This document shows, piece by piece, positions 1-64,000 of a stretch of 64,000 bases of DNA; position 1 is the first letter of the stretch, and each line of letters opens with the position of its first letter. The notes under the pieces are model-generated. The model did not search any database. It worked only from the letters and a program-made list of their open reading frames with translations, and was not told the DNA's origin. The position numbers and the translations under genes are program-made. The stretch spans positions 8,200 through 72,199 of the IMG/VR virus record IMGVR_UViG_3300047548_000621; one strand, given 5' to 3'. This DNA is from a virus. Its lineage: Duplodnaviria > Heunggongvirae > Uroviricota > Caudoviricetes.

Positions 1-2300
1 ATTTCAGTTACCTTACCTATTATCCCGTTATATCCTGACTCGGGATTATTGACTTTAATAATATCACCAACCTTAATGTTACCTGCTGCACTAGATTTTT
101 CAGGTTCAATCTTTTCTACATCTTTTACATTGATATCAGGTGTGCCAGATCCATCACTAAATGCTACTGCAACTTCTGGATAGTTAGAATAAACATATTC
201 AACCGTGCCAGTCTGGTTCTTGAAATCACCACTGATTACCTTTACCTTATCACCAACTTTAAGTGTTTCTTGTTCAATCTCGTCAGTTGATAATTCTAAA
301 ACTTTGACAGGAAGAGTAATTAGATATCCATTCTTAAGTAATTTAAGATCAACCTCATCTGGGAAAACATCACTAACATAACTTACTGTTGCAAAGTTTC
401 CTTTATAATCACCGTCAGTTATTTTAACTGTGTCCCCGACCTTAAACTTAACTGCTGGCTTTTCTGGTTTATCATAATGCTCTAGGTCGTCAATCTTTAC
501 ATCAATTTTCTTGTCTAATCCAGTTAAATCAACAGATGCTTTTATGCCGTTCCCATATAGATAGTCAACCTTGCCTACATAGCCACTATGTTCGCCGCCG
601 GTTATGTTAACTTTGTCTCCCACGTTAAACACTTTATCTTCTTTTGAGACAAGATCAGGGCCGGCATTCTTTAATAGTACCAATTGTTCTGGTTGGAAAT
701 CTATATACTCCCCCAATTTCTGTAGATAGACTTCAATAGTACCAGAACTATAGATATGATTAACTCTGCCTCTAGCCTTATAATATTTACTATCAGGGTC
801 GCTGACAACAACATCATCTTGGTCGTGAATAGTAGGAGGCTTAGATTCTAACTCTTTGGCTAGTTTTTGTTCTAATTCCTCTGAGTAGGGCGCAACTTGA
901 TTTTTATACATAGTGAACGAGTTTTTGGTAACTTCATCAGTGGCTTCAATCTTACCATTTGGATATACATAGTTAATAACAGCAGTGACACCATAAAATC
1001 TACTTTCACTATCAGTAACGATTACCTTTTCCCCTCGCTCAAACATAGGGATAGAACCATCTGGTAGTTTATATAATTCAATATCAGTTTTTTCAACGCC
1101 CACACCATTAATCTTAGTTGATATAAACAATTCTACGCTACTGGTATATTCGTAAGTGATAGTACCAAGCATATCTTTGTATGGACCATTTAAAACTTTA
1201 ACTACGTCACCCTGTTCATATGCTAGTGGCATTTCACCAACTGAATCAGGTAACTCAACATTATCCGTATCAATTTGCTGTAAAAACTTTATCAATTCAT
1301 CTACGTGGTCAATATTAACTGCATAGTATGGACCTGTCAGGTATATCTCTTTGTTGCTTAATATAGCTTCAAACAAGTCTTTGTCTGTGAACTTAAAGTG
1401 TTCTTGAATACTCTGGGGAGTCAATAATTCATCTAATAAATCTGCTACCGTTTCTGGAACCAAATTCTTTTCAATCAAGCTTTCTACTTTTCTATAGTCA
1501 GAATTATAATCATATCCATTACGAAATAGTTCGGCTGGACTAGCAAAAGGAAACTTTTCAGGATTTTCATTATAAGATTTAATAATTTCATTAACGATTT
1601 GTTGACGAACATTTTTGTCAATCATATTCATTCGTTTAGCACTATCTAAAACCAAATCTTTGACCGTTTTACTCCAAGTAAACTTAAAACCATCTACAGG
1701 AAATAATACATACAGACTATATCCATACCCACTTGCTTGGCTTCTATCGCCGGTCGTGAATGTAGAATTTTCTCTATCCGCTTCAAATCCCATATCTTTA
1801 ATGGCGTTATTGAGCAAATCGTGCAATTCTCTATCACTATCTTTGGGTTTACGAGCTTCAAAAGGTTTTCCATATAGTGCATCATCGCTTGATCTAATGC
1901 CTCTAAACAAAAACCTTTGCTTATTAAAGTTATTTTTGTTGAGTTCCTTATAGACCTTTATAATCTCTTTGCAATTCTTACTTAAAGCCTTAAACAGATT
2001 ATCCATCTTGACTGGTCTGTCATTGACTCTAGACTTCTCGTACATAGTTGAATATGCTGTATTAACCTTCTCTATCTCTGCATCTAACTTATCCTGCAAA
2101 GATTGCATATCACCCTTAAGTTCGGGAGGCATACTAGCAGACTGTAAATAGCTCATTGAATTTTTATATTTGTCTAACTCTGCCCTAACTTTATCAAGCC
2201 TCTTTAAATTAAAGGATATTCCCTTTCGTTCACCCGGCTTAACAGGGGCTTCAGTAAGCTGTAACTGATTAAGTTTTTCTAATAGGTCTCTCATTAACAT
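1..2300 (-). CDS. Hypothetical protein (5'-partial in window) with at least 6 tandem KOW-like motifs (VGDxVKV..G.YkG..G.V..V)
   Basis: Continuous minus-strand frame from an ATG at 2298-2300 that runs off the window start. The translation shows the same short motif repeated about every 55-60 aa. It is absent from the ORF track because its stop lies outside the window. Confidence 0.5.
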   Translation of the reverse strand, partial: MLMRDLLEKLNQLQLTEAPVKPGERKGISFNLKRLDKVRAELDKYKNSMSYLQSASMPPELKGDMQSLQDKLDAEIEKVNTAYSTMYEKSRVNDRPVKMDNLFKALSKNCKEIIKVYKELNKNNFNKQRFLFRGIRSSDDALYGKPFEARKPKDSDRELHDLLNNAIKDMGFEADRENSTFTTGDRSQASGYGYSLYVLFPVDGFKFTWSKTVKDLVLDSAKRMNMIDKNVRQQIVNEIIKSYNENPEKFPFASPAELFRNGYDYNSDYRKVESLIEKNLVPETVADLLDELLTPQSIQEHFKFTDKDLFEAILSNKEIYLTGPYYAVNIDHVDELIKFLQQIDTDNVELPDSVGEMPLAYEQGDVVKVLNGPYKDMLGTITYEYTSSVELFISTKINGVGVEKTDIELYKLPDGSIPMFERGEKVIVTDSESRFYGVTAVINYVYPNGKIEATDEVTKNSFTMYKNQVAPYSEELEQKLAKELESKPPTIHDQDDVVVSDPDSKYYKARGRVNHIYSSGTIEVYLQKLGEYIDFQPEQLVLLKNAGPDLVSKEDKVFNVGDKVNITGGEHSGYVGKVDYLYGNGIKASVDLTGLDKKIDVKIDDLEHYDKPEKPAVKFKVGDTVKITDGDYKGNFATVSYVSDVFPDEVDLKLLKNGYLITLPVKVLELSTDEIEQETLKVGDKVKVISGDFKNQTGTVEYVYSNYPEVAVAFSDGSGTPDINVKDVEKIEPEKSSAAGNIKVGDIIKVNNPESGYNGIIGKVTE

Positions 2301-2318
2301 ATTTATGCTAAATACATT

Positions 2319-2990
2319 ATGCGCTTTAATGAATTTTCTCAGCCGCTAGACGAAGGCGTTCACGATCCAAATATCTTCAAAGCCGTGTTTATGGCAGGAG
2401 CCCCAGGTTCGGGCAAGACAACAGTTTCTAATCAGTTGTTTGCTGGGACTGGATTAAAGTCTCTGAATGTAGACGATTTCTATAACTACTTGCGGCAATC
2501 ACAAAAAGCAGTGGGAGATCCAGAACAAGATTATGCTACTGCTTGGGAAAAGTACAGAAAAAGAGAGCAAAACTATCTAGATGGTCGCCTAGGATTGATC
2601 ATCGATGGCACTGGTAAAAACCCAGCTATTATGAATGATGTTAAGACTAAACTAGAAGAAATGGGATATGAGACTGCAATGGTCTTTGTCAATACATCAT
2701 TGGATACTAGTTTAGAACGCACCACTCGTAGATCACAACGTCCCGGAAGAGATTATGGTAGACAGATTGATCCTAAGTTTGTAAAAGACACTTGGATGAG
2801 AGTTCAACAAGCATTAGGACAATTACAGAGTATCTTTGGAAACAGGTTCTTTATCATTGATAACAATCGCGGTGATCCCGATATTGCATATGTTCAGAAA
2901 ACATTGGACAAATGGCTAAAAGCCAGTCCCCAATCCCACATCGCTAAAGAGTGGATCAAGAACGAGCTTCAAGCTAAGCAACAAAAATAG
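2319..2990 (+). CDS. P-loop NTPase or kinase (AAA_33/zeta-toxin-like fold)
   Basis: Walker A motif GAPGSGKTT about 25 aa from the N-terminus, 223 aa. The ATG is only 18 nt from the divergent upstream start, so the true start may lie downstream. Confidence 0.5.
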   Translation: MRFNEFSQPLDEGVHDPNIFKAVFMAGAPGSGKTTVSNQLFAGTGLKSLNVDDFYNYLRQSQKAVGDPEQDYATAWEKYRKREQNYLDGRLGLIIDGTGKNPAIMNDVKTKLEEMGYETAMVFVNTSLDTSLERTTRRSQRPGRDYGRQIDPKFVKDTWMRVQQALGQLQSIFGNRFFIIDNNRGDPDIAYVQKTLDKWLKASPQSHIAKEWIKNELQAKQQK

Positions 2991-2991
2991 T

Positions 2992-3067
2992 TGGTGGACC
3001 CTGTGGGGTTCGAACCCACGACCTACAGGTTAAAAGCCCGTTGCTCTACCTACTGAGCTAAAGGTCC
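2992..3067 (-). tRNA. tRNA-Lys (UUU)
   Basis: Minus-strand cloverleaf. Anticodon loop CUUUUAA, D-arm AGCUCAGUAGGUAGAGC, T-loop GGUUCGAAC, CCA encoded. Confidence 0.8.
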
Positions 3068-3073
3068 ATTATG

Positions 3074-3150
3074 TGGTGCGCCCGGGAGGATTCGAACCTC
3101 CGACCTTTCGATTATCAGTCGAATGCTCTAGCCAACTGAGCTACGAGCGC
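3074..3150 (-). tRNA. tRNA-Ile (GAU)
   Basis: Anticodon stem UUCGA/UCGAA with loop CUGAUAA. Canonical T-arm and CCA. Confidence 0.8.
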
Positions 3151-3156
3151 ATTAAT

Positions 3157-3234
3157 TGGAGCGACGGGTGTGATTCGAACACACGACTTTATTGCTTTGC
3201 AGGCAATTGCATTGGGCCTCTCTGCCACCGTCGC
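3157..3234 (-). tRNA. tRNA-Cys (GCA)
   Basis: Anticodon stem AUUGC/GCAAU with loop CUGCAAA, T-loop GUUCGAAUC, CCA. The D-arm is slightly long. Confidence 0.7.
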
Positions 3235-3282
3235 ATTAAACTTTATAGATTAGTTATATCAACATTCAGGACGAATGTCAAG

Positions 3283-4812
3283 TTATTTGTTAAGATATTT
3301 CCATAAATTTATGAAATAATTGTCTGCATATTCTGCTGATCTTCTTTTGATTTCTTCGCTTTCATCAACTTTTTTCAAAGAGGTCTTCATCATTTCGTAT
3401 GAATCGTAACCCAATCTTGTTAGACCTGCTGCCTGATATGGGTCTAGCTTTCGGCGGCCCGAATTATATATCTGACTATACTGGTTGCACATAAACTCAA
3501 ACGCTGCTTTCCTGTCCCAAATGTCATTTTTCCAATTGTGGTACAACCCAGATGAACCTAACAATTCATATCCGTATTTTTTTGGATTTTTTAAAATGCT
3601 ACTGTCATCATATTGTCCGGGACCAATTGATAAACACGAAAGGCTTAGCGCATCCATTGGAAAATCTTCATCAGATAACAATTCTATATTCTTCTCTGCT
3701 ATCTCTGGCGTTTCGCCCGGAAGTCCTATAATATATCCTGCGCTTATACCCAAAGCAGTGTCGCTTTCTTCATAGATATCTCTTAGCTTATACAATGTTT
3801 CTATATTTTTTTCAGGGGAGCCGCCCTTGCCTATAGCCTTAGCAGCAGGAGCGTGTAATGATTCTAACCCGAAAAAATAACCGTTAAAATTTAAATCCCT
3901 CAACATATACATCTGTTCAGGTTTAGCTGCTAATAAGTCTAATCTACAGCATCCCATAAATTTCAAATCAATTTTAGACTTGTCTCTAACATAAAGCATA
4001 CGCTCTATGTTATCTGTGCGGTGATTAAAAGTATCGTCAATTATGATGTAGCTAGTTGTTCCAAAATTTTCATAGTTATACAAAACTTCTTCTAGAATAC
4101 AATCTTCGTGTCTCATATACGAAAGGTCGTTTTTATTTTTACCTAAGAGTGGATAGGTACAAAAAGCACATTTAAAAATACACCCTCTCGATACTTCTAT
4201 AGGCAAAGACTCATTGTTTGTTACCCCATCATAGTGTTCCCATATGTGAGTGGAGTGCCTAAAATCAAACATATCACCTTTCATATCATATGATATGTCG
4301 TACATAAAAGTTTTAGGATCGTAATGCGGAGCTCCAACTGTCTTACTATAGATAGGATCTTTGTTTTTCTTGATGCATTCAACAATGTCTAAGATCATTC
4401 CTTCTCCCATACCTCGAACCACGTAATCTACATTAAAATTATGGTGCCGGCCGTGATCAAGCATAACATGGGTATTACCCCCACCGTAGATTATCTTTAT
4501 CTTTGGAAATTTAGTTTTTACGTATTCGTTAATAAGAGAAAATGTATCATCACCATCTTTAAAAGTAGAGACTATGCCCGGCCTACTATCATCCATAAAC
4601 AAAGTACTACTATACCCTAAAAATAAAGTATCAGTGGATATTACCCTATCTAATAAGCGCAACAATTCAGTAGTTGACAAATGGCTCATATGATCAATGA
4701 CCAAAGCCGAATATCCAGATTTGCGCAGTACGTCAGCTATTCTATAAGCACCGAAGGGTTTAAACCTTGTAGTCCAGGTCGCGTCTGATAATATCACTGC
4801 GTTGAATGTCAT
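3283..4812 (-). CDS. B12-binding-domain radical SAM enzyme (class B rSAM-like)
   Basis: 509 aa. N-terminal Rossmann-like cobalamin-binding region, then CIFKCAFCTYP (CxxxCxxC radical SAM motif). Paralog of the adjacent 493-aa ORF. Confidence 0.7.
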   Translation of the reverse strand: MTFNAVILSDATWTTRFKPFGAYRIADVLRKSGYSALVIDHMSHLSTTELLRLLDRVISTDTLFLGYSSTLFMDDSRPGIVSTFKDGDDTFSLINEYVKTKFPKIKIIYGGGNTHVMLDHGRHHNFNVDYVVRGMGEGMILDIVECIKKNKDPIYSKTVGAPHYDPKTFMYDISYDMKGDMFDFRHSTHIWEHYDGVTNNESLPIEVSRGCIFKCAFCTYPLLGKNKNDLSYMRHEDCILEEVLYNYENFGTTSYIIIDDTFNHRTDNIERMLYVRDKSKIDLKFMGCCRLDLLAAKPEQMYMLRDLNFNGYFFGLESLHAPAAKAIGKGGSPEKNIETLYKLRDIYEESDTALGISAGYIIGLPGETPEIAEKNIELLSDEDFPMDALSLSCLSIGPGQYDDSSILKNPKKYGYELLGSSGLYHNWKNDIWDRKAAFEFMCNQYSQIYNSGRRKLDPYQAAGLTRLGYDSYEMMKTSLKKVDESEEIKRRSAEYADNYFINLWKYLNK

Positions 4813-4820
4813 ATCAGTAT

Positions 4821-6302
4821 TTAACTATATAGTTTTTTGATTTTTGAAAAATATTCTTGCTCTATCTTTACTTTTAACTCAGGTATATTAGGCTTTATAG
4901 TTTCGTCAAATGTTTTGAGTGGCATATCAATCAGGTCATCAAATTTTAGACCAAATCTTAAATAGCCGGCTATCGAAAAAGACGGAATCTTCAATTTTCC
5001 AGAATCATACAGAAACAAGTTATAATGATTGGCAATCTCTGCACATTTATGATAGTCCCAAACATCGTTTTCCCAAAAAGGATCGTTTGTTAATCTATAC
5101 CCATATTTTTCAGGATTGGCGTATAAACTACTTTTACCAAATGCACTCTCACTCATCCATAATGGAGACAGTCCCACACAATCTACCGGAGAATCATCTT
5201 CTATTAGACGATTTATCCAGTAATCTACTGTTTCCGGCGTTTCATATGGTAGACCAACGATATACCCTAGCATTAAGTTAACTTTATTGTTGAATGCATT
5301 TTTGAGCTTATGCATTGTTTCAAACAATTCTTCGGCCGGAGCATACTTGCCTATAGCCTTAGCAGTCTTCTCATTTAGTGTTTCAACTCCAAAATAGTGT
5401 CCGTTGAAGTTAAGGTCCTTAAGTAAACTTATTTGCTCTGGCTTCTTTGCAAGCAAATCTAACCTGGTATATCCTACAAAATTTAAATCTAATTTTGTTC
5501 TGTCTCTTGCTCTTAGCAACAATTCTATTTTATCATTGCGTTCATTAAAAGTGTCATCTACGATCATATATGTAGTAGTATTGAACTTTTCATAATTATA
5601 CAAAAGTTCAGAGTACAGGGAATCTTCCAAACGTATATACGAGGTGTCTTGTTTGTGCATTCCTATTAAAGGAAAAGTACAAAATGTACATCGGAAAATA
5701 CAACCTCTTGCAACTTCAAGAGGTAGGCATTCACCCTCTATTATAAAATCTGAATCGTGCCAAAAATGTGTAGAATGCTTATAATCATACAGCTTGCCTC
5801 TGAGGTCATATGAAATAACATAAGCACCATTTACTTTATAATCATAGTAGGGTTCAGTATCATTTGCTAGTGAGTTTACTAAGTCCAACATCATAGATTC
5901 TGCGTAGCCTAATACAACATAATCAGTATACGTTTCTCGTATTTTTACGAGTTGTTCAAGAATTACATTACTATTGCTACCGCCCACTATAATTTTTATA
6001 TTAGGGTATCTATTCTTAATATGTTGATTAATTGCAACGAAATCATCGTCTCCGTTATCAAAGGGAACTTTATGATTTTTTTTACTATGAAACAGGGTGG
6101 TACTGTAACCCAAGAATAAAGTATCATCAGTAATAATGATATCTAATAAAGCAAAAAGCTGGTCTAATGGCAATCTGGATACATAGTCTAATACTTGTAT
6201 TTCATACCCTGCTTTTCGCAGTGTATCAGCAATCGTATATGCGCCTAGAGGTCTAATTCTTTCATCAAATACTGCATCAGTGAGTATAACGCCGTGGATC
6301 AT
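4821..6302 (-). CDS. B12-binding-domain radical SAM enzyme, tandem paralog
   Basis: 493 aa with CIFRCTFCTFP motif. Collinear similarity to 3283-4812, including LFLGYS(S/T)TLF, GYI(I/V)GLP(G/Y)ETPE and NP(K/E)KYGY. Confidence 0.7.
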   Translation of the reverse strand: MIHGVILTDAVFDERIRPLGAYTIADTLRKAGYEIQVLDYVSRLPLDQLFALLDIIITDDTLFLGYSTTLFHSKKNHKVPFDNGDDDFVAINQHIKNRYPNIKIIVGGSNSNVILEQLVKIRETYTDYVVLGYAESMMLDLVNSLANDTEPYYDYKVNGAYVISYDLRGKLYDYKHSTHFWHDSDFIIEGECLPLEVARGCIFRCTFCTFPLIGMHKQDTSYIRLEDSLYSELLYNYEKFNTTTYMIVDDTFNERNDKIELLLRARDRTKLDLNFVGYTRLDLLAKKPEQISLLKDLNFNGHYFGVETLNEKTAKAIGKYAPAEELFETMHKLKNAFNNKVNLMLGYIVGLPYETPETVDYWINRLIEDDSPVDCVGLSPLWMSESAFGKSSLYANPEKYGYRLTNDPFWENDVWDYHKCAEIANHYNLFLYDSGKLKIPSFSIAGYLRFGLKFDDLIDMPLKTFDETIKPNIPELKVKIEQEYFSKIKKLYS

Positions 6303-6315
6303 AATTTTATTTAAG

Positions 6316-6407
6316 TGGCGGAGAGTGAGGGATTCGAACCCTCGGAACCAGTTTCCCAGTTCGCCTTCTTAGCAGGAAGATGGTTTAAGCCACTCACCCA
6401 ACTCTCC
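6316..6407 (-). tRNA. tRNA-Ser (GCU), class II
   Basis: Long variable arm. Anticodon loop CUGCUAA, acceptor GGAGAGU/ACUCUCC, CCA. Confidence 0.75.
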
Positions 6408-6413
6408 GTAGTT

Positions 6414-6833
6414 CTATATATTTAAATGCTGTTTAGCATTTTCAACATAACTTTCAATTCTTTCTTTTCCAACATTGTTCTTAGAATGCACTATATATCT
6501 AGGAAACTTCTTTTGATTATTTACGCAATATTCAACTAACCATTTTGCGCAATCATATCCGGTTTTTTCCGGTCCATAATCAAAGGTCTTTATTAAATCA
6601 CCGTCGTTGTATGTATAAGAATCTGCCTGGGCATTCTCCTCTAACATAACTGCATAATGAAAGTCCGCTAAATCGTGGTCAAAACACACAAACTTCGGCA
6701 AACCAAAAAACTCAACGTGTCTGACAAAACCGTCAAAGCTACGAGCTATAAAAATAGAATCATAGCGAGGAAACTCGGCCCACGTTACTTGATCGGGCAT
6801 TCTTTCGTCATCAAGAAATAAAACGTAAGACAT
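6414..6833 (-). CDS. Hypothetical protein
   Basis: The ORF-track N-terminus (to 6923) overlaps tRNA-Ser(UGA). The internal Met MSYVLFLDD at 6831-6833 is taken as the start. Confidence 0.4.
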   Translation of the reverse strand: MSYVLFLDDERMPDQVTWAEFPRYDSIFIARSFDGFVRHVEFFGLPKFVCFDHDLADFHYAVMLEENAQADSYTYNDGDLIKTFDYGPEKTGYDCAKWLVEYCVNNQKKFPRYIVHSKNNVGKERIESYVENAKQHLNI

Positions 6834-6849
6834 TGTTAATCCTAATAGT

Positions 6850-6937
<88 letters not shown>

Positions 6938-6977
6938 ATATTCATATTTATGAGCGTATTACTACTGTAGTAAAAAG

Positions 6978-7052
6978 TGGTGCGCCCGGCAGGACTCGAA
7001 CCCGCAACCTAGCCCTTATGAGGGGCCAGCTCCACCATTGAGCTACAGGCGC
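6978..7052 (-). tRNA. tRNA-Met or Ile2 (CAU)
   Basis: Anticodon loop CUCAUAA, canonical T-arm GGUUCGAGUCC, CCA. Elongator, initiator and lysidine-Ile identities cannot be separated by eye. Confidence 0.7.
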
Positions 7053-7061
7053 ATTATTATT

Positions 7062-7148
7062 TGGTGGGAGTGGATGGATTCGAACCAACTCAGCCTTCCG
7101 ACAACAGATTTACAGTCTGCCCCAGCTCTCCAACTCTGGCGCACTCCC
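7062..7148 (-). tRNA. tRNA-Tyr (GUA), class II
   Basis: Anticodon loop CUGUAAA, long variable arm, acceptor GGGAGUG/CACUCCC, CCA. Confidence 0.7.
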
Positions 7149-7158
7149 AAATTAAACT

Positions 7159-7380
7159 TTACAAAAATTGATGGAGCCAACCATCAGCCAACTTCTGAAC
7201 TTCTTCGTCAGAAGCAAAATACTTATTCATATCGTTAATAGCGTCAAGTGTATCAAGGACATCATCTTCGTCCAACCCTTGATTACGCAAATGATTTAGA
7301 TAATCAGTAAGAGTTTCACAATCACACAGTTCTTGTTCAACATTCTTCTTACCAAACTCGACTTGAATAACTTGGCCCAT
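7159..7380 (-). CDS. Small acidic hypothetical protein
   Basis: 73-aa ORF. Confidence 0.3.
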   Translation of the reverse strand: MGQVIQVEFGKKNVEQELCDCETLTDYLNHLRNQGLDEDDVLDTLDAINDMNKYFASDEEVQKLADGWLHQFL

Positions 7381-7396
7381 AGTTGGCTCCTATGTG

Positions 7397-7627
7397 TTAC
7401 TTGGTTGCAGATTCCGTTGCAGCACCAGATGGAGTATCAGATGCAGTCTTTACGGTACCATCATCATTAAGCTGAACATCAGCAGATGAGGATGCAGCAG
7501 CGGCTTCATCAGCCGGTACATCAACAGTTTCAGTTCCCTTACTGCAAGCAGCAAGAGTAGCAAGGGCCGCAACAGCAGCAATAGTTACAATCTTCTTCAT
7601 ATTTTTTCCTCTTAATAAATGGTCCAT
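7397..7627 (-). CDS. Small lipoprotein
   Basis: Signal peptide with lipobox LAAC (MKKIVTIAAVAALATLAAC), followed by a low-complexity Ala/Ser/Thr-rich tail. Confidence 0.45.
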   Translation of the reverse strand: MDHLLRGKNMKKIVTIAAVAALATLAACSKGTETVDVPADEAAAASSSADVQLNDDGTVKTASDTPSGAATESATK

Positions 7628-7651
7628 TATTGAACCAAACTCTAAATTATT

Positions 7652-7727
7652 GGTGACCCCTACGGGATTCGAACCCGTGATCTTTCCCGTGAAAGGGGAA
7701 TGTCCTAAGCCGCTAGACGAAGGGGCC
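7652..7727 (-). tRNA. tRNA-Glu (UUC)
   Basis: Anticodon stem UUCCC/GGGAA with loop CUUUCAC, T-loop GGUUCGAAUCC, CCA. Confidence 0.8.
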
Positions 7728-7899
7728 GATAAACTTGTTACGCTATTGCTGCAATATAGCTTCGGGACTTCGAAACCCGAACCTGGTCCCTATTGTCGCC
7801 TTATGGGCTATCGTCGTTCTCCGTGCTAGCCTTACACCACATCTACTGTCACCGTTTGCAACCGTAAAATGCAGCAATATTAAAACTTTTTATTGATTT

Positions 7900-8180
7900 T
7901 GGTATGAGCGGCGGGACTCGAACCCGCACGTCCAAAGGACACAAGATTTTCTTACCACTATAGCTTTCGCTACCCATTAGTTTGTGGTCTGGACTATCCC
8001 TTCATCATATCATGACTGACTTAGATGCCTGCCGTCTAGTCTCTACACCTTCCCTTTCGGGCTTGGCTCGGGATCAGCATTTTACAGCCTTCCCCGAATT
8101 TGACAGGTTCTACTCTAGAGATTTCCCTCTAGGCACTCAAATTAATAAGTCTCGGGCGTCTACCATTCCGCCACGCTCAC
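7900..8180 (-). tRNA. tRNA-Leu (UAA) interrupted by a group I intron (exon 1 at 8147-8180, exon 2 at 7900-7950)
   Basis: The two exons join to an 85-nt class II tRNA. Acceptor GUGAGCG/CGCUCAU, D-arm UGGCGGAAUGGUAGACGC, anticodon stem CGAGA/UCUUG with loop CU-U|AAAA, variable arm, T-arm GCGGGUUCGAGUCCCGC, CCA. The split falls between U34 and A35. Confidence 0.75.
7951..8146 (-). ncRNA. Group I intron (tRNA-Leu UAA type, 196 nt, no ORF)
   Basis: Follows a U at the 5' splice site and ends with G before the 3' exon. Carries recognisable group I conserved elements: P-like AAAUUCGGGGAA, Q-like AUCCCGAGCC, R-like GUAGAGACUAGACGG, S-like AAGGGAUAGUCC. Confidence 0.65.
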
Positions 8181-8240
8181 ACATTAAAACTTAACCAACA
8201 ATGTCAAAGAATAGAGTGTGTTTCTCACTCTGTATATCTC

Positions 8241-8269
8241 TTTATACGATATAATAGGATAAATGTCAA
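8241..8269 (-). promoter_or_regulatory. Sigma70 / T4-early-like promoter (minus strand)
   Basis: Minus strand reads TTGACA, 17 nt, TATAAA. Confidence 0.4.
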
Positions 8270-8332
8270 GAAGTTTTTTCAAAAAAGCACACAATTTCAG
8301 AGAACCGAAAGAAATCAAACAAATTGGTATAA

Positions 8333-8409
<77 letters not shown>

Positions 8410-8413
8410 TATA

Positions 8414-8806
8414 TTAGAAGTGAACTACACCACTGTCAATGACAGGATGCTCATCGTCTGTGCGATCTACAATTGTGTAGGTGAATTTGGTTGTTCCAAA
8501 CTCACGGAGCATATCTGAAACACTGTCTAGTGTGAAATCTTTACAAGAGTAAAGATCAAACTTGAAAAAGGATGGCTCACCAGACCAAAAATGAATGCTA
8601 CTGTGACTAGTAGTAATGCCTACCATACCGGTAACACCTTCGTTACCTTCATCATCACAATATACGCAGATAGGATCAATCAATATTTTCATATCAACTG
8701 CTTCAACCAATCGGCGGAACCAATCATTTAGTTGGGGAACATACTCTGGGCCAGGAGCCTCTGCTAGGTATCCTGTAACCAGGACGTGCTTATTAACTTG
8801 AGCCAA
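8414..8806 (-). CDS. speD: S-adenosylmethionine decarboxylase proenzyme (pyruvoyl-dependent, SpeH/SpeD-like)
   Basis: 130 aa. The motif TTSHSSIHFWSGEP...FKFDLYSC matches the SES(H)xSIHTWPE self-cleavage region of bacterial and archaeal AdoMetDC. Confidence 0.6.
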   Translation of the reverse strand: MAQVNKHVLVTGYLAEAPGPEYVPQLNDWFRRLVEAVDMKILIDPICVYCDDEGNEGVTGMVGITTSHSSIHFWSGEPSFFKFDLYSCKDFTLDSVSDMLREFGTTKFTYTIVDRTDDEHPVIDSGVVHF

Positions 8807-8884
8807 CTCATAAAACCTTTCTCATCAATTTTACTGTCAGACAGCGAATAACTATTTATCATTATGTGTGTAGTTTTTAAGAAA

Positions 8885-8959
8885 TGGTAGCGCCGAGGAA
8901 TTCTGCCATCCTGACCTTTCGGGTGTAAACCGAATGCTCTACTTCTGAGCTACGGCGCC
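8885..8959 (-). tRNA. tRNA-Val (UAC)-like with non-canonical T-loop (GGCAGAA) and D-loop lacking GG; possible pseudogene
   Basis: Acceptor GGCGCCG/CGGCGCU, anticodon stem UUCGG/CCGAA with loop UUUACAC, CCA. The T-stem has a 53-61 mismatch and the T-loop has no TΨC. Confidence 0.45.
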
Positions 8960-8971
8960 ATTATTAAAATA

Positions 8972-9049
8972 TGGTCGGGGTAGCAGGATTCGAACCTGCG
9001 ACCTCCTGCTCCCAAAGCAGGCCGTCTAACCAGACTGACGTACACCCCG
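8972..9049 (-). tRNA. tRNA-Pro (UGG)
   Basis: Anticodon stem CCUGC/GCAGG with loop UUUGGGA, T-arm GCAGGUUCGAAUCCUGC, CCA. Confidence 0.8.
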
Positions 9050-9056
9050 ATATTCT

Positions 9057-9131
9057 TGGTGGAGACGGAGGGAATCGAACCCTCAAGTGCGCCTTGCAAA
9101 GGCGCCAGTTTCCCGTTAGCTTACGTCCCCG
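9057..9131 (-). tRNA. tRNA-Ala (UGC)
   Basis: Anticodon stem GCGCC/GGCGC with loop UUUGCAA, T-loop GGUUCGAUUCC, CCA. Confidence 0.7.
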
Positions 9132-9150
9132 TTGAACTATTTATATACTC

Positions 9151-9179
9151 ACTATAACATAGGCAAATTCCTATGTCAA
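9151..9179 (-). promoter_or_regulatory. Sigma70 / T4-early-like promoter (minus strand)
   Basis: Minus strand reads TTGACA, 17 nt, TATAGT. A TATATAAATA (late-promoter-like) sequence sits immediately downstream. Confidence 0.45.
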
Positions 9180-9188
9180 GAAAAAACT

Positions 9189-9266
9189 TGGTGCGCCCGG
9201 CAGGATTCGAACCTGCAACTTGAAGCTTAGAAGGCTCCTGCTCTATCCAGTTGAACTACGAGCGCG
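9189..9266 (-). tRNA. tRNA-Arg (UCU)
   Basis: Anticodon stem GGAGC/GCUUC with loop CUUCUAA, T-arm GCAGGUUCGAAUCCUGC, CCA. Confidence 0.75.
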
Positions 9267-9320
9267 TTATTCTTACTTATACGATAGATTGAAACGAGTG
9301 TCAACCTCTTTTTTCAAGAA

Positions 9321-9396
9321 TGGTGCTCTAGGAGAGAATCGAACTCCCTGTCTCCGGGTTACAAATCCGGCGCATCGCCAGCAATGCTTCTAGAGC
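9321..9396 (-). tRNA. tRNA-Thr (UGU)
   Basis: Acceptor GCUCUAG/CUAGAGC. Anticodon loop UUUGUAA with an A31-C39 mismatch. T-loop GUUCGAUUC, CCA. Confidence 0.65.
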
Positions 9397-9931
9397 GTAA
9401 TATTTTGTTTCTTTGCTTGTATATAGCAGCGTTAGAGACACCTAGCATATTTTCTAGTTCTCCGATTCTGTGCTTGTCAAGCAATGCAATCAAGTCAATA
9501 CTATCCCAATCTACCTTTCGGCTGTTACGCTGGGCACAAGTATGACTGCAAAACTGTTGTGCAACAGGCTTTTGGGCATCGCAGATTGGACAAGCATCAT
9601 ACTCTGACACTTTCTTGAAGTCAGCAAATGCTTCATTAAAACCTTCATACGTTTCCGGAAGTTCTAAGGCTCCTGCGTGAATCTCACTGTGGCAGTTGTG
9701 ACAAACCAAAATACACTTTCTAAGTTCAGTTACGACCTTAGACCATGATTTTGGATTCGCTCTAGTACCACCGAATCCAATGTCTTTTTGACTAGGATCA
9801 ATATGATGAAATGCCAGCGCAGCAGTATGCTTATCATACCCACAGCATTGACATTTCCCGCCCATTGCTTCTACCATCTTATTTTTGGTATTTTCTCTCC
9901 AGCGTTTTACTTTTTCTGATCCATAGCTCAT
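9359..9931 (-). CDS. HNH homing endonuclease
   Basis: 190 aa with HHIDP...CHNCH HNH/zinc motifs. The last ~12 codons overlap the 5' part of tRNA-Thr. Confidence 0.6.
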   Translation of the reverse strand: MSYGSEKVKRWRENTKNKMVEAMGGKCQCCGYDKHTAALAFHHIDPSQKDIGFGGTRANPKSWSKVVTELRKCILVCHNCHSEIHAGALELPETYEGFNEAFADFKKVSEYDACPICDAQKPVAQQFCSHTCAQRNSRKVDWDSIDLIALLDKHRIGELENMLGVSNAAIYKQRNKILRSRSIAGDAPDL

Positions 9932-9991
9932 AATATAACCTCTAACCTGTAATTCTATTTATCATAAAGTTGCAGGTTAGAGGTTTTAATT

Positions 9992-10067
9992 GGCTCCGAC
10001 ACCAGGACTCGAACCTGGAAAAACGCTGATTAACAGTCAGCTGGGTCTACCATTCCCCCATGTCGGA
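9992..10067 (-). tRNA. tRNA-Asn (GUU)
   Basis: Anticodon stem GCUGA/UCAGC with loop CUGUUAA, T-arm CCAGGUUCGAGUCCUGG, CCA. Confidence 0.8.
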
Positions 10068-10093
10068 ATGAACTCTATAAACTATTTAACTTG

Positions 10094-10122
10094 ACTATAG
10101 CAGCCTGACAAATAAATGTCAA
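10094..10122 (-). promoter_or_regulatory. Sigma70 / T4-early-like promoter (minus strand)
   Basis: Minus strand reads TTGACA, 17 nt, TATAGT, just upstream of tRNA-Asn. Confidence 0.45.
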
Positions 10123-10685
10123 GCTGCTATTTTCAAGATCCTACTGTGCTTGGGAACACCTGAAATCAAGTAATCCATCTGATCCGCAAGAATGTTGCGG
10201 TTCTGTAGAATCAAGCTTTCATAGTGGTTCGGCTCGTAGGGAATGTAACGCAATTCCATACCACTTTGCTTTAATGTCTTGCAACCCTTCTTTTGGTTAC
10301 AGTCAAAGCAAGATGTTACGACATTAGTCCATTCGTCCAAACCGCCCAAGAACCTCGGGACAATGTGGTCACGACTCAAATCATACTTACTTGCGAAATG
10401 ATTTCCACAGTAAGCACAGATATGTCTGTCACGAGCAAACAATGTAGGGTTCGTAAGAACTACTTTGTTGTGCTTTTTGAAATCGAAACCGTTACCCCTA
10501 ATAGCAATAATGCTAGGAGTTTCTAGATAGCTACGAGTACCATCGTTCTTGTAACCACCGTTGTATCTAGCAATTACATCACCTAGACTCCAAGCTACCA
10601 GATTTTTTGCGTGATACGAAATTGCTTCGTCGTGGGAGACCCACGTTCTGGGGACACCCGATATGTCTAAGGCTAGAACTGCCAT
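10119..10685 (-). CDS. HNH homing endonuclease
   Basis: 188 aa with the motif YCGN...DHIVP...CFDCNQKKG. Confidence 0.6.
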   Translation of the reverse strand: MAVLALDISGVPRTWVSHDEAISYHAKNLVAWSLGDVIARYNGGYKNDGTRSYLETPSIIAIRGNGFDFKKHNKVVLTNPTLFARDRHICAYCGNHFASKYDLSRDHIVPRFLGGLDEWTNVVTSCFDCNQKKGCKTLKQSGMELRYIPYEPNHYESLILQNRNILADQMDYLISGVPKHSRILKIAA

Positions 10686-10789
10686 AATAAACTCCTGTTA
10701 TTCTTTCTATATTTACTAATCTACAAAGTGACTTCCCTATTGTCTGTTCACTGTACATTTGTTTGACCGAATTGTCAACCAAAATCTTT

Positions 10790-10875
10790 TGGTGCACGGA
10801 AGAGGATTCGAACCTCTACACCATTTCTGATAGTACCCCCTCAAGATACCGCGTCTGCCGTTTCGCCACCCGTGC
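10790..10875 (-). tRNA. tRNA-Leu (GAG), class II
   Basis: Anticodon stem GUAUC/GGUAC with loop UUGAGGG. Long variable arm, T-arm AGAGGUUCGAAUCCUCU, CCA. Confidence 0.65.
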
Positions 10876-11521
10876 GTGAATCCCACTCTTGTATGTCTTT
10901 CATAAGCTCATCAATAGTACAGCTATTTTTCCAAGTCTTTTTGGCGTTAGCTGAATGTAAGACGAACTCGCAATTAGCAGGATGTGATATAATCTTAGGA
11001 TCAATATTGTTAGTAAATCCGTAATGCACTGATATACGATGATCACGGACTACCCCAGTAGGATTAATCTTTTTATGATACATACCGTGTTCTTGTAGAA
11101 GACAGTACCCTTTAACTTTTTCTATACAGGATGATAAGTGGAATGAGCAATCTTCCTTATACATCACCTTGCAAAGTGCTTGCTCATCAGTTATCTTTCT
11201 TTTACCTGTCATGTTCGTGGCCCAAGAACGGATGCTTTCATGAGTATCTTTAGTGAGACCTTTTGCCCAAGCCATCCTCTGTTTAGAATCTTCGGACAAT
11301 GTTGCATAGCGTTCCTTAGCACTTACTCGTTTACCGCTCTCATAAGCGTTCTTTGTGTTAGCACTATTTCTTGCTCTAACAGCAGGGCATTTGTTAGGAA
11401 CAATCTCGCACGAAAGTTTGCCACTTGAGGTAGAGTAGTGTGCAATATTGCCACACCCATAACTACATAACTCATCAGTGGTGATCTTTATTCCTGATTT
11501 AATAGGCATTTGTTTCTCCAT
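10841..11521 (-). CDS. Putative HNH-family or zinc-finger homing endonuclease
   Basis: 226 aa. Cys-rich N-terminus, C-terminal DHRISVHYGF...H motif. The 3' end overlaps tRNA-Leu(GAG). Confidence 0.4.
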   Translation of the reverse strand: MEKQMPIKSGIKITTDELCSYGCGNIAHYSTSSGKLSCEIVPNKCPAVRARNSANTKNAYESGKRVSAKERYATLSEDSKQRMAWAKGLTKDTHESIRSWATNMTGKRKITDEQALCKVMYKEDCSFHLSSCIEKVKGYCLLQEHGMYHKKINPTGVVRDHRISVHYGFTNNIDPKIISHPANCEFVLHSANAKKTWKNSCTIDELMKDIQEWDSRTGGETADAVS

Positions 11522-11569
11522 TGGTATACACGCAAGTATTTATCTTTTGCATACCAATCGGTATTAATT

Positions 11570-11660
11570 TGGTACTCCTGCTCGGATTCGAACCGAGACC
11601 GACCCCTAATCTGGGCTCCGGGATATAAATCCGGCCACTCTACCATTAAGCTACAGGAGT
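11570..11660 (-). tRNA. Class II-like tRNA, anticodon uncertain (best parse loop UUUAUAU with A31-C39 mismatch, possibly Ile-UAU)
   Basis: Perfect 7-bp acceptor ACUCCUG/CAGGAGU, T-arm CUCGGUUCGAAUCCGAG, CCA, and a variable arm of about 20 nt. The anticodon arm is irregular. Confidence 0.4.
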
Positions 11661-11673
11661 ATGAAACTTGCTT

Positions 11674-11747
11674 GGTGCCTCGTGAGGGATTTGAACCCCC
11701 GGCCTTTGCTTTACGAAAGCACTGCACTACCACTGTGCTAACGAGGC
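11674..11747 (-). tRNA. tRNA with uncertain anticodon (best parse CGU, Thr)
   Basis: Acceptor GCCUCGU/ACGAGGC, T-arm GGGGGUUCAAAUCCCUC, CCA. Anticodon stem GUGCU/AGCAA with a 27-43 mismatch and loop UUCGUAA. Confidence 0.4.
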
Positions 11748-12086
11748 TCAGAATGAGTTGTTATTTTTATGCCACTGACCATAAACACAATGTAAAAACT
11801 CGTGCCCTACATATTCCGGTTCATATCTAACTGATGGGTCAATCATATGAATTGTGCAAGTGTCAAACGGATATTTCAACACAGTAAATGCAGCAGTTTT
11901 GCCAGGGAGCTTTTTTTCAGCTACAACCTTACTAAACTCTTGTTCTGTTTTATAAGTTACGATGTTAACTTTCACCGTTTGTCGTTCATACTGTTTTTTA
12001 CCAAACGTATATCCGTCCTTACCTGGAGTAGGACCTTGATTACAACTTACCAATAATAGCAATAATGTTGCACATAATTTTTTCAT
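11748..12086 (-). CDS. Small lipoprotein with HExxH zinc-metallopeptidase motif
   Basis: Signal peptide plus lipobox (LLLLLVSC) and HEFLH near the C-terminus. Confidence 0.45.
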   Translation of the reverse strand: MKKLCATLLLLLVSCNQGPTPGKDGYTFGKKQYERQTVKVNIVTYKTEQEFSKVVAEKKLPGKTAAFTVLKYPFDTCTIHMIDPSVRYEPEYVGHEFLHCVYGQWHKNNNSF

Positions 12087-12294
12087 AGAGAATCTCCCTA
12101 TGATATTTAGTAAATTATAGTGGGCCCGTCACCACAACATAGACGGCATTATGCGGAATTTATCAGCGCCTCCGCTTGTGGATAGCTTGCTATCCTTTGG
12201 GTAAGTTATTGCAGATTACTTTCAGGTTAGCCTTCGCACCGTCTCCAATGTATGCCTACACGGGATTTCATCTTACTAACACCCACTATAAACT

Positions 12295-12378
12295 TGGTGC
12301 CCCGAGAGGGACTTGAACCCCCACGCCTTTCAGCAAAAGATTTTGAGTCTTCCGTGGCTACCATTACACCATCGGGGC
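12295..12378 (-). tRNA. tRNA-Leu (CAA), class II
   Basis: Anticodon stem GAAGA/UCUUU with loop CUCAAAA. Long variable arm, T-arm GGGGGUUCAAGUCCCUC, CCA. Confidence 0.7.
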
Positions 12379-12497
12379 AAGAAACTAGGCCCGGGATATT
12401 TATACTGCATACGGGCGGCGCAGTATCGGTTCAGCCTAGCGCATAGCTTATTGTGCCTTGAGAACACTCCGGTGCACCGCGTTTCTCTTCCGATATT

Positions 12498-12581
12498 TGG
12501 TGCGGGTAGAGGGACTTGAACCCCCACGCGATTAAGCAACAGATTCTAAGTCTGCCGTGGCTACCATTACACCATACCCGC
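12498..12581 (-). tRNA. tRNA-Leu (UAG), class II
   Basis: Anticodon stem GCAGA/UCUGU with loop CUUAGAA, long variable arm, CCA. Close paralog of the Leu(CAA) gene. Confidence 0.7.
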
Positions 12582-12732
12582 ATTTAAAATTATTTACTCG
12601 CCGTGACTCGTATCTCAAATAAAGTCACCGATAGTTCTTTCAACTACTGCTACGGCCTTCGGGTACACTCTCGCTCGGATTGAGCATAGAGCAAGGTCAC
12701 ATACGGCATACCGTACACACACGAGTAAAATT

Positions 12733-12808
12733 TGGTGCCGCCTCGAGGTTTCGATCCCCGTTCTTCGGTGCTTCAAACCGACGCTATCACCAGATCAGCT
12801 AAAGCGGC
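12733..12808 (-). tRNA. tRNA-Phe (GAA)
   Basis: Anticodon stem UCGGU/ACCGA with loop UUGAAGC, T-loop AUCGAAA, CCA. Confidence 0.65.
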
Positions 12809-13360
12809 ATTTAAGTCATTATATTGTTCTTTCTCTATAATGAGAATCTTCTTGTCAGGATGCTGTTCTATTACTGCATCCATCTTAGCTCTATCATTGC
12901 CCCACCATCTGCCCTTTATCTCAACATAAAGATCAAAAGCAGGAAGATAGAAATCAGGAGTGTAGTTCTTTGTTATTCCATCTAGAACATACTTCCAAGA
13001 CTTGCATCTTTCCCAAGCAATGTTATTATCGTTACAGTATAAAGCAAAAGTCCTTTCCCAGGTACCTTGCACTTTCTTACCGCTCACTTCAAACCATTTA
13101 CTCTTGCCACCTGGATTATGCTGTGACATTCGTTCGGACAATCGTTTACGAGCATCCTCGCCCATTACAGTAGGACCGTATTCAGCAATGCGAAGTTTTG
13201 TAGCTTCAGATTTAGTCCTAGTAATTAGGTCGCCGCGATTTTTGGCATTGACCAATGAGTTAAAAGCGAGTCCGTGCTTCTGTTGCAGGCCTCTAAAGCT
13301 CAACCCAGCGTCATAATCTTTCTGTATTTCAGCCCAATCGTAATGTTTCTTGTGTGGCAT
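12773..13360 (-). CDS. PD-(D/E)XK-family nuclease with N-terminal helix-turn-helix (putative homing endonuclease)
   Basis: 195 aa. The motif PDFYLP...DLYVEIKG fits PD...(D/E)xK. The 3' end overlaps tRNA-Phe and the start codon abuts a tRNA 5'-half remnant. Confidence 0.5.
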   Translation of the reverse strand: MPHKKHYDWAEIQKDYDAGLSFRGLQQKHGLAFNSLVNAKNRGDLITRTKSEATKLRIAEYGPTVMGEDARKRLSERMSQHNPGGKSKWFEVSGKKVQGTWERTFALYCNDNNIAWERCKSWKYVLDGITKNYTPDFYLPAFDLYVEIKGRWWGNDRAKMDAVIEQHPDKKILIIEKEQYNDLNAALADLVIASV

Positions 13361-13385
13361 TTGTGTTCTCCGTGATACTATTTAT

Positions 13386-13436
13386 CCCAGATACACAATC
13401 AACTGCTCTACCAACTGAGCTACAGAGGCAAAAACT
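13386..13436 (-). pseudogene. tRNA 5'-half remnant (acceptor plus D-arm only)
   Basis: GCCUCUGUAGCUCAGUUGGUAGAGCAG is a canonical acceptor and D-arm. No matching 3' half (CAGAGGC-N-CCA) is found nearby. Confidence 0.4.
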
Positions 13437-13588
13437 ATTGACTGGCTGCGTCACACCTACGCGATTTAACAGGATAGACTGTCCTGACCAATCTTTAGTT
13501 TAGTAAAATAACAATGTCAAAGAATAGAAAGCATCGCTCTCTATAGTCTTGTTATAGCAAACAATGATAGTGTTGTCAACTATTATTT

Positions 13589-13667
13589 TGGTCACGCCGA
13601 CGAGATTCGAACTCGCATTCTCCGACTTGAAAGGACGAACTCTTATGCCAATTAGAGGACGGCGTGA
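13589..13667 (-). tRNA. tRNA-Glu (UUC)-like, second copy, degenerate
   Basis: Acceptor CACGCCG/CGGCGUG, T-arm GCGAGUUCGAAUCUCGU, CCA. Anticodon loop CUUUCAA with one U-U mismatch in the stem. The D-loop is 12 nt. Confidence 0.4.
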
Positions 13668-13672
13668 TATCT

Positions 13673-13756
13673 TGGTGGGCCGGTGTGGACTTGAACCACG
13701 CCCCGAAGGATGAGTTTTACAGACTCACTGCTAAATCCAATTAGCTTTACCGTCCC
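13673..13756 (-). tRNA. tRNA-Tyr (GUA), class II, second copy
   Basis: Anticodon stem UGAGU/ACUCA with loop CUGUAAA, long variable arm, T-loop GGUUCAAGUCC, CCA. The acceptor has one A-G mismatch. Confidence 0.55.
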
Positions 13757-13763
13757 ATTAACT

Positions 13764-13948
13764 TGGTGAGGGCGACCAGATTCGAACTGGCAGAAGTCGT
13801 TACCAAAGCATTACCAGTGGCTGCCATCAGGTTCAAAGACTGCCGCGAGTCTACAAAAAATACCCCTAGGCACTTGCGAACAAACTCGGGTGTTACCCCA
13901 ATCGTTCCTTACTTTAACGATGCGTATACCTATTTCCGCTACGCCCTC
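13764..13948 (-). ncRNA. tRNA-like RNA with a ~105-nt insertion between the anticodon-stem halves
   Basis: 5' part has acceptor GAGGGCG, D-arm GCGGAAAUAGGUAUACGC and stem UCGUU. 3' part has AACGA, a 5-nt variable loop, T-arm GCCAGUUCGAAUCUGGU, acceptor CGCCCUC, A, CCA. The two parts are separated by about 105 nt that contains a second AACGA. Confidence 0.4.
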
Positions 13949-13957
13949 ATATAATCT

Positions 13958-14033
13958 TGGTGGAGCCTACGGGGATCAAACCCGTGACCTTTTGTCTGCC
14001 AGACAAATGCTCTCTCATCTGAGCTAAAGCCCC
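13958..14033 (-). tRNA. Atypical tRNA-like (Cys-GCA-like anticodon loop UGGCAGA, D-loop without GG, T-loop UUUGAUC)
   Basis: Acceptor GGGGCUU/AGGCUCC with CCA. Anticodon stem UUGUC/GACAA has G at position 33. D and T loops are non-canonical. Confidence 0.35.
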
Positions 14034-14041
14034 AATATCGG

Positions 14042-14124
14042 AGGAGTGTGATGGCATCGAACCATGTACCTTTCGGTACCTACTGATTTCGAATCAGTGC
14101 GGGGAGCCAACCCCAGCACACTCC
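14042..14124 (-). tRNA. tRNA-Ser (CGA), class II
   Basis: Acceptor GGAGUGU/ACACUCC, anticodon stem ACUGA/UCAGU with loop UUCGAAA, variable-arm hairpin GGUACCGAAAGGUAC. The 3' end reads UCC rather than CCA. Confidence 0.6.
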
Positions 14125-14198
14125 AATCTCGCGGGGGAGTTGCACTGTCCCCCTTCCCTCAATCTGCTATTGTGCAACGCAGTAATGAGGAGTATTTC

Positions 14199-14274
14199 TG
14201 GTCGGGAAGACAGGGATCGAACCTGCGACCTCGGCGTCCCGAACGCCGCGCTCTACCACCTGAGCTACTTCCCG
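14199..14274 (-). tRNA. tRNA-Pro (CGG)
   Basis: Anticodon stem CGGCG/CGCCG with loop UUCGGGA, T-arm GCAGGUUCGAUCCCUGU, CCA. Confidence 0.7.
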
Positions 14275-14410
14275 TTGTTATTCTTTAATCTATCAAAAGC
14301 ACGTTTCATCCGCGCTCTTGCTTCTTCTGCTTCTTTTCCTTTGAGGACTCTTACGCCCTCAAAAACACGGTTGCTCGTGTAGTTGCTAAAGTCAGGTAAA
14401 TCAGACTTCA
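14264..14410 (-). CDS. Small ORF (about 48 aa, MKSDLPDFSNYTSNRVFEGVRVLKGKEAEEARARMKRAFDRLKNNNGK)
   Basis: ATG preceded by AAAGGAAAUCAUU. The stop lies inside the tRNA-Pro(CGG) 5' end. The 124-aa ORF in the track looks like an over-extension across two tRNAs. Confidence 0.3.
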
Positions 14411-14427
14411 TAATGATTTCCTTTAAA

Positions 14428-14506
14428 TGGTCGGGATAGCAGGACTCGAACCTGCGACCTCTTGTCCCCCAGACAAGCGCGCTAAACCAGGCTGCGCCAT
14501 ACCCCG
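14428..14506 (-). tRNA. tRNA-Pro (GGG)
   Basis: Acceptor CGGGGUA/UAUCCCG, anticodon stem CUUGU/ACAAG with loop CUGGGGG, T-arm GCAGGUUCGAGUCCUGC, CCA. Confidence 0.7.
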
Positions 14507-14585
14507 TTGAATTGGCCGCCCCCTTTATTTTCCGTCCCCTTGCACTGAATAAACAGTAAAGCACAAGGTGAGAGGGCGATAAGAT

Positions 14586-14681
14586 TGGTGGACTGTGAAG
14601 GATTCGAACCTTCGAGTGGCCGTCGCCAATGAGTACCATACTTAATGGGAATCGAACCCAATCCTCTTCCAGGAACAGTCC
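14586..14681 (-). ncRNA. tRNA-like element of unknown fold (7-bp acceptor plus CCA, two T-arm-like hairpins)
   Basis: Ends GAAGGUUCGAAUCCUUC-ACAGUCC-A-CCA with a matching 5' GGACUGU 96 nt upstream. The interior holds a second UGGGUUCGAUUCCCA hairpin and no recognisable anticodon arm. Confidence 0.3.
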
Positions 14682-14687
14682 AATTAG

Positions 14688-14777
14688 TGGCGGAGTCGGT
14701 GAGATTCGAACTCACGGTACCCTTACGAGTACAACACCTTTCCAGGGTGTCACAATCGGCCACTCTGTCACGACTCC
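14688..14777 (-). tRNA. tRNA-Ser (GGA), class II
   Basis: Acceptor GGAGUCG/CGACUCC, anticodon stem ACACC/GGUGU with loop CUGGAAA, long variable arm, CCA. Confidence 0.7.
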
Positions 14778-14925
14778 AGTATTTGGCGCGACCACTTATT
14801 TTCTATGCCGACTACTACTTTCGGAAGGTAGCTCTTGCATGTGGCCGCATAAGAATGGAAAAGCGGTGACGTTTTTTCGTCACTATTATAGTGGTATCAC
14901 TCGCCGCCATAAACTTGGTGCGCGA

Positions 14926-14990
14926 TGCAGGAGTTGAACCTGCCGCCTCTTCCATGTCAAGGAAGCGTTCTACCGATGAACTAATCGCGC
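14926..14990 (-). tRNA. tRNA-Val (GAC)
   Basis: Acceptor GCGCGAU/AUCGCGC, anticodon stem CUUCC/GGAAG with loop UUGACAU, T-arm GCAGGUUCAACUCCUGC, CCA. Confidence 0.75.
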
Positions 14991-14997
14991 ATTGAAT

Positions 14998-15072
14998 TGG
15001 CTGACTAAGTAGGACTCGAACCTACATATCCTTCATTAACAGTGAAGTTCATTACCATTATGATATTAGCCA
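14998..15072 (-). tRNA. tRNA-Asn (GUU), second, AT-rich copy
   Basis: Anticodon stem CUUCA/UGAAG with loop CUGUUAA, T-arm GUAGGUUCGAGUCCUAC, CCA. The acceptor starts with U. Confidence 0.6.
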
Positions 15073-15130
15073 ATGAAACTGTGTGCGTTTTTAAAAAGGG
15101 ACGCACGGCCCGAGCAGCCGAAGCTGTAAC

Positions 15131-15208
15131 TGGGGTGGGTGAAGGGATTCGAACCCTCGACATTCGGCACCACAAGCCGACGCTCTAACCAACTGAGCTA
15201 CACTCACC
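15131..15208 (-). tRNA. tRNA-His (GUG) with G-1
   Basis: Anticodon stem UCGGC/GCCGA with loop UUGUGGU. Extra 5' G opposite discriminator C73, which is the bacterial His identity feature. CCA. Confidence 0.7.
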
Positions 15209-15214
15209 ATGAAT

Positions 15215-15290
15215 TGGAGGACCCGCCCGGGCTCGAACCGGGGACCTAGAGATTAAAAGTCTCCCACTCTACCTACTGAGTTACGGGTCC
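15215..15290 (-). tRNA. tRNA-Lys (UUU), second copy
   Basis: Acceptor GGACCCG/CGGGUCC, anticodon loop CUUUUAA, T-arm CCCGGUUCGAGCCCGGG, CCA. Confidence 0.7.
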
Positions 15291-15340
15291 GTAAAACTCT
15301 CAGCTTCGGCTGTAGACCGAACTTAATCGGTCTTAAAAAC

Positions 15341-15417
15341 TGGTGCAACCAGAAGGATTCGAACCTTCAACCTTCGGTTTCGTAGACCGATGCTCTATCC
15401 AGTTGAGCCATGGCTGC
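15341..15417 (-). tRNA. tRNA-Arg (ACG)
   Basis: Anticodon stem UCGGU/ACCGA with loop CUACGAA, T-arm GAAGGUUCGAAUCCUUC, CCA. Confidence 0.75.
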
Positions 15418-15428
15418 GTGAAATTGTT

Positions 15429-16085
15429 TTATAATGATTGTAGTCTATCTATAATAGAATTACGTTCTTCAATTGTGTTTTCTTTTAGGTCTAGAGGATA
15501 GAAAAACGCCATCGGAAGTTCAAATGCCGGCACTGACTCTAGTCCACCCTTAATTGTTTGGTTGTGATAAGTTTTAGCATTTAAACTAAAAACACTCTTG
15601 TTTTCAGCTTCATATTGCTCTATCAAGACAGGTGTACTTGAAGGGAAACTTTCATTGGGATCAGATACCTCACCCGGAACTTCATAAAAATTAATTAAAC
15701 TGTTGTTTGCGCCATCAAGCAAAAAAGTTAATGTGTAGTCAGAAGTGGTTGGGTGCAGATGTTTGTGTATATTTAAAGTAACGTTATTCAACCCAAATAA
15801 CATAGGCAAAAAGTTATATTTCTTACATAATTCAGAAATATTGGTCCTGTTAATTACTTCACTATAAAGTAATTGATCTATATCTCTCACTTCATCCGCA
15901 AGAGCATTGAAACTCATATAAGTTTGTGTACCAGTAACCGTCTGATATAATCCAGATGCCCAGCAATACGAATTCTGTACTGAAGGATCTAACTCATAGA
16001 CCAGAGAGAAGGCTTCTAGAGTGGAAGTGACAATTTCATTGTACACTGAATCTGACAGAATTACGGGAACATAATTTTTTGACAC
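15429..16085 (-). CDS. Hypothetical protein
   Basis: 218-aa ORF inside the tRNA array. No recognisable motif. Confidence 0.4.
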   Translation of the reverse strand: MSKNYVPVILSDSVYNEIVTSTLEAFSLVYELDPSVQNSYCWASGLYQTVTGTQTYMSFNALADEVRDIDQLLYSEVINRTNISELCKKYNFLPMLFGLNNVTLNIHKHLHPTTSDYTLTFLLDGANNSLINFYEVPGEVSDPNESFPSSTPVLIEQYEAENKSVFSLNAKTYHNQTIKGGLESVPAFELPMAFFYPLDLKENTIEERNSIIDRLQSL

Positions 16086-16138
16086 CAGGAAACTTTTCCT
16101 TTTTTGTTATTTAGTCCCGAAATTATTCGTAATTAATA

Positions 16139-16215
16139 TGGTAGACCCTGAGAGATTCGAACTCCCGACCTTCTGTTTCGAAGACAGACATTCTATCCAG
16201 CTGAACTAAGGGTCC
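16139..16215 (-). tRNA. tRNA-Arg (UCG)
   Basis: Anticodon stem UCUGU/ACAGA with loop CUUCGAA, T-arm GGGAGUUCGAAUCUCUC, CCA. Confidence 0.75.
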
Positions 16216-16226
16216 AAAATATTATA

Positions 16227-16300
16227 TGGTGCTCCCAGGAGGTACCGCCCCTCCGGCTCATCATTACCAATGATGTGTATTGCTTTTATACTATGGGAGC
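16227..16300 (-). tRNA. Atypical tRNA-Thr (GGU)-like with non-canonical T-loop (GGCGGUA) and D-loop (AAAAGCA)
   Basis: Perfect acceptor GCUCCCA/UGGGAGC with CCA. Anticodon stem CAUCA/UGAUG with loop UUGGUAA. T-stem GGAGG/CCUCC is perfect but the loop has no TΨC, and the D-loop has no GG. Confidence 0.4.
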
Positions 16301-16331
16301 CGACATCATATTTAGTATGCTAATTCCGGTG

Positions 16332-16928
16332 TTAATTTAAAGGAAGTCCTCTTGATGCTCTGCCATTGCCCTTATTACGACCTTTCCAAGTCGGCGTAAT
16401 ACTATGACAATTAGGACAAACTAATCTAAGGTTGGCGAATTCGTTATTTCCCGCGTTGCCGTCAATATGATCTAATTCCAACGACAATTTTGCGCCGCGC
16501 CATTCCGATATGCCACATTCAAAGCAGTTGCTTCCGTACTCACGAATCAACGCAGTTTTGATAGTCGTTCGTTCGGTTAGGTTTCCTTCATATAATCGTT
16601 TTTTAGTGTCCTCTCTAGTAGGAATATGCTGGCAATCTGCACTACAATATTTTTTTACTAGGTGCTTAGAAGAGGTGTGTTTTTTTCCGCAGCCTGCACA
16701 TTCCCATTCTACTTTGGTAGCTCTATTTTTATTAGAATGGGTAGCGGCGCAAGTGTGGTTACAGAATTTTTTGTGCCTATCAACATATGATAGTGTTTTG
16801 TTGCATTCCGCACAAGAACTAGGAGAACTGTCATAAAGTTCTACTCGTTGCAGTTTTTTCTTTTCTAAGGTAGCTCTGGCTTTTTTCATACCAAGCGCGC
16901 CTGCTTCTGCTTTTGTTAGTTTTCGCAT
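16332..16928 (-). CDS. HNH homing endonuclease
   Basis: 198 aa. LELDHIDGN...LRLVCPNCH HNH motif, several CxxC pairs. Confidence 0.6.
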   Translation of the reverse strand: MRKLTKAEAGALGMKKARATLEKKKLQRVELYDSSPSSCAECNKTLSYVDRHKKFCNHTCAATHSNKNRATKVEWECAGCGKKHTSSKHLVKKYCSADCQHIPTREDTKKRLYEGNLTERTTIKTALIREYGSNCFECGISEWRGAKLSLELDHIDGNAGNNEFANLRLVCPNCHSITPTWKGRNKGNGRASRGLPLN

Positions 16929-16993
16929 ATAATACTCTCCACAATGTATTTATGCTCTAGGTTCAAAACCAGCTAAAAGCAGCATTATAAAGT

Positions 16994-17067
16994 TGGATGC
17001 CCCTCTAGGACTCGAACCTAGGTTGACGGATTCAAAGTCCGCTCTCTTACCACTAGAGGAAGGGGCA
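16994..17067 (-). tRNA. tRNA-Gln (UUG)
   Basis: U1-A72 acceptor (UGCCCCU/AGGGGCA), anticodon stem GCGGA/UCCGU with loop CUUUGAA, T-arm CUAGGUUCGAGUCCUAG, CCA. Confidence 0.65.
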
Positions 17068-17085
17068 ATGTCAACTTGTAGACAC

Positions 17086-17114
17086 ATTATATATGCGATT
17101 GCATAAAATGTCAA
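17086..17114 (-). promoter_or_regulatory. Sigma70 / T4-early-like promoter, near consensus (minus strand)
   Basis: Minus strand reads TTGACA, 17 nt, TATAAT, about 20 nt upstream of tRNA-Gln(UUG). Confidence 0.55.
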
Positions 17115-17120
17115 ATAAAA

Positions 17121-17196
17121 TGGATGCCCGAGATGGGGTCGAACCACCAACCTCCTGGTTCAGAGCCAGGCGATCTGCCAATTGATCTATCGGGCA
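17121..17196 (-). tRNA. tRNA-Gln (CUG)
   Basis: U1-A72 acceptor (UGCCCGA/UCGGGCA), anticodon stem CCUGG/CCAGG with loop CUCUGAA, T-loop GGUUCGACCCC, CCA. Confidence 0.7.
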
Positions 17197-17918
17197 GCAT
17201 ACCATAAATTGTTATGTGTTATATAATCTAGCAATTGAACATCTGGATCAACATATTTTTGCACCTTCTGAAGGTATTCAGGATCCAGTAGCTTTTCTTT
17301 AAGAATCTCATAAACAAAACGTTTTGATTCACTTCCTTCATCATATCTATGATAGTTATCATTGATGATAAGGTTATTGTCATTGCGTAAAGTGCGTATG
17401 AAGGAACACAGTTCGTCTTCTAAACTATCGTCACATTTAAAAAATATACATTTATTAATGTTATAATGAAAAATCACATCAAGCTGCCTATTAGAATGCG
17501 TATCCAATCGCCCTAATTCAAATAAAAACTTAATGAATCTTTCGTTAGTGAATAGTTCTGTGCAAAAATCTAAATCATACCCAGACATATATTGGGCAAT
17601 ACCTGCTACCCAACGTTCAACAGGATCACGAAGAATTATAATATATCTTCTTCTAAGGCCAAGCTTCCTTAATTCTTTTCTCGTGAAACATAGATTTTCT
17701 TCAAATAATTTTGAAACCCAGCAATGAGCATTCTTTAATATAGGTAAATACGCATAGTGAATTGAACCTATTTTAGCTGAATATATGTTCCCGCCGATTG
17801 GAGGATAATACTTCGGTGCAGTTTTCTGTATTGGGATATTAGGTTTAATATTAAACAACATATGTTTATTTATTAGTAAAGCATTCGTTACTAAAGAATA
17901 CTCAAGGTGCCGATCCAA
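17187..17918 (-). CDS. Sulfotransferase-family-like protein
   Basis: 243 aa. RDPVERWVAG resembles the sulfotransferase RDP..R..S region. The true start may be the internal Met (MLFNIKP). Confidence 0.35.
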   Translation of the reverse strand: MDRHLEYSLVTNALLINKHMLFNIKPNIPIQKTAPKYYPPIGGNIYSAKIGSIHYAYLPILKNAHCWVSKLFEENLCFTRKELRKLGLRRRYIIILRDPVERWVAGIAQYMSGYDLDFCTELFTNERFIKFLFELGRLDTHSNRQLDVIFHYNINKCIFFKCDDSLEDELCSFIRTLRNDNNLIINDNYHRYDEGSESKRFVYEILKEKLLDPEYLQKVQKYVDPDVQLLDYITHNNLWYAAR

Positions 17919-18150
17919 GGTTCACAGCCGAGGGGCGTTGTTCTTCTCTCATATTCTTGAATAATGAATGGTTAGCCTTTTGTTGACAAGCGATCTATGT
18001 TGTCTGGCATTTCAGACTTGACCGCTTGAAGGGAATCACTATGTTCCCTACTGATAGATTTTTCATCGCACTAAAGCGAATCCATCCTTACCACCGCCCC
18101 TTCTTTTTTTATAGTGCTTTGCAGGCTCGTTCCGACTTGCACTGTTAGTA

Positions 18151-18181
18151 ATAAAAAACCCCAGAAACTTGAGTTTCCGGG
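18151..18181 (-). terminator. Rho-independent terminator (minus strand)
   Basis: Minus strand reads CCCCGGAAACU-CA-AGUUUCUGGGG (an 11-bp stem with one G-U) followed by UUUUUU. Confidence 0.55.
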
Positions 18182-18478
18182 GGACAAATAAACTAGTTTA
18201 TAACTATGCTTACTTCATCCCCTCATACCCCATTCAATCATTGAATTAAAGGTATTGCGGGCACTTGTTGGATATACTGCCGCAACCTGACCCAATAAGG
18301 AATCGAGTCCCCCGAGTCTATGTTGTTTCAGACATATGTTACGAGTGTTAGTATTCATAGTAAGTTTATTTAGTCCTGGTTTAAAATAGTGCATTTTAAC
18401 GGCTAGTTTTTCAACTTTTCGTCAATCTGCGCTACAATTACTCTTATATATCATTTGAAAAACATTGTCAAGAAAAAA

Positions 18479-18721
18479 TTATCCGCTTAACAATTTATAA
18501 ACTTCGTCGCAATCATTCAATATGCTGTTTAGTGAACGACCATTGCAACGAAGACCGAGCGTGTAAGCAGGGTCTTCAATTACCACGCCGAACTTCCCAT
18601 CATACATAATGAAGTCACCCTGGCGCAGAGTTTTGACATTACTAAAATCAACACGAGGTCCATATTTCATACCAATCTCCTTGCTATATCTCTTTATAGC
18701 AGTTTGAGCTTTCTGTGTCAA
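18479..18721 (-). CDS. Hypothetical protein
   Basis: 80-aa ORF. Confidence 0.3.
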   Translation of the reverse strand: MTQKAQTAIKRYSKEIGMKYGPRVDFSNVKTLRQGDFIMYDGKFGVVIEDPAYTLGLRCNGRSLNSILNDCDEVYKLLSG

Positions 18722-18746
18722 CCGTTTTCTTCTATCTAAATAGAAG

Positions 18747-19307
18747 ATGAACTACGATAGCTTCTCTCACGGTCAAATCCAATCCAAACTATGGCTTTGC
18801 AAGGAGCTTGAAAAGTTTGTCCACGCTAACATCAAGATTGCTATCTTGGGTAGCTGGTACAATGTTTTATCGTTTATGCTTCTTACTAGGAATGCGGACA
18901 GATATCAATATATTTTGGGCGTGGACCTTGACCCAGAGACAAAAGAAATTGCCGACAAGATCACCGAAGCGTGGCGAATCGGTAAGGATTATAAGGTTGA
19001 GAACATTATAGCGGACGCAAATCTTGTAAATTTAGCTGGCTACGACCTTGTAATCAATTGTTCACCTGAACACTTGACCGGAAATGATTGGTTTGAGAAT
19101 CTTGAGTATGGCACTATGGTCTGCATTCAATCAAGCGATGTGCAGACAAGTGACGATGATGTTTGGAAGTGTGTCAATCCAAATGAAAGTTTGGAAGATT
19201 TGGTATTAAAATACCCGTTATCAAAGTATCTTTACTCCGGTGAAAAGGAGATAAGGTATACTGAGGATAACGGGTATAAAAGATTTATGCTGATTGGAAT
19301 CAAATAA
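18747..19307 (+). CDS. Hypothetical protein (possible Rossmann/SAM-MTase-like fold)
   Basis: 186 aa, one of the few plus-strand genes. Contains AILGSWYNV...GVDLDPE, which resembles methyltransferase motif I and the post-I acidic residue. Confidence 0.3.
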   Translation: MNYDSFSHGQIQSKLWLCKELEKFVHANIKIAILGSWYNVLSFMLLTRNADRYQYILGVDLDPETKEIADKITEAWRIGKDYKVENIIADANLVNLAGYDLVINCSPEHLTGNDWFENLEYGTMVCIQSSDVQTSDDDVWKCVNPNESLEDLVLKYPLSKYLYSGEKEIRYTEDNGYKRFMLIGIK

Positions 19308-19767
19308 GACACTTGCTGATTGCAGGAATTACACTTGCAATATCAGCAACAGATTTGATTTGGTCGCTCGGAAATCCATTCAATAATAGATTATTGATTG
19401 TTTGTTGAGCAATATGTGAGTTACCCAAAACTAACGCACTAGCTAATGCATAAGGGGTGTCATATGATGGAACATAAGGTGTACCGAGTAAACAAACATC
19501 ATATGTCATATTAACAATATCAACTGACATAGCTGCAACAGTTTTGGCAATATCTTCACGAATATCATTACCGAACAATACATCGCTCATAGTAATTTCA
19601 AACGCAAGTTCTCCGTTTCCATCAGCAAGTGCAGCAGCTAATGCGCAACTATGCGCTACAGCATCACCTAAATTATGTTCAGTCATTACAGACTGAATCT
19701 TGTTACCTAAATCTTCTGCATAACCAGGAAGACTTATAGTAAGTGTTTTTACCCAATCTCTGTTCAC
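19300..19767 (-). CDS. Hypothetical protein
   Basis: 155-aa Ala-rich ORF. Confidence 0.3.
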   Translation of the reverse strand: MNRDWVKTLTISLPGYAEDLGNKIQSVMTEHNLGDAVAHSCALAAALADGNGELAFEITMSDVLFGNDIREDIAKTVAAMSVDIVNMTYDVCLLGTPYVPSYDTPYALASALVLGNSHIAQQTINNLLLNGFPSDQIKSVADIASVIPAISKCLI

Positions 19768-20390
19768 GGATTCAAATCCTCTAATACTTGTTGATAAATG
19801 CGTCTTGCACCATTTCCGCTAGGATGAATCCCATCACCGAGATGACCATAGTTTTCAAGTGGACCTAAGAATACAACATCTTCCTGTCTTGCTAGATTAG
19901 CAAGCTGTCCATTGACATTTTCTTTTCTAAAGTTAACACGATATGTGCCATAGCGATTATGAATCCAAGGGCTAGTGTTGCTACCAGTTCCTACAAGAAA
20001 CACCAATGCGCCAGCAGCCTTCAATCTGCCAATCTGTTGTCTAATAGGTCTAATATCAAGACTACGACCCTGACCATTCTTACGCTCATAAGTGCTATTG
20101 CTAGCACCACTGCTTAGAATGACAACACTTCCTCGTGCCTTTCCAGTAGCGATGAAATTATCAATGTAACGCAAGATGGTTACAGTATCCTTACCACCCT
20201 TGCGCCAGCGATTATTTCCGGCGCGATCTAAACCATTTTCGTTGGCAATACCAACTGCGATACTATCACCGATCACATACACACGGTCTATTCCGTTAAC
20301 AATCACGTGGCTATTAGTGACACGAATGTTAGCATATGCCGGAGTGGCAACTAACATTGATATAATTACTAAAAACAACTTTTTAAACAT
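19764..20390 (-). CDS. Secreted SGNH/GDSL-family hydrolase
   Basis: Signal peptide, then VIGDSIAVG (block I with catalytic Ser) and C-terminal DGIHP (DxxH). Confidence 0.6.
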   Translation of the reverse strand: MFKKLFLVIISMLVATPAYANIRVTNSHVIVNGIDRVYVIGDSIAVGIANENGLDRAGNNRWRKGGKDTVTILRYIDNFIATGKARGSVVILSSGASNSTYERKNGQGRSLDIRPIRQQIGRLKAAGALVFLVGTGSNTSPWIHNRYGTYRVNFRKENVNGQLANLARQEDVVFLGPLENYGHLGDGIHPSGNGARRIYQQVLEDLNP

Positions 20391-20438
20391 ACTCTATCCT
20401 TTATACATAGGTTGGAAGGGACTAAGTCCCTTCCTAAA

Positions 20439-21506
20439 TTAAAATGCAAGTGCGCTGTAATCGTACAGTACCTTTTCCTTGACACGAGTAAGAATGAGCC
20501 TTGCACCCTTGCTTTCAAAGATAAACATTCCCTTCTGTGAATCCAAATTGATAAGATTTTCGGGAGTGAACTTAAACTCCTTCCATTCAGCCTCATCATT
20601 GTTAGGGTCAGTATCATATTCGATATTAACACCAGACACAGCAAGCGGGTTGCCTCGCCATTCACAGTATTCCAAACGCTCACTAGGAATTTCAGCACCA
20701 CAATCAATGAGAGTGATATCGTACCTAGCACCACTGTCATATTCAGGCTTTGCGTTAAGCATTTCAAGTGCCTCACTCGGGCTTTCGTTATATCGGTTCA
20801 TTTCTTCAATAAGAGCCTTAAGCATATCAAAGTTGAACTCACCAAACAAACTCGTAAGACCACAAATTTGGTCAATATACTGCTTGTTATTAAGACGATC
20901 CTCACAATATTCACGAATGAAGGTTACATCAAGTCCCTTAAAATCAAGCAGGTAGAACAGTCGACCGGGGCGATTACGCATATGCTCATTGACACGCCAC
21001 TTGTCATTCACGGTGAGGATGTAAAGCTTCTTACTACCGAATACACCATCAAGCAGTGTGAGGATTTCCTCCTGCTTGTCGCGGTCGTATACCTTCTCAA
21101 ACTCATCAAAAAGAATGACGCACGGCTGATCAATATCCTGCAATAGCTTGAAGAAGCCATCACCAGTCCAATCACGATTGATCACGATAGTAGGGACGCC
21201 TTGCTTTGCAAGTTCGATAGAGATATTCTTAGCAAGCAGCGTCTTGCCACTACCCTTTTCACCGTTCAACAGAACACCCGTCTGCTGGGGACGGTCCCAA
21301 AACGAATTGATAATCCGATCAGTGTGACGGAGAGTATTACCGTACAACTTTGACGGAATTTCAAAGTTTTCAATCTGATCAAGATAGAAATTACCAAAAG
21401 GATCTACCGCAACGGTATAGTTGCCTGCAGGAAGTTGCTCGTGTAGATTCATTGCTTCCTTGCTGGAAACACGAAAAGTAGTACCACTCTTAAGAAAGTA
21501 TGCCAT
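20439..21506 (-). CDS. AAA+ ATPase
   Basis: 355 aa. Walker A GEKGSGKTLLAKNI, Walker B ILFDEFEKV. Confidence 0.6.
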   Translation of the reverse strand: MAYFLKSGTTFRVSSKEAMNLHEQLPAGNYTVAVDPFGNFYLDQIENFEIPSKLYGNTLRHTDRIINSFWDRPQQTGVLLNGEKGSGKTLLAKNISIELAKQGVPTIVINRDWTGDGFFKLLQDIDQPCVILFDEFEKVYDRDKQEEILTLLDGVFGSKKLYILTVNDKWRVNEHMRNRPGRLFYLLDFKGLDVTFIREYCEDRLNNKQYIDQICGLTSLFGEFNFDMLKALIEEMNRYNESPSEALEMLNAKPEYDSGARYDITLIDCGAEIPSERLEYCEWRGNPLAVSGVNIEYDTDPNNDEAEWKEFKFTPENLINLDSQKGMFIFESKGARLILTRVKEKVLYDYSALAF

Positions 21507-21513
21507 ATTATCC

Positions 21514-21837
21514 TCAAAACTTTAGTAGGTTAAACGCAAGCAGGATATCCCGCTTGTCTTCGTCAACTGGATGAACTGCCAGTGCAGTATACTCACCTTC
21601 ATTTAGATCAGGTTCATAAAACTTTTCATACTTGAATCCAAACTTAGTGAGAATCTTTTCAACAGCCTCGAGGGCTTCTAGGTTGCGAACGCCAACACAA
21701 GTAAAGTATGTGTTGTCAGGATCTTCGGTGGAGCCGAGCTTGAACCCCAGCTTCATAGCAACGTGTGCGGTCTGCACAAGCTGGTACTCCTTGAAAATAT
21801 CTTGTCTGGTGAAAAAATATGCGTATCGTTTTGTCAT
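21514..21837 (-). CDS. Hypothetical protein
   Basis: 107-aa ORF. Confidence 0.3.
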   Translation of the reverse strand: MTKRYAYFFTRQDIFKEYQLVQTAHVAMKLGFKLGSTEDPDNTYFTCVGVRNLEALEAVEKILTKFGFKYEKFYEPDLNEGEYTALAVHPVDEDKRDILLAFNLLKF

Positions 21838-21884
21838 AGTTTCTTATAACAGGAGTTGACCCTAAAGTCAACCCCTTATTATCC

Positions 21885-23258
21885 TCACTTGTTAGCGTTT
21901 GCCCGAACTTCGTCAAAAGTCATATCACGAACAAGAACACCATTTTCAAAAACTGCTTCAAGCATATCCGTAGCAAAAATGTATTCACGGTCATCGCTAC
22001 GAACAGTATGGTACGTTCCATCAACAAACTTGATCAGCTTGAGCTTACCCTTCTTGCTCTGCTTGCCCTTGTCAGTGATCGGGTCCTTGAAAACATCAAC
22101 CCACTTACCATCAACAAGTGCCGCGCTGCACTTCATAGCGAAGCGGAAATCATCTCTATTCACAGTCTGAAGTAACATTCCGCCCTGACCGAAAGCCACA
22201 TTGTCAGCACTGTAACCAGCAAGCGTGATCGTGTAGAGAATGCTACGAATAGTCTGGTGATTGATGCCGTCACCCTGCAAGACACGGACATTGTTCAATA
22301 CCTTGTAGCCCTTGTCATTAACAGTGTGACCAAAGTTCTTGTCAAGAATCTTGAGGCACTTGCAGACAACATCAGCTGGATCTCCCGAGTCAGGACGAAC
22401 AACAAGAGTAGCACCACTATCAAGAACATCCTGCTTAAGTTCGGTACCCCACATTTCGCAAGCAGCGAAAATGTCATAGCTGTCCGAAACACAAGCAAAG
22501 ATACCACCTGGCTTTGCGTTCTGTTTGATCATATTGCGATAGCTGTCAACCTCGTGTTCACGCCCCCAGCTGGTTACAGTGCTGTGTTCCATTGCAGGAA
22601 CGCTAAACCCAGCCATGTCAGCATTGTAATAACGACGGGCAAAAAGCAGAGCCTCAACGGTGTCGGTCCCTTGAAAATTAACCAAGTGCGCGGCACCACC
22701 AATTCCTGCACTTTCCAAACTGCTAACCCCACGAGCACCGAAATCGTGAAGTTTAAAATCAATAGTAGTAGGATCACCAGTTTTCTCCAGATATTCAAGA
22801 ATCAATTTCTTGTTTTCATAGCTGTTAGTAGCAACAGTAGTAGGATACCAAATTGCACGAAGCAGCGCCGTTTCGAGGAACGAAGTCAGCCAGTAACAGT
22901 TAGGATCAGTGTTTTCAATCGTAACGAGAACATTACCAGTAGGAATGACAAGACCCTCAGGTGCTGCTTTAATGCGAACAGGAAGATATCCGTTATGTTC
23001 TAGAAGAATGTAAATCCAGCCTTCTCGATTAAAAGGTTCGCCGTGTGCTGTAATGATAGCTTCCGCTTCTTGGATCATTTCAAGCGTAATCGGGGTAAGC
23101 AAATATTCCTTAATAAAGGCCTGAAGTCCGAAGAAAACAGTAGCATCGTGTTTGCCACCGCGGCTTTCAATGTAGCTGTAGATACCAGTTGTGTTGGGAG
23201 GGTATTGATTGAACTGCGAATACTTATAGCTATCCGCGTTAAGAATAATGTTGTGCAT
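21885..23258 (-). CDS. nadV: Nicotinamide phosphoribosyltransferase (NAMPT)
   Basis: 457 aa. N-terminal NIILNADSYKYSQFNQYPPNTTGIYSYIESRGG is characteristic of NAMPT/NadV. Length fits. Confidence 0.85.
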   Translation of the reverse strand: MHNIILNADSYKYSQFNQYPPNTTGIYSYIESRGGKHDATVFFGLQAFIKEYLLTPITLEMIQEAEAIITAHGEPFNREGWIYILLEHNGYLPVRIKAAPEGLVIPTGNVLVTIENTDPNCYWLTSFLETALLRAIWYPTTVATNSYENKKLILEYLEKTGDPTTIDFKLHDFGARGVSSLESAGIGGAAHLVNFQGTDTVEALLFARRYYNADMAGFSVPAMEHSTVTSWGREHEVDSYRNMIKQNAKPGGIFACVSDSYDIFAACEMWGTELKQDVLDSGATLVVRPDSGDPADVVCKCLKILDKNFGHTVNDKGYKVLNNVRVLQGDGINHQTIRSILYTITLAGYSADNVAFGQGGMLLQTVNRDDFRFAMKCSAALVDGKWVDVFKDPITDKGKQSKKGKLKLIKFVDGTYHTVRSDDREYIFATDMLEAVFENGVLVRDMTFDEVRANANK

Positions 23259-23337
23259 AATAGAACTCCTCTATTTAAAATGCTAGCTTCTATCAGCTAG
23301 ACTTGATGATTGACTATAACAAATCTCTAGCAGAATG

Positions 23338-23934
23338 TCAACCGAATTCTACAAGGGTGACGGACCCGCCCTTACTAGAAACCTTTTCAGCAAAGTCTTC
23401 AATCATCGCAATGATGCGATCCTTATCACCCCCTGCAAGTCCCATACCGATGTAGGGGAAGCCGAAATTAAACATTTCCCCACCAAGTTGTCGGGCAGGC
23501 TTAGTTGCAGTTTGCCATGCCTTGGTATTTCCCTTGCCTGACCTCCAGCGAGTTTCAGCAAGTTCATTAGCAACCTTAGCACTGTCTTCGGAATGTGCTA
23601 CCTTTTCATACAGTGTGTCAAGAATGCGCTGGAATGCTTCATATTCAAAATGATCCTTGTCACGAGGTGCAAAGTCATATTGAGTATACGCATTCACTAT
23701 GAGAAAAGGATTATCCGCTTTTTTTACTACTTCAAGAGAGAAGGTACCTAGTTTGTCCCTATCACTCTTTACCGTAGCAAGGTCAGCTTCATATGCCTCC
23801 GGATATCGTTCACGAATCTCCTTAGCGATTCCAGAACCCATCGTGTGGTGACAATTACAACCATGAACTATCACAGTGAATTCTCCCTGTTCAGCGAGGT
23901 CAATGAGATTTCCCTTAGTGTGCTTAAGCATCAT
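23338..23934 (-). CDS. Macro-domain-like protein (tentative)
   Basis: 198 aa with Gly-rich loops (HGCNCHHTMGSGIAKEI, GFPYIGMGLAGGD) reminiscent of ADP-ribose-binding macro folds. Sits between nadV and natV. Confidence 0.3.
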   Translation of the reverse strand: MMLKHTKGNLIDLAEQGEFTVIVHGCNCHHTMGSGIAKEIRERYPEAYEADLATVKSDRDKLGTFSLEVVKKADNPFLIVNAYTQYDFAPRDKDHFEYEAFQRILDTLYEKVAHSEDSAKVANELAETRWRSGKGNTKAWQTATKPARQLGGEMFNFGFPYIGMGLAGGDKDRIIAMIEDFAEKVSSKGGSVTLVEFG

Positions 23935-24134
23935 CGTCTCCGATCCGTGAAAACATTTTTACCGCATTGCGGGCACTTGATGCCGCGATCAACCGAATAA
24001 TCACCTAAATAATCGTAGCTGTGCTTGATGGACTGCACTTCACTCTGGGTATATTCTAGAACCGAAGCACAAGACCAACAAGTAACACGATGGACGGCTG
24101 ATTCGTCTCTTCCTACAACCTTAACCATAATCAA
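23931..24134 (-). CDS. Small zinc-ribbon protein
   Basis: 67 aa. CWSC...CPQC. Confidence 0.35.
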   Translation of the reverse strand: MIMVKVVGRDESAVHRVTCWSCASVLEYTQSEVQSIKHSYDYLGDYSVDRGIKCPQCGKNVFTDRRR

Positions 24135-25180
24135 AGCCCCAGAAAATATTGAATGATATGAAAGTGATCATCAAACAGGTCTTCCTCACGAAGATCACCA
24201 ATCGGTACCCACTTTGCCTTTTCAGCATCGTCAGCACCCTTCACCTTTGGCAATGTAACATCGTCTGCCAACTTGAAGTGGTATGCCTTCGTGATAACAC
24301 GACCAAGCGTAGAACGATAAGGATCGTCAAAGGTTTGATGGTCACGAATGCTACCACGCAATACAGCTTCCGGAACCTTGATCTTGGTTTCTTCACGAAG
24401 TTCACGAATAGCACCATCAAGCTGACGCTCAAATTCGTTTAGGTGACCGCCAGGCAATGCCCACAGTCCCTTACCAGGTTCTGCTTTACGCTTGACAAGC
24501 AGGATGTGACCACTCTGTTCAACTACTGCATCAACAGTGGCGTGCTTCACAGGATAGGGCGAAACTTCCCACTGCTTCTTGTAGTTACGAACGAACTTAA
24601 GTTCACTCTGCAATTGCTTAAAAGCATCGGTGTTATAAAAGTTTATAATGAACTGTAGAACGCTTTCAGGAATAGCATCATTATGAATAAACTCTCCCGA
24701 CAACCACTTCTCCCGAATATAGGTAGCGTGAACATCAGCCTGAATCTCAACATTCACCGAGCGAAACTGTGGGAACATCTTTAGATAATAGCTGGTGTTA
24801 TCCTTGCTAGCACCGATCAATCCAACCTTAGCATCGTTGAATCCATTTGCGCGGAAGCCGAAGTTGTTGACAACATCAAGCACAGTGTCCTTAACGATAT
24901 GCTGAACCTGATTGATCCAGGCAGCTTCGTTATATGTCTTGTCATAGAGTGGCTTGATGATCAGCCTAGATGCATCTCCGCCGCGCATAGCACCAAAAAT
25001 CATATCTGCTCGTTCTTGGAACGTGAATGGGTTACGGATCGTGCGGGCCTTACCTGCCGAACCTACGAGAACCAATACATTTTTAGATTTTTGTAGCGCA
25101 ATATCGATAATACGCTTATGCTCGTTGTGTAGTGGCTGAAACCTACCTACAAAGACCAATAGGTCAAACTCTTTTTCCAT
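24131..25180 (-). CDS. natV: Bifunctional NMN adenylyltransferase / Nudix hydrolase
   Basis: 349 aa. N-terminal VFVGRFQPLHNEH is the (H/T)xGH nucleotidyltransferase motif. C-terminal GGHLNEFERQLDGAIRELREETKI is a Nudix box. Confidence 0.85.
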   Translation of the reverse strand: MEKEFDLLVFVGRFQPLHNEHKRIIDIALQKSKNVLVLVGSAGKARTIRNPFTFQERADMIFGAMRGGDASRLIIKPLYDKTYNEAAWINQVQHIVKDTVLDVVNNFGFRANGFNDAKVGLIGASKDNTSYYLKMFPQFRSVNVEIQADVHATYIREKWLSGEFIHNDAIPESVLQFIINFYNTDAFKQLQSELKFVRNYKKQWEVSPYPVKHATVDAVVEQSGHILLVKRKAEPGKGLWALPGGHLNEFERQLDGAIRELREETKIKVPEAVLRGSIRDHQTFDDPYRSTLGRVITKAYHFKLADDVTLPKVKGADDAEKAKWVPIGDLREEDLFDDHFHIIQYFLGL

Positions 25181-25276
25181 TGCTCAAAACTCCTTTGAAG
25201 CTATTTTAATGTAGCGAGTCTATCTCGCTACAGTCTTATTTATACTTGGAAAGTAGGATAAAGTCAATAACTTTCT

Positions 25277-25498
25277 TTACCCATTTTTATTACGAATCAC
25301 CGTAGTTACATTATGAATGTCGGTGTTCTGCCTACGAATCTGCCTACTGTTCAATGCCAATAAGTTAGCCATCTTGTTTACCTGCTCACTCAAATGACGA
25401 ACACGATCCTCTAGAAACTTGATTCTTTTTTCTGGATCGTTGGGTTGAACGGTAACTTCTTTGTGTTCAGTTATTTGATTTGTATACATCTTCTTCAT
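25277..25498 (-). CDS. Hypothetical protein
   Basis: 73-aa ORF. Confidence 0.3.
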   Translation of the reverse strand: MKKMYTNQITEHKEVTVQPNDPEKRIKFLEDRVRHLSEQVNKMANLLALNSRQIRRQNTDIHNVTTVIRNKNG

Positions 25499-25507
25499 AG
25501 TGATTCC

Positions 25508-25690
25508 TTACACGGTATTTATGTCATACTTCAAAACAAGATAACTTACTAGAGGATGATCAGCAGGTTCAAACTCAATGATATAGCTCGTATGTCTTTT
25601 GGTATAGGGCAAATGCTTTACACCAGATTCCTTAATCGCCTTGTCAACTTCTCTGAAATGCTGCCAGGGAACTAAAATCTTAGTTGTCAT
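25508..25690 (-). CDS. Hypothetical small protein (MTTKILVPW...)
   Basis: The start ATG overlaps the upstream gene's YDN* stop (11-nt overlap). The ORF-track N-terminal extension is discounted. Confidence 0.3.
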   Translation of the reverse strand: MTTKILVPWQHFREVDKAIKESGVKHLPYTKRHTSYIIEFEPADHPLVSYLVLKYDINTV

Positions 25691-26216
25691 AAAGTTCCTC
25701 CTCAAAGTCCTCTTCCGATTCCAGCTTGTAGCCACGACCATCTTTCTCATAGTCAATGTAATAGTCTTCGTTGGGCATAAGCTTACGAATACCATCTACA
25801 GTGAGTGATAGAAACAGAAAGTCTTTCTCATCGGAAATGCTGACAACATACCAGCTAGTCCCGCATCCTCCACCAAACACTTTTAACATACCGTGCTTGA
25901 TATTATGATTTGTAAGTGCTTCTCTAAGCTGCATACCTTTGCTAGTAATCAACCTAATAGGTTCCTTCTTACCATTTAACCTGTCACGATCTTCTGGCGT
26001 CAATAGGCTTAATGTAGCGTTATTGTCTTCGTCAATTGTCAATAGGCAAGACTTGACCTTGATGCTACCTTTTGTGCTAGGATTGTCGGGAGTTTCTTTG
26101 GTTGACCACGGAACAGAACATTCAACGTGATTAACATAGTAGCTCTCACCCTTAGTTTTCAAGACCCACATGGGAATTGATGGATCGGTGAGGTGACCCT
26201 TATTGAAATGGAACAC
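25680..26216 (-). CDS. Hypothetical protein
   Basis: 178-aa ORF. Confidence 0.4.
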   Translation of the reverse strand: MFHFNKGHLTDPSIPMWVLKTKGESYYVNHVECSVPWSTKETPDNPSTKGSIKVKSCLLTIDEDNNATLSLLTPEDRDRLNGKKEPIRLITSKGMQLREALTNHNIKHGMLKVFGGGCGTSWYVVSISDEKDFLFLSLTVDGIRKLMPNEDYYIDYEKDGRGYKLESEEDFEEELYDN

Positions 26217-26279
26217 AACGTCCTTACAAGCTAATTCAACTTTCTATGCCATTTTACTTTCTCCTTTAGTTAGCATTCA

Positions 26280-26564
26280 TTAATATTTATATGGTAGAAT
26301 ATATTGTTCTTCAAAATATTCTTCTGTGTATAGTATTGCTTTATCTGCAAAATACAACTTAAGCCAAGTTTCTTCTTTGTCAGTATAAGCGTAAATCTTG
26401 GCAGGATCTCTTTTTCCTGCTATCTTAACCGGTTGCCTAGTTCCTATGTCTACAAAATCCAGATAGTGTTGTTCACCGGGTTCGCATTCAATCTTGGACC
26501 GAAGCAGCCACTCAATATCATCTTGAGTGAGTGCTTCGGTAATGATCCAAGTCTTTTTGATCAC
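26280..26564 (-). CDS. Hypothetical protein
   Basis: 94-aa ORF. Confidence 0.35.
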   Translation of the reverse strand: MIKKTWIITEALTQDDIEWLLRSKIECEPGEQHYLDFVDIGTRQPVKIAGKRDPAKIYAYTDKEETWLKLYFADKAILYTEEYFEEQYILPYKY

Positions 26565-26721
26565 ACTAATTCTTCAACGACACCAATTATTTCAGCAAGC
26601 AATAACATTCCCGCAAGAACGGCAATTGAACCCGTTCCCCAAGCTACAGCACATCCTAAAATACGAATGCCGCTCTTTGCAAAACTAATAATCTGATGCA
26701 GTCTAGGATCAGGCTGTTCCA

Positions 26722-27258
26722 TTATTCACCTCGCAAATAAGCAAGAACATTTTCAGGTGAAGTTTCACCATATGGGTCAGTTGTGCAGTTATGCTCAATG
26801 CCGGGCTCAATGAACCACTTTTCAATAACACCATTATCGATAATAACTGCATAGCGCCAAGAACGAACACCAAATCCAAGATTGTCCTTCTGAACAAGCA
26901 TATTCATCTGGCTAGTGAAATAACCAGAACCATCTGGAATAACCTTAACATTCTGCAATCCTTGATCTTGCGCCCACTTATTCATAACAAAACTGTCATT
27001 CACAGAAACACAGTAGATTTCATCAATCCCGAGTTCCTTGAACTTTTCATAGTTCTGTTCAAAGCCCGGAAGCTGATAAGTTGAGCAAGTTGGGGTGAAC
27101 GCTCCGGGGAGCGAAAACAATACTACTCGCTTACCTGCGAAATAGTCGTAACTTGATACATCCTGCCAGCGATAGGGATTTGGTCCTTCAATAGAATCAT
27201 CACGGACACGAGTCTTAAAGACTACAGCAGGAACAATTTGTGGAAGTTGATCAGTCAT
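26722..27258 (-). CDS. Peroxiredoxin (Prx5/redoxin-like, AhpC/TSA family)
   Basis: 178 aa. LPGAFTPTCS contains the peroxidatic Cys in an FTPTC context. Confidence 0.7.
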   Translation of the reverse strand: MTDQLPQIVPAVVFKTRVRDDSIEGPNPYRWQDVSSYDYFAGKRVVLFSLPGAFTPTCSTYQLPGFEQNYEKFKELGIDEIYCVSVNDSFVMNKWAQDQGLQNVKVIPDGSGYFTSQMNMLVQKDNLGFGVRSWRYAVIIDNGVIEKWFIEPGIEHNCTTDPYGETSPENVLAYLRGE

Positions 27259-27275
27259 ATTTTTCCTTTAGTATA

Positions 27276-27350
27276 TGGCGCGCTCGGTGGGATTCGAACC
27301 CACTGTCTCGGGCTTTAGAGACCCTTGCAATACCATTTAGCCTCGGGCGC
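27276..27350 (-). tRNA. tRNA-like gene, candidate amber suppressor (CUA), anticodon arm ambiguous
   Basis: Acceptor GCGCCCG/CGAGCGC (one C-A mismatch), D-loop with GG, T-arm GUGGGUUCGAAUCCCAC, G73, CCA. Standard numbering gives stem AGGGU/GCCCG (27-43 mismatch) and loop CUCUAAA. The alternative is a perfect 5-bp stem GUCUC/GAGAC with an 8-nt loop. Confidence 0.4.
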
Positions 27351-27394
27351 GTTTAATTTCTATGTTGAGAATATATCAGTTATTACAATGATAA

Positions 27395-27649
27395 TCAATT
27401 AATTTGGGTATCTTTGTGACCCTGAATAAACTTCTTTTCTTGGAATGTTCTTTCCTTAAAGAACTTGCGAGGATTACCGCACATTGAACAATCAGGATCA
27501 CCGCAATTCAATGAATGCATCTTAGCATAGCGATGGGGCTGATTCTTAGTATGATTGATACCGTGACATTTAGCAATGCGCTTCTGTCGTTCAATGGCAA
27601 CTTGTGTCCTAGCGCGGCGAGTTGATTTCTTAAGTCTGTTATCGCTCAT
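27395..27649 (-). CDS. Small basic Cys/His-rich protein
   Basis: 84-aa ORF. Confidence 0.3.
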   Translation of the reverse strand: MSDNRLKKSTRRARTQVAIERQKRIAKCHGINHTKNQPHRYAKMHSLNCGDPDCSMCGNPRKFFKERTFQEKKFIQGHKDTQIN

Positions 27650-27784
27650 TTCTTTCTCGTTTTGGGAGTGTGGCAGTTTTTTCTATTGTCTAGATTTTGT
27701 TTCTGTTGGGTTGGTAACCAACCCATCGTACCGACGTTGTTCTGAGCTATTACTTTTTCTATAAACTTTTTACCTGCACCTAAT

Positions 27785-28360
27785 CTATTCAAATCCATTT
27801 AATTCTCTCACTATCCAACCTAATTTGAGTAGGTCCTCTCTTATTTCGTCGGTGACTTCACTTTCACCTACAGTACCTTCACCGTCGTGTCTTCCAATCC
27901 CAGAACAATACCAATCGATATAGTCACCCTCTTCTCGCATATCAGCAATTATGCCTCCTGCATAACGCCAACTACAGCTCCAAGCTTCTCCCTTTAATAC
28001 AGGCCAAACATCATTTTTGATGAATTCATTATTACACATAGCAGCATAAAGGTTCTGTGCGTATGCATCGCTTTCACGAACCTTTATCAATATCCAGTCT
28101 GTAGATCGAAGATCATATTCGAGATTGTTTTTCTGCCATTCTGGATCTTGTTCTCGGTCTTTCTTAAGCTGGTCCCAAGTTCGGTACCACTCAAGCATCT
28201 TATCAGTTTCAGGATCGTCTATTAGGCCCTTTTCAGTCTGTCTTTCTACATACTTATCACGCTGAAAAGTGTTGCGTTCAGGGCTTCTTGATATCGTCAT
28301 ACTTTTTTGCTCTACTAAACATCCAAGATACCAAAATATAAACTCCAATAGGAACAGCAA
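27785..28360 (-). CDS. Hypothetical protein
   Basis: 191-aa ORF, Trp/acidic-rich. The start may be an internal Met. Confidence 0.35.
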   Translation of the reverse strand: MLFLLEFIFWYLGCLVEQKSMTISRSPERNTFQRDKYVERQTEKGLIDDPETDKMLEWYRTWDQLKKDREQDPEWQKNNLEYDLRSTDWILIKVRESDAYAQNLYAAMCNNEFIKNDVWPVLKGEAWSCSWRYAGGIIADMREEGDYIDWYCSGIGRHDGEGTVGESEVTDEIREDLLKLGWIVRELNGFE

Positions 28361-28414
28361 CTCCAGTTACTACTACGGTCCCTATCATAGCTAAAAAGTT
28401 AAGAAATATTTCTA

Positions 28415-28627
28415 TCATCGTTTTATCTTTCGCAACTTACTATTTATATAGTATATTGCTATGAAGGGCGAAACGACCAAAACGCCTATCAAGAATAAAA
28501 TTATCATCATTAACGACAATAACTCATCTGATAGGCGTTTTAACATTATACTACTTGAAACAAAACTAAAGCAAGAATTCCAGTTAGATATAGGAATGTT
28601 CTTCCCCAGCCCGAGTAGACCAACCAA
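28415..28627 (-). CDS. Small membrane protein
   Basis: 70 aa, hydrophobic. Confidence 0.3.
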   Translation of the reverse strand: MVGLLGLGKNIPISNWNSCFSFVSSSIMLKRLSDELLSLMMIILFLIGVLVVSPFIAIYYINSKLRKIKR

Positions 28628-28628
28628 T

Positions 28629-28850
28629 TCATTCTACGAACTCCAAACTAGTAACAACTGCGCTTTCATATTCAGCAAGACCGCGGTGTTCGTCTTCAAC
28701 TAACTCCTTCAACTCATATGCTAAACTCTTTTCGGGAGTAGGATGAACAACAAAATGGTTTCGCTGATGGTAGGATATTAAATCCTCAATTGAAGAAAAT
28801 CTATCTTCATCAAAATGAACATCAAATTCAATAACAGCACGAACACGCAT
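28629..28850 (-). CDS. Hypothetical protein
   Basis: 73-aa ORF. Confidence 0.3.
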   Translation of the reverse strand: MRVRAVIEFDVHFDEDRFSSIEDLISYHQRNHFVVHPTPEKSLAYELKELVEDEHRGLAEYESAVVTSLEFVE

Positions 28851-28912
28851 TTTACATTCTCCGTAGCAATCTATTAGAATCTCACTATATGTTATTTATG
28901 TTCCTAAGTCAA

Positions 28913-28940
28913 CCAAAAAAATAGCCTCTTTCGAGGCTAT
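28913..28940 (-). terminator. Rho-independent terminator (hairpin with T-runs on both sides, so effectively bidirectional)
   Basis: AUAGCCUC-uuuc-GAGGCUAU with A7 on the plus strand upstream (U7 on minus) and a U-rich run downstream. It sits just 3' of the TonB-receptor gene. Confidence 0.55.
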
Positions 28941-28963
28941 TTTCTTTTATTGAGATTGTAACA

Positions 28964-31204
28964 TTAAAAGTGAAGTCCCAACGAGACTCCATATGTCCTG
29001 GGCTCTCTAGCAAAAGCCAAAGACCAAAGACCTACTAGGTTTCCTGCGGCGTGAACTGGGCCTCTAGAATTAAGTAAATTGTGACCCCAAAATGTCAACT
29101 TAGCATCTGCGCCATTAAGTGAAAACGATGTAGCTACACTTGCATCTAATAGATTCAGCGCAGGTGAGCGAACACCTGGGTCCATTGTCAATACTTTATA
29201 ATTTTGTGTCCCGTTTGCATTTGAACTTAGTAAAATTCCAGGTCCTTGCGAATTATAAACATCGTGTGGACCTACGTAACGATAAGCAAGATTAAAATTA
29301 ACATTTTTTAGTGTATAATTAACACTCGCTGTTCCCATAAACTTTGGAGCGTAGATCATATCTACACTAGACAAGTCGTAGGTATCAGTCAATGGAGCCA
29401 AATTCGGGTTAGGAGAATTAATAACAAATCCATTATAACTCGTCTTTAATGCAGAAAATGAACCATTAAATGTTAAATTATTAACTGGCTTATATGAAAG
29501 TTCTAGCTCAACGCCTTTAATGTTGCTTGAAGCAACATTCGCAATTACGACCTCATTTCCGGTTGGGCCTCCTGGAATATTAGTAATTTGCTGCATACCT
29601 TTATATTTTGCAACAAATCCAGCAAGTGATATATTCAGTTTGTTATCAAACAAAGAAACCTTGGTTCCTAATTCAAAAGAATCAACAATCTCTGGATTGA
29701 ATGGTGTAGTTGCTGATACAGGAGTCAGTCCGCGTAAAGAAAATCCGCCCGAACGATAACCCTGAGACCAAGAAGCATATACCATAGTATCCTTGTTTAT
29801 ATGATAATCCACGCTAACTCTAGGAGTAAATCTATTGAAATTCTTAGATGAGTCTCCTAGTTGATAGAAGAAGAACTGGTTTAACCACTTCTTGTCGTGA
29901 GTCCATCTGCCCCCCAATTCTAATCGCAAGTTGTCAGTAATATTTGCGTTAACATCACTGAAGAAAGCGTAAGAAGTTGTTCCTCCCTTAGCAACTTGAG
30001 CATTAGGTAACGAAAGAGAACCCCCGACCCACGAACCAAAGAATCTAGTGTTCATTGCGTGGTAGTAGCGACCATCATAGAAATAAGCACCAACTACATA
30101 ATCAATAGAATTATTAATGTTGCCTGCTGCTCTCAACTCTTGACTATATTGACGAAATGTTTGTTGTCTATAGATAGCAGAAAAATCCAATGAAGTTCCG
30201 TCAAAATCCTGCCACTGATATTCGGTTGACTTCCTATAAGATGAAATGGATGTTAGCTTGACTGCATCAAGATCGTAATTCATTTCCAACGTCACTGATG
30301 GAGCAGAAAAATATGTTTTAGGTTCGTTACCATCAATAGTATTTCCAAAAACAGTGTATAAATCAGAAGTTAGATTGCGATTGCATTGGTTAGAAGGAAT
30401 TAATGCACAAAGATATTCGCCGTTTTTAGTTGTCGAAGAAACATAAGGATTTGATTCTTGAATCTGCTTCTCAACAGTTAATAAAGCATTAAAATTATTG
30501 CTGGGTTCATATAAGAAACTTGCACCGAAGTTTTCATTATTATATCCTCCTACACTCTTTCCATCAGATGCTCGGTGTAGGAAGCCGTCGCTTTGACTAT
30601 GAAAATACCAAAGCTTAGTAGAAATAGAGTCTGCCAACTTAGGCAAGTTTACTACTGTTTTTGCAGTGTATGAATTATAATTTCCGTAAGATACATCTGC
30701 CTTAACATCAAGTCTGCCTAGAGGTCTTGTTCTCTTGATATTAATTACGCCGCCTATAGTGTTTCTACCGAACAGAGTTCCCTGAGGACCTCTCAAAATT
30801 TCAAGTTGTGAAGTATCATACAAATCCAAATATTGTCCAGTGCTTGTTCCGATAAAGACACCGTCAACCACTACAGCAACTGTTGGGTCATAGGATTTTT
30901 CAACATCAGCAAATGACATTCCCCTGATAGATACACTTGCTGTTCCGGCTGCCGAAGGCTGTGCGTTGAAAAGCACATTTGGGGCAATGCCCATCAAGTC
31001 GCCGGTGTTTACATTACCGCGAAGATCCAGCGTTTTTGAATCAATTGCAGTGATGGCGATAGGAGTATTTCGTAGTTCTTCGTTTCTGTATCTAGCAGTA
31101 ACGATGATATCATTGGGATTTTCTGTCTCAATTTTATTAGGTGCAGCGATTGCACTAGTTGATGCTAATAATGAAAGACATAGCCCAAATAAATATTTCT
31201 TCAT
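28964..31204 (-). CDS. TonB-dependent outer-membrane receptor
   Basis: Internal Met at 31202-31204, with an AAGGAAAG Shine-Dalgarno, is taken as the start. Signal peptide, TonB-box-like DIIVTA and a plug region, about 700 aa of alternating beta-barrel pattern, C-terminal aromatic residue (...LGLHF). Confidence 0.7.
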   Translation of the reverse strand: MKKYLFGLCLSLLASTSAIAAPNKIETENPNDIIVTARYRNEELRNTPIAITAIDSKTLDLRGNVNTGDLMGIAPNVLFNAQPSAAGTASVSIRGMSFADVEKSYDPTVAVVVDGVFIGTSTGQYLDLYDTSQLEILRGPQGTLFGRNTIGGVINIKRTRPLGRLDVKADVSYGNYNSYTAKTVVNLPKLADSISTKLWYFHSQSDGFLHRASDGKSVGGYNNENFGASFLYEPSNNFNALLTVEKQIQESNPYVSSTTKNGEYLCALIPSNQCNRNLTSDLYTVFGNTIDGNEPKTYFSAPSVTLEMNYDLDAVKLTSISSYRKSTEYQWQDFDGTSLDFSAIYRQQTFRQYSQELRAAGNINNSIDYVVGAYFYDGRYYHAMNTRFFGSWVGGSLSLPNAQVAKGGTTSYAFFSDVNANITDNLRLELGGRWTHDKKWLNQFFFYQLGDSSKNFNRFTPRVSVDYHINKDTMVYASWSQGYRSGGFSLRGLTPVSATTPFNPEIVDSFELGTKVSLFDNKLNISLAGFVAKYKGMQQITNIPGGPTGNEVVIANVASSNIKGVELELSYKPVNNLTFNGSFSALKTSYNGFVINSPNPNLAPLTDTYDLSSVDMIYAPKFMGTASVNYTLKNVNFNLAYRYVGPHDVYNSQGPGILLSSNANGTQNYKVLTMDPGVRSPALNLLDASVATSFSLNGADAKLTFWGHNLLNSRGPVHAAGNLVGLWSLAFAREPRTYGVSLGLHF

Positions 31205-31306
31205 ATTTCTTTCCTTTATACTAATAATTATCTGAAATAATATGTTCCAAAAAAAATCCAGATAAGGCGGTGCCCACTCTTTCAAGCGGGCACCCATTTT
31301 ATCTAC

Positions 31307-32686
31307 TTACTTAGAAGTTTCTTTCTTAGCAGGTTTTGCGTTAGGTGCACCCAACTTAGTGATTACACCGTTGACAAGAGCCTGACCTTCTTCTGTCTGG
31401 CTAAGAGCAGTCAACATACCTGCAATGCTAGTTCCGCCCGCCGGGCTGAACACGCCTGCAAGATTAGACATACCGCTCTGTACATCACCGCCGTTAGCGA
31501 TGATCTTAAGATCAGCAGCCTTAATAGCTCCAGCCATTTCCTTACCAACAGCTTCGGTAGCTTCAACATTACGAATCTTGATGAGATAATCCTGATAACT
31601 CTGGTTCTCACCGATTTCCTTAGCAAGCGTCATTTGAGCGTTAACCGGGGCAAGCAAGATAGCCTTTTCAGCTTCACCCTTAGCGATACCCTCAGCCTGA
31701 ATACCTTCTGCATTCTTGAGAGTAGCCTGTAGATTACCTTCTGCAATCTTAATTGCAGCTTCACGCTCGGCTTCTGCACTCACCACCTTGACTCGCTGAT
31801 CCTGCTCTGCCTTAACAACAGCAACTTCACGCTCGATTTCAGCAGTCTTGACGCTCTGAACCTTCTGTACTTCCATCTGTCGTTCAGCAGTAGTCTTAGC
31901 TTCTGCCTGAACTTCCTGCTCACTCTTTTCCTGAGCGATGCCGACGATCTTTTCCTTTTCGGCTTCACGAAGACCGACAGTCTGTTCAGCTTCTGTCTTG
32001 CTCAATGCAATCTGTCGCTGGGCTTCAATTTCTCGGGATTCAGCTTCCTGCAAGTTCTTCGCAACTTCCATACGACTTTCCTTTTCAATAAAGGACTTTT
32101 TCTTCGCCATAATGTTGTGAATAACCTGGCTGTTCTGTGCGTCACGAATGTTCATAAACTCAATAGTCTTAACAGTCTGGACACCCCATTCCTTAAGACC
32201 TTCGTCAACAACAGCAGAGAATTCTGCGCCCATTGTAGCACGATCTGTCATAATGTGATCAAGGGTATACTTAGCAAGAACATTACGAACAGCACCTTGT
32301 AGAACACCAGATAGCTGATCCTTGAGTTCCTGGAAGTTAGAAACACGCTGGGCAGCAGTCTGACTATCGCTTACTCGGAAGAATGCACGAACGTCTACGA
32401 GAAATTCAAGACGATCAACGTCATATGCATCGTAATTGAGCAGGTTCAAGTCAAACACTGACAATGGGAACTTACTGACTGTGACACCGATCTTGGGAAT
32501 CCAGCTGGGGAATTCATAGTAGCTGTTGCCGGCTTCAAGTCCAGACCCATATGAGATAGACTTCTTACCTGACTGAACGATATGCACTTCGTTAGTAGGG
32601 ACAACAACGCGCCAAAAGAGGGCGCAAATAATGCTAATGCCGACAATAGCAGCAAGAGCAATCAAACCAATAAAAATCATATTCAA
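31307..32686 (-). CDS. SPFH/band-7 (flotillin-like) membrane protein
   Basis: 459 aa. N-terminal TM helix, SPFH-like region, then a long Glu/Ala/Lys-rich coiled coil (EAEKEKIVGIAQEKSEQEVQAEAK...). Confidence 0.7.
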   Translation of the reverse strand: MNMIFIGLIALAAIVGISIICALFWRVVVPTNEVHIVQSGKKSISYGSGLEAGNSYYEFPSWIPKIGVTVSKFPLSVFDLNLLNYDAYDVDRLEFLVDVRAFFRVSDSQTAAQRVSNFQELKDQLSGVLQGAVRNVLAKYTLDHIMTDRATMGAEFSAVVDEGLKEWGVQTVKTIEFMNIRDAQNSQVIHNIMAKKKSFIEKESRMEVAKNLQEAESREIEAQRQIALSKTEAEQTVGLREAEKEKIVGIAQEKSEQEVQAEAKTTAERQMEVQKVQSVKTAEIEREVAVVKAEQDQRVKVVSAEAEREAAIKIAEGNLQATLKNAEGIQAEGIAKGEAEKAILLAPVNAQMTLAKEIGENQSYQDYLIKIRNVEATEAVGKEMAGAIKAADLKIIANGGDVQSGMSNLAGVFSPAGGTSIAGMLTALSQTEEGQALVNGVITKLGAPNAKPAKKETSK

Positions 32687-32692
32687 TATTCC

Positions 32693-33214
32693 TTAGTTAG
32701 AGTTAGAGGTAAGAACAACGATAGTAGGATCGCTGATACGAAACGGCTTGTCACTGTAAAGGTACTTACCAGCCCACTGAAAATACTGACCATCAGTAGT
32801 CCAGAAGAACACATAAGGGGTAGAGTTACCATAAGTGCCTTCATCGCTAGGAGCTTCGACTACTTCATAGCTACATCCGCCACCTGCGACGCCAAGACAC
32901 TGAAATTCCTGAGGGCGAGTCAGTCGCTTGCCACCAGAAGTGATCTTACCCTTGACACTTGCATACATTACGGGCTTGCCCATTTCATTAAGCAATAGAA
33001 CGAATCCGATCTGACCCGGATTACTTGTCAATTCAAGACGCTGCTTGATATTGTCAATTTCAGCATTTTCATTAAACTTAATTGAATTAGCGGCAGCAGC
33101 AGCCTTTTCAGCTTGAACATCCTTAGCAGTCTTTGGCTCAGACTGAACATCACACCCAGCAAGAGCAAATGATGCTGCAAGAGCAGCAACAATTCCAAAC
33201 TTATTCATAATCAT
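32693..33214 (-). CDS. Lipoprotein
   Basis: Lipobox LAGC after the signal peptide. Immediately downstream of the SPFH gene, so probably the same operon. Confidence 0.45.
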   Translation of the reverse strand: MIMNKFGIVAALAASFALAGCDVQSEPKTAKDVQAEKAAAAANSIKFNENAEIDNIKQRLELTSNPGQIGFVLLLNEMGKPVMYASVKGKITSGGKRLTRPQEFQCLGVAGGGCSYEVVEAPSDEGTYGNSTPYVFFWTTDGQYFQWAGKYLYSDKPFRISDPTIVVLTSNSN

Positions 33215-33218
33215 TTCC

Positions 33219-33617
33219 TTATTCGCAAACAGTTACATCAAGTTCGTAGGGAAGGTTGCGATCCTTAAACAGCCCACGATTAAGCTTCTTACTATCAGCA
33301 TTATAGCCATTAGCAAGTTCTCGGCAGCTTTGCTTCATACCCGAGAGTTCGATCCTAAGATTAGTCTTTTCAGTAGGATCAGTCGTTTCTGCAAGCAATG
33401 CCTTGTGTTCCTTAATCTGCGAAACACGAGATTCATAGTTTGCATTAACATCGAAGAATCGTTCATAATTGAAAACGATGTTGTTGGTTTCAAGTGTCTT
33501 GTTGATGACACGGCCGGGAGCAGTAGCAGCGGTATTAAAAACACCGAGATAAGTGCATCCTACCGGGACTGCAACCAGAATTAGGGCACCAACTGCCACT
33601 ATGCGTAATACGGACAT
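33219..33617 (-). CDS. Membrane-anchored hypothetical protein
   Basis: Internal Met with an AAGGAG Shine-Dalgarno is taken as the start. N-terminal TM/signal (MSVLRIVAVGALILVAVPVGC). Confidence 0.4.
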   Translation of the reverse strand: MSVLRIVAVGALILVAVPVGCTYLGVFNTAATAPGRVINKTLETNNIVFNYERFFDVNANYESRVSQIKEHKALLAETTDPTEKTNLRIELSGMKQSCRELANGYNADSKKLNRGLFKDRNLPYELDVTVCE

Positions 33618-33673
33618 TTTTACTCCTTTATGCCGTTGTAATAATATAGTTATATGTGAATGTATAGAGAATG

Positions 33674-33958
33674 TCAAGCAGAGATTTCAGCTTCGGGCAA
33701 ATCAATATGTCGAGGTCCTTCGGTCTTGAACCACTCAAGAACCTCTTGCTTATTCTTACCGAAGAAGGAAACATCCATACCAAAGTGCTTGGTACTATTG
33801 AAAATCTTACCCTGCCAAGCTGGCCCGCCGGCATTCTTAGGACGACTGGTAAACTTAAGTTGTCCGACAACCTTGCCGTTATACTTGACAGCAAAAGTGT
33901 GAAAACGTTCGTTCTGCAAATCTGCAAAACCGTTGAGAACTTTAGCGAGAGTCCACAT
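33674..33958 (-). CDS. Hypothetical protein
   Basis: 94-aa ORF. Confidence 0.3.
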   Translation of the reverse strand: MWTLAKVLNGFADLQNERFHTFAVKYNGKVVGQLKFTSRPKNAGGPAWQGKIFNSTKHFGMDVSFFGKNKQEVLEWFKTEGPRHIDLPEAEISA

Positions 33959-34221
33959 TACGCAGCTACCTTTTCACCACGAGCAATCTGAATATCAATG
34001 TCACGGAAAGTCACTACGAACTTCATCATTTCGAGAGCAGCGTCCGACAGATAAGTGACAGTTTCACGACCATTGAGATAGTGCTGAACACCAATCCAAG
34101 GGCGAACAACATCGTCGGCGCACATACGATCAACGATTGCTACAACTTCCCCGCGGATAGTACCAGCAGCAGATTCGTAGCGAACACGATCACCAACGAG
34201 AACAGTCTTGGGATAAGCCAT
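33958..34221 (-). CDS. Hypothetical protein
   Basis: 87-aa ORF. Confidence 0.3.
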   Translation of the reverse strand: MAYPKTVLVGDRVRYESAAGTIRGEVVAIVDRMCADDVVRPWIGVQHYLNGRETVTYLSDAALEMMKFVVTFRDIDIQIARGEKVAA

Positions 34222-34287
34222 ATACAGAACCTTTCGTTTGCTCTTTATATGACTGTTATATCAGTTTTGGGTAACCGTGTCAACCGA

Positions 34288-37200
34288 TTATTTTACCCAG
34301 CAATCACAATTGCACTCAATAACCTTAGCAATCGCATCCTTGACGCTTAATGTTGCCGGAAGCAGTGTGCTGCTTGTATAGTTAGGATCTAAATTATAAG
34401 GGACATTTGAAGGATCTAACTGGGAAGGAGGCTGAATTATAGGTATGCCGTCGTCACCTAAGTTGTTCGGTGATTCTGTAACTCCAGTCAAATCAGTGTC
34501 AGGCATATAGATAGTAGAATTTTCATCTGATGTGCTAGGACCAACTGGTACATATGGGCCGACAACCGGATTGTCTGTTGTGCCGGCTATAATAGGATCA
34601 ATGACACCAAATGCAGGCGCAACATCAGTTGTTTCTTCAAATGTTCCAATCAATCCGGTATCAGTGGGCGTATATATTCCATCTGGAATAGGGCTTACTT
34701 CTTCATTGTTTATAATATTAACAGGCCAAGATGGCTCAGTATAGCCATTTATATCATTGTTTAGTCCAGCTAGAACAGTTCCATTTGTCGTTAATGTTTT
34801 AAAATCCATTGCTGATATTTCGTCAGGGATATTATTATCTAACCCAATACCAATATTTGACAATCGCGCTTCATTTCTATCTTGTCGCATTGCACCCACA
34901 ACACTTTGACCCCCTACTAGATCAAGATTGCTTATTGCTTCAAGTGTCTGCACTGACATATGGGGCCTAGTGTCTTGTGCAAAGCCGGGGAGTGCATCAA
35001 CAAAAACAATAGTTGTTGTGGGATAAGGATTTATCCAAGTATTTTGTGGAATTGGAACAGGTTGTAATAGATTATATCTAGTTCTCTGTTCAATCAATAA
35101 TTGCTCACCCAAAAGATTCCAAAAAATGTTTAAGTATTCTGCTTCTTGAGGATATGTCAATGCAAATTCTTCTATGAATTCATTTGCCTGATCAATATAT
35201 GCTTGAACCACTCCATTCATTGGACTAGCCCAACCAGTCGTGCCGTCAGGCGTATTAGTTCCGCCCGTTGCTACTGAACCGTCTGGCTGAATTGGGAGAG
35301 TAGCAGTCGGGGGACATTCTACTGTAATAGTTACATTTGGGGGCGCATTGCCTCCTGTTAGTGATGGCGGATTGTCATTTAAATAATTATAGACGGTGTT
35401 GTAATTCACCGAAGAGCCGTCGTTGGGGGGACCAAACGTTATTCGGCCGAACGTCCCTTCTCCGTTTGACCCCGCATTTTTATCATCAGTCCCTACAATA
35501 GCAGTCATTGAAGCACCTCCGGGATTGGGAGTAATTGTAACAACCGGGGCGGGTGCCGTTCCTCTACCATATCCTCCTCCTAAGCCATCACCGGCAACAG
35601 CTAACGTATACGAAAGTGTGTCTATTCTAGGCTGACAGCAAGGGTCTGTAGTTGGCGTCCCAGTACCGCATTGCAAATATGGATTCGTTGGGTCAATTGA
35701 AGGATAATCAGGATTGGCTGCATTTGCAATATAATGCTGAACGTTTGTATAGGTTGGAGTAACTTCTACTGTAGCGGTAGCTGGTTCCCATTCTACTGCT
35801 AAAAATAACTGCTGATATATGTTTTTTAATTTGTCTAATGGCAATTCGTTAAACTTATTATAAATCGCTTCCCAAGGATAGGGAAGTCCACTCATACAAC
35901 CGAACATATCAGAAAATGTATAAGTTCCATATGGTCCTGTTCCCAAAGATAAATTCGTTATCGCGTTGTCAGTTGATGCTTGATTTGTGGGTTTACTAGT
36001 ACCATTGATCAATGACAGCCCGGCAGTATTTTCCATTGCTTTAGCGACTTTAGCAAACTTCTTAGAATCTGCCTGGTGAATCTTACCTACTTGACGCATA
36101 GTGAATTGAAATGCGCCGGCGGCTATAGCCTGGTCATCCGGTAATATTCCTCGTAAGTAAGAACCAAATCCTTGCGTAGGCTCTTGATAATTTTCAGGAG
36201 ATAAACTACCTTCTGCAATGGGAGGAGGACCATATGGAAGTTGCACTCCCACATAATCTTCCATATCAGGAGTAGATAACGCAGAATTTACTCCCTCACC
36301 TTCGTAAATCAAATAGTATGTTTTACTATTTGTAGGTAATCCTACCTCGCTATTATACATAGGAACAGTTAATGATTGATATGAATTAGGGAAAAGCTTT
36401 TTAACATCTAACAAATCAGCTAATGATTCTAATCCTGCTGTTTTACATTGCAAAGATGCTAAGATAGTTGCAAGATTTTGTCCTTGAATTAATTTAAATG
36501 ACTCGTATATTTTTTGTTCTTGATCCGTAGTAGGTCTTGTTAATGTACCGTTAGTGATCGCAGCTATCTCTGATCCTGACAATCCCGCAGTAAGCAACAA
36601 TAAAGAAAGGTCTTGCGTAACCGCAATGTTTTTACCAAGAATTTCTAACAAGACAGAAGGTAAACCAAATGCATCCAGTCTACTTAAATTTATTATTTTA
36701 CCTAACTTTTCTAAATCGCTTCCAAATTCTTTAGTTGATAAACTAATTCCAGATACATCAGCAGTAATTAAGTCATCCATATTACTATAGATATTATCCA
36801 TAAAATCATCAGAATTATGCGAGGTCATTATAGCACGATTAATATAATCTATAGCACTAGACGCTGACAAAAATGATCCGCAAAATTGACCATAGTCCGG
36901 ATTCGCTTGATCAGGAACGCCATTATAATTAAACTCATCCCACGCTTGTAGTGCGTGTAATCTTGCATAACCCCACTGAGTTACTGATTTATTGGGGTTA
37001 GAAGTATCATATGGTATCCAAGAAGCTTCTTGGCCCTGCCCAGTGTTTCCTGAAATACCATACGAAGTCGCGGCAGGTGTCCCTGCATCAGTCCATTTAC
37101 CAGAAGGATCATTGTCCTTAAAAGTAGGTGGTTTGGCGTTACCTAATGCTTCTACTTGATCTTCACCTATCGAAATTAGATTATCGTATGTCGAGTTAGT

Positions 37201-37434
37201 GACAGTTTTTTCTGGACCGGATACTGCAACACCGCGAGCATATGCATCATTAATCGCATAAGTCAATAGTCGTAATACGGTTCCGTTAACTAGTTTTCCC
37301 ATATCATACTGAGAATTAGTTTTGCTTTTTCCTATATATGATTCAGCTACCGGGTTAATGTTCAGTCCCGTATTAACTAGAAATGATCCTAAGACATTTA
37401 CTCCTAATGGATTTTGTTTACCTGTGTCTGACAT
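34288..37434 (-). CDS. Large virion-associated protein (baseplate or tail candidate)
   Basis: 1048 aa with Gly/Pro/Thr-rich segments. Immediately upstream of the PAAR gene. Confidence 0.4.
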   Translation of the reverse strand: MSDTGKQNPLGVNVLGSFLVNTGLNINPVAESYIGKSKTNSQYDMGKLVNGTVLRLLTYAINDAYARGVAVSGPEKTVTNSTYDNLISIGEDQVEALGNAKPPTFKDNDPSGKWTDAGTPAATSYGISGNTGQGQEASWIPYDTSNPNKSVTQWGYARLHALQAWDEFNYNGVPDQANPDYGQFCGSFLSASSAIDYINRAIMTSHNSDDFMDNIYSNMDDLITADVSGISLSTKEFGSDLEKLGKIINLSRLDAFGLPSVLLEILGKNIAVTQDLSLLLLTAGLSGSEIAAITNGTLTRPTTDQEQKIYESFKLIQGQNLATILASLQCKTAGLESLADLLDVKKLFPNSYQSLTVPMYNSEVGLPTNSKTYYLIYEGEGVNSALSTPDMEDYVGVQLPYGPPPIAEGSLSPENYQEPTQGFGSYLRGILPDDQAIAAGAFQFTMRQVGKIHQADSKKFAKVAKAMENTAGLSLINGTSKPTNQASTDNAITNLSLGTGPYGTYTFSDMFGCMSGLPYPWEAIYNKFNELPLDKLKNIYQQLFLAVEWEPATATVEVTPTYTNVQHYIANAANPDYPSIDPTNPYLQCGTGTPTTDPCCQPRIDTLSYTLAVAGDGLGGGYGRGTAPAPVVTITPNPGGASMTAIVGTDDKNAGSNGEGTFGRITFGPPNDGSSVNYNTVYNYLNDNPPSLTGGNAPPNVTITVECPPTATLPIQPDGSVATGGTNTPDGTTGWASPMNGVVQAYIDQANEFIEEFALTYPQEAEYLNIFWNLLGEQLLIEQRTRYNLLQPVPIPQNTWINPYPTTTIVFVDALPGFAQDTRPHMSVQTLEAISNLDLVGGQSVVGAMRQDRNEARLSNIGIGLDNNIPDEISAMDFKTLTTNGTVLAGLNNDINGYTEPSWPVNIINNEEVSPIPDGIYTPTDTGLIGTFEETTDVAPAFGVIDPIIAGTTDNPVVGPYVPVGPSTSDENSTIYMPDTDLTGVTESPNNLGDDGIPIIQPPSQLDPSNVPYNLDPNYTSSTLLPATLSVKDAIAKVIECNCDCWVK

Positions 37435-37442
37435 AATAATCC

Positions 37443-37709
37443 TTAAGGTACAAAAATGTCTGGGCTACCTTGCGAAATAGGATGACCGCAAGTATTTCCT
37501 GACCCAACCCGTAGAACAGGACAATTTTCAACAAACACAGTAGGACTACCTTCTGTGGTTTTTGCTGAGGCGTGTGGACCAATACCGTGAGAAGTAATAT
37601 CGCTTACGTGCAGTCCTACTGGAATACCGTTTGCAAATACTGTTCCTGCACCGCGTATAATTCGGCCGCCGCCGGAATCTTGATCGCCTTTTCTACTAAG
37701 TTGTGGCAT
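37443..37709 (-). CDS. PAAR-repeat spike-tip protein (T4 gp5.4-like)
   Basis: 88 aa. Gly-rich PAAR-like repeats (GGGRIIRGAGTVFANGIPVG...) and C-terminal Cys/His. Confidence 0.65.
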   Translation of the reverse strand: MPQLSRKGDQDSGGGRIIRGAGTVFANGIPVGLHVSDITSHGIGPHASAKTTEGSPTVFVENCPVLRVGSGNTCGHPISQGSPDIFVP

Positions 37710-37737
37710 TCCGTATCCTTTGTTAATAATATTTATA

Positions 37738-38037
37738 CTAACCTAAAATCAGCTTTTTCTCCGGCATCACAATACCGGTTGTAGCTTCAATATACTTTGA
37801 CTTGATAGTAGCATCAGCCAATGCATAAATTGATATACTATTCTTATTTAATCTAGTCTCAGCCTTCGGATCTGCGGTGAATAGGCTAGGAATAAGTCCC
37901 ATTCCTTGAGGTCCCGGAGCTACAGATAATGGATCGTGAATTACGATTTCACTGTCAGTTACTTCAACCACCTTAGTTACAATCTCTTCACCCGAGTTCA
38001 ACTTAAAAACCCAAACTTCATCTTTCTTAATAGTCAT
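37738..38037 (-). CDS. Hypothetical protein
   Basis: 99-aa ORF. Confidence 0.35.
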   Translation of the reverse strand: MTIKKDEVWVFKLNSGEEIVTKVVEVTDSEIVIHDPLSVAPGPQGMGLIPSLFTADPKAETRLNKNSISIYALADATIKSKYIEATTGIVMPEKKLILG

Positions 38038-38045
38038 AATTTTCC

Positions 38046-38300
38046 TTATGCTGCTTGCGGGAGCAGTCTTGTTCTGAGTTCATTGAACCCACCCACGTAT
38101 TCTTCATCTAAAAAGATTTGAGGTACGGTACGAGCATCAGGAACTGCTTCTAACAAATCTTCCTTTGTATATCCTTCACCAATCTTCTTTTCTATATATT
38201 CAATACCCTTCTGTGATAATAGATTCTTTGCCTGCACACAATAGGGGCAGTTATCCTTTGACCATATAATTGCTTGCATAATGTTTTCCTTTCTTATCAA
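38046..38300 (-). CDS. Glutaredoxin / NrdH-like redoxin
   Basis: 84 aa with the CPYC active site (WSKDNCPYCVQAK). Next to the RNR genes. Confidence 0.7.
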   Translation of the reverse strand: MIRKENIMQAIIWSKDNCPYCVQAKNLLSQKGIEYIEKKIGEGYTKEDLLEAVPDARTVPQIFLDEEYVGGFNELRTRLLPQAA

Positions 38301-38977
38301 TCCTCTATATTCATACCGGATAACTCTCGCATTCTACGAGTGTTAAACTGTGACTTTGTTTCCATTAAATGAGTGCCCGGTTTTGATAGCACAAACCGGT
38401 ATCTTTTATAATCTTCTGCATAACCAAAAACCGATTCTAACTCCTTTTTATCGGTAATTGTTTTGAATGACCCACCGGGATTGTCTATATCATAAATTGA
38501 TATTATTCCACCTAAGTCTAATAATCTAGCCCATATGTCAAATCCTTCATCATAAAGCATAGTATCAGACATAAGTATAGAGTAATTAGTATTGTTCAAT
38601 ATAGTAAAATATAAATCGGAAGCATAGGGTGGTTTTCCTGTATATTTAGGATTTTTAGATGTTCCTACTACCGCTAATCCCTGAGGTCTTATTTCCAATT
38701 CAGAAATTATCACATATTCATTTGTGTTAGGGTCGGTTAACCAGACATACAATATTTTTCCCCCGATATATGTATAATAACCATTACCTAAATCAGTTAT
38801 AGAATCCGACGGGACCGTTTTCTGTAGCTCGTCTATATTATGCTTCATATTTTTATATAAATTGTTTGCTTTTCCTATTAATCTTTGTGGCATTTCAACC
38901 AACCAAGTCTCATTGAAGTCAGTCCTGCTAGTAGGACCAATTCTTAAGTCCGGGATAAACAATTTATTTTCAGTCAT
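38297..38977 (-). CDS. Hypothetical protein, paralog A of a pair flanking nrdB
   Basis: 226 aa. Shares TDFN(E/S)TWL(V/A)EMPQ, PQGL(A/V)V(V/N)G..KNP, ASDLY(F/E)(T/A)ILN(N/D)TN and C-terminal FNTRRMREL(S/A)G with 40094-40723. Confidence 0.45.
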   Translation of the reverse strand: MTENKLFIPDLRIGPTSRTDFNETWLVEMPQRLIGKANNLYKNMKHNIDELQKTVPSDSITDLGNGYYTYIGGKILYVWLTDPNTNEYVIISELEIRPQGLAVVGTSKNPKYTGKPPYASDLYFTILNNTNYSILMSDTMLYDEGFDIWARLLDLGGIISIYDIDNPGGSFKTITDKKELESVFGYAEDYKRYRFVLSKPGTHLMETKSQFNTRRMRELSGMNIED

Positions 38978-38991
38978 TAAGAGTTTTATCC

Positions 38992-40092
38992 TTATAAATC
39001 TGGTAATTCGTCGTAATCTAATGTGTCGGTCATAACACCGATCACATACGAGGTACTTTCAGATTCTTGCAAGGCCGTTTGCTTTTTGGAGGTATCCACG
39101 TGCTTATTGAACCAAGGAATAGGAGTAGACTTGGGTGCTATATTCCAGTATTTAATTCCAATCTGCTTAAGTGCATCTATTGCATTGTAGTCAACAAAGT
39201 CTATCATAATTTTTTCATTAAGACCAATAACTGGACCCTTCTTGAATAGATATCTAGCCCAGTCTTTTTCTTCACGAATCACATCTTCATAAATCTTGTG
39301 AACTTCTGGTTCGCAATCAATCTTTGCCTTAGCAAAGCGAGGATCTTCTTTAACAACTTGATTAATGATCCAAGCAGTCCACTCTTTGTGTAACAATTCA
39401 TCTTGGAGAATAAGACTAATAATGTTCCCATTACCCATAAACAGCTTATTCTCAACCATACCCAGACTAGTCGCAAATGATACCATAAACCTAAATGCTT
39501 CAAGTGCATAGCTTGCGTGAAGTGCTAACCAAATGCTGTTGATATGCTCTTGTTCGTCTACCTTCTGTCCAAGCTCTTTCTTGCAATTAAGAAGGTGAAG
39601 CTTGTCATAATATTTCCCGACACTAGACGCCATATCAATAATTTCTGTAGTGTCGTGGATAGTGTTAAACACTTCTTTAGGAACATTATAGATATTACGA
39701 ATGATATGTGAGTATGAACGACTATGAATGTTCGTTTCGAAAAACGACCAATTACTCATAATAGCTTCTAATTCTGGAATAGAGCAAACAGGAGTAAAGA
39801 CTTGTGCTGGTGCTCTACCTTGTAAACTGTCAAGTGCGGTCTGACGAAGAACATTGCTAGTAAAGATATGAGATACCGCTTCACTAGCTTCCTTCATATC
39901 ATTAGCATCTTTAGATAGATTAACTTCTTCTGGGACCCAAAAGAATCCACGAGCCGTTTGTTCAATCTTCTGTAATTTTTGATACTTGACTTCTTCAAAA
40001 CGCTGGATAGTTACAGGACCCGCAGGATCAAGAAACATCTTGCGCTGAAGGTAATCAGTCTTTGTGTTTAGATTGTATTGTTGCTTTGACAT
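38992..40092 (-). CDS. nrdB: Ribonucleotide reductase class Ia beta subunit
   Basis: 366 aa. Ferritin-like di-iron protein carrying the RNR R2 (E/D...ExxH) iron ligands. Adjacent to nrdA. Confidence 0.8.
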   Translation of the reverse strand: MSKQQYNLNTKTDYLQRKMFLDPAGPVTIQRFEEVKYQKLQKIEQTARGFFWVPEEVNLSKDANDMKEASEAVSHIFTSNVLRQTALDSLQGRAPAQVFTPVCSIPELEAIMSNWSFFETNIHSRSYSHIIRNIYNVPKEVFNTIHDTTEIIDMASSVGKYYDKLHLLNCKKELGQKVDEQEHINSIWLALHASYALEAFRFMVSFATSLGMVENKLFMGNGNIISLILQDELLHKEWTAWIINQVVKEDPRFAKAKIDCEPEVHKIYEDVIREEKDWARYLFKKGPVIGLNEKIMIDFVDYNAIDALKQIGIKYWNIAPKSTPIPWFNKHVDTSKKQTALQESESTSYVIGVMTDTLDYDELPDL

Positions 40093-40093
40093 A

Positions 40094-40723
40094 TTAATCT
40101 TCTAATCCCAATCCTGCTAATTCTCTCATTCGTCTTGTGTTAAAATGACTTCTAGTGTTAAGATAATTGTCACCTGATTCAGATAACACAAATCTATATT
40201 TTCTAAAATTAGTATCATCAGGAGAAAAATATTGTTTCAGATCATCAACCGTCGCAAGTGTAGTGAAAGTTTGTCCTGGTTGATCCGTATTGTATACTGA
40301 TATTTTATGTCCCGATTGTAACAATCTAACCCAAACCTTAAAAGCGTCTTCGCTCATATCTGCATCACTTATTAATCTTATTGATCTATTAGTGTCGTTA
40401 AGAATAGCTTCGTATAAATCTGCTGCGTAGGGGGAGCCTGATATATCAGGATTTTTAGCCAAACCATTAACTACCAATCCTTGCGGCTTAATTTCTAATT
40501 CAGCTCCCAACAATATCACACCATTCTTATTCTCGTACCAATAATATTTGACTTCTTGTCCATCTATTTTTTTCAAACTATCTGTCAGGTTTATTACTTT
40601 GGCTCCTTCTTTAATAAGATCATATATATTATATGTCAACCAATCATACAATTGTGTCTTGCCGATATTTTGTGGCATTTCTGCCAACCAAGTAGAGTTA
40701 AAATCTGTTCTATTGGTAGTCAT
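40094..40723 (-). CDS. Hypothetical protein, paralog B of a pair flanking nrdB
   Basis: 209 aa. See paralog A. Confidence 0.45.
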   Translation of the reverse strand: MTTNRTDFNSTWLAEMPQNIGKTQLYDWLTYNIYDLIKEGAKVINLTDSLKKIDGQEVKYYWYENKNGVILLGAELEIKPQGLVVNGLAKNPDISGSPYAADLYEAILNDTNRSIRLISDADMSEDAFKVWVRLLQSGHKISVYNTDQPGQTFTTLATVDDLKQYFSPDDTNFRKYRFVLSESGDNYLNTRSHFNTRRMRELAGLGLED

Positions 40724-43029
40724 AACTTACAAGCCTCGCAGGATTCGTCTTCTTCAAAAAAGTCAATAGCTTCAAGTGGTGCTTCATCCTCTTCTTCTTT
40801 CGAACCTTGCTTGTTTATGAGACTGTAATATACCGTCTTACAACCATACTTATGTGCAAGCATTAGATTCTTAGCAATCAATGTAGTAGGTACCTTACGA
40901 TCAGGGAAATGTGCAGGATTATAGAAAGTATCCATTGAGATACTTTGATCCATATATGCTGCTAGAACAGCGGCTGTTTTGATGTATCCTAAGCAATCTG
41001 TTTGTTCCCACATCAACTGATATTTGTTCTTTAATCTATGATATTCTGGAACAACCTGCACGAACGATCCAGCCTTTGATTCCTTAACACTAATCAAACT
41101 CATTGGCAATGCAATGCCGTTTGTTGAATTGATCGCTACACTTGATGATTCTACTGGAGCAATAGCACCTTGTGTAGCGTTACGAACACCGTGTTCTTTC
41201 ATTTCGGCTCTTAGTGTTTCCCAGTCAAGTTCAGGAGTAAAGTCTGCAAGTTCATTTACACCCTCAGCACGAAGCTCCCAAGGGAAAATACCCTGACCAT
41301 ATCTAGTCTTGTCACTATCTAAGCACTTGCCGCGTTCCTTAGCGAGTTCAACAGTAGCCTCAGTAAGATAATACATTTGATGTTCAGCCCAGCTTTTAGT
41401 TTCTTGCAATGCTTCTATATCACCATACTTATATCCGCGCTTGGCGTGCCAATATGCAAGATTAGTAACGCCTATACCAATTGGTCTGATTTCTTCGTTA
41501 CTCAACTTACTTTGAATTGATAAGAAATCCTGATAGTCTAATATATTGTTCAAGCTTCTGTGTAATAATCTACACGCTCTGCGCATATCTTCTGGATTTC
41601 TAAATGCACCCCAATTCATACTTCCTAAGGTACAAAGCGCGATACGCCCAGTTGGATCGTCTAATCTTTTGAATGGCTTTGTAGGAAGAAGTATCTCAAC
41701 ACAAAGGTTTGATTGATAGATTGTATGATACTCAGGATCAAATGGACCCTGATTCATAACATTATCAATGAACACTAGATAGATTCTACCTGTGTCAGTG
41801 CGTTCCTTGAGAATGCCTCCCTTGAAGACTTCCTCAGCACTCATTACCTTTCTACGTAAATCCTTACGCTTTTCATACTTCACATAAAGTTCTTCAAACT
41901 TCTTTGTGTCCTTATAAAATGCTTCATACAAGTCAGGTACTTCGTTTGGATCAAAGAACGTGATGTTCTCTTTGTTCTTAAAGCGTCTCCAAAAGAATGC
42001 AGAGAGAACTACACCATAGTCCATATGACGAACACGAGTTTCCTCAGTGCCCTGATTGTTCTTGAGAACGATCAAATCATCAAACTGATGATGCCAGATA
42101 GGATAAAAGACAGTAGCACTAGCATTACGAATGCCGCCTTGTGAGCAACTACGAAGATCACCGAACCACTTCTTCAAGAAGGGAATCATGCCAGTGTGCA
42201 TAATCTCTCCCCCTCGGATAGGCGAACCGAGAGGGCGAAGTCTGCCGATTTCTAAGCCGATGCCAGCACGTTTGCTAGCATACTTAGCCATCATTTCACC
42301 AGAAGCGAAGATTGAATCCAGATCGTCATCGCTGCGAATAAGAACACAAGAGGAGAATTGCTTGGTTGGGGTACCAAGACCAGCCAGAACAGGAGTGGCA
42401 AGTGTAAACAAACCATCACTAGCTGCATTATAATATTCTTTAACAAACTTAAGACGCTTGCTAGATTCTTCCATATGAAAGACTGTTGCAGCCGCGACCA
42501 TATATCTAACTTGAGGTGTTTCATATACTTCTTTCGTGGCTCTGTTGCGAACAAGATATTTTTCAATAAGTTGTTCAATTGCTGCGTATGAGTACTCCTC
42601 ATCTTTTTCGTGATCAATGAATTCATCCATCTTGTTCCACTCTTCCTCAGTGTACCAAGATAATAATTCAGGAGTGTAAAGGCCCACCGATATGTTCTTC
42701 TTTACAATCTCATACAATGGAGGTGGGGTATATTCTCCGTAAACATCTTTACGAAGCATAGATAATCTTTGCTTACCGGCTACAAATTGATAATTCGTGT
42801 GACCAACATCAGGATTACTTTCAACATCAATCAAATCTACGATAGCTCTCAGAGTTATTTCATCGATTTCTCTGGTAGTAATACCATCAAAAAAGTGAGG
42901 GTGAGCTTTAATTTCAATCATAGACTGACTTATATCAGCCGTTCCATTGCATACTTTAGATATTTGTGCTTGCCACTTTTCCAAAGCAAGTGGCTCCTTG
43001 TTTCCTGATCGCTTGGTTACATTAATCAT
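40720..43029 (-). CDS. nrdA: Ribonucleotide reductase class Ia alpha subunit
   Basis: 769 aa. ATP-cone-like N-terminus, catalytic SNLCVEI motif, C-terminal Cys pair (...CEACKL). Confidence 0.9.
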   Translation of the reverse strand: MINVTKRSGNKEPLALEKWQAQISKVCNGTADISQSMIEIKAHPHFFDGITTREIDEITLRAIVDLIDVESNPDVGHTNYQFVAGKQRLSMLRKDVYGEYTPPPLYEIVKKNISVGLYTPELLSWYTEEEWNKMDEFIDHEKDEEYSYAAIEQLIEKYLVRNRATKEVYETPQVRYMVAAATVFHMEESSKRLKFVKEYYNAASDGLFTLATPVLAGLGTPTKQFSSCVLIRSDDDLDSIFASGEMMAKYASKRAGIGLEIGRLRPLGSPIRGGEIMHTGMIPFLKKWFGDLRSCSQGGIRNASATVFYPIWHHQFDDLIVLKNNQGTEETRVRHMDYGVVLSAFFWRRFKNKENITFFDPNEVPDLYEAFYKDTKKFEELYVKYEKRKDLRRKVMSAEEVFKGGILKERTDTGRIYLVFIDNVMNQGPFDPEYHTIYQSNLCVEILLPTKPFKRLDDPTGRIALCTLGSMNWGAFRNPEDMRRACRLLHRSLNNILDYQDFLSIQSKLSNEEIRPIGIGVTNLAYWHAKRGYKYGDIEALQETKSWAEHQMYYLTEATVELAKERGKCLDSDKTRYGQGIFPWELRAEGVNELADFTPELDWETLRAEMKEHGVRNATQGAIAPVESSSVAINSTNGIALPMSLISVKESKAGSFVQVVPEYHRLKNKYQLMWEQTDCLGYIKTAAVLAAYMDQSISMDTFYNPAHFPDRKVPTTLIAKNLMLAHKYGCKTVYYSLINKQGSKEEEDEAPLEAIDFFEEDESCEACKL

Positions 43030-43469
43030 TCTTTGCCTATTTTCTGTTGTAATGGTGTTATATCTAGATATTTGATGTTTGTAAAATCCGATAGTTTCAT
43101 ATTTACTACTGAGTTAGGGTAGTAATTAAGAACATATTTTGCGTTGTCGACCAGGACTAAACATACATTTTCACTATTATCGTCTAAACAGTCAACAAAG
43201 TCAATGTTCTCTACGCCCAATAACAATAGTGTGTATACCATTCCTAAACCTCGCGCATACTGACAATAATTATTGTCGTATATCAGTTCCCATGGACCGG
43301 GCCAGTCTATAGTGTCGGCAGGATGTAAATAATGATTTGACATTGGACATTGTTGCCAAAACTTATCTACTTCAATGCAGATAGTTTGTATGTCTGATTT
43401 CCCGAGATTTTCTTTGAGTTTATGCCACTGTTTTAATCTTGTATAATAGTCTTGAAGAAAGGTATTCAT
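43026..43469 (-). CDS. Hypothetical protein
   Basis: 147-aa ORF. Confidence 0.4.
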   Translation of the reverse strand: MNTFLQDYYTRLKQWHKLKENLGKSDIQTICIEVDKFWQQCPMSNHYLHPADTIDWPGPWELIYDNNYCQYARGLGMVYTLLLLGVENIDFVDCLDDNSENVCLVLVDNAKYVLNYYPNSVVNMKLSDFTNIKYLDITPLQQKIGKE

Positions 43470-43489
43470 TATACTTACTTATAATTTTA

Positions 43490-46400
43490 TTAGAAGAAAA
43501 GAAAGAATTGTCCACCGACAGTAGAAATTAATACACCTATCATATAGGTTATATTAAGATAATCTACCGTGCCAGCAACATAATATATGCCAGTATTATT
43601 TCCATTATCATCTGTATTAGCTCCGACATTCCAAGCAGTAGCTTTACTAAGTGTATATTGACTTGTATTTGTAGATGTCAGATATGTTCTTACATTTGAG
43701 ATACCGTTGACGCTGAATGTGGTCAGACTTTGTGTAGATCCACCTTCAAATAAAATAATAGTAGGCGATGCTGAATTAGTCAAAGTATCAATTGTATTAT
43801 TACCATAGATGAATAAAGGACTAGCGCCAGCAGATATAGTTCCGTACTCTAGACCGCCACCATAGAATGACTGATTTCCAGCAGTACCAGTGAATGTTAT
43901 ATTAAGTGGTGTTGTATATGTTAAGCCTGTAGTATTTTCTATTTCAAATACTGGTATAAATCGTGAATATCCTGAAAATACTCCTTCATCTTTACCGGTA
44001 ATATTAATTTGACCTGAACCTTGAGTAATAGTTTTAGCTGAAGTATCTAATATACTAATACCTTTTGTTGTTAGATTAAATCCGTTCAAATCAAATGTAC
44101 CTGAGACTAGATAAAAGCCTCCTGTGTCATTTGTGGAGTTTAAAGTTAGATTGTCAAGTAGCCTCAATGTTCCTGAAGTTTTAATTACTTCTATTAAGAT
44201 ACCCCCTGATCTACCATTTGATTTAATAGTCTGATCTGTTGATCCTCGAAATGAAAAAATAAAATTAGTAGTAGTTAAATCTACTGAGCTACCTAAATCA
44301 ACATCACCATAAATAAAGATAGAATTTGAAAGACCAGTAGGTTTTCCCCCGAATCCAGTTAGATTTAAGTTATTGATATATCTGTTAGTTAGATTCAATA
44401 TATCTGTTCCAGCAGTTACATTAATATTTACAGAAGTGACAGAAGAATCAAGTAAATTTATACTTCTCGTTCCAGTTGCACCACTATAAGTACAATTGAA
44501 CGTAGGTGTGCCGGTCATAGTGAGATATGTTCCTACACCATTTTGATAACTCAAAATAGTAGCACTATTACCAGTCAAATTAATTGTACTAGTACCAAAT
44601 GTTATAGTTCTATTAGTAGGAACAAATGTTTCTGTAAACGAAGCACCAGTCAAAGTAAACCCATTTAGATTAAGCGTACCTCTTCCATGTGTAATAGTAC
44701 CTGTTGTAGTCGTAGCAGCACTTAACTGAACCGTTCCTGTATTAACAAGATTCAGACCATAGGTCATTGTGATACCAGCAGTATTAATACTTTGTGTGCC
44801 AGTTCCAATAAAGTTGATAGCTGTCGTACCAGAAGAGGTCAACGAGCTATAAAGAGTTAAACTACCAGTCATCCAAGGCGCAAATGATGTACAAGCTAAA
44901 GTTGTAGCCGTAGTTCTAGAAGCATATGTAATTGAACCGACAAGATAGTTTGCATTATATGTTACTACTTGACCAATTGCGGTACCATTATTTGTAAATG
45001 CAGCAGTATCCTGTGCTAATGGAAAGTTATTTAAAGCAGGAGTACCAGACGGAGCAGTAGCCCAAGCAGTAGCAGACCAATTTTGAGGAGTACCTGTTAA
45101 ATTCCAGTATACAGTTTTAGCTGCTGGAAATGTAATATTGCTATTACCACTACCATTACCCAGTCTTGTACCTGACCATGTACCAGCAGCACCAGCCGCT
45201 GTAATATTATGGAAATCAATATCTGTAAAAGTTCCGACCGCTGCTGCTGTAATTGTTGTAGTTGTGTCAAACGAATACAAAAATGTTCTATAGATTACAC
45301 TGGTACCAGCATTAAGTGTAAATGTTCCATTAACTGTTACACCAGTACAGCCTTGGAACTGAATTCGAGATATGCCGACGGAACCTGATCTACCAGTAAC
45401 CGTGAAATTATTACAAGTAAACGAAACCGTAGATGTATACGCCGTACTACCTATATAGGTTGAACTGCCGATATAGATATTACTGATTGTGGTATTAGTA
45501 AATGAAAGATTACGAAATGTAGCCATACCATCTAGAATTAAGGCAGATGTTGTTCCGCTAAATGTTATAGTACTTGTACCGGCGTTGAATGTAGTTGAAC
45601 CATTACTTAACCCGTAAAGTCTAAGTCCAGTACTAGAGGAGCCTCCAGTTATAGTTATTGTGGAGGAACCTAGATTTGTTGTTCTATTAAATGATGAACT
45701 AGAGTCAATATAAACTCCTGCACAAGTTACATTATAATTTTGGGTATTGAAAGTACCAAAATATTGCTGTATTTCGCTACCTAATGTTATAGCAGAGCCG
45801 AGATTAAGAGTACCAGAGCCGTATACTAACAATGATCCTGTAATTGATATAGCAGAACTAGTAAATGTTTGTGTATCTGTATTAATAAAAACAAAACTAT
45901 AACTAACGCCCGAAACTGTTACACCAGAGCCTAAATTAACATCTCCATTCACGACAGGATAATTAAAACCAGGTATACTTAATGTTACAGCACTGGTTCT
46001 GGCACTCATATTAAGAGTACCTATCATATAATTAGCATTTATGGTAACGGTAGTTGCTGCTCCGGTATTATCAAAAATACAAGTATCTTGTGGCAAAGGA
46101 AAGTTTGCGGCAGCAGGTGTGCCACCAGAACTTGTAGCCCAAGCTGTAGCATTCCAATTTTGTGTACCAGTTAGATTCCAATAAACAGTCTTTGTTGCCG
46201 CGAATGTAATATTACTATTTCCCCCTGCATCGCCAAGCCTTGTGCCTGTCCATGGTGTAGCTGGACCAGAAGCCACAATATTTTTGAAATCAATATCATC
46301 AAGACCTGAAATAGCACCAGCATAAATTGTTCTTGTGGCAGGTGTGAGGCTGCCAATAAATGCGAGCCTAGCAGTATTAAGTAATGTTCCTGTTACAGAT

Positions 46401-49400
46401 AAAGTGCCATTGATAGTTTGATTGGCATTAAATACTACTTGCACATAAGAAGCTGCGGCTGGATGCGTAAATGTTAGATTGTTATAGGTATTAGCGCCAT
46501 TAAAAGTCATATCCGTAGGCGCTGTAGATGTGAATGACATGTTATAAAATGTCTGTCCGCCCCCCTGCAATGTTACACTAGCACCAGAAAAACTAATCGT
46601 AGATGTTCCGGAACTAAACGTAAGACCAGTAGTAGTAAAATTCCATACTGTGCCAGTGCCAGATAATGCGACTGTAGAAGCACCAAGTGTAATAGAACGA
46701 GTATTGCTATTACTAGAGGATAATGAAGCAGCAGTTACATTGAAGCCACCAGTAGAAAACGTTCCTGAGTTAATAGTCAACGCATTTGCACCAATGTTAA
46801 GAGCATCCTGTAATGTCCATCCACCTGTAGTTGATGAGAAGGTAATCGGGAATCCAAGAGTCTTACCATTTGATCTTATAGTCTTACCCGTCGATGATGC
46901 TGCAAATGTTAAAGCATTAGCACCAGCTGTCACAGTCATACCAGTTGATACGGTTAAACTTCCAAAAAGTGTTAGTGCTGTGTTAGCCCAGGTTCCTGTG
47001 AAGCCGGTAAAATCTAAGTCGCGTATATTCCCAGCCGTAATTGTAACAGTAGCAGCCCCAGCACCTGATATTTTGAATGAGATTGAATTAGTCTCATCAG
47101 GTGCACCTGGTGTAATAGTTTTAGCAGTCGTTGTAGCATTGGTCATATTTACAACAGGCGTGCCGTAGATAAACAACTCTTGTACTGATGTTGTGTCCCA
47201 TACAGTACCAGTACCATTTACAGCAATAGTACCAGATGATCCAAAATCAATAAAACGAATATTTGAGTTATTAGACGCAAAGTTATTACAAGTCAGCGTA
47301 AAGTTATTAAGAATCAATGAACCATATGTAAGAGTGACACCGTAGGTCGTACCTGTAGTCATAGCATCTTGGAGAGTCCACTCGCCTCCGATACCATTAA
47401 AGACAACAGGAAAGCCTAATGTTTTACCTGCAGATGTGATAGTCTTACCAATTGAAGTAGCAGCAAATGTTACCGCGTTAGCACCAGCTGTAACAGTCAT
47501 ACCGGTAGCAATATTAAGACTGCCATAGATGGTCAGTACAGTATTGGCCCACGAACCGGTGAAACCTGTAAAGTCTAAATCCCGTACATTACCGGCTGTA
47601 ATTGAAACTGTGCCAGCACCTGCCGTGACATAGAAATTAATAGAATTGGCTTCTGACACCGCGCCCGGTTGAATAGTTCGTGTAATACCAGCGCCGGCGG
47701 CTCCAGTCAATCTAACATTTGAAGTGCCAAGAATAGTAATACTTGGTACCGCCACAGCAGGCACAAACCAGACAGTAGTAGTAGTTGTAGCAGTAAGATT
47801 TATTGTACCTGAGTTACCGAAATTAAGTTGCGTAGTAAGTGTATTTGAACCAAACTCAAACGTGGTCGCTTGCAAGGTATAATTATTTAGATTAAGCAAA
47901 CCACTGCTAAGAACAAATGAATTTGTAGAAGTAAAATTACTACCTAATGTAACAGTTCCTGCATTGTTATTATCTGTGCCTGTAATACTAACTACTGCGC
48001 TTATGGTAGCACCATTAGTAGTTAATGAGCGTGAAGATCCAGTAATACTATACATATTTAAAATAGCGGTACCACTTATAGTAAGCGATGAGCTAAGTGT
48101 AATATCACCTAATATTAGGATTCCGTTATTAACTATGATGGAAAATGCGCTTGTTCTAGTAGATGTATCTAAATCTGTTATATTATAACCAATTTGATCT
48201 ACTGTAATAGAAGTTCCAGCTGAAGAATTATCTATAATAACTGTATCTTGAGGTAACGGAAAGTTGGATAAACTTGGTGAACCTCCAGACGAAGCTGCCC
48301 AACCATTTGATGACCAATTATTAGCGCCGGCTAAATTCCAATATACAGTTTTTGGTGCGTCAAATGTAATATTTGTATTATTTCCTATATCACCAAATGA
48401 TGTACCAGTCCATGGTATAGAAGATCCAGCCGCGGTAATGTCTGAAAAATTAACATATGAAAGTGAAATTGCATTAGCCGTAATTTGTCTAATAGACCCG
48501 CCACCACCAATACTATATCTTTTCGTTTCGTCTGTACCGTTAGCAGTTAATGTGCCATTAATGATTTGATTAGCATTAAATGCTACAGAAGCTCTTGTGG
48601 TAGTCGTAGGAAAACTTAAATTATTAAAGGTGTTAATTCCAAATATAAAATAATTTGTTACGGCGCTGTTAGTAAAGCTTACATTGTAAAACGTTTGGCC
48701 ACCACCTTGAAATGTAGTACTAGATCCACTTGAACAATTGATTTGACTCGTACCAGAACTAAATGTAAGATTGGTAGATGTAGTAAAATCAACAGGTGTT
48801 GTTCCAAGGAGCGATACTGTAGATGAACCAAGAGTGATCGTTCTTGTATTTGAGTTGCTAGAGCTTAATTGTGAAGCAATAACACTAAATCCATTTGTAT
48901 TGAGTGAACCATTTGTGACTGTGATAGCACCAGCTGATGACATAGCATCTTGAAGCGTCCAGCCGCCACCAACACCATTAAATGTTATTAACGCAAAAGT
49001 TCTACCTGCACTTGTAATAGTTTTACCTGTAGTGGTAGCGGCAAAAGTAAGACCGTTCGAAGCAAAAGTTACGCCTGATACATTAGTCAAGCTACCATAG
49101 ATAGTTATAGTTGCAGTAATAGTACCCGCGAATCCGGTAAGATTTAGATCATTTACAAAGTTATTATCTGTAAATAATACGGTATCAGTCCCAGCAGAAA
49201 TATTAAAACTAAATGTAGTAGCAGTTGTGCCTGATGTAATAGTTCTTGTACCAGTAGAACCAGCATATGTACAATTAATAACAGGTGTTCCAGATACAGT
49301 CAAATTTGTTTGAGTAGTAGCATCAAAGATTGTTGCGCCATTACCAGTAAGAGTTAAATTACCTGTACCAAAGTTAAAAGTTCTAGCGGTAGTACCTGAA

Positions 49401-50455
49401 ATAGTACATAGACCAACCGAAAGTGTAAAAGAGCTAAGAGCTAATGTTCCTTGAGTAAGAGTTAATGTTCTTGTTGAACCAATAGTACAAGCATCTCCTA
49501 ATGTTACGGTAATACCGCTGCCGTTAATTGTAACAGGAAAATCTAAAAGTTCACCATTTGTAGTAAGTGTTGAAGATCCAACAAATGTCCATGCATTCGC
49601 GCCTGCTGTTAGAGTCATTGTATTGGATAAAGTAACATTACCGTATAAAGATAAAGCAACATTTGAAAGAGTACCAGAAAATCCGGTAAAATTTAGATTG
49701 TTAACTCTATTATTTGCTGTAAATGTTACAGTATCAGAACCGGCAGAAATATTGAATCTAAACGTGGTAACACCTGCACCACAAGCAATAGTTCTTGTAC
49801 CAGTAGAACCAGCATATGTGCAGTTGATAGTAGGAGTACCTGATACAGTCAAACTTGTCTGTGTGGTAGCTGTAAAGATTGTTATACCATTACCAGTGAG
49901 TGTTAAATTACCAGTACCAAAGTTGAATGTTCTCGTTGATGTACCAGAAATATTAGCAGTTAAAGCTGTAAATGTGTTTGTTCCGAGTGCCAAGGTACCC
50001 TGTGTGAGTGTTAATGCTGCTGAGGTACTAACATTACCATTAAGTGTAACTGTAATAGAAGCACCACTAATAACAATAGTACTTGCTATCGTCGTTGTAC
50101 CGGTATTAAATGTAGATGTTGTACCCGATGCAGTTAATGTACCGGTATTTGTCCAGTTTATAGTACCGGATATGGTTAAACCTGCCGTTGTAACACCAAT
50201 AACGCTTGATCCGGCAAACGTCAAAGTACCAGCAGATGGATTAGCCATATTGATACCCTGAACGTTTGTTGTGGCGGTTCTAGTTACGGTATAACTGGCG
50301 CCGGCGCCTGCGACATTGGATGCTGAATCAAAGATAGCAACGTCGGCGGTACTTGGAACCGACGCACCTCCAGAACCACCACTAGTCGTTGACCAGTTAG
50401 TAGTTGTCGTGGCATCCCATGTACCCGTTCCTCCAACCCAATATCTATTTGCCAT
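43490..50455 (-). CDS. Giant internally repetitive fibre/adhesin-like protein
   Basis: 2321 aa, Thr/Ser/Gly/Asn-rich beta-strand-like repeats. Near-identical ~200-aa modules recur (e.g. TFNFGTGNLTLTGNG(I/A)TIF(T/D)ATTQT(S/N)LTVSGTP(T/V)INCTYAGSTGTRTI...). A KTVYWNL(A/T)G..NW...W...GG.P....FPL.QDT motif recurs 3-4 times. Confidence 0.6.
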   Translation of the reverse strand: MANRYWVGGTGTWDATTTTNWSTTSGGSGGASVPSTADVAIFDSASNVAGAGASYTVTRTATTNVQGINMANPSAGTLTFAGSSVIGVTTAGLTISGTINWTNTGTLTASGTTSTFNTGTTTIASTIVISGASITVTLNGNVSTSAALTLTQGTLALGTNTFTALTANISGTSTRTFNFGTGNLTLTGNGITIFTATTQTSLTVSGTPTINCTYAGSTGTRTIACGAGVTTFRFNISAGSDTVTFTANNRVNNLNFTGFSGTLSNVALSLYGNVTLSNTMTLTAGANAWTFVGSSTLTTNGELLDFPVTINGSGITVTLGDACTIGSTRTLTLTQGTLALSSFTLSVGLCTISGTTARTFNFGTGNLTLTGNGATIFDATTQTNLTVSGTPVINCTYAGSTGTRTITSGTTATTFSFNISAGTDTVLFTDNNFVNDLNLTGFAGTITATITIYGSLTNVSGVTFASNGLTFAATTTGKTITSAGRTFALITFNGVGGGWTLQDAMSSAGAITVTNGSLNTNGFSVIASQLSSSNSNTRTITLGSSTVSLLGTTPVDFTTSTNLTFSSGTSQINCSSGSSTTFQGGGQTFYNVSFTNSAVTNYFIFGINTFNNLSFPTTTTRASVAFNANQIINGTLTANGTDETKRYSIGGGGSIRQITANAISLSYVNFSDITAAGSSIPWTGTSFGDIGNNTNITFDAPKTVYWNLAGANNWSSNGWAASSGGSPSLSNFPLPQDTVIIDNSSAGTSITVDQIGYNITDLDTSTRTSAFSIIVNNGILILGDITLSSSLTISGTAILNMYSITGSSRSLTTNGATISAVVSITGTDNNNAGTVTLGSNFTSTNSFVLSSGLLNLNNYTLQATTFEFGSNTLTTQLNFGNSGTINLTATTTTTVWFVPAVAVPSITILGTSNVRLTGAAGAGITRTIQPGAVSEANSINFYVTAGAGTVSITAGNVRDLDFTGFTGSWANTVLTIYGSLNIATGMTVTAGANAVTFAATSIGKTITSAGKTLGFPVVFNGIGGEWTLQDAMTTGTTYGVTLTYGSLILNNFTLTCNNFASNNSNIRFIDFGSSGTIAVNGTGTVWDTTSVQELFIYGTPVVNMTNATTTAKTITPGAPDETNSISFKISGAGAATVTITAGNIRDLDFTGFTGTWANTALTLFGSLTVSTGMTVTAGANALTFAASSTGKTIRSNGKTLGFPITFSSTTGGWTLQDALNIGANALTINSGTFSTGGFNVTAASLSSSNSNTRSITLGASTVALSGTGTVWNFTTTGLTFSSGTSTISFSGASVTLQGGGQTFYNMSFTSTAPTDMTFNGANTYNNLTFTHPAAASYVQVVFNANQTINGTLSVTGTLLNTARLAFIGSLTPATRTIYAGAISGLDDIDFKNIVASGPATPWTGTRLGDAGGNSNITFAATKTVYWNLTGTQNWNATAWATSSGGTPAAANFPLPQDTCIFDNTGAATTVTINANYMIGTLNMSARTSAVTLSIPGFNYPVVNGDVNLGSGVTVSGVSYSFVFINTDTQTFTSSAISITGSLLVYGSGTLNLGSAITLGSEIQQYFGTFNTQNYNVTCAGVYIDSSSSFNRTTNLGSSTITITGGSSSTGLRLYGLSNGSTTFNAGTSTITFSGTTSALILDGMATFRNLSFTNTTISNIYIGSSTYIGSTAYTSTVSFTCNNFTVTGRSGSVGISRIQFQGCTGVTVNGTFTLNAGTSVIYRTFLYSFDTTTTITAAAVGTFTDIDFHNITAAGAAGTWSGTRLGNGSGNSNITFPAAKTVYWNLTGTPQNWSATAWATAPSGTPALNNFPLAQDTAAFTNNGTAIGQVVTYNANYLVGSITYASRTTATTLACTSFAPWMTGSLTLYSSLTSSGTTAINFIGTGTQSINTAGITMTYGLNLVNTGTVQLSAATTTTGTITHGRGTLNLNGFTLTGASFTETFVPTNRTITFGTSTINLTGNSATILSYQNGVGTYLTMTGTPTFNCTYSGATGTRSINLLDSSVTSVNINVTAGTDILNLTNRYINNLNLTGFGGKPTGLSNSIFIYGDVDLGSSVDLTTTNFIFSFRGSTDQTIKSNGRSGGILIEVIKTSGTLRLLDNLTLNSTNDTGGFYLVSGTFDLNGFNLTTKGISILDTSAKTITQGSGQINITGKDEGVFSGYSRFIPVFEIENTTGLTYTTPLNITFTGTAGNQSFYGGGLEYGTISAGASPLFIYGNNTIDTLTNSASPTIILFEGGSTQSLTTFSVNGISNVRTYLTSTNTSQYTLSKATAWNVGANTDDNGNNTGIYYVAGTVDYLNITYMIGVLISTVGGQFFLFF

Positions 50456-50458
50456 TGA

Positions 50459-50743
50459 TTAACCTTGCTGTAGCAACTCTTGAATAGTCGGTGTTGGTGT
50501 AGGTTCTGTCAGCCCCGGTAATGTTATTGCTGTCTCCTCAGGAACCGGGTCGGGAACCCCTTTAATAGCTTCAAGCCAATTATTGAATCTGCGATCTTTT
50601 TCCATTTCAATTTCAGCTGGATCAACTGTAGGATATACATCTGCTCTATAATAGAGAGCATCTCTATAATTATTCACACCATCGGTCTTCTCAAAGATAA
50701 TGCGAATCTGACCATCGTCTGTTGTTTCGATAATATCTTCCAT
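50459..50743 (-). CDS. Hypothetical protein
   Basis: 94-aa acidic ORF. Confidence 0.35.
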   Translation of the reverse strand: MEDIIETTDDGQIRIIFEKTDGVNNYRDALYYRADVYPTVDPAEIEMEKDRRFNNWLEAIKGVPDPVPEETAITLPGLTEPTPTPTIQELLQQG

Positions 50744-50754
50744 AATTTAACTCC

Positions 50755-53523
50755 TTAAAATCCAAAGTTCTTAGCAATCAACTGCCACTTAATTGCAGTT
50801 GAATCATATATAAAACCCAGATAATCTGTCAATGAACTTCCTGATGTTGCTGTAGGTAAAGCCAAATCAGATGATCCATCAAAAATAGAATTCCACGAAA
50901 AGGTTTGGACGTTGCTTGATTTTATTCGTAACATGACCATCTGTCCATTTAATGGTGTTCCAGTTGGAGCATTAATAGTCAATGTGCCTGTAACTTGTGT
51001 ATTTATTTGGGTTGCCATGTCTGTTGTGTCTGCATTGATAGTAATTGACGTTCCGTCTGCGAGAGCATTAACTCTGCGCACTAATCCGCCGGTTGAGTTC
51101 AATGTTCCAGTTACATTTGCACCTGTCGTGGTAACAACAAATACGTTAGCAACATTCCCTACTGAGGTAGTAACATTACCACCTGAAGTAGCGATGTTAA
51201 CATTACTTGTACCGTTTGCAATATTTGATCCACCGGATCCTGAGGGTCCTTGCTGGCCGCCGCCCGACGTTACTGCCGCATAACCTGTCTGGGCGCTGTC
51301 AAAAGTTACAGTTAAGGTTGTTGTGTTATTGAATGTGATTGTAGGATAATTATATCTACCAGTCCAACTGTTTCCTGTTGCGTCTACAAGTTGGACATTA
51401 ACATATTGAACACCTAAATTATGTGTCACCGTCCAAGTTGCACTTGACACTGATTGTGTATGAACATATCCAGTAGTAGAACTAACAAATGATAAATTAC
51501 CAGCACCATCAGTGATGAGAATAGCATTAGCAGAACCGCCAGTAATTTTAAGATTGCTTACAGAACCCAAGCTGACGTTCGGTCCAGTGAATGTTACATT
51601 ACCGGTAGCTACTAAAGCCCCTGTGCCTAAATTACCTACATTAGCGTTGCCAGTTGCAGTTATCGCAGTAACATTAGCATTTGTCGCACCGATATTACCC
51701 ACGTTGGCATTGCCAGTAGCATTTAGTGTTCCGGTAACATTAATTCCGGTGCTAGTAATTACTAATTCATTTGTTCCTCCGGCCGCAGTAATGTTTATAT
51801 TTCCGCTTGCTGTAGGAATAGCAATATTACTTGTGCCGTTTGCAAAAGTACCAATGAGATTACCACCTGTTATATTGCCAGTTACTGATAATGAGGTTAA
51901 TGTACCAACACTTGTGATATTGGGTTGTGTTGCAGTAGTTAATGTACCAGTAATAAAATTTCCTGATATTAAGTTAGCACCTGTTATCTGAGAAGAAAGA
52001 CCAGACAAAGTAATACTGGCATTAGTTGCCATTGAAATAGATGTAAGTGTGCCTACTGTAGTGATATTTGATTGGTTGCCAGTTGTTAATGTTCCGCCAA
52101 GAAGTGTAGCAGCAAAATGTCCATTTGCTAAATTGGCGGAGAATGCAGTATTTGAACCTAATGCATAATTAGCAGTTGTATTACCACTTACAAACGTCGG
52201 GTAATATACGCCGGTTGTTTGTGTTGTGACTACATTAAAGTCGCTTACGTTAGCGTAATTAACATTTAAGTTGGCAACTCTTGTAGTAGAGGTAACAGTT
52301 AACGGTGCAGTACCAGTAGCCACATTTGATGTTAAAGTGCTAGCAATAACAGCAGCACTTGTTAATATATTACCACCTGTGATATTACCAGTTGCAGTGA
52401 TTAGCCCAGCAGTTCCTAAGTTACCGACATTAGCATTGCCGGTTACTGCTAATGCATCTCCAACAGAAGTATTACCTACAATTGTAATATTTCCATTTTG
52501 TTCTACAGTTAAGCGGACAGCATTAGTAGTAGAGCCGTTAGGTGTAGTAGCAATAGCATATTTGGTTCCGTGTGCAGTGGCAGACCAATTTTCCGTAGTT
52601 TGGGAGATTGCATATGCACCCCGTGCATATGTAGTCCCGTCATAACCATAGAAACCATGGTAACCTAATTCAGCTCCTGAAACGACCAAACCATTAGCAT
52701 CAGTAGTATTACCTCGCTTGTATACATTAAACCCGGTACTAAAATTATTATTAGCAACTGAGTAGATAGATACCGTACCTGATGTACTGAGTCCAGTAAG
52801 CTGGCCAACGCTTGTAATATTAGGCTGTGCTGCGGTAGTTAATGTCCCTGTTACTAATGTACCGGATAAGTTGCCACCGGTGATATTACCTGTTGCCGTA
52901 ATTAAACCGCTAGTGCCTAAATTGCCGACATTGGCGTTTCCTGTTACTGAAAGGGCGTTACCCAATGATAGCGTGTTAGAAGTCTTATTAAATGTGAAAT
53001 TTGCGCTTCCGTTCGCATTGCCGGCGTCATTGAATAAAACTTGAGTATTAGATCCGCCGGCTGGACCAACTGCGCCGCCGCCTGAAGTTACAGCGGCATA
53101 TCCAGCTTGTGCGCTATCGAAAGTTACAGTTAATGCACTTGTATTATTAAATGTGATAGTTGGATAGTTATATCTACCAGTCCAACTATTTCCTGTTGCA
53201 TCTACGAGTTGAACATTAACATACTGAATTCCCAAATTATGTGTTACTGTCCAAGTAGTAGCTGCTACTGATTGTGTATGTACATATCCGGTTGTAGAGC
53301 TAGCAAATGATAGATTTCCAGCACCATCCGTGATAAGAATAGCGTTAGCCGAGCCACCAGTTATCTTAAGATTCGAGACATTACCTACACTTACATTTGC
53401 GCCAGTAAATGAAACATTAGCTGTTGCAACTAAGTTAGATGTAGTAGTCGTGTTAGTACTTGCATCTAATGTGATGTTACCAGCCGTCAGGCCATTTTTA
53501 ACATTAAAATTTCTCGTTGCCAC
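50755..53523 (-). CDS. Tail fibre protein with an internal ~110-aa duplicated module
   Basis: 922 aa. The N-terminal M(A/T)TRNFNVKNGLT is shared with the next fibre. The module GxNVSxGxVSNLKITGGSANAILITDGAGNLSF...TWTVTHNLG(I/V)QYVNVQLVDATGNSWTGRYNYPTITFNNT is present twice. Confidence 0.6.
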   Translation of the reverse strand: MATRNFNVKNGLTAGNITLDASTNTTTTSNLVATANVSFTGANVSVGNVSNLKITGGSANAILITDGAGNLSFASSTTGYVHTQSVAATTWTVTHNLGIQYVNVQLVDATGNSWTGRYNYPTITFNNTSALTVTFDSAQAGYAAVTSGGGAVGPAGGSNTQVLFNDAGNANGSANFTFNKTSNTLSLGNALSVTGNANVGNLGTSGLITATGNITGGNLSGTLVTGTLTTAAQPNITSVGQLTGLSTSGTVSIYSVANNNFSTGFNVYKRGNTTDANGLVVSGAELGYHGFYGYDGTTYARGAYAISQTTENWSATAHGTKYAIATTPNGSTTNAVRLTVEQNGNITIVGNTSVGDALAVTGNANVGNLGTAGLITATGNITGGNILTSAAVIASTLTSNVATGTAPLTVTSTTRVANLNVNYANVSDFNVVTTQTTGVYYPTFVSGNTTANYALGSNTAFSANLANGHFAATLLGGTLTTGNQSNITTVGTLTSISMATNASITLSGLSSQITGANLISGNFITGTLTTATQPNITSVGTLTSLSVTGNITGGNLIGTFANGTSNIAIPTASGNINITAAGGTNELVITSTGINVTGTLNATGNANVGNIGATNANVTAITATGNANVGNLGTGALVATGNVTFTGPNVSLGSVSNLKITGGSANAILITDGAGNLSFVSSTTGYVHTQSVSSATWTVTHNLGVQYVNVQLVDATGNSWTGRYNYPTITFNNTTTLTVTFDSAQTGYAAVTSGGGQQGPSGSGGSNIANGTSNVNIATSGGNVTTSVGNVANVFVVTTTGANVTGTLNSTGGLVRRVNALADGTSITINADTTDMATQINTQVTGTLTINAPTGTPLNGQMVMLRIKSSNVQTFSWNSIFDGSSDLALPTATSGSSLTDYLGFIYDSTAIKWQLIAKNFGF

Positions 53524-53572
53524 AGTTCCATATATCCCTGTTTTATATTTTATTTAGCTATTTCTAGCTGTA

Positions 53573-56500
53573 TTATGTCAAAATGTAACTAGACACAATA
53601 TTAACCTTTACATTTGCACCTGTGTTTGCTGCATATAATGAAACATTACCAGAAACACCATTGATATTAGCAGTAACATCGATGATATCAGCAGAAACGT
53701 TTGAGCAAATAGATCCATATATTGTAATATAAGCGTTCACCCCGTCGTGAACCAATAATGATTCAACTGATTGGTATCCATTATCGCCTGATGCACTAAT
53801 GATATATTTAGCTGTTCTGAATGTTGCCGGAGCAAACTGATCAATTACAGTAGCACCAGAAATCGAAACATTTGATCTATTGCTGAGTAATCCGCCATTT
53901 AGTTTAACGTTGCCGGTTGTTACATTACCAGTTACAGTGAGCGAACTAAGAGTTCCAAGACTTGTAATGTTTGGCTGAGCCGCTGTAGTTAATGTACCGG
54001 TTAGTAACGAAGCGCCGATCGTACCTGAGTTGGCATATACATTACCGGCAGTAACATTTGCAGTGAAGGAGCCAGCTGTGGCGCCCACGTTGCCGATATT
54101 TGCGTTGCCGACAATGTTTGCATATCCTGCAATGTTTGCACCAGTAGATGTTACAACCAACTGAGCAGTAGCGTTACCACCGATGAACGTAGAAACGTTA
54201 CCACCTGAAGCAAGAGTGATATTAGAAGTACCATTCTGCACTAAGCCGGTATTAACAGTAGTAATGTTACCGGTAGTAATGATTGCAGTAGTAGTACCAA
54301 GATTACCAACGTTAGCATTTCCTGAAGCATTTAATGTGCCAGTAATATTTGCACCAGTTGATGTTACTACTAGAACGTTAGCGGTACCACCAGCACTAAT
54401 GTTAACATTACCATTAGCAGAAGGAATATTTACATTTGAGTTACCATTTGCATGAACGCCTAATAGATTACCACCAGTGATATTGCCAGTAACTGTAAGT
54501 GATGACAATGTACCGAGTGAGGTAATGTTTGGCTGAGCAGCAGTAGTTAGTGTACCAGTTAACAATGTAGCACTCAGTGCGCCAGTTGCAGCGTTGAATG
54601 AAACGTTAGCATTGGATGCTAATGCATAGTTAGCAGTCGTGTTACCGTTCACAAAAACCGGATAGAAAGTTCCAGTTGTTTGAGTAGTAACAACATTAAA
54701 ATCGCTGACATTTGCGTAAGCAACGTTAAGATTTGATACACGAGTTGTAGAAGTAACAGTTAATGGAGCAGTACCAGTAGCGACATTTGATGTTAATGTG
54801 CTTCCGATAACGGCAGCAGAAGTTAATAAGTTGCCGCCAGTAACGTTACCGGTAGCCGCAATAGAACCAGCAGTACCTAAGTTACCTACGTTAGCATTAC
54901 CTGAAGAGTTCAATGTACCTGCTACGTTAACACCGGTTGATGTTACTACTAGAACGTTAGCAACACCGCCGACAGAAATATTGACGTTGCCAGCAGCAGC
55001 AGGAATTCTTACGTTAGAAGTAGTATTAGCAAGGGTACCTAAGAAGTTACCTGAAGTAGTATTGCCAGTAACAGTCAATGAACCTAGAGTACCAACGCTC
55101 GTCAAACTTGAATTTACGATAGATGAGTTAAGAGTGGTACCTGTCAAGTTAGCAGCATTTGCCTGAATAACGGTATTGCTTGCGGCTGTTAGCTGACCTT
55201 GCTGATTAACTGTAAAGGTTGCTACACTGTCACTACTGCCGTAGGATCCTGATGTAACCGCAGTGTTAGTGATGCTAAATGAATAGTCCGCGTTTAATGT
55301 CAAGCCGGTGTTAGCAGTATATGATTGAATACTACTGAACTGACTGAATACGATGTTGCTTGTACCAAACGTGATTGTACCCGATGGTGCGCTAACAACC
55401 CAAGAAGTATTCTTGTTTACTTGGCCACCACTTACGAAGAAATAGTCGTTGATACTTAAGTCAGTAGTGCTATCCGGACCGTAACTGTCTGCGTCAGTTG
55501 CACGAACAATAGTAGTTGCGTTAGCCCAAGTGTAAACACCGTTCCAAGCTGCGTTTGCTTCGTTCTTAACAAGGATACGAGTACCAACTGTTTGAACGTT
55601 TGCTGTATCGATTAAGTTGAACGAACCTGTAGTAACAAGATTTGCGCCGACGCCGCTTGCACCGTTGTTGTATGTCATTGTACCGCCGGTTGTTGTGGCT
55701 AGAGTTGTAGTTGTAGCAGCAGTAACGGCAGTGTGGAATGCAATACCAGTTGTAGCAATATTGTCTACGTATGCCTTAGTAGCAGCGTCTTGTGCATTAA
55801 CCGGATTTTTAACACTAGTGATGTTTGTGGCATTAGCGTCAATATTACCGGTGCCGTTTGGCTTCAGGTTGATGTTAGTATTAGTACCAGCACTTGTAAT
55901 AGTCAATGCACCGGTGCGACCTAGAATGTTATCAGAAATTAAGTTTGCACTTGAAGTGATATTTCCTGTTGCAGTGATTAGTCCACCAGTACCTAAATTG
56001 CCTACGTTAGCATTACCGCTTGTAGTAAGTGCGGTTAAATTAGCGTTCGTTGCGCCGATATTACCAACGTTAGCATTACCGGTTGCATTCAACGTACCAG
56101 TAATGTTTGCACCAGTTGCTGTTACTACCAATGAAGTGTTGCCAGCAGCAACAAGATTGACATTGCCACCTGAAGCAGGAATGCTTACGTTTGATGTGCC
56201 ATTAGAGATTCTATCTGTTTGAAGACCGGTTAACTGACTGCCATTACCAATAAAGAAGTTAGCAGAGATATTACCATTTGCGTCTCTTAATGCAATGGTG
56301 CTTGCTGTGTTAGCAGTAGCAGTAGTGTATCCATCAAGCAAGTCAGCATTAAGATTAGTAACAAGAGTATTTGATGTGACAACTAGAGGAGCAGTGCCCT
56401 GTGCTACGTTAGAAATAAGCTGCGGAGCAGTTACGTTAGCAGTGGCGAGAACCTGAGCAGTACCTAGATTACCGACGTTAGCATTACCAGTAGCGGTAAT

Positions 56501-57103
56501 TGCAGTCACATTAGCATTTGTAGCACCAATGTTACCAACGTTGGCGTTACCAGTAGCATTCAACGTACCGGCTATGTTTGCACCGGTGGTTGTTACAACA
56601 AATACGTTAGAAACACCGCCTACTGAAGTAGTAACATTACCGCCGGAAGTGAAAATATTAATGTTTGACGTACCATTACTGATACCAGTACCAGTGGGAA
56701 CAGCAGCCCAAGATAGTCCGCCTGAACCATTTGTTTGTAAATAGTAACCTGAAGAACCGCCGGTAATTGTAACATTACCTACCGCTCCTAGATTAGTAGT
56801 ACCAGATACAGTAAGGCTAGTTAATGTGCCAACACTTGTAATATTGGGCTGTGCAGCAGTCGTTACCGTGCCTGAAGTGAGTGCCGTTGTAGCAGCTAGG
56901 TTAGCAACCGTTGTCGTGGAGTTTACGAGGAAAGGTGCAGTACCAGTCGTGACATTGCTAATGATCTGAGGGGCGGTAATATTAGCAGTTGCAAGAACTT
57001 GAGCGGTGCCCACATTACCAAGATTGGCATTACCGGTTGCAGCATCAATAGTCGCAGTTCCTACTGTCAACCCATTTTTAACATTAAAATTTCTAGTTGT
57101 CAT
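53573..57103 (-). CDS. Tail fibre protein (paralog)
   Basis: 1176 aa. Same N-terminus as the 50755-53523 fibre, repeated NANVGN(L/I)G motifs. Its C-terminal domain is shared with 57125-58141. Confidence 0.6.
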   Translation of the reverse strand: MTTRNFNVKNGLTVGTATIDAATGNANLGNVGTAQVLATANITAPQIISNVTTGTAPFLVNSTTTVANLAATTALTSGTVTTAAQPNITSVGTLTSLTVSGTTNLGAVGNVTITGGSSGYYLQTNGSGGLSWAAVPTGTGISNGTSNINIFTSGGNVTTSVGGVSNVFVVTTTGANIAGTLNATGNANVGNIGATNANVTAITATGNANVGNLGTAQVLATANVTAPQLISNVAQGTAPLVVTSNTLVTNLNADLLDGYTTATANTASTIALRDANGNISANFFIGNGSQLTGLQTDRISNGTSNVSIPASGGNVNLVAAGNTSLVVTATGANITGTLNATGNANVGNIGATNANLTALTTSGNANVGNLGTGGLITATGNITSSANLISDNILGRTGALTITSAGTNTNINLKPNGTGNIDANATNITSVKNPVNAQDAATKAYVDNIATTGIAFHTAVTAATTTTLATTTGGTMTYNNGASGVGANLVTTGSFNLIDTANVQTVGTRILVKNEANAAWNGVYTWANATTIVRATDADSYGPDSTTDLSINDYFFVSGGQVNKNTSWVVSAPSGTITFGTSNIVFSQFSSIQSYTANTGLTLNADYSFSITNTAVTSGSYGSSDSVATFTVNQQGQLTAASNTVIQANAANLTGTTLNSSIVNSSLTSVGTLGSLTVTGNTTSGNFLGTLANTTSNVRIPAAAGNVNISVGGVANVLVVTSTGVNVAGTLNSSGNANVGNLGTAGSIAATGNVTGGNLLTSAAVIGSTLTSNVATGTAPLTVTSTTRVSNLNVAYANVSDFNVVTTQTTGTFYPVFVNGNTTANYALASNANVSFNAATGALSATLLTGTLTTAAQPNITSLGTLSSLTVTGNITGGNLLGVHANGNSNVNIPSANGNVNISAGGTANVLVVTSTGANITGTLNASGNANVGNLGTTTAIITTGNITTVNTGLVQNGTSNITLASGGNVSTFIGGNATAQLVVTSTGANIAGYANIVGNANIGNVGATAGSFTANVTAGNVYANSGTIGASLLTGTLTTAAQPNITSLGTLSSLTVTGNVTTGNVKLNGGLLSNRSNVSISGATVIDQFAPATFRTAKYIISASGDNGYQSVESLLVHDGVNAYITIYGSICSNVSADIIDVTANINGVSGNVSLYAANTGANVKVNIVSSYILT

Positions 57104-57124
57104 TTTATTCTTTCCTTTTGGGTA

Positions 57125-58141
57125 TTAGTCTGGAACATACGTTCCTAATAAATTTACTCTTGTATTTGCACTCAAACCAGTAGCACGTAACTCAACTATT
57201 CCAGTATTAATATCCGAATCTAATGTTATGATATCTGATCCAGTGGTGGACAAGTTACCATATACTGTAGTGATACTATTTATGTTATCGTGAACCAAAA
57301 GCACCTCTAGAGCCTGGTAGCCCAAGTCATTACTAGCTCTGATAGTATACTTTGCCGAACGATATTCAGCAATGCTGAAAGAATCTATCACTGTGTCAAC
57401 TGTTACGTATACTGGTGCGCGATTACTGTAAAGATCACCTACTCTAACATTCTGTGCAGTGACCGTACCGGTTGATATTATATTGGATGCGTTGAACGTG
57501 CCTCTAGAGGTGACATTTCCTGAGACTGATCCCATTATAATATTGGCTTCTAAACCAATATTAACATCGTCTACTAATGAAGCGAAAATACCCGCGTTGT
57601 TTCCATCTACCGCAATGACTGCTTGAGAGATTTTAACACAACCTGAGGTAGACACTAGGTAATTGGCGCTTACCGCATTAGCATTAGAAATATTACCCGA
57701 TACGATTAAATCACCTTGCAAATTTGCAGTATTAGAGCTAATCACAAGAACATTGCTAGTACCGGCCACAGACACACTTACGTTACCATTAGCAGCAACC
57801 TTAACGTTGCTGTTACCATTGACAATTGAAGTGCTATCTAATGAAACGAATACAAGATTCCCATTACCATCAGTCGATAAAACCTGCCCGGTCGAACCAT
57901 CGGTATTAGGAAAGCTGTATTGCTCATAGAACGTTACAGTGTTTGATCCAATGTTTACTACGTTGGACCAGCTTCTTACACCGGTCGTAGTTGAAGTGAA
58001 TAAACTACCAGTTGCTGTGGGTACACCCAAACTGGGTTCAGCGTTCGCAAGCCCCAAAAACTCATAGCGGCTGCTAGTGAGATTATTATAAGGAGTAACC
58101 GGAACACGACCACTTATTAGTTTAGATGAGTTCATCGCCAT
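57125..58141 (-). CDS. Fibre-related protein sharing the C-terminal domain of the 1176-aa fibre
   Basis: 338 aa. C-terminal YRSAKYTIRASNDLGYQALEVLLVHDNIN... matches FRTAKYIISASGDNGYQSVESLLVHDGVN... in the 1176-aa fibre. Confidence 0.5.
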   Translation of the reverse strand: MAMNSSKLISGRVPVTPYNNLTSSRYEFLGLANAEPSLGVPTATGSLFTSTTTGVRSWSNVVNIGSNTVTFYEQYSFPNTDGSTGQVLSTDGNGNLVFVSLDSTSIVNGNSNVKVAANGNVSVSVAGTSNVLVISSNTANLQGDLIVSGNISNANAVSANYLVSTSGCVKISQAVIAVDGNNAGIFASLVDDVNIGLEANIIMGSVSGNVTSRGTFNASNIISTGTVTAQNVRVGDLYSNRAPVYVTVDTVIDSFSIAEYRSAKYTIRASNDLGYQALEVLLVHDNINSITTVYGNLSTTGSDIITLDSDINTGIVELRATGLSANTRVNLLGTYVPD

Positions 58142-58142
58142 A

Positions 58143-58481
58143 TTATGAGCCTGTCACCAACGTTTCTAGATAGCTCAATGTCAGTTGTGCGCTGGTGTCA
58201 TCGCTACTAGCAAACTGTAATTCGTCGCCATAGTTCAAAATCAATCTACCTGTTAGCACGGTGATAGCATCATTTGTAGGTATGCTAGCTTCTTTTATCA
58301 AATTAGTGGTAATGCTGGATCTGACAATACTGGCTGTTACCTGTATAGTATCATTACCGTTGTTGCTTACTTGGGCTAATAGAACGACAGTAGCATAACC
58401 TAAAGGGGGAGTATACACGGTTGTCGTGGTGGTTGTTACATCAGCGAGTGTTGTTCTAAAATTATTTAATGCGGCTGGCAT
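58143..58481 (-). CDS. Hypothetical protein
   Basis: 112-aa ORF. Confidence 0.35.
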   Translation of the reverse strand: MPAALNNFRTTLADVTTTTTTVYTPPLGYATVVLLAQVSNNGNDTIQVTASIVRSSITTNLIKEASIPTNDAITVLTGRLILNYGDELQFASSDDTSAQLTLSYLETLVTGS

Positions 58482-58497
58482 AACGTTTCCTTCTTCA

Positions 58498-59748
58498 TTA
58501 ATCTGAACCCAAAGCCAGAATAAACGGGGTCATCTGTGCAAACAAACTTTGATAGTAATAGGTACCGGTGATAGTTCCTGTAGCCTGATTGATAGTAAAA
58601 CCATCACCAACCTTAAAGTTACCTTTCTGATCAGTACTGGTGTAAGTTACAATTCCGCCACCTGTTTGTATAACTTCATTAGCTGGAATAGGAATACCGC
58701 CATATTGCGGTAGTGCAGTTGCAGGATTAGTACCAGCTCCCACATATTCAAACGTGTGTGCGCTTGCTATAATCGAGCTACGTACATAGAATGACACTGC
58801 TGTTCCCGGTGGTGGATTCTTATTATAAATTTGCTGTATAACTACTGTAGCCTGACCCGCAGATGGGGTATCAGGAAAAATTGTATCAATAGTATAGTAG
58901 TTTGGATCACCGTCAACAATCATAATAGTGTTAACGTTAGGTTGATCGGTGAGATTATCAATTACAAATGCACCTTGATATTGAGATACAATAGTTCCTG
59001 AGGTCTGTAGAGGTCCATATCCTTCGGCTACTAATCCATAATTGCCAATAGAACAGTCACTGCCGTTCAATGTGCAGAACGCACCGGATTCCACGTGGAT
59101 ACCAATATCACACGCAATCGTGTAAATGTTTACAAGTTGACTATAACCGGTATTTACTATATGAATTCCTTTGCCGCCTCGATTGATGATCGTAAAGAAG
59201 CCAACAATCATTGCCTTTGTGCTATTTGCACTCACGTTGCTTCCGTCAATATACACTGCGGTGCCGGTTGTGGTAGTTGAGGTTAAGTTTTGAATGTATG
59301 GACTAACGAATACATTTTGTGTGGGAGTAGATGGGTCAAAACTAAATCCATTAGCTAGATAGTTTCTAATAGAAATGCCCCACACATAACACCCGTTAGT
59401 AACATAGAATAAATCGTCAGCAGGAGTTTGTGGAATAACATTAACGTTTCTTAGATTATCACCCATCAGTGCTACGCTAGGAGGAATAGTAATAGGATTA
59501 GCTTCTGTATAATTTCCAGGAGCTACTTGTACCGATACGTTGGTTGGTAATGATGCTGCAACTTGCATCGCGTGTTTAATTGTTAGAAACGGATTGTTAA
59601 ATGTACCGTCATTAGTATCGTCTCCGTTTTTTGCAACATACAATATCTTAGAAGGTGCGCCCACAAGATTTCCGTTGGAATCAATAACCGGTTTTGAGTT
59701 TTCTCCTGCTGAAAAACCACCAACTGAGTTAATCGGTCTTAATGCCAT
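58498..59748 (-). CDS. Right-handed beta-helix (pectate-lyase-fold) tailspike or depolymerase candidate
   Basis: 416 aa. N-terminus shared with the 59786-61600 fibre (NS(V/L)GGFS). Internal Ile/Val/Asn/Gly-rich beta-helix-like rungs (GIHIVNTGYSQLVNIYTIACDIGIHVESGAF). Confidence 0.5.
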   Translation of the reverse strand: MALRPINSVGGFSAGENSKPVIDSNGNLVGAPSKILYVAKNGDDTNDGTFNNPFLTIKHAMQVAASLPTNVSVQVAPGNYTEANPITIPPSVALMGDNLRNVNVIPQTPADDLFYVTNGCYVWGISIRNYLANGFSFDPSTPTQNVFVSPYIQNLTSTTTTGTAVYIDGSNVSANSTKAMIVGFFTIINRGGKGIHIVNTGYSQLVNIYTIACDIGIHVESGAFCTLNGSDCSIGNYGLVAEGYGPLQTSGTIVSQYQGAFVIDNLTDQPNVNTIMIVDGDPNYYTIDTIFPDTPSAGQATVVIQQIYNKNPPPGTAVSFYVRSSIIASAHTFEYVGAGTNPATALPQYGGIPIPANEVIQTGGGIVTYTSTDQKGNFKVGDGFTINQATGTITGTYYYQSLFAQMTPFILALGSD

Positions 59749-59785
59749 CTTTACTTGTTTCCTTTAGTCTCTATATTTATCTATA

Positions 59786-61600
59786 TTATTCTTCGTAGAC
59801 CGTCATTTGAATCTTATACGTAGTTGGATTACTAGTGTAAGGTTCAACATATAGTGTCACTTGCGGTGGCGCAATAATGCTTCCGGGTTGATAACCTACC
59901 GTGAAGTTTCCAACCAATCCATTAATGCTCAATGTATTATATTCGTTATAGTCTAATGTCTCATCGTACATAATAGCTGACAATTTACTAACCTGTCTTA
60001 CGTTATCTAGTGGAGTGGTAGCAACAATAGTATAATCCACACTAGACACCGTAGTAGCGTTTAGTGACACGAGAGGAGTAACAGAAGTAGTAGATGATGA
60101 AGCGTGTACCACATTTGATTTTGAGAACTTGTAAATGCCCGAACCAATTTCAATTGAATTAGCAATCAAGTCTCCTGCAACAGTCAACGTAGTAGTTGCA
60201 CTATTGAATGTGAAGTATGGACTACCTCCAAACAAACCATTGTCATTGTATTGTATTTGTGAGTTTGAGCCTCCCGGGACGCCATTACCATTCGAAGTAG
60301 TTGTCTGCCAAGCTAGATTTCCTAATCCATCAGTAGTTAAAACTTGTCCGTTTGTTCCACCAAATATATGAATGTTACCTACATATCCCAATGATACGTT
60401 AGGTGAAGTATTAGCTGATAGATTACCCAATACGTTCAGCTTTCCGCCGGTGTTAACTGTAAGATTTGAACCCACTGTTGTTTTTATAGTGTTTGCATTA
60501 TCAACAGTTAATGTGTTTGAATATTGATTGAATGTAAAATTTGCAACGCCGCCGAACACGCCGCCATCGTTGAATTGAATTTGCGTTGTGTTGCCTCCTG
60601 GCAAGCCTGCATTAGCATTATTTTCAATCCAAGAAAGATTTCCAGAACCATCAGTTGATAATATATATCCTGCTAGGCCACCAGCAATGTGGATATTAGA
60701 TGGCTGTCCTAAATTTATATCAGGTGAAGTTGCAAAATTTACATTTCCTAAACCATAAAGTGTTCCGGTTATATTAGCAAATGTAGTGATTCGTATGTTA
60801 GCAGCATTCATTGTTCCTGCTGTACTAAAACTTGCAGCAGTAACAAAGCTAGAAGAAATGATACCACCGTTTCCTACTGAAAGATTGAGTAGAGTTCCCA
60901 CTTGAGTGATATTAGGTTGATAACTATTGCTTACTGTGTTAGCAACACCGGCTACAATTCCAGTAAGCTGTGAACCGTTTCCTAAGAAATAACTAGCTTG
61001 CACGTTTCCGGTTGCAACTATATTTCCTGCAACATTGACATTGGATGTATTAACCTTAGTTAAGTTTGCAGTCGTTGCATTAATATTAGTAGTAACAACA
61101 GTGTTCCCTATAGTCAAAGTGTTAGAGGTCTTGTTGTACATGAAGCCGGCATCGCCGCCAAATATACCTTGATCATTGAACTGAACCTGCATATTCGAGC
61201 CGCCCGGGCTAGTGTTGCCACCACCATTGCCACCGCCTGCTACAGACCAAGTTAGTCTGCCTTCACCATCCGTCTGTAAGAAATATCCGTTTTCTCCGCC
61301 GCCGATAGAAAGTTGTGACACATCACCTAATGATAGAATCTTTCCATCCCAAGTGGCATTTGGAATTCCACCGAATGTTCCACTGTTATTGAACTGTAAT
61401 TGTGTGTCGTTTCCTCCAGGCAAAGTCATAAAAGGGGCGCCATTAGGGAAATAGAAAGCATTGGCATATATTACATTAGCAGATACATTACCACTAAGAT
61501 TGTTAAAGTTAGATACAATGTTGCCATTGCTATCCACAACTTCAATGGGAGGAATGTTAACTGAAAACCCACCCAATGAATTGAAAAGTTCTGCTGCCAT
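59786..61600 (-). CDS. Tail fibre protein with a triplicated GG(S/N)xxQ(V/I)Q(F/Y)ND.G.FGG motif
   Basis: 604-aa Gly/Asn/Thr-rich protein with obvious internal repeats. Confidence 0.55.
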   Translation of the reverse strand: MAAELFNSLGGFSVNIPPIEVVDSNGNIVSNFNNLSGNVSANVIYANAFYFPNGAPFMTLPGGNDTQLQFNNSGTFGGIPNATWDGKILSLGDVSQLSIGGGENGYFLQTDGEGRLTWSVAGGGNGGGNTSPGGSNMQVQFNDQGIFGGDAGFMYNKTSNTLTIGNTVVTTNINATTANLTKVNTSNVNVAGNIVATGNVQASYFLGNGSQLTGIVAGVANTVSNSYQPNITQVGTLLNLSVGNGGIISSSFVTAASFSTAGTMNAANIRITTFANITGTLYGLGNVNFATSPDINLGQPSNIHIAGGLAGYILSTDGSGNLSWIENNANAGLPGGNTTQIQFNDGGVFGGVANFTFNQYSNTLTVDNANTIKTTVGSNLTVNTGGKLNVLGNLSANTSPNVSLGYVGNIHIFGGTNGQVLTTDGLGNLAWQTTTSNGNGVPGGSNSQIQYNDNGLFGGSPYFTFNSATTTLTVAGDLIANSIEIGSGIYKFSKSNVVHASSSTTSVTPLVSLNATTVSSVDYTIVATTPLDNVRQVSKLSAIMYDETLDYNEYNTLSINGLVGNFTVGYQPGSIIAPPQVTLYVEPYTSNPTTYKIQMTVYEE

Positions 61601-61692
61601 ACAATAAGTCCATTTATTATCTTGTATTTATGCAGATGCCCAAATTATTAACACTGGTTTTAAGTTTTTAGGTTCGCTTATAAATAGATTAT

Positions 61693-62061
61693 ATGCTTAC
61701 TGAACAACCACCAAGGCCAATCTGCGCTCATTGTAAGTTTGCTCTCAGTAAACCTAACGGAAAAAGCAAACACGGGTTTACGCAATGGCACAAGTATTGC
61801 GAAGACTGTGCAAAAACACTTTATTCAGGTAGATTCAAGCATCTACAACATAAAGGAAATGATTGTGAGGTGTGCGGGTTCGTACCAGAAGATCGTATTC
61901 AACTTGATCTAGTATATAAGGATGGCAATAAGAAAAACAAAAAGAAAAATAATCTATTGACATTATGTGCTAACTGTGCTAGGTTATACAACAAGAAAGT
62001 TCGCACAGGTAAGAAATCTATATTGAATGCTACAGTGGATGGTGACACTAGAATTATTTAA
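61693..62061 (+). CDS. Cys-rich zinc-finger protein
   Basis: 122 aa, plus strand. CAHC...CEDC...CEVC...CANC. A TATAAATA sequence lies 7 nt upstream. Confidence 0.35.
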   Translation: MLTEQPPRPICAHCKFALSKPNGKSKHGFTQWHKYCEDCAKTLYSGRFKHLQHKGNDCEVCGFVPEDRIQLDLVYKDGNKKNKKKNNLLTLCANCARLYNKKVRTGKKSILNATVDGDTRII

Positions 62062-62537
62062 TTGCACCAGCTTTGTTTAGCTTCGCCGTAATATTCTCGT
62101 GCATATCCATTCTGAATCAACATAGCTCGTAAGCTATGTCCATCTAAAATAATATCACCCAATACACGGCCGCCATACTTATCCCAGTCATAAAGAACGA
62201 TTTGTCTTTTAGTAGCAATATCCACTAAATGTTTAGTAAATTGAGTGGCAGCTTGACCTCTCTGATCTTCGCTTGCACACTTTGCCCTAAAACCTTTTTC
62301 AGGGGTGTCCACTCCAAACACACGAATACTGAGTTCTGGTTTTAATGGGGCTGGCAAAAAACTTGCCTTAAATGCTACAGTGTCTCCGTCAATTACTCTT
62401 AATATGTCAACATCATACATAACACCTTGCGGAGTCTTTTGTGCAATTGCTAGAGTTGTTAATAGAAATATAGATAGTAAGGTAGTTATTATTTTTTTCA
62501 TATTGCATCCTTTTAATATTTTTGTAATTCTTTCCAA
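62058..62537 (-). CDS. Secreted thermonuclease (staphylococcal-nuclease-like, SNase)
   Basis: The internal Met MKKIITTLL gives a signal peptide. (V)IDGDTV...VR(V/L)(F/I)GVDTPE...YGR.LG...LDG...L...G.A is the SNase fold signature. Confidence 0.65.
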   Translation of the reverse strand: MERITKILKGCNMKKIITTLLSIFLLTTLAIAQKTPQGVMYDVDILRVIDGDTVAFKASFLPAPLKPELSIRVFGVDTPEKGFRAKCASEDQRGQAATQFTKHLVDIATKRQIVLYDWDKYGGRVLGDIILDGHSLRAMLIQNGYAREYYGEAKQSWCN

Positions 62538-62875
62538 CCTAAATCTTTAATTCTATCTGGACTGATCGTTTTTGTGGTATAATAGAATCCATTACCATAT
62601 TGCAATGGTAATCCGGTAACATCAATTTGCAACAATGTAAGTTGCTCATCATATAACCCTTCATCATCAAGATTACTTTCAATCCAACCACGCACTTCTG
62701 TTATATCTTTAGTGTCGGTGATTAGATACGCTCTACTATTATCATAGAAATCTACATTTCTATCGTTTCTTGGTTCAAGTCCATATTTTAGTATCTCAAC
62801 AGCATTTTCTTCCGTGGTGATGTGGTAGGCTACAGATAGGTGAGTGGATTCTAGAAGGATTTCGTTGATACGCAT
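62513..62875 (-). CDS. Hypothetical protein
   Basis: 120-aa ORF. Confidence 0.35.
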   Translation of the reverse strand: MRINEILLESTHLSVAYHITTEENAVEILKYGLEPRNDRNVDFYDNSRAYLITDTKDITEVRGWIESNLDDEGLYDEQLTLLQIDVTGLPLQYGNGFYYTTKTISPDRIKDLGWKELQKY

Positions 62876-62926
62876 CTATTATTTAGTGTTGCTTACAGTT
62901 ATCACCGTCTTAATGAATATGGCCAT

Positions 62927-63262
62927 TTATTTTCGGTTAAGTTGCAACTGAATTGATTCATATAATTCATAGAGGTCATCATAAAGTTTGTCAAAATCGG
63001 GATCATTTTCAATATGTTGCCAATCAGGATTAGTAAGTAATGCGTGAACATAACTAGATAATTCCAACATATCTTGTCGGGCACGAAAATTATTTTGGTC
63101 ATTTATTATTTTTGTGTATGCATTGAAATATGATTCAATATCAATATCATTACGAAGTTGCCAATATATTCTGATAGAGTCTCTATCTTCTAGTAAATCA
63201 GTTATTTTCATCGCTAATGTCTCGCTGTAGAATTGATTGCACAAATCTGTTAAGATCATCAA
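62927..63262 (-). CDS. Hypothetical protein
   Basis: 111-aa ORF. Confidence 0.3.
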   Translation of the reverse strand: MMILTDLCNQFYSETLAMKITDLLEDRDSIRIYWQLRNDIDIESYFNAYTKIINDQNNFRARQDMLELSSYVHALLTNPDWQHIENDPDFDKLYDDLYELYESIQLQLNRK

Positions 63263-63559
63263 CTTGTTGCTTTAACGTTTTTCTTGTTCCATCCTCATTC
63301 AATGATTCAGTTGGAGTTTCTTTGTATAATCTTCGCTTAGTCATCTCACATATCTTCCTTTTTACAGCTATCAGGTGATTCACATAGCAGTTCATTTATT
63401 CGCATTATTACACCACTCATCAATTTCAATTGTTAACTCATCAATGCCTTGCCGTAACTCATCAAATGTCTTTGAGCCCGGAATGGGTTTTCCAGTAAGA
63501 TTAAACTTAAGTTTATATGTGTCTTTGTATTCATTGATGGGTTCTTCTTCGTTCATTTT

Positions 63560-63967
63560 TTAGCTATCCATTGAAAAAGTTATGACTTGATATTTGATAT
63601 CTTGGTTTATTCCACCATCATCAAATATTTGAACATCAGGAAGCCTACCTATACCCCGATGATCCGGATCTTTGTTCACATATATTGATTCCCGGACGCA
63701 GCGCAATAACCGCTTGAATGTAGGATTATATATAATTTCCGATTCATATGGTCCGTGCCAGGTAGTCACAATCGTCGGTAAGTTGTTGCATATAGCCTTT
63801 TCAAATGCTTCTATCTCGTCATCGGGGATAGGGTCATAATAATCTGGACCTCCTGTCAGGTACCAATACAAACTTTGCTTTTCCCAGCGGGCTTCCCCTC
63901 GCCCTCGCGGGCGATCTGCGTTAACTAACTCTCCTCTAGTCCAGCCTGCTGATTTGAAATATGACAT
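63560..63967 (-). CDS. Hypothetical protein
   Basis: 135-aa ORF. Confidence 0.35.
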   Translation of the reverse strand: MSYFKSAGWTRGELVNADRPRGRGEARWEKQSLYWYLTGGPDYYDPIPDDEIEAFEKAICNNLPTIVTTWHGPYESEIIYNPTFKRLLRCVRESIYVNKDPDHRGIGRLPDVQIFDDGGINQDIKYQVITFSMDS

Positions 63968-64000
63968 TAGCTCTTTATACGATGTCCATCTCGTATTGAA

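Follow-up and report, generated by a model that had tools for sequence, protein, structure and literature searches.

Nuclease genes paired with diverged tRNA alleles: putative homing cassettes in the tRNA array of a giant phage

Four nuclease genes within the tRNA array of this phage, here called HNH1, ORF3, the PD-(D/E)XK gene and HNH5, are probably (at about 70%) free-standing, isoacceptor-specific homing cassettes, each made up of a nuclease and a spare tRNA. It had been predicted from the letters of the same stretch (64,000 nt, referred to as the window) that free-standing homing endonuclease genes (HEGs) target tRNA genes and convert tRNAs. The core of that idea is supported by empty alleles in related phages, by the fidelity of nuclease families to a single tRNA and by a displaced tRNA half, but its extension to a fifth gene, HNH2, and to the duplicated tRNAs of the array is not.

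The tRNA array and its nuclease genes

The array occupies positions 2992-17196 and contains at least 38 tRNA genes (ARAGORN and Rfam), every one of them encoded on the minus strand, with ORFs interspersed. Its gene order is kept across 22 related jumbo-phage contigs. These relatives are distant from the window phage (dS ~1-1.3); presence and absence of a gene among them therefore spans long evolutionary time, and none of those compared provides a recent HEG-plus/HEG-minus pair for mapping co-conversion tracts. Five nuclease ORFs, all on the minus strand, are found where the original prediction placed them (9359-9931, 10119-10685, 10841-11521, 12773-13360 and 16332-16928), and the HNH identity given to the first, second and fifth is backed by Pfam and PHROG matches. 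The catalytic residues, on whose presence the prediction depended, are intact. It is also the case, as predicted, that three of the ORFs terminate in the 5' portion of the downstream tRNA (Thr-UGU, Leu-GAG and Phe-GAA), with overlaps of 38, 35 and 36 nt, respectively; all three stop codons fall in the anticodon loop.

HNH2 (10119-10685, minus strand; Pfam HNH_5, 5e-14) had been counted among the repeated invaders, but all 22 close relatives carry it at the same site, between Leu-GAG and Asn-GUU, with 73-88% identity. The dN/dS of HNH2, ~0.11, is close to that of the neighbouring AdoMet decarboxylase, its catalytic residues are unaltered, and it overlaps no tRNA, a gap of 51 nt intervening. It is a fixed HNH gene passed on by vertical descent, and its product is an endonuclease that either was domesticated or has long been fixed. 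Nor do the duplicated Asn, Lys, Tyr and Glu tRNAs belong in the HEG picture into which they had been drawn: the copies are old, divergent (58-74% identical to each other) and without link to the nuclease genes. Both the Asn copies and the Glu copies are position-conserved in relatives, and the second ‘Tyr’, a degenerate tRNA-like sequence, scores below the tRNA threshold.

Nucleases, empty sites and partner tRNAs

HNH1 (9359-9931, minus strand) matches PHROG 35854 (E=9e-39) and, weakly, Pfam HNH. Its occurrence is sporadic; among the relatives it is found only in L011, L017 and L018, and in the empty alleles 5-9 nt separate Asn from Thr. The gene is preceded by a hairpin (9937-9985; -23.3 kcal/mol, z=-6.5) that carries the late-promoter-like GAUAAAUA in its loop and a GAGG Shine-Dalgarno sequence in its 3' arm, and the arms of which are conserved in L011 and L017. 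The terminal 38 nt of HNH1 are the 5' part of a tRNA-Thr(UGU) at 9321-9396, the stop codon being U36-A37-A38. This variant allele, with A8 and an unusual D arm, shares 93% identity with the allele linked to HNH1 in L018 and ~60% with canonical alleles. The HNH1 family keeps to an Asn/Thr-UGU/Arg neighbourhood across array contexts, not strictly on one side of Thr-UGU.

ORF3 (10841-11521, minus strand; the true start is likely to be the second ATG, at 11509) encodes a zinc-ribbon N-terminal domain and a nuclease-like domain with the motif ‘RDH...HPANC...N..K’. The original prediction listed it as a probable fifth nuclease. Against this, it has no Pfam match; in favour, its family has an invariant RDH...N-x8-N-x2-K motif spaced as in HNH2, and its weak structural neighbours are nearly all HNH domains, on which grounds it is probably an HNH-like (HNH/HNN) nuclease. 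Its leader also forms a hairpin with GAUAAAUA in the loop (11518-11560; -14.9 kcal/mol, z=-4.2). The site is empty in most relatives (4-8 nt spacer). The final 35 nt of ORF3 coincide with the 5' part of a variant tRNA-Leu(GAG) at 10790-10875, with the stop codon at U33-G34-A35; the model score of this tRNA (41.7 bits) is among the lowest of the array and its best identity to the Leu-GAG of relatives is 0.70. Among 60 ORFs with an ORF3-type domain, 28 terminate within a tRNA gene. The overlap with Leu-GAG is repeated by homologues in three other array contexts, and displaced Leu halves lie beside cassettes of the ORF3-type/Leu-GAG kind in L024 and L029.

HNH5 (16332-16928, minus strand; Pfam HNH 4.5e-5, PHROGs 1e-24) stops 31 nt ahead of an odd tRNA-Thr(GGU) with a non-canonical T loop (16227-16300). 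Its site is empty in L003, L005, L006, L010, L012 and L021, in which the Gln|Thr spacer is 7-8 nt, so that HEG-minus alleles, of the kind that the original prediction would lead one to seek, exist in relatives at the HNH1, ORF3 and HNH5 sites (spacers of 4-9 nt); other relatives hold different ORFs at these three sites. In L268, an 87%-identical HNH5 homologue is followed by the same odd Thr-GGU allele, and an orphan Thr-GGU half accompanies the cassette.

An internal contrast to the nuclease cassettes is offered by an ORF at 15429-16085 (minus strand), which has no recognisable family or nuclease motif and is inserted between Arg-UCG and Arg-ACG, where relatives have an 8-nt spacer. The tRNA downstream of it is near-canonical (0.94), whereas those that follow the nucleases are highly diverged. 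Across 15 non-redundant loci, ORF-preceded tRNAs have a median identity of 0.70 versus 0.77 for tightly packed ones (Mann-Whitney p=2e-5, the data points not being independent). Variant alleles also occur without a nuclease: L007 has such Phe and Thr alleles, and the Ala-UGC of the window equals an HEG-linked allele of L011. These fit loss of the nuclease gene and also alleles older than the nuclease. The character of the downstream tRNAs as replacement alleles had been missed in the original prediction.

The PD-(D/E)XK gene and the displaced halves of tRNA-Phe

The product of 12773-13360 (minus strand) had been called a PD-(D/E)XK nuclease with a helix-turn-helix (HTH), and this identification is sound: it scores above the Pfam cut-off for Phage_endo_I, matches structures of T7 endonuclease I (E=2e-7), has TPDF...VEIKG intact and carries an HTH-like N-terminal domain. 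The final 36 nt of the gene double as the 5' part of a complete variant tRNA-Phe(GAA) at 12733-12808, the stop codon being U33-G34-A35. Both the D arm and the T loop of this tRNA are unusual; its identity is 100% with the allele of L007 and ~63% with canonical alleles.

Upstream of the gene lies an orphan tRNA-Phe(GAA) 5' half. The original prediction was right that it is real and has no 3' partner (a complementary acceptor strand) within the window, but it is located at 13396-13429 rather than 13386-13436, and 35 nt from the ATG rather than abutting it. Its 34 nt correspond to tRNA positions 1-34 (acceptor strand, D arm, 5' anticodon stem and U33-G34), its best five matches are all 5' halves of tRNA-Phe(GAA), and it sits at the ancestral position of Phe, with the conserved Glu-UUC and promoter block upstream of it. 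It is the displaced 5' half of a canonical resident tRNA-Phe. A promoter-like motif, GATAAATA, is found at 13379-13386, 10 nt past the orphan-half junction and 26 nt ahead of the ATG, and is conserved in L111, L112 and L117. The last of these, 87% identical, has the identical junction in another context.

The same anatomy recurs in other phages. In at least four lineages besides the window phage, a unit of nuclease and complete variant tRNA-Phe is flanked by both halves of the resident Phe gene; in L111, L139, L144 and L149 the acceptor strands of the two halves are complementary, and in L135 the halves are retained in part. The 67 homologues of the PD-(D/E)XK protein (32-88% identity) differ widely in their upstream neighbours; in 41 of them Phe-GAA stands at the stop codon, and in ~10 more it lies directly upstream. 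All 39 that end inside a tRNA end inside Phe-GAA, and by these counts the pattern is far beyond chance at the family level. Taken as a class, the Phe genes embedded in this way preserve the cloverleaf: 19 of 20 pairs show compensatory changes, and the GAA anticodon never varies. Fidelity to one tRNA across unrelated array contexts is thus seen for PD-(D/E)XK with Phe-GAA, the ORF3 type with Leu-GAG and HNH5 with the odd Thr-GGU, and a common design appears to be shared by these three nuclease families.

Mechanism and alternative readings

A cassette has its own promoter-like element, (G/C/T)ATAAATA, in some cases with a hairpin that may occlude the ribosome-binding site; the promoter role is assumed by analogy with T4. 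The nuclease ORF comes next and, directly downstream, a complete tRNA gene of one particular kind (Thr-UGU, Leu-GAG, Phe-GAA or Thr-GGU), strongly diverged in sequence, whose 5' portion often supplies the last 3-16 codons of the nuclease and its stop codon. In the proposed mechanism, the nuclease would act during co-infection and cleave the canonical form of its cognate tRNA gene in the anticodon arm or close to it, and the break would be repaired by copying the cassette of the donor genome. Flanking homology between related phages may permit a clean swap of the resident tRNA, as we propose for the HNH1, ORF3 and HNH5 sites of the window. Where homology is limited to the tRNA itself, the cassette would land inside the resident gene, leaving the 5' half (nt 1 to ~34) upstream and a 3' fragment (from ~nt 44) downstream; the half at 13396-13429 would be such a 5' remnant. 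The spare tRNA, presumably not cleavable, would maintain the isoacceptor supply of the phage. Several of the variants deviate at conserved tertiary positions (position 8, T loop), and their action as tRNAs is putative. Because the ORF and the tRNA physically overlap, the nuclease gene could not be inherited without its immune allele.

That the overlap has no function is the most credible of the alternatives, though we think it improbable on balance. An ORF without its own stop codon would simply read on to the first in-frame stop in the A/U-rich D or anticodon loop. The stops do lie where they arise most readily (U8-A9-G10, the D loop, and U33 plus GA), most ORFs of the arrays end 0-13 nt ahead of a tRNA, and, of the 28 ORFs with an ORF3-type domain that end inside a tRNA gene, 12 do so in one on the opposite strand, which implies that coupling at the RNA level is not required. 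However, the overlap and the tail peptide GELVW-stop are kept over the whole 32-88% range of PD-(D/E)XK protein identity, which indicates, at the least, that the fused arrangement has been inherited over a long time, and inseparability of nuclease gene and tRNA allele is a plausible selected benefit. This alternative touches the meaning of the overlap only, not the cassette model. A more distant suggestion is that the orphan half, the PD-(D/E)XK ORF and the sequence downstream represent a tRNA-Phe split by a nuclease-encoding group I intron. The break at 34/35 is the classic tRNA intron site, the array has a genuine group I intron in its tRNA-Leu(UAA) (7900-8180; Rfam), and PD-(D/E)XK and HNH enzymes are encoded by introns in bacterial tRNAs (PMC13011429). 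The suggestion is effectively refuted: an Rfam scan of 2000-28000 (E up to 1) found no second group I core, the window has no 3' exon with a complementary acceptor strand, and the tRNA-Phe downstream is a whole gene that pairs with its own 5' half. Moreover, the resident 3' fragment in L111 and other loci comes after a whole variant tRNA and is missing nt 35-43.

It could also be argued that the nucleases are ordinary genes of benefit to the phage, acting in degradation of host DNA, in recombination or repair, or in SegB-like amplification of tRNA genes against tRNA-cleaving defences of the host. HNH2, fixed in all relatives under purifying selection, would suit this, as would the dN/dS of HNH1 copies (~0.09), and amplification of tRNA and anti-defence loci by SegB has been demonstrated (PMC13096335). 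Yet HNH1, ORF3, the PD-(D/E)XK gene and HNH5 are missing from most close relatives, in which the empty sites are intact, and homologues move between unrelated array contexts, keeping one tRNA partner and leaving displaced target halves; such context jumps, with a constant partner and displaced halves, are a signature of insertion and not of a conserved housekeeping role. We consider a purely beneficial role unlikely, although the selfish and beneficial readings are compatible with each other. Slightly less likely still is that the diverged tRNAs have escaped host defences that target tRNAs, such as anticodon nucleases, and that their link to nuclease genes reflects hitch-hiking or coincidence. 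Phage tRNAs are known counter-defence tools (PMC13096335), and the nuclease-free variant alleles of L007 and the window would be accommodated. The divergence, however, clusters in the D arm, acceptor stem and T arm, and there is no change in the anticodon loop, which such defences usually attack. Part of the divergence is accounted for by the need for an open nuclease reading frame, the TAG codons that lie in frame in the canonical D arm having been removed. The canonical tRNA after the non-nuclease insert and the association at the family level also argue against escape.

There is precedent for the preferred cassette model in SegB of T4, which cleaves tRNA genes and so drives the inheritance of the tRNA region (PMC2330249); co-localisation of SegB with tRNAs is widespread (PMC13096335). 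The design of a nuclease with a rewritten replacement tRNA recurs in many uncultured phages, and it helps to explain the mosaic nature of phage tRNA arrays.

The tRNA array and its nuclease genes

A dense tRNA array occupies the minus strand of the window from 2992 to 17196, in which ARAGORN with default settings finds 34 tRNAs; Rfam extends this set by Val-UAC (8885–8959) and Thr-GGU (16227–16300), and intron-aware ARAGORN recovers a split tRNA-Leu(UAA). The Val-UAC and Thr-GGU genes, both on the minus strand and overlooked by default ARAGORN, score ~48–49 bits in Rfam and have non-canonical T loops (GGATGGCAGAATTCC and GGAGGGGCGGTACCTCC). Elsewhere, the window encodes ribonucleotide reductase, NAMPT (21885–23258, minus strand), a TonB-dependent receptor (Plug plus beta-barrel; 28964–31297, minus strand), very large ORFs and radical-SAM enzymes, including two adjacent radical-SAM/B12-binding enzymes within the tRNA array region (3283–6302, minus strand). 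Outside the main array there is a tRNA with the anticodon CUA (an amber suppressor, labelled ‘Pyl’ by ARAGORN; 27276–27350, minus strand), a possible sign that this phage reassigns or suppresses stop codons. Neither megablast with 9000–17500 nor tblastn with a 604-residue window protein gave a match among GenBank phages, and the phage is thus without a close cultured relative. IMG/VR contains 22 close relatives, whose contigs reach 360 kb, and the source is an uncultured jumbo-phage lineage. The relatives were obtained with AdoMet decarboxylase as synteny anchor; a non-nuclease ORF at 15429–16085, used as anchor, gave none. Across these 22 loci the order of the tRNAs is kept and the ORFs between them vary. 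(Loci on other contigs, whether close relatives or homologue-bearing arrays, carry L numbers.)

The original prediction was that five nuclease genes are threaded through the array, and all five ORFs are present as described, on the minus strand, with catalytic motifs intact in HNH1 (9359–9931), HNH2 (10119–10685), HNH5 (16332–16928) and the PD-(D/E)XK ORF (12773–13360). HNH2 matches Pfam HNH_5/HNH (5e-14) and HNH5 matches Pfam HNH (4.5e-5); the Pfam match of HNH1 alone is below cut-off, and all three match PHROG HNH families (as low as 9e-39). The translations of HNH1, HNH2 and HNH5 contain FHHID...NCHSEIH, SRDHIVP...N...CNQKK and LDHIDG...NLRLVCPNCHS, respectively, and each combines a profile match with the catalytic His, structural Asn, metal-binding His/Asn and Cys pairs of the HNH superfamily. 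The product of 12773–13360 matches Pfam Phage_endo_I with 33.2 bits (cut-off 29.1) and aligns with PDB entry 1m0d (T7 endonuclease I) at E=1.9e-7 through TPDF...VE(T/I)KG; none of E102, D136, E147 and K149 varies among five homologues. Judged by its sequence, it is a T7 endonuclease I-like PD-(D/E)XK enzyme. ORF3 (10841–11521), the fifth gene, has no sequence match in Pfam, NCBIfam or PDB. At least 67 metagenomic proteins make up its family, in which RDH...HPANC...N..K is invariant in the C-terminal domain, and the spacing N-x8-N-x2-K is common to this family and HNH2. Its AlphaFold model is confident (pLDDT 88), and the structural matches, though weak, are nearly all to HNH domains; ORF3 is probably an HNH-like nuclease. 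No GIY-YIG family in Pfam, PHROGs or NCBIfam is matched by any of the five ORFs. There is evidence of domain shuffling in two fusions, one in L007 of an ORF3-type N-terminus to an HNH5-type HNH domain, and the other in L011 of the HTH of the PD-(D/E)XK ORF to an ORF3-type nuclease domain.

Nuclease-free alleles had been proposed to exist in related arrays, and they were found, with spacers of 4–9 nt, at the sites of HNH1, ORF3 and HNH5, where sporadic presence is combined with intact empty sites in the manner of free-standing homing-endonuclease genes (HEGs). HNH1 is present among the relatives only in L011, L017 and L018, and elsewhere the gap between Asn-GUU and Thr-UGU is 5–9 nt. The ORF3 site, between Ile-UAU and Leu-GAG, is a spacer of 4–8 nt in most relatives and is occupied in L005 and L006 by an unrelated ORF of 217 residues. 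At the HNH5 site, between Gln-UUG and Thr, the spacer is 7–8 nt in L003, L005, L006, L010, L012 and L021; L002 has a different ORF of 208 residues there. In L009 the PD-(D/E)XK site consists of no more than a 66-nt promoter spacer separating Glu from Phe; other relatives have different ORFs there. The repeated invasion of tRNA genes by HEGs that had been proposed is largely right, but not for HNH2, which is carried by 22 of 22 relatives in the same place, at 73–88% identity and with intact catalytic residues. Its dN/dS is ~0.11 (0.07 for the neighbouring AdoMet decarboxylase), with dS ~1.3; HNH2 is fixed and no sporadic invader. The tRNA duplicates that had been drawn into the same picture are old and show no link to the nuclease genes. 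Comparison of the loci indicates that nuclease and tRNA allele move jointly into many array contexts; the nucleases would be homing endonucleases that cleave the nuclease-free allele and to which the linked allele is immune, as the diverged linked tRNA alleles and the target halves broken in the anticodon arm indirectly suggest.

Mobility may not be confined to nucleases. A non-nuclease ORF of 112 residues at 11748–12086 (minus strand), with an HExxH motif (HEFLH) and a lipoprotein-like signal (LVSC), terminates exactly on the first base of tRNA-Thr(CGU). In L019 and L021 its homologues occupy different gaps between tRNAs, and it therefore also appears to be mobile.

Nuclease ORFs, linked tRNAs and displaced halves

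It had been noted that three of the ORFs end inside tRNAs, and this is borne out: HNH1, ORF3 and the PD-(D/E)XK ORF overlap Thr(UGU), Leu(GAG) and Phe(GAA; 12733–12808) by 38, 35 and 36 nt, respectively, and all three stop codons lie within the anticodon loop. We use the term cassette for a nuclease ORF with a complete, diverged (‘variant’ or ‘spare’) tRNA directly downstream. The Thr-UGU under the 3' end of HNH1 diverges from end to end from the canonical alleles found in genomes without the HEG and is 93% identical to the HNH1-linked allele of L018; Leu-GAG after ORF3 and Thr-GGU after HNH5 have best identities of 0.70 and 0.63 among close relatives. The tRNA following the non-nuclease insert at 15429–16085 is near-canonical (0.94). 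The Phe allele of the window is identical to that of L007, which is without the PD-(D/E)XK gene, and the odd Ala-UGC of the window is identical to the allele of L011, where it is overlapped by a HEG. Since identical variant alleles thus occur without a nuclease, the variants either outlast nuclease loss or predate it. In 15 non-redundant loci, ORF stops cluster against the next tRNA, with 13 overlapping it and ~45 within 0–13 nt; median identity is 0.70 for ORF-preceded tRNAs versus 0.77 for tightly packed ones (p=2e-5, the data points from the 15 loci being non-independent). The Thr, Leu and Phe alleles of the window score 51.5, 41.7 and 53.6 bits, respectively, against an Rfam tRNA gathering score of 29. 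The 28 distinct embedded tRNA-Phe genes retain the cloverleaf; double compensatory changes are found in 19 of 20 pairs, and the GAA anticodon is invariant. This pattern of substitution argues that the embedded Phe genes are real tRNA genes under structural selection, and the tRNAs linked to cassette nucleases are best regarded as replacement alleles.

An orphan tRNA 5' half next to the PD-(D/E)XK gene had been described as abutting its start codon and lacking a 3' partner. The half is real (13396–13429, minus strand) and a search of the window for the partner (CAGAGGC) found none, but it lies 35 nt upstream of the ATG. Its five best matches are all 5' halves of Phe-GAA (28–30 of 34 nt), by which an origin from Lys, Thr, Asn or Asp is ruled out; it ends at U33-G34, and its position is exactly that of the Phe gene in the relatives, downstream of a conserved block made up of Glu-UUC and promoter-like sequence.

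Homologues of the PD-(D/E)XK ORF drawn from IMG/VR and metagenomes (67 non-redundant ORFs, 32–88% identity) place this arrangement in context. A tRNA-Phe(GAA) is at the stop codon in 41 of the 67, and 39 of these 41 terminate inside it, usually with an overlap of 22 nt and the coding tail G-E-L-V-W-stop; approximately 10 further homologues have Phe-GAA directly upstream. The tRNAs upstream of the homologues include nearly every isotype. In L111 and L112 (66% and 62% identity), the order is as in the window, an orphan Phe half being followed by TGT..GATAAATA..AGGAGAACA..ATG, the ORF and a complete variant Phe. The resident variable loop and T arm begin in L111 6 nt past the variant tRNA, and this 3' fragment ends with the acceptor strand CCTGGGC plus ACCA, exactly complementary to the GCCCAGG of the orphan. 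Both displaced Phe halves are likewise present in L139, L144 and L149, and partly in L135. Displaced halves on either side imply that the cassette sits inside the resident tRNA-Phe, of which nt 35 to ~43 have been lost. A homologue with 87% identity (L117) has the identical junction, with an eroded orphan and a different upstream tRNA, and the scar thus travels with the cassette. The orphan 5' half of L149 (1204–1255) has a variant-type D arm (TAGCTGATGTGGTCATAGC) and not a canonical one, which suggests that a cassette re-invaded a formerly cassette-borne tRNA-Phe; an arms race between nuclease and immunity is possible. When 185,579 species (cellular) genomes were scanned for the PD-(D/E)XK family, the sole match was on a 425-kb MAG contig that is probably a phage; the scan thus provides no evidence for invasion of host chromosomal tRNA-Phe genes.

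The same design recurs in the other families. Full-length homologues of ORF3 (47–57% identity) overlap Leu-GAG in three other array contexts, and in L024 and L029 they lie between displaced Leu halves whose acceptor strands are complementary. A tRNA lies within 1.2 kb of 55 of 60 non-redundant ORFs with an ORF3-type domain, and the stop codon of 28 of the 60 falls within a tRNA gene, which is same-strand in 16 cases and antisense in 12. ORF3-type genes that end in an opposite-strand tRNA, Gly-UCC or Cys-GCA, are found in L028 (3001–3828), L054, L063, L065, L067, L068 and L100–L104; their C-terminal tails are accordingly translated antisense T arms (e.g. ...TGIEPATNSLEG). HNH5 has only two relatives in IMG/VR. 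One of its homologues (L268, 87% identical) shares both the leader and the odd Thr-GGU with the window, and an orphan canonical Thr-GGU 5' half lies upstream. HNH1 homologues are confined to the neighbourhood of Asn-GUU, Thr-UGU and Arg-UCU.

Expression signals and other structured elements

The sequence (G/C)ATAAATA is found 22–27 nt upstream of the ATG of HNH1, ORF3, the PD-(D/E)XK ORF and HNH5. On the minus strand, four of five copies of GATAAATA are in the array, and the opposite strand has none. The related (T/G)ATAAATA has 11 coding-strand sites (8860, 9145, 9963, 11544, 12404, 13386, 25244, 26291, 28448, 37737 and 59781, all on the minus strand) versus one; they often precede an ORF start by a few tens of nt. 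The ATAAATA motif is a candidate T4-late-like promoter element. A recurrent sigma-70-like element, CTTTGACAT(T/A)GT, precedes several tRNA groups. The HNH1 leader (z = -6.5) and the ORF3 leader (z = -4.2) each fold into a stable hairpin whose loop contains a TATAAATA-like motif and whose 3' arm contains the Shine-Dalgarno sequence; no significant leader hairpin was found for HNH5 or HNH2. The intron and seg/mob endonuclease genes of T4 have a late promoter inside a hairpin that occludes the ribosome-binding site (reviewed in PMC2988022). The HNH1 and ORF3 leaders, with motif and Shine-Dalgarno sequence in a hairpin, appear to resemble this arrangement, which limits endonuclease synthesis to late transcripts.

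Several other structured elements lie in or near the array. The tRNA-Leu(UAA) at 7900–8180 (minus strand) is split at position 34/35 by an ORF-less group I intron of 196 nt (Rfam 65.7 bits); nearly all close relatives have the gene in one piece, which makes the intron an insertion polymorphism. The 735-kb phage LR756501.1 (L109) and Agrobacterium phage Atu_ph07 (L110) contain similarly split Leu-UAA genes (77% and 73% identity) with no annotated feature over them. In the spacer between Leu-UAA and Glu-UUC (7728–7899, minus strand), a long inverted repeat, TATTGCTGCA...TGCAGCAATA, surrounds ~130 nt and may be a structured RNA. An element of 185 nt at 13764–13948 (minus strand) has a perfect 7-bp tRNA acceptor stem, D arm, T arm and CCA, with ~105 extra nt between an anticodon-stem-like hairpin and the T arm (ARAGORN reports a tRNA with a 107-nt ‘intron’); as a whole it does not fold significantly (z = -0.87), and the relatives showed no convincing homologue. 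The stretch 13678–13754 (minus strand) is a degenerate tRNA-Tyr(GUA)-like sequence (19.1 bits, threshold 29) with one acceptor mismatch, and is probably what had been counted as a second Tyr gene. Between Ser-GGA and Pro-GGG, a 96-nt tRNA-like element (14583–14678, minus strand; GGACTGT...ACAGTCC-ACCA) has two T-arm-like motifs. At the same site in relatives (L010 3731–3916, L003 1712–1839 and L017 348–511), a tRNA-like core is contained within a long TGCAGTTTAG...CTAAACTGCA stem, and L003 and L010 have a similar TGCA-flanked, CCA-less tRNA-like element after Leu-CAA.

A proposed mechanism and its relation to known systems

With the anatomy of the cassettes, their presence/absence polymorphism, the association of each family with one tRNA, the displaced halves and the structural selection on the spare tRNAs established, the following scheme can be envisaged. 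The target of the nuclease would be the canonical form of the cognate tRNA gene, cut within the anticodon arm or close to it, and repair would copy in both the nuclease and the spare tRNA, an allele that would itself be immune. The overlap of ORF and tRNA would make nuclease and immunity inseparable, and the flanking halves of the target would serve as portable homology arms. We put at roughly 55% the probability that these cassettes are an undescribed class of intron-like phage mobile elements, in which unrelated nuclease families (T7 endonuclease I-like PD-(D/E)XK, classical HNH and the Pfam-invisible ‘HPANC’ HNH-like family) each home into the anticodon arm of one isoacceptor gene; in which a recoded, cleavage-immune spare tRNA, its 5' half serving as the coding end of the nuclease, replaces splicing; in which the displaced halves are portable homology arms for jumps between unrelated arrays; and which are a main driver of allele mosaicism and non-canonical tRNAs in huge-phage arrays.

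The same observations could be read otherwise. The orphan half might be one exon of an intron-split tRNA-Phe gene, and the array does contain one split tRNA. A search with Rfam of 2000–28000 found, however, a single group I core, that of the ORF-less intron in tRNA-Leu(UAA); the Phe site shows neither two exons nor a ribozyme core, the window holds no complementary 3' exon and the architecture of L111 also speaks against a split gene, so that this reading is effectively excluded. As rivals to homing with a replacement tRNA, the nucleases could be genes beneficial to the phage, the divergence of the tRNAs could be driven by host tRNA nucleases, or the overlap of ORF and tRNA could be without function.

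The closest known system to the proposed homing cassettes is SegB of phage T4, a GIY-YIG enzyme and likewise a free-standing nuclease encoded inside a phage tRNA cluster. Its cuts fall within the tRNA genes of phages without SegB, and it biases inheritance in favour of the tRNA region, with co-conversion (PMC2330249); in many phages SegB and tRNA genes are found together, an association with statistical support (PMC13096335). SegB recognizes a generic T-psi-C box without isotype preference (PMC13096335), the box recognized by SegB-type enzymes being the canonical one (PMC2330249); non-canonical T loops, such as those of Val-UAC and Thr-GGU, might on that basis confer nuclease resistance. In contrast to SegB, the folds here are HNH, HNH-like and PD-(D/E)XK and not GIY-YIG, each family is bound to one isoacceptor and has its own replacement tRNA, and the nuclease gene usually ends inside this tRNA, with displaced halves of the resident gene left behind. 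Homing endonucleases are also encoded by bacterial tRNA group I introns, for example PD-(D/E)XK enzymes in tRNA-fMet and HNH enzymes in tRNA-Leu(UAA), and the cassettes resemble these in the anticodon-loop target (~34/35), the enzyme superfamilies and the flanking target halves (PMC13011429). Unlike the introns, the cassettes have no ribozyme core or splicing, cost the resident gene ~9 nt (35–43) and restore function with a second complete tRNA.

Prophages, islands and other integrase-borne elements use tRNA genes as insertion sites and restore the gene by means of a duplicated 3' segment. They share with the cassettes the tRNA target, restoration by the element itself and a displaced partial tRNA at the edge. 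The cassettes differ in having no integrase or att recombination, insertion presumably occurring by double-strand-break repair; in carrying a whole tRNA and not just a 3' segment; and in being only ~0.7–0.9 kb.

No earlier description of nuclease-plus-spare-tRNA cassettes or of phage tRNA-Leu introns turned up in the part of the literature that was searchable. It should be noted that annotation pipelines that forbid overlap of CDS and tRNA truncate or drop genes of this kind. The analysis provides a large nuclease family that is invisible to Pfam, and recognition rules could be read from the many naturally occurring pairs of tRNA alleles of which one is presumably cut and the other not. HEGs in phage tRNA clusters are already known from T4 SegB, but the cassette is a different and concrete way to invade a useful gene without an intron. 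It would explain why the arrays of huge phages mix canonical with odd tRNA alleles, why certain phage tRNAs break ‘universal’ rules and why standard tRNA finders overlook some of them.

What the first reader, a model, noticed from the sequence alone, without database searches (positions are those of the whole stretch)
13764..13948. tRNA-like RNA with a ~105-nt insertion splitting the anticodon stem
GAGGGCG...UCGUU at the 5' end and AACGA-CUUCU-GCCAGUUCGAAUCUGGU-CGCCCUC-A-CCA at the 3' end form an acceptor, D-arm, T-arm and a 5-bp anticodon stem. The ~105 nt in between contains a second AACGA immediately after a 9-nt loop. That is too short for a group I intron. It could be a novel small intron, a permuted or split tRNA, or a stable tRNA-like small RNA like the T4 'species 1/2' RNAs that sit in its tRNA cluster.
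Basis: seen in the sequence. Interest (0 to 1): 0.6.

Follow-up and report, generated by a model that had tools for sequence, protein, structure and literature searches.

The report
Phage tRNA-shaped RNA with structured insert
A 185-base gene in a lake jumbo phage's tRNA array has the top half of a tRNA but a conserved, folded ~100-base domain where the decoding half should be, so it is most likely a new tRNA-shaped structured RNA rather than a tRNA with an intron.

Summary
On the minus strand, 13948..13764 encodes a 185-nt RNA with a genuine tRNA shell: a 7-bp acceptor stem, D arm, T arm, A73 and an encoded CCA. It sits inside a co-oriented array of about 40 tRNA genes, and about 107 nt interrupt the place where ARAGORN can build an anticodon arm. 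The "intron splitting the anticodon stem" reading is not the best one.

I found five distinct versions, one only 60% identical. They support a different fold:
- a closed pseudo-anticodon hairpin;
- a small hairpin;
- an ~95-nt three-way-junction domain whose base helix uses the supposed 3' stem strand.

On this fold 97.7% of cells are paired, 21 pairs changed on both sides, and loops are more conserved than stems. In the divergent homolog the second stem strand is out of register. ARAGORN also calls tRNAs from many arbitrary deletions, including when the interior is shuffled.

The insert is not a group I intron, does not form a bulge-helix-bulge motif, and matches no Rfam family. One invariant loop copies the anticodon loop of the phage's own tRNA-Thr(GGU).

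Best reading: a new non-decoding tRNA-like structured RNA, function unknown. A novel small intron is not excluded.

The parts
13764..13948 (-). Whole 185-nt tRNA-shaped RNA. RNA nt p corresponds to window coordinate 13949-p.
   Evidence: Homologs score 222-156 bits with models R1/R2. Conservation boundaries coincide with G1 and CCA.
13942..13948 (-). Acceptor stem, 5' strand GAGGGCG (nt 1-7).
   Evidence: Pairs with nt 175-181. Paired in 100% of cells, with 3 pairs changed on both sides in L269.
13922..13939 (-). D arm (nt 10-27), with A14 and G18G19-type loop nucleotides.
   Evidence: All 3 stem pairs changed on both sides in L269. The loop AAA..AGG.AUA is invariant.
13901..13921 (-). Pseudo-anticodon hairpin AUCGUU-AAAGUAAGG-AACGAU (nt 28-48), directly abutting the D stem. 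The loop is 9-10 nt and has no U33.
   Evidence: Paired in 100% of cells; G-C to C-G change in L269; loop AAAGUA.G nearly invariant, with a 1-nt insertion in L041.
13888..13899 (-). Small hairpin GGG-GUAACA-CCC (nt 50-61), at the position of a class II variable arm.
   Evidence: G-C to A-U compensatory change in the CUA clade. The GUAA loop is conserved.
13879..13887 (-). Helix X, 5' strand GAGUUUGUU (nt 62-70).
   Evidence: Pairs with nt 148-155; 5 of 8 pairs changed on both sides across the five variants.
13873..13878 (-). Junction strand CGCAAG (nt 71-76), consensus CGNAAG.
   Evidence: Conserved and unpaired in all variants.
13822..13872 (-). Long irregular hairpin H (nt 77-127). Base helix is UGCC/GGCA. 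It has a U-rich internal loop and an apical AGACU-CGCGGC-AGUCU.
   Evidence: The window-specific C79/G125, against A/U in the other variants, is an independent compensatory event. Window and L120 differ at only 3 sites, and 2 of them are this pair. 3 of 4 base pairs changed on both sides in L269.
13802..13821 (-). Third arm of the junction (nt 128-147): GCCA / CUGGUAAUGCUU / UGGU. The loop YUGGUAAUGCUY is near-invariant.
   Evidence: Helix Z 128-131/144-147 has a C-G to U-A change. An alternative stem 127-131/139-143 also shows an A-U to G-C change (by inspection; ARAGORN drawing). AUUGGUAAUG equals the anticodon loop and flanks of the phage's tRNA-Thr(GGU) at 16230-16300.
13794..13801 (-). 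Helix X, 3' strand AACGACUU (nt 148-155).
   Evidence: Covaries with nt 62-70, not with nt 29-33.
13775..13791 (-). T arm GCCAG-UUCGAAU-CUGGU (nt 158-174).
   Evidence: Paired in 100% of cells; one pair changed on both sides; T loop invariant.
13764..13774 (-). Acceptor stem 3' strand CGCCCUC, discriminator A, and encoded CCA (nt 175-185).

Best explanation
It is a gene for a discrete, non-decoding, tRNA-shaped structured RNA of a previously undescribed family.

Shown: it lies in the phage's polycistronic tRNA array, with 9-nt spacers to both neighbours. It has a bona fide acceptor/T/D shell with A73 and an encoded CCA. Its conserved fold closes the anticodon-arm position with a hairpin that has a non-decoding 9-10-nt loop. 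An ~95-nt three-way-junction domain (helix X, long hairpin H, arm Z) sits in the variable-arm position.

Inferred: the shell lets RNase P and 3' processing release and stabilise the RNA like a tRNA. The conserved loops (AAAGUARG, GUAAC, CGNAAG, the U-rich loop, CUCGCG, YUGGUAAUGCUY) make tertiary contacts or a binding surface.

Speculative: because one invariant loop copies the anticodon loop of the phage's own tRNA-Thr(GGU), the RNA may act as a tRNA mimic that engages a tRNA-binding enzyme or nuclease. The 'tRNA(UUG/CUA) with an intron' that ARAGORN can assemble is then a vestige or a coincidence, not the product.
For: 1) Five distinct variants were found (window; L120/L122; L001-3/L123; L041/L124; L269/L270). 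L269 is 59.6% identical to the window.
2) The structure was predicted from the four close variants. When the divergent L269 is added, it holds: 97.7% of cells paired, 21 pairs changed on both sides, 0 of 500 shuffles reach this, and slid controls give about 40% paired with 1-3 such pairs.
3) An independent compensatory event: window C79-G125 against A-U in the others.
4) Unpaired columns are more conserved than paired ones (56/84 against 44/106 invariant), as in functional structured RNAs.
5) Helix X uses the supposed 3' anticodon-stem strand and covaries with interior nt 62-70. The supposed stem 29-33/148-152 has a C.A mismatch in two variants. In L269 the homologous deletion gives no tRNA.
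6) The ARAGORN 'intron' call is not specific.
7) The shell does not carry tRNA-Gln features. The phage's own tRNA-Gln genes have U1-A72 and a CUUUGAA loop, and both UUG and CUG Gln tRNAs already exist.
8) The element is 86-98% identical between phages whose ordinary tRNAs are 70-85% identical. The conserved unit is exactly G1..CCA.
9) These arrays hold other non-tRNA structured RNAs: GOLLD in L120/L122, a ~150-nt RNA at 7735-7885, and a 96-nt tRNA-like RNA.
10) Precedent: T4 RNAC and RNAD, stable RNAs of still unknown function (PMC9697503). That they are encoded in T4's tRNA cluster is from my own knowledge.
Against: No expression data exist, so a discrete 185-nt RNA is inferred, not seen. Only five variants from about three lineages are known, and alignment A5 was fitted to the model, which inflates pair counts. 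In the window and L120 the latent stem UCGUU/AACGA is perfect and is followed by a canonical C-U-NNN-G-U loop and a 5-nt variable loop. The 5' 'exon' ends in U and the insert ends in G. In two variants the latent anticodon reads CUA, and an amber suppressor would make biological sense, since the window carries another tRNA(CUA) at 27276-27350. Thermodynamics do not discriminate: constrained folds give -51.7 against -55.4 kcal/mol in the window and -53.4 against -49.6 in L001. The MFE is not unusual (z = -0.87). No function can be assigned.
Confidence: 0.6

Rival explanations
1. An interrupted tRNA gene. A class I tRNA with anticodon UUG (window, L120) or CUA (L001, L041) carries a new kind of ~107-nt intervening sequence between positions 31 and 32. 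The insert masks both stem strands and the anticodon until it is removed, either by an unknown ribozyme activity or by a nuclease plus ligase.
For: Removing nt 34-140 gives an ARAGORN-valid tRNA in four variants. The latent stem is perfect in the window. There is a U before the 5' junction and a G before the 3' junction. The insert pairs with the last 6 nt of the 5' part and with nt 4-15 of the 3' part, like guide sequences. The UUG-to-CUA difference lies at latent positions 34 and 36. A related phage has a 62-nt non-group-I insert at position 32/33 of tRNA-Leu(UAA).
Against: No known mechanism fits: it is not group I, has no bulge-helix-bulge, and matches no Rfam ribozyme. The C.A mismatch in the latent stem of the CUA clade is uncompensated, while helix X is compensated. 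The homologous deletion fails in L269. Both 'anticodon' changes have compensating partners inside the insert (143 with 127, 145 with 130). The P10-like pairing is broken by U143C. The shell lacks Gln identity features and the tRNA would be redundant. No TAG recoding is visible. No RNA ligase or splicing endonuclease was found in the Pfam-scanned ORFs up to about 43 kb of the window.
Confidence: 0.15
2. A degenerate group I intron, a deletion derivative of the kind found in the window's tRNA-Leu(UAA). It would be either dead or spliced with help in trans.
For: The same array holds a real 196-nt group I intron. The two share short strings (AGUGCCUAGRGG, GUAGA..CGGCAG, GAACCUG, UGGUAA(U)G). The U...G junction rule is met.
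Against: The local similarity is not significant: 29 of 500 shuffles score as well. The best shared string depends on the window-specific C79. RF00028 gives no hit even at E<=10. No P3/P7 pseudoknot or P4-P6 domain can be drawn. The 5' junction U pairs with A, not G.
Confidence: 0.03
3. A decaying pseudogene: a tRNA gene disabled by an insertion and drifting neutrally.
For: Default tRNA finders do not call it. The anticodon-position loop varies in length (9 or 10 nt).
Against: It is more conserved than functional tRNAs in the same genomes. It shows 21 compensatory pairs and conserved loops. It is retained as an exact unit in different genomic contexts.
Confidence: 0.04
4. A bistable or 'caged' tRNA-like RNA. 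The 3' strand 148-155 and the segment 127-131 switch partners (X/Z against Y or the GGU hairpin) to expose or hide an anticodon-like arm, without any cutting.
For: Segment 151-154 covaries with both 63-67 and 127-130. Segment 127-131 can pair with 139-143, 144-147 or 151-154, each with consistent substitutions. The two constrained folds are close in energy.
Against: Most of these changes lie on a single branch, so the alternatives cannot be separated. Short GC-rich 4-mers pair easily by chance. No ligand or effector is known.
Confidence: 0.1

Closest known systems
Phage T4 stable RNAs RNAC and RNAD (species 1/2)
   Same: T4 RNAC and RNAD are small stable RNAs of still unknown function (PMC9697503). 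From my own knowledge, they are encoded in the phage tRNA cluster. The element here is likewise a non-tRNA RNA gene inside a phage tRNA array.
   Different: No sequence or structural relationship was tested or is apparent. The present RNA keeps a full acceptor/D/T shell and adds a three-way-junction domain. It occurs in lake jumbo phages.
Bacterial tRNA genes with group I introns (e.g. tRNA-Leu(UAA), present at 7900-8180 in this window)
   Same: A tRNA shell interrupted near the anticodon loop. An interior segment pairs with the 5' stem strand as P1 does. There is a U before the 5' junction and a G before the 3' junction.
   Different: The insert is 107 nt, against 196 nt or more. It has no catalytic core, no U.G wobble, and no RF00028 hit. 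It sits at position 31/32. Its interior is as conserved as the shell.
Class II tRNAs (Leu/Ser/Tyr) with long variable arms
   Same: The 5' 61 nt read as acceptor, D arm, anticodon-arm hairpin and variable-arm hairpin. Outside the family, the best hits of model R1 are tRNA-Leu genes. The discriminator is A73.
   Different: The anticodon loop is 9-10 nt without U33, and an extra ~95-nt domain lies between the variable hairpin and the T arm.
Archaeal/eukaryal pre-tRNA introns with an anticodon-intron helix
   Same: An interior segment (GCCA/GCUA) pairs with, and covaries with, latent anticodon nt 35-38.
   Different: No bulge-helix-bulge motif can be drawn at either junction. The position is not 37/38. 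The host is probably a Gram-negative bacterium, because the phage encodes a TonB-dependent receptor.
tRNA-mimicking non-coding RNAs (tmRNA, YrlA-type Y RNAs, the thrS operator)
   Same: A tRNA-like module combined with a non-tRNA domain. There is an anticodon-stem-loop-like hairpin resembling tRNA-Thr, as in the thrS operator (own knowledge).
   Different: ARAGORN finds no tmRNA and no tag ORF. There is no Rfam hit. The 5' and 3' ends form the acceptor stem itself.

Membership tests
Canonical tRNA (RF00005) | 7-bp acceptor stem, D arm and T arm with conserved elbow nucleotides, a discriminator and CCA | tested here: met
   Sequence; covariation in the acceptor, D and T stems.
Canonical tRNA (RF00005) | A contiguous 5-bp anticodon stem with a 7-nt loop (U33), and a score above the family threshold | tested here: not met
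   No RF00005 hit at E<=10. Default ARAGORN gives no call. The hairpin at the anticodon-arm position has a 9-10-nt loop AAAGUAAGG.
Group I intron (RF00028) | Conserved P3-P8/P4-P6 core with a P7 guanosine site | tested here: not met
   No hit at E<=10 on the element, while the same model gives 65.7 bits on 7970-8157. Similarity to that intron is not significant.
Group I intron (RF00028) | U.G wobble at the 5' splice site in P1, and a terminal G at the 3' end | tested here: inconclusive
   The terminal G140 is present and conserved, but U33 pairs with A43, not G.
Archaeal/eukaryal endonuclease-spliced tRNA intron | Bulge-helix-bulge motif with both junctions in 3-nt bulges 4 bp apart | tested here: not met
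   By inspection of the cloverleaf-constrained fold. The only helix-bulge-helix that can be drawn would give a loop AAAGUAU without U33.
Archaeal/eukaryal endonuclease-spliced tRNA intron | A splicing endonuclease and a ligase are available | not testable with these tools
   None found among the Pfam-scanned ORFs of the window. The rest of the ~300-kb genome and the host are unknown.
tmRNA | tRNA-like domain plus a tag reading frame | tested here: not met
   ARAGORN reports no tmRNA. Rfam shows no tmRNA hit on the element.
Small self-cleaving ribozymes (hammerhead, twister, pistol, hatchet, HDV-like) | A match to the family covariance model or its core motifs | tested here: not met
   No Rfam hit at E<=10. 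The CUGAUG string is not conserved; it reads CCAAUG in L041.
Phage stable tRNA-like RNAs (T4 RNAC/RNAD type) | Encoded in the tRNA cluster, with tRNA-like ends | tested here: met
Phage stable tRNA-like RNAs (T4 RNAC/RNAD type) | Accumulates as a discrete stable RNA during infection | not testable with these tools
   No expression data are available.

The most novel reading that the evidence does not exclude
The ~107-nt domain is a new class of small tRNA intervening sequence, either self-excising or cut out by a nuclease and resealed by a ligase. It carries guide segments for both flanks and 'cages' a suppressor or Gln-reading tRNA until it is removed. A 62-nt relative would sit in tRNA-Leu(UAA) of a sister phage.
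Probability: 0.12. Interest if true: 0.9.

Novelty: new variant of a known kind. Interest (0 to 1): 0.55.

Why it matters
If the favoured reading holds, this is a new covariation-supported structured RNA family: 185 nt, about 53 base pairs, with conserved loops. It is built on a tRNA scaffold and carried in the tRNA arrays of uncultured lake jumbo phages, alongside GOLLD and other unexplained RNAs. It would add to the small set of phage tRNA mimics whose roles are still open, for example in translation takeover or in countering defences that target tRNAs. It also shows that intron-tolerant tRNA finders can invent 'introns' in such genes. If the minority reading holds, it would be the first non-group-I/II intervening sequence in a bacterial-virus tRNA.

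Tried and rejected
- **Group I origin.** Alignment against the window's 196-nt tRNA-Leu intron is not significant, and Rfam finds nothing.
- **Bulge-helix-bulge and hammerhead motifs.** Neither can be drawn, and neither is conserved.
- **P10-like pairing of UAAGG or AAAG with CUUUG.** It is present in the window but broken by U143C in the CUA clade.
- **TAG recoding as a reason for a CUA suppressor.** No read-through candidates on the coding strand.
- **Internal duplication.** No direct repeats were found.
- **Intrinsic terminator at the small hairpin.** Only a consensus-level match, at the chance rate.
- **CRISPR-repeat mimicry.** There is a 10-nt identity, UCUUUGAACC, with the 3' half of the Bacteroides fragilis II-C repeat. 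I judge it a chance match, and it is not conserved in L269.
- **tRNA-Gln identity.** The shell is unlike the phage's own tRNA-Gln genes.
- **Homolog searches that found nothing new.** GenBank phages in near and distant modes. Five further IMG/VR patterns. A neighbour-protein search of IMG/VR. GTDB genomes. Jumbo-phage loci reached through the neighbouring DUF7448 gene.
- **Protein structure tools.** Not relevant to this locus.

Full report
**Setting**

The window is part of an uncultured large phage of about 40% GC. Its genes include NAMPT, NadM-Nudix, ribonucleotide reductase, a TonB-dependent receptor, tail-fibre genes and two B12-binding radical SAM genes. All of its tRNA genes are on the minus strand between about 2990 and 17200: 35 by ARAGORN, plus several that only Rfam finds. 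Relatives lie on lake-metagenome contigs of 300-363 kb. No GenBank phage is similar.

**Observation**

On the minus strand, 13948..13764 reads:

GAGGGCG-UA-GCGGAAAUAGGUAUACGC-AUCGUU-AAAGUAAGG-AACGAU-U-GGGGUAACACCC-GAGUUUGUU-...-CUUUGGU-AACGACUU-CU-GCCAGUUCGAAUCUGGU-CGCCCUC-A-CCA.

- Nine-nt spacers separate the element from tRNA-Ala(GGC) upstream and from a Tyr-like tRNA downstream.
- Default ARAGORN and Rfam do not call it.

**Homologs**

Exact-pattern scans of IMG/VR and of JGI metagenomes found three further close variants:

- L120/L122, 98% identical, latent anticodon UUG;
- L001-3/L123, 89% identical, latent anticodon CUA;
- L041/L124, 87% identical, latent anticodon CUA.

Identical copies occur in two Logan assemblies.

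In the CUA clade a DUF7448 gene follows the element. Looking upstream of a 92%-identical DUF7448 protein (P0001) gave a much more divergent member, L269/L270. It scores 85.8 bits with the model built from the four close variants, and it is 59.6% identical to the window.

No other member was found in IMG/VR, in the GTDB genomes, or in about 2.2 Mb of fetched loci.

**Conservation**

The conserved unit is exactly the RNA. Identity starts about 10 nt before G1 and ends at CCA, while the flanks differ between phages. The element is 86-98% identical between phages whose orthologous tRNAs are only 70-85% identical and whose coding DNA is about 75% identical.

**Structure**

RNAalifold on the four close variants did not return the 'split anticodon stem'. 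It returned the following helices:

| Element | RNA positions | Note |
|---|---|---|
| Acceptor stem | 1-7 / 175-181 | |
| D stem | 10-12 / 25-27 | |
| Closed hairpin | 28-33 / 43-48 | the first AACGA copy |
| Small hairpin | 50-52 / 59-61 | |
| Helix X | 62-70 / 148-155 | uses the second AACGA copy |
| Long hairpin H | 77-127 | |
| Helix Z | 128-131 / 144-147 | |
| T arm | 158-162 / 170-174 | |

Supporting details:

- All 11 substitutions that fall in helices preserve pairing.
- Window and L120 differ at three sites. Two of them are the pair C79-G125 against A-U, which is an independent compensatory event.
- Adding L269, which was not used to derive the structure, gives 97.7% of cells paired and 21 pairs changed on both sides.
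- No shuffle out of 500 reaches those values, and slid controls give about 40% paired with 1-3 such pairs.
- RNAalifold on the five sequences returns essentially the same fold.
- Unpaired columns are more often invariant than paired ones: 56/84 against 44/106.

Caveats: there are only five sequences, and A5 was aligned to the model.

**The intron reading tested**

1. The proposed stem 29-33/148-152 is perfect in the window and L120. In L001 and L041 it has U.G and C.A pairs, because G151A and A152G were compensated in helix X (U66C) and not in the 5' strand.
2. In L269 the 5' strand and the first copy covary (GCCUU/AAGGU), but the second copy is 2 nt out of register. The homologous deletion gives no ARAGORN tRNA. 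A call appears only with a different junction and a U.C mismatch.
3. Both changes in the latent 'anticodon' have compensating partners inside the insert: U143C with A127G, and G145A with C130U.
4. The ARAGORN call is not specific.
   - Of 1300 arbitrary internal deletions of the window element, 197 are called tRNAs, with about 30 different anticodons. The commonest is GGU.
   - With the interior shuffled, 1-245 of 1300 are still called.
5. The shell lacks the U1-A72 pair and the CUUUGAA loop of the phage's own tRNA-Gln(UUG) and tRNA-Gln(CUG).
6. No TAG recoding is visible.
7. Mechanistically, the insert is not group I.
   - RF00028 hits the window's real 196-nt tRNA-Leu(UAA) intron at 65.7 bits, but it does not hit this element at E<=10.
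   - Sequence similarity to that intron is not significant.
8. No bulge-helix-bulge can be drawn, and no small-ribozyme family matches.

The points still in favour of an intron are listed under the rival explanations. They keep that reading alive at about 0.15.

**What it looks like instead**

The 5' 61 nt resemble a complete class II tRNA up to the variable arm. Outside the family, the best hits of the model are tRNA-Leu genes. The anticodon-position loop, however, is 9-10 nt and has no U33.

Judging from the zero-length linkers, three coaxial stacks are expected: acceptor/T, D/pseudo-anticodon hairpin, and small hairpin/helix X (inference). That would give a tRNA-like L shape with a long extra arm that ends in a three-way junction.

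The near-invariant loop of the third arm, YUGGUAAUGCUY, contains C/U-U-GGU-A-A. In the CUA clade its 10 nt AUUGGUAAUG are identical to the anticodon loop and flanks of the phage's own unusual tRNA-Thr(GGU) at 16230-16300. UGGU is also complementary to ACCA-3' (observation; not tested).

I therefore favour a non-decoding tRNA mimic, released and stabilised through its tRNA shell, whose junction domain binds a partner. The fold is shown; the processing and the binding role are inferred.

Substitutions are also consistent with alternative pairings of nt 127-131 and 151-154, so a conformational switch cannot be excluded. Thermodynamics do not decide between the folds.

**Comparison and novelty**

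The closest known things are T4 RNAC/RNAD (function unknown, PMC9697503), class II tRNAs, group-I-interrupted tRNAs, and tRNA mimics such as tmRNA and YrlA. The element fails the defining tests for canonical tRNA, group I intron, bulge-helix-bulge intron, tmRNA and the known small ribozymes. No Rfam family covers it.

I rate it a new variant of a known kind, namely phage tRNA-like structured RNA. It is of moderate to high interest because the fold is well supported, the family is narrow, and the function is open.

Noticed in passing
window 7900-8180 (-): tRNA-Leu(UAA) is split between U34 and A35 by a 196-nt group I intron (Rfam 65.7 bits), which is very small for the class. Default ARAGORN misses it. 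Orthologues in related phages are intron-less (L125, L128, L131) or carry a ~206-nt intron (L139, L140).
   Followed up: partly
L003 449-597 (-): The orthologous tRNA-Leu(UAA) carries a 62-nt structured insert between positions 32 and 33 that is not group I. It has a closing helix CGAGGA/UCCUCG, a GAAA tetraloop and a T-arm-like hairpin. Only one sequence is known.
   Followed up: partly
L120 2641-3128 (+); L122 512-999 (-): A GOLLD RNA (Rfam 192 bits) lies about 900 nt downstream of the element in the closest relative's tRNA array. The window itself has no GOLLD hit.
   Followed up: no
window 7735-7885 (-): A ~150-nt conserved non-tRNA RNA is closed by UAUUGCUGCA/UGCAGCAAUA and contains a T-arm-like hairpin. 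It shows 4 compensatory pairs against L003 176-326.
   Followed up: partly
window 14586-14681 (-): A 96-nt tRNA-like RNA has an acceptor stem, T arm and CCA, but its interior consists of three hairpins, one of them a second T-arm-like UGGG-UUCGAUU-CCCA. No D arm or anticodon arm is evident.
   Followed up: no
window 13678-13754 (-): An uncalled Tyr-like tRNA(GUA) has an acceptor-stem mismatch and a short variable arm (Rfam 19 bits, below threshold). It is conserved next to the element in L041.
   Followed up: partly
window 16230-16300 (-) and 8888-8959 (-): Two tRNAs are found only by Rfam: tRNA-Thr(GGU), and one that I read by eye as tRNA-Val(UAC). Both have aberrant T arms. The Thr anticodon loop UUGGUAAUG recurs inside the element.
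   Followed up: partly
window 27276-27350 (-): A stand-alone suppressor tRNA(CUA) lies outside the main array. TAG still serves as a normal stop in the window's ORFs, and no read-through candidates were found.
   Followed up: partly
window 11570-11660 (-): tRNA-Ile(UAU) has a long, class II-like variable arm (91 nt in total). It is conserved in L003, L041 and L120.
   Followed up: no
window 3283-6302 (-) and 2319-2990 (+): Two tandem B12-binding radical SAM genes are embedded in the tRNA array, next to a Zeta-toxin/AAA_33-type kinase that is conserved in related jumbo phages (L133, L134). A role in RNA modification or repair is possible.
   Followed up: no
L123 922-1038 (+) (= L002 3385-3501, L003 10465-10581): A 117-nt tRNA-like RNA has an extended 9-bp terminal helix GCAGUUUAG/CUAAACUGC, a T arm and an unusual interior.
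   Followed up: no
window 13829-13842 (-), RNA nt 107-120: UCUUUGAACC, plus AUGG and CAGC, matches the 3' half of the 47-nt Bacteroides fragilis type II-C CRISPR repeat (bioRxiv 10.1101/344358). It is probably a chance match, and it is not conserved in L269.
   Followed up: partly

Follow-up and report, generated by a model that had tools for sequence, protein, structure and literature searches.

A phage NARP2 locus with an Adpp-type macro domain gene, a putative zinc-ribbon gene and paired leader hairpins: a possible route for recycling ADP-ribose-1''-phosphate

The NARP2 pathway of Vibrio phage KVP40 consists by definition of two genes, nadV and natV (Lee et al. 2017; Osterman et al. 2024, bioRxiv 10.1101/2024.02.11.579819), and the KVP40 version cancels aRES defence in E. 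coli without help from other genes (Osterman et al. 2026, bioRxiv 10.64898/2026.01.28.702374). The aRES system yields ADP-ribose-1''-phosphate (ADPR-1P), and the same preprint, of January 2026, described in NARP1 operons the enzyme Adpp, which converts ADPR-1P to ADP-ribose (ADPR). Adpp is detected there by its location no more than two genes from the NARP1 pair (Adps and Namat), and macro domain genes occur in 15% of NARP1 operons; the NARP1-AP operon of Vibrio phage Gary (Adps-Adpp-Namat) is the closest described arrangement in which a macro domain gene lies inside an NAD+ reconstitution operon. Neither of the preprints on NARP2 refers to a macro domain in that setting. Bacteria have a related NadM-Nudix/NadV operon for non-deamidating salvage (Synechocystis slr0787, PDB 2qjo; Francisella NadM, 2qjt), with nadM-Nudix followed by nadV in 63 of the 80 loci compared.

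The locus analyzed here, from a large uncultivated phage, has the same two enzymes as KVP40, with the same domain architecture and presumably the same role, the rebuilding of NAD+ from nicotinamide, PRPP and ATP. However, natV does not lie within 6-8 kb of nadV in KVP40, whereas here the two are close together in a compact block, along with two inserted genes and a pair of leader hairpins. The macro domain gene, the zinc-ribbon gene (Znr) and the covarying hairpin before both enzyme genes are additions not described for the pathway; none of the three was found near KVP40 nadV.

Layout of the locus and its NAD+ genes

The window (the whole 64-kb stretch of DNA that was analyzed) is of phage origin, as it encodes tail-fibre and baseplate-type proteins, RNR and homing endonucleases; its relatives in IMG/VR are viral contigs that reach 385 kb. 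Four co-directional minus-strand genes span 21885-25180, in the order natV, Znr, macro and nadV. The natV gene (24131..25180, 349 aa) encodes a bifunctional protein with an N-terminal NMN adenylyltransferase (NMNAT) domain and a C-terminal domain of the Nudix ADP-ribose pyrophosphatase type, and nadV (21885..23258, 457 aa) encodes a nicotinamide phosphoribosyltransferase. Between them are Znr (23931..24128, 65 aa), a small putative zinc-ribbon protein, and macro (23338..23934, 198 aa), a macro domain protein of the Poa1p/Adpp family. The mechanical Znr reading frame begins at TTG 24134, but the homologues are 65 aa long with MVKV at the start, and so ATG 24128 is probably the true start. At the NatV/Znr and Znr/macro junctions the stop codon of one gene overlaps, or almost touches, the start codon of the next. 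Purifying selection acts on both small genes (pN ~0.17-0.35 versus pS ~0.64-0.73; dN/dS ~0.1-0.2). The existing annotation of the source contig (JGI 3300043399, 120 kb) lacks the Znr frame and shortens macro to 167 aa.

Based on curated models, the two outer genes make up a NARP2 cassette. For NadV, the Pfam matches are NAPRTase and NAMPT_N, and the NCBIfam equivalog NF006629 gives 656 bits (cut-off 405); its structure matches include bacterial NAMPT (7yqo, E 5e-176) and human NAMPT (E 4e-134), and it is 46% identical to KVP40 NadV. NatV matches Pfam CTP_transf_like and NUDIX, and scores 427 bits against NF003786 (cut-off 397). Synechocystis NadM-Nudix (2qjo, slr0787) matches NatV over its full length (E 1.9e-69), the ADPR pyrophosphatase domain of slr0787 aligns throughout with the NatV Nudix domain, and both the GRFQPLHNEH motif and the Nudix box are legible in the NatV sequence. 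The pathway itself is already known. By analogy with KVP40, the window enzymes are presumed to rebuild NAD+ and so to cancel NAD+-depleting defence. No homologues of Adps or Namat were found among the window reading frames scanned, and the window likewise yielded no Prs gene.

The first-pass annotation had proposed at this position a two-enzyme NAD+ reconstitution cassette, NadV and NatV of the KVP40-like kind, bracketing two small genes. All four reading frames are indeed there on the minus strand, and the NARP2 assignment is upheld by the Pfam, equivalog and structure matches. What that description missed is a set of conserved leader hairpins and an internal promoter-like site, which together divide it into two or more units (see below).

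The macro and putative zinc-ribbon proteins

The Pfam Macro model (PF01661) scores only 20.9 bits against the macro protein, under the gathering threshold of 22, and covers just the N-terminal 42 residues. The assignment comes instead from phrog_335 (E 2.7e-44) and from fold comparison. The AF2 model is predicted to have a macro fold (pLDDT 82 outside a lineage-specific insertion of ~38 aa, residues 113-150, modelled with low confidence), and its top Foldseek match is yeast Poa1p (6lfq, E 5e-8, TM 0.73 normalised by target length), which also ranked first in PDB searches with phmmer and with a profile (hmmsearch). The two proteins are ~18% identical and have in common an H-x-C-N-C...G-x-G-I-A motif and a second glycine-rich loop, although Poa1p has Phe152 at the position of Ala167 of macro. 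Poa1p serves to clear a by-product of tRNA splicing and has no part in virus-host conflict.

The validated Adpp of phage Gary is homologous to macro over the full length (27% identity, E 6e-14), without the insertion, and a second NARP1-linked macro protein is 40% identical over 113 aa. Alanine substitution of either H24 or N27 abolishes Adpp function (supplement, bioRxiv 10.64898/2026.01.28.702374). The window protein keeps both residues at the same alignment positions; across the family alignment of 53 sequences N27 is present in all and H24 in 40, with Gln replacing His24 in 13 NARP2-linked relatives. By sequence and predicted structure, macro is thus assigned to the Poa1p/Adpp family, and its conserved residues point to a putative ADPR-1''-phosphate phosphatase. 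Substrate choice among macro domains is not readable from sequence, and identity to the validated Adpp is low. The neighbours are NatV and NadV rather than Adps and Namat, and so macro is not a NARP1-AP member, though Adpp-like by homology.

The IMG/VR sample was drawn from the 80 closest NadV relatives, so that its loci are phylogenetically non-independent. Of its non-redundant loci, 62 hold both natV and nadV; macro lies in the natV-nadV gap in 30 of these and in the flanks in 3, a density 101-fold higher in the gap. The gap ranges from ~60 bp to 4.8 kb and can hold many unrelated reading frames, including HNH and GIY-YIG endonucleases and radical-SAM genes, but macro is by far its most recurrent gene. 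In 3 loci the gap holds NADAR, another ADPr-processing domain, in agreement with Iyer et al. 2022 (PMC9503650). A second NadV clade likewise has macro genes beside NARP2, as does Sinorhizobium phage phiM19. The NARP2-linked macro proteins do not make up a single clade (clades A and B were joined in only 1 of 100 bootstraps), which indicates repeated recruitment to NARP2. Among the 80 bacterial nadM-nadV loci, none has macro or Znr within 3 kb, so that within this comparison the insertion is phage-specific. Away from NARP genes, the family also occurs as a stand-alone gene in ~2,500 phage records, those of phapecoctaviruses and 7-11-like phages among them, and must therefore have a function independent of NARP genes.

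Znr has four cysteines (C17-x2-C20 and C52-P-x-C55), all invariant in 20 sequences. It matches phrog_2834 (E 1.8e-12), its dN/dS is 0.12-0.22, and its AF2 model is all-beta (pLDDT 82.6). Matches to Pfam zinc-ribbon families are all below threshold, and the top Foldseek match of the model, the ZitP zinc finger (E 1.5), is not significant. Znr is present in ~13% of loci and is found beside NARP2 genes in three different orders; two cultured phages are among the carriers. It can be called a NARP2-linked accessory, and one guess is that it binds protein or RNA as a regulator or inhibitor; at ~13% it is too rare to be the general partner of the hairpins. Earlier expectations for the two small genes were largely borne out: the suspected macro-like fold of the 198-aa protein is predicted confidently, the paired CxxC motifs proved to be CxxC...CPxC, and both genes are conserved alongside natV and nadV in relatives. 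The label "uncharacterised" that had been applied to both no longer holds for macro, whose family has been described biochemically.

Paired leader hairpins and promoter-like sites

A hairpin with the sequence CUAGCU-GAUAGA-AGCUAG (23283..23300, minus strand) lies ~25 nt 5' of the nadV start, and a second, UGUAGCGA-GAUAGAC-UCGCUACA (25210..25232, minus strand), lies ~30 nt 5' of the natV start, just beyond 25180. The natV leader folds with -18 kcal/mol (z -3.9). The two form one family with an invariant GAUAGAC loop and covarying stems (covariation score 0.726 versus 0.197 for shuffles, with 0 of 500 as high, and 0.09-0.17 for slid controls). In 970 kb of sequence, 46 of 49 strict GATAGAC hairpins lie no more than 90 nt 5' of natV or nadV, and the coding strand of the window has just two, one at each gene. 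The same hairpin is found in distant phages (Xanthomonas phage LucasX, Rhodobacter phage RcXuper, Synechococcus phage BUCT-ZZ01) and in 9 of the 80 bacterial nadM/nadV loci. A scan of 21000-26000 on both strands with the Rfam covariance models gave no match at E<=1. The hairpin is therefore absent from Rfam and almost exclusive to natV and nadV.

Each window hairpin follows a promoter-like site. Between macro and nadV is a sigma-70-like TTGACA-17-TATAGT (23313..23341, minus strand), which shares bases of its -35 box with the macro stop codon; this predicted site agrees with the consensus at 11 of 12 positions and has an extended TG, and GGTTGACA is invariant in all 7 relatives aligned. A TTGAC[AT] box occurs 5' of nadV in 42 of 71 loci. 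Just 5' of the natV hairpin, TTGACT-17-TATAAA (25239..25267, minus strand) can be read as a second putative promoter. The promoter scan did not list it because the last base of its -10 box is A, but similar TTGAC..TATAA(A/T) elements are found in most relatives.

The hairpins most likely serve as a shared post-transcriptional operator of natV and nadV. By analogy only, they resemble lambda boxB (the N system) and the MS2 operator, which are likewise short-stemmed leader elements of regulated genes, with a loop that is sequence-specific. They have the link to NAD metabolism in common with NAD+ riboswitches (the nadA and pnuC motifs), but at ~20-25 nt are much smaller.

Proposed recycling of ADPR-1P and the alternatives

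The reading that seems, on balance, probable is that the locus is a variant of NARP2 into which phages have inserted an Adpp-type macro gene and Znr, with macro and the Nudix domain recycling ADPR-1P and with dedicated RNA control. In this scheme, phosphorolysis of NAD+ by a host RES-type NADase would leave ADPR-1''-phosphate. The macro protein would strip off the phosphate to give ADP-ribose, which the Nudix domain of NatV, the one ADPR-consuming activity predicted in the block, would split into AMP and ribose-5-phosphate. Host Prs, required by the scheme since the window has no Prs gene, would convert ribose-5-phosphate to PRPP. NadV would then join PRPP to the released nicotinamide to form NMN, and the NMNAT domain of NatV would use NMN and ATP to regenerate NAD+. 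Because NARP2 does not use ADPR as a substrate and defeats aRES by itself in the KVP40 version, the published rationale, that Adpp feeds Adps, does not apply to the window; for the same reason, the macro phosphatase would not be strictly needed. Every biochemical activity in the scheme is inferred, as are the coupling of macro to the Nudix domain and any regulatory role of the hairpins.

Macro might instead remove ADP-ribose marks placed by DarT or CmdT on phage DNA, RNA or proteins, as a DarG-, TARG1- or SCO6735-like enzyme, with its proximity to NAD+ genes reflecting no more than a shared theme. Fold matches to these three proteins do rank just after Poa1p in the Foldseek and profile searches, DarG models give weak matches (29 bits in PADLOC; 26 bits in NCBIfam, against a cut-off of 250), NADAR, which elsewhere reverses DNA ADP-ribosylation, occupies the same gap in 3 loci, and many phages have a family member as a stand-alone gene. 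However, the catalytic lysine that follows the central beta-strand in DarG (K80) and TARG1 (K84) aligns with Gln85 of macro ('pTKkhw' in DarG versus 'ayTQldf'), which is Gln in 52 of the 53 family members. In a by-eye alignment, the catalytic Asp125 of TARG1 presumably corresponds to macro Ala167, which is invariant in the family. The close relatives of known role, Poa1p and Adpp, are both ADPR-1P phosphatases, and the argument that phage macro domains act mostly on soluble ADPr derivatives (Iyer et al. 2022, PMC9503650) also counts against a de-ADP-ribosylase, making this reading quite unlikely. The same paper notes that macro domains process many 1''- and 2''-substituted ADPr derivatives, and so macro could be an anti-defence enzyme, not a recycler, that degrades some other ADPR-derived signal or by-product (gcADPR or His-ADPR of Thoeris, O-acetyl-ADPR made by sirtuin-type effectors, or ADPR cyclic phosphate). 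About half of the NARP2 clade keeps macro although NARP2 needs no ADPR, and the subclade with Gln in place of His24 suggests altered chemistry in some members. Yet no member of the family is known to degrade such signals and the conserved His/Asn pair fits the phosphatase members, so that this role is rated distinctly improbable.

It has also to be asked whether the additions are tied to NARP2 at all. The natV-nadV gap could be a permissive insertion hotspot in which macro, Znr and the endonucleases have no functional link and are conserved by descent. The variable gap with its unrelated genes, the non-independence of the sampled loci and the presence of a macro domain of some kind in 40-56% of medium and jumbo phages (PMC9503650) would all be expected from this reading. 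It is nonetheless very unlikely, given the enrichment of macro in the gap over the flanks, the independent linkage of macro to NAD+ genes in clade B, phiM19 and NARP1 operons, the recurrence of Znr beside NARP2 genes in three orders in phages of unrelated hosts, and the purifying selection and predicted translational coupling of both small genes. The hairpins, for their part, could be generic phage elements: antitermination sites of the boxB kind, hairpins for RNase processing or stability, or parts of a mobile, PeSL-like promoter/stem-loop cassette that aids gene shuffling. This reading is unlikely, but less so than the alternatives for macro. At both window sites a sigma-70-like promoter is followed by the hairpin, and there is general precedent in that 5'-terminal hairpins often stabilise mRNAs. 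In the PeSL layout the stem-loop comes before the promoter and is repeated at many early genes, the opposite of the order in the window. PeSL promoter/stem-loop cassettes are known from T4-type phages (PMC2839356, PMC4122927); membership of the window hairpins in that class was rejected, as they follow the promoter-like site and are all but confined to natV and nadV. This restriction, the invariant loop with covarying stems, the occurrence of the hairpin 5' of bacterial nadM/nadV, and its survival in compact natV-nadV junctions that have no TTGAC[AT] box in the gap (such as L048 and L094) all argue against a generic element.

If ADPR-1P is recycled as proposed, NARP2 in these phages would salvage the ribose-phosphate skeleton and remove ADPR-1P, rather than only draining the pool of the nucleotide precursor PRPP. 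The leader hairpins of natV and nadV would most likely give common control over so costly a pathway.

The NARP2 gene block and its neighbours

The four open reading frames named in the first-pass annotation are all present, and all lie on the minus strand: natV (24131-25180, 349 aa), a small Cys-rich ORF called Znr here (23931-24134), the macro ORF (23338-23934, 198 aa) and nadV (21885-23258, 457 aa). The natV stop, the Znr ORF and the macro ORF overlap or nearly abut, and each of the natV/Znr/macro junctions has a recognisable GGAG-type ribosome-binding site. Because the Znr homologues are 65 aa long and begin with MVKV, the true start of Znr is most likely ATG 24128 (65 aa), not TTG 24134. 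The window is part of a JGI metagenome contig of 120 kb (JGI 3300043399 Ga0451681_0000026, numbered L128 among the related loci), in whose public annotation the Znr ORF is entirely missing and the macro gene starts at the internal Met32 (167 aa), with loss of a conserved N-terminal strand. With the block as query, megablast found nothing among 50,697 phage records; the phage is therefore without a close cultured relative. Its lineage is one of large or jumbo phages, since related IMG/VR contigs reach 360-385 kb.

The proposal that NadV and NatV form an NAD+ pathway is borne out, with both proteins passing equivalog cut-offs. NadV matches Pfam NAMPT_N and NAPRTase, scores 656 bits against NCBIfam NF006629 (cut-off 405), aligns with solved bacterial and human NAMPTs at E values of 5e-176 to 4e-134, and is 46% identical to KVP40 NadV. 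NatV matches Pfam CTP_transf_like and NUDIX, scores 427 bits against the NadM-Nudix equivalog NF003786 (cut-off 397), and can be aligned over its whole length with Synechocystis slr0787 (2qjo; E 1.9e-69). This enzyme pair defines NARP2, one of the phage NAD+ reconstitution pathways, as set out by Osterman et al. (bioRxiv 10.1101/2024.02.11.579819); the pair in the window is thus already known. No NARP1 genes were found among the window ORFs other than a 2321-aa ORF and some ORFs of less than 100 aa.

Several neighbouring genes are also of interest. Upstream of natV, and syntenic in the closest relatives, are genes for a peroxiredoxin (26722-27258; 88-89% identity in those relatives) and a conserved 178-aa protein (25680-26216; 56-87%). 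In many related loci nadV is followed by p107 (21514-21837 in the window) and an AAA ATPase of phrog_2376 (20439-21506). Of the 80 IMG/VR loci, 14 have p107 (68-90% identity) and 28, distant ones included, have the ATPase (43-86%); the two genes may be part of the same conserved module, or core synteny alone may account for their position. p107 has no match in Pfam, NCBIfam or PADLOC; it was considered as a Pth2-like hydrolase in common with gp214 of phage phiM19, a view dropped for want of similarity (E 0.09). Further along is a complete TonB-dependent receptor gene (Plug plus beta-barrel, 777 aa; 28964-31297, minus strand), then a gene for an SPFH/Band-7 protein (31307-32686). With six weak matches (at most about 28% identity) among the 50,697 phage records, the receptor looks like a rare case of a phage-borne outer-membrane receptor.

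The macro protein and its placement

The 198-aa protein, first described as tentatively macro-like, is a macro domain on sequence and model evidence, all of which agrees apart from a Pfam Macro score just below threshold (20.9 bits versus 22). It matches phrog_335 ("phosphatase") at E 2.7e-44, and both sequence and profile searches of the PDB rank yeast Poa1p, an ADP-ribose 1''-phosphate phosphatase, at the top. An AlphaFold2 model built with 40 homologues has a pLDDT of 82, low in residues 118-151 only, and its best Foldseek match is again Poa1p (6lfq; E 5e-8, TM 0.73), followed by BT1257, DarG and TARG1. Most homologues are about 160 aa long; about 38 extra residues are inserted in the window protein and in one relative, at a site where Poa1p has an insertion too.

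Poa1p-like macro proteins, called Adpp, occur in 15% of NARP1 operons and convert ADPR-1''-phosphate (ADPR-1P), the product of the RES-domain NADase defence aRES, to ADPR (January 2026 preprint, 10.64898/2026.01.28.702374). Adpp of Vibrio phage Gary, taken from the supplement of that work, is 27% identical to the window protein (E 6e-14) over its full length apart from the insertion. The window protein keeps His24 and Asn27, either of which abolishes Adpp function when mutated to alanine (10.64898/2026.01.28.702374). A subclade of 13 NARP2-linked macro proteins (for example at related loci L042, L064, L081 and L087) has Gln in place of His24 (VQGCNC versus VHGCNC). Given that H24A inactivates Adpp, this may reflect altered chemistry or a tolerated substitution. 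A tblastn search of the window with seven published aRad1 inhibitors of aRES gave chance matches only.

The placement of the macro gene was surveyed by mapping the window proteins onto the 80 closest NadV loci from IMG/VR, 62 of which have both natV and nadV after duplicate removal. The expected conservation with these genes in related phages was found: 30 of the 62 loci have the macro gene between the two, on the same strand, and three have it elsewhere within the ±8-kb flanks, a 101-fold higher density in the gap than in the flanks. It is by far the most recurrent gene of the gap, whose other contents change between loci: small ORFs, homing endonucleases, radical-SAM genes and, in three cases, a NADAR domain. 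The NADAR gene (Pfam E 6e-49) gives the order natV-NADAR-macro-nadV at L055 (4751-5281), L058 and one further locus. At L131, a macro N-terminal fragment (6078-6272) and a full macro gene (7004-7504) are split by an opposite-strand DUF7487 gene, an arrangement that an inserted element may have produced by disruption or duplication.

The association is also seen outside clade A, the NARP2 group of the window. In clade B, a distant second group (18 loci, NadV about 50% identical), one locus has the macro gene in an adjacent position and two others have it at a distance of up to 7 kb; in Sinorhizobium phage phiM19 an "Appr-1-p processing" gene follows nadV at 1.5 kb. Neighbour-joining places the clade-A NARP2 macros in one group (65% bootstrap), apart from those of clade B (1% for the joint group), with NARP1-linked macros interspersed, which suggests that the gene was recruited repeatedly. 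A set of 80 bacterial genomes, selected for the closest NadV, shows nadM-Nudix immediately upstream of nadV in 63 cases and a macro or Znr gene within 3 kb in none; the insertion is therefore phage-specific. The same macro family occurs as a stand-alone gene in about 2,500 phage records. By inspection, the archetype KVP40 locus has neither the macro gene nor Znr, nor the leader hairpin described below.

Three other readings of the macro gene are less probable. One is that its product de-ADP-ribosylates, as might be thought from the structural matches to DarG and TARG1; the weak DarG match of the macro protein was the only one to PADLOC defence models. The catalytic lysine of DarG/TARG1 aligns with Gln85, invariant in the macro family, which argues against a DarG-like glycohydrolase mechanism. 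Another is that the protein degrades an immune signal. The last is that its placement with NARP2 is a hotspot coincidence. The natV-nadV region is recombinationally active, and the macro gene recurs there far more than any other gene. Homing endonuclease candidates in the gap of relatives are L021:7103-7909, recognised by an HNH-like motif, and L021:5485-6390 and L018:6235-7014, judged by eye only; two Pfam-confirmed HNH genes lie elsewhere in the window (10119-10685 and 16332-16928).

The putative small zinc ribbon and the leader hairpins

The CxxC pairs noticed in the small ORF correspond to four invariant cysteines. Its product is modelled as all-beta (pLDDT 82.6), a fold search found no significant structural neighbour, and dN/dS against relatives is 0.12-0.22. 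A word-indexed search gave just 24 clusters and a full profile search of 1.84 billion representatives gave 711. Almost all of these are stand-alone proteins of 58-68 aa, and none shows an informative domain fusion. A pattern-based IMG/VR scan with Znr alone recovered nothing, and the homologues were obtained by HMM on NARP2 loci. Where context is available, Znr adjoins NARP2 genes in several orders, so that its conservation with natV and nadV, too, holds in related phages. These orders are natV-Znr-macro-nadV (window, L023, L026, and L140 with an extra 64-aa ORF between natV and Znr), natV-Znr-...-macro-nadV (L018, L029, L052, L081, L131, L137), natV-Znr-...-macro (L098, with nadV not found in the available stretch), natV-Znr-nadV (L047 and cultured Rhodobacter phage RcXuper) and natV-nadV-Znr (Mesorhizobium phage Cp1R7A-A1). 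Exceptions are L099, with a T5/T4-like context, Sinorhizobium phage phiM9, with no NAD-related gene annotated nearby, and Xanthomonas phage BUDD, where the Znr homologue is two genes from a NADAR gene. Among candidates for new small proteins of anti-defence or regulation, Znr is a cheap one.

The first-pass annotation was right about the four genes of the block but did not include its leader hairpins. One precedes natV (UGUAGCGA-GAUAGAC-UCGCUACA, 25232-25210, minus strand), and another of the same type, with a GATAGA(C) loop, precedes nadV (23283-23300, minus strand); these are the only two GAUAGAC hairpins on the coding strand of the 64-kb window. In an alignment of the macro-nadV spacer of relatives, the stem shows compensatory substitutions while the loop is constant. 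The same alignment shows GGTTGACA, a -35 box overlapping the macro stop codon, to be invariant in seven relatives. It belongs to a near-consensus sigma-70-like promoter (TTGACA-17-TATAGT, extended TG; 23313-23341, minus strand), and because of this promoter-like site between macro and nadV the block is probably two transcription units, natV-Znr-macro and nadV.

GAUAGAC hairpins occur in related loci L018-L097, L124-L126 and L142-L208. On both strands of 71 non-redundant loci (970 kb), 46 of 49 strict hairpins lie within 90 nt upstream of natV or nadV. Covariation was assessed in 79 distinct 25-mers, chosen solely for GATAGAC upstream of natV/nadV. Pairing is found in 72.9% of cells versus 41.9% in shuffles, and the covariation score is 0.726; shuffles give 0.197, with none of 500 reaching the observed value, and slid controls give 0.09-0.17. 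Of the two pairs next to the loop, one is formed in all 79 sequences and the other in 76 of the 79, with all four Watson-Crick types used. Xanthomonas phage LucasX, Rhodobacter phage RcXuper and Synechococcus phage BUCT-ZZ01 have the hairpin ahead of natV, nadV or both. It is found as well at nine of 80 bacterial nadM/nadV loci, one of them an isolate chromosome contig. Since it is present as well in compact natV-nadV junctions with no TTGAC[AT] promoter box in the gap, we infer that it acts at the RNA level. An Rfam 15 scan of the region gave no match. Together the paired hairpins make a candidate for a new cis-regulatory RNA acting on NAD salvage genes of phages and bacteria. Such control could be the reason why phages tolerate this pathway, which is toxic under constitutive expression.

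A possible closed-loop NARP2 module

The Nudix domain of NadM-type enzymes, studied in slr0787 and NadM, converts ADPR to AMP and ribose-5-phosphate. In this block ADPR-1P would be cleared by the macro protein, the product ADPR would feed the Nudix domain of NatV, and NARP2 would regain the ribose-phosphate skeleton of cleaved NAD+. The later steps, from Prs to PRPP and from NadV and NatV to NAD+, are established for relatives by the literature and homology. Against this stands chiefly that KVP40 NARP2 overcomes aRES on its own; the benefit of the macro protein would therefore be economy or detoxification, not necessity. ADPR-1P is listed among toxic ADPr metabolites by Iyer et al. (2022).

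A tentative reading, held with low confidence, is that NARP2 of this widespread phage lineage is a regulated closed-loop module, more than a bare enzyme pair, with three extra layers: RNA switch, macro-Nudix recycling and Znr accessory. The hairpins of natV and nadV would form a dedicated switch gating a costly, toxic pathway, triggered by NatV or NadV autoregulation or by sensing of an NAD-related metabolite. The macro protein and the NatV Nudix domain would return the RES-type product ADPR-1P to PRPP precursors, giving NARP2 a substrate economy so far credited to NARP1 alone, and Znr would add a third recurrent accessory protein to NARP2.

NARP2 and Adpp have each been described before. Their combination is undescribed in the relevant papers, which mention no macro gene with NARP2, and NADAR is the sole such domain noted next to NadM/NadV by Iyer et al. 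(2022). The NARP2-linked Znr and the GAUAGAC leader hairpin also appear undescribed. On the enzymatic side the locus takes very recent work one incremental, testable step further; the hairpin is the most original element.

NAD+ depletion is among the commonest bacterial antiviral strategies, and NARP1, NARP2 and NARP3 are the known viral answers to it. The 2026 work presents two alternative ways round RES-type NADases, namely to use NARP2 or to equip NARP1 with a phosphatase; the same phosphatase family is found here inside about half of one large NARP2 clade. Its phage-specific, repeated recruitment suggests that clearance or recycling of ADPR-1P matters even when NAD+ can be made from PRPP. 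The finding offers a concrete path by way of the NatV Nudix domain, so far unexplained, and predicts a "NARP2-AP" pathway, testable in existing strains.
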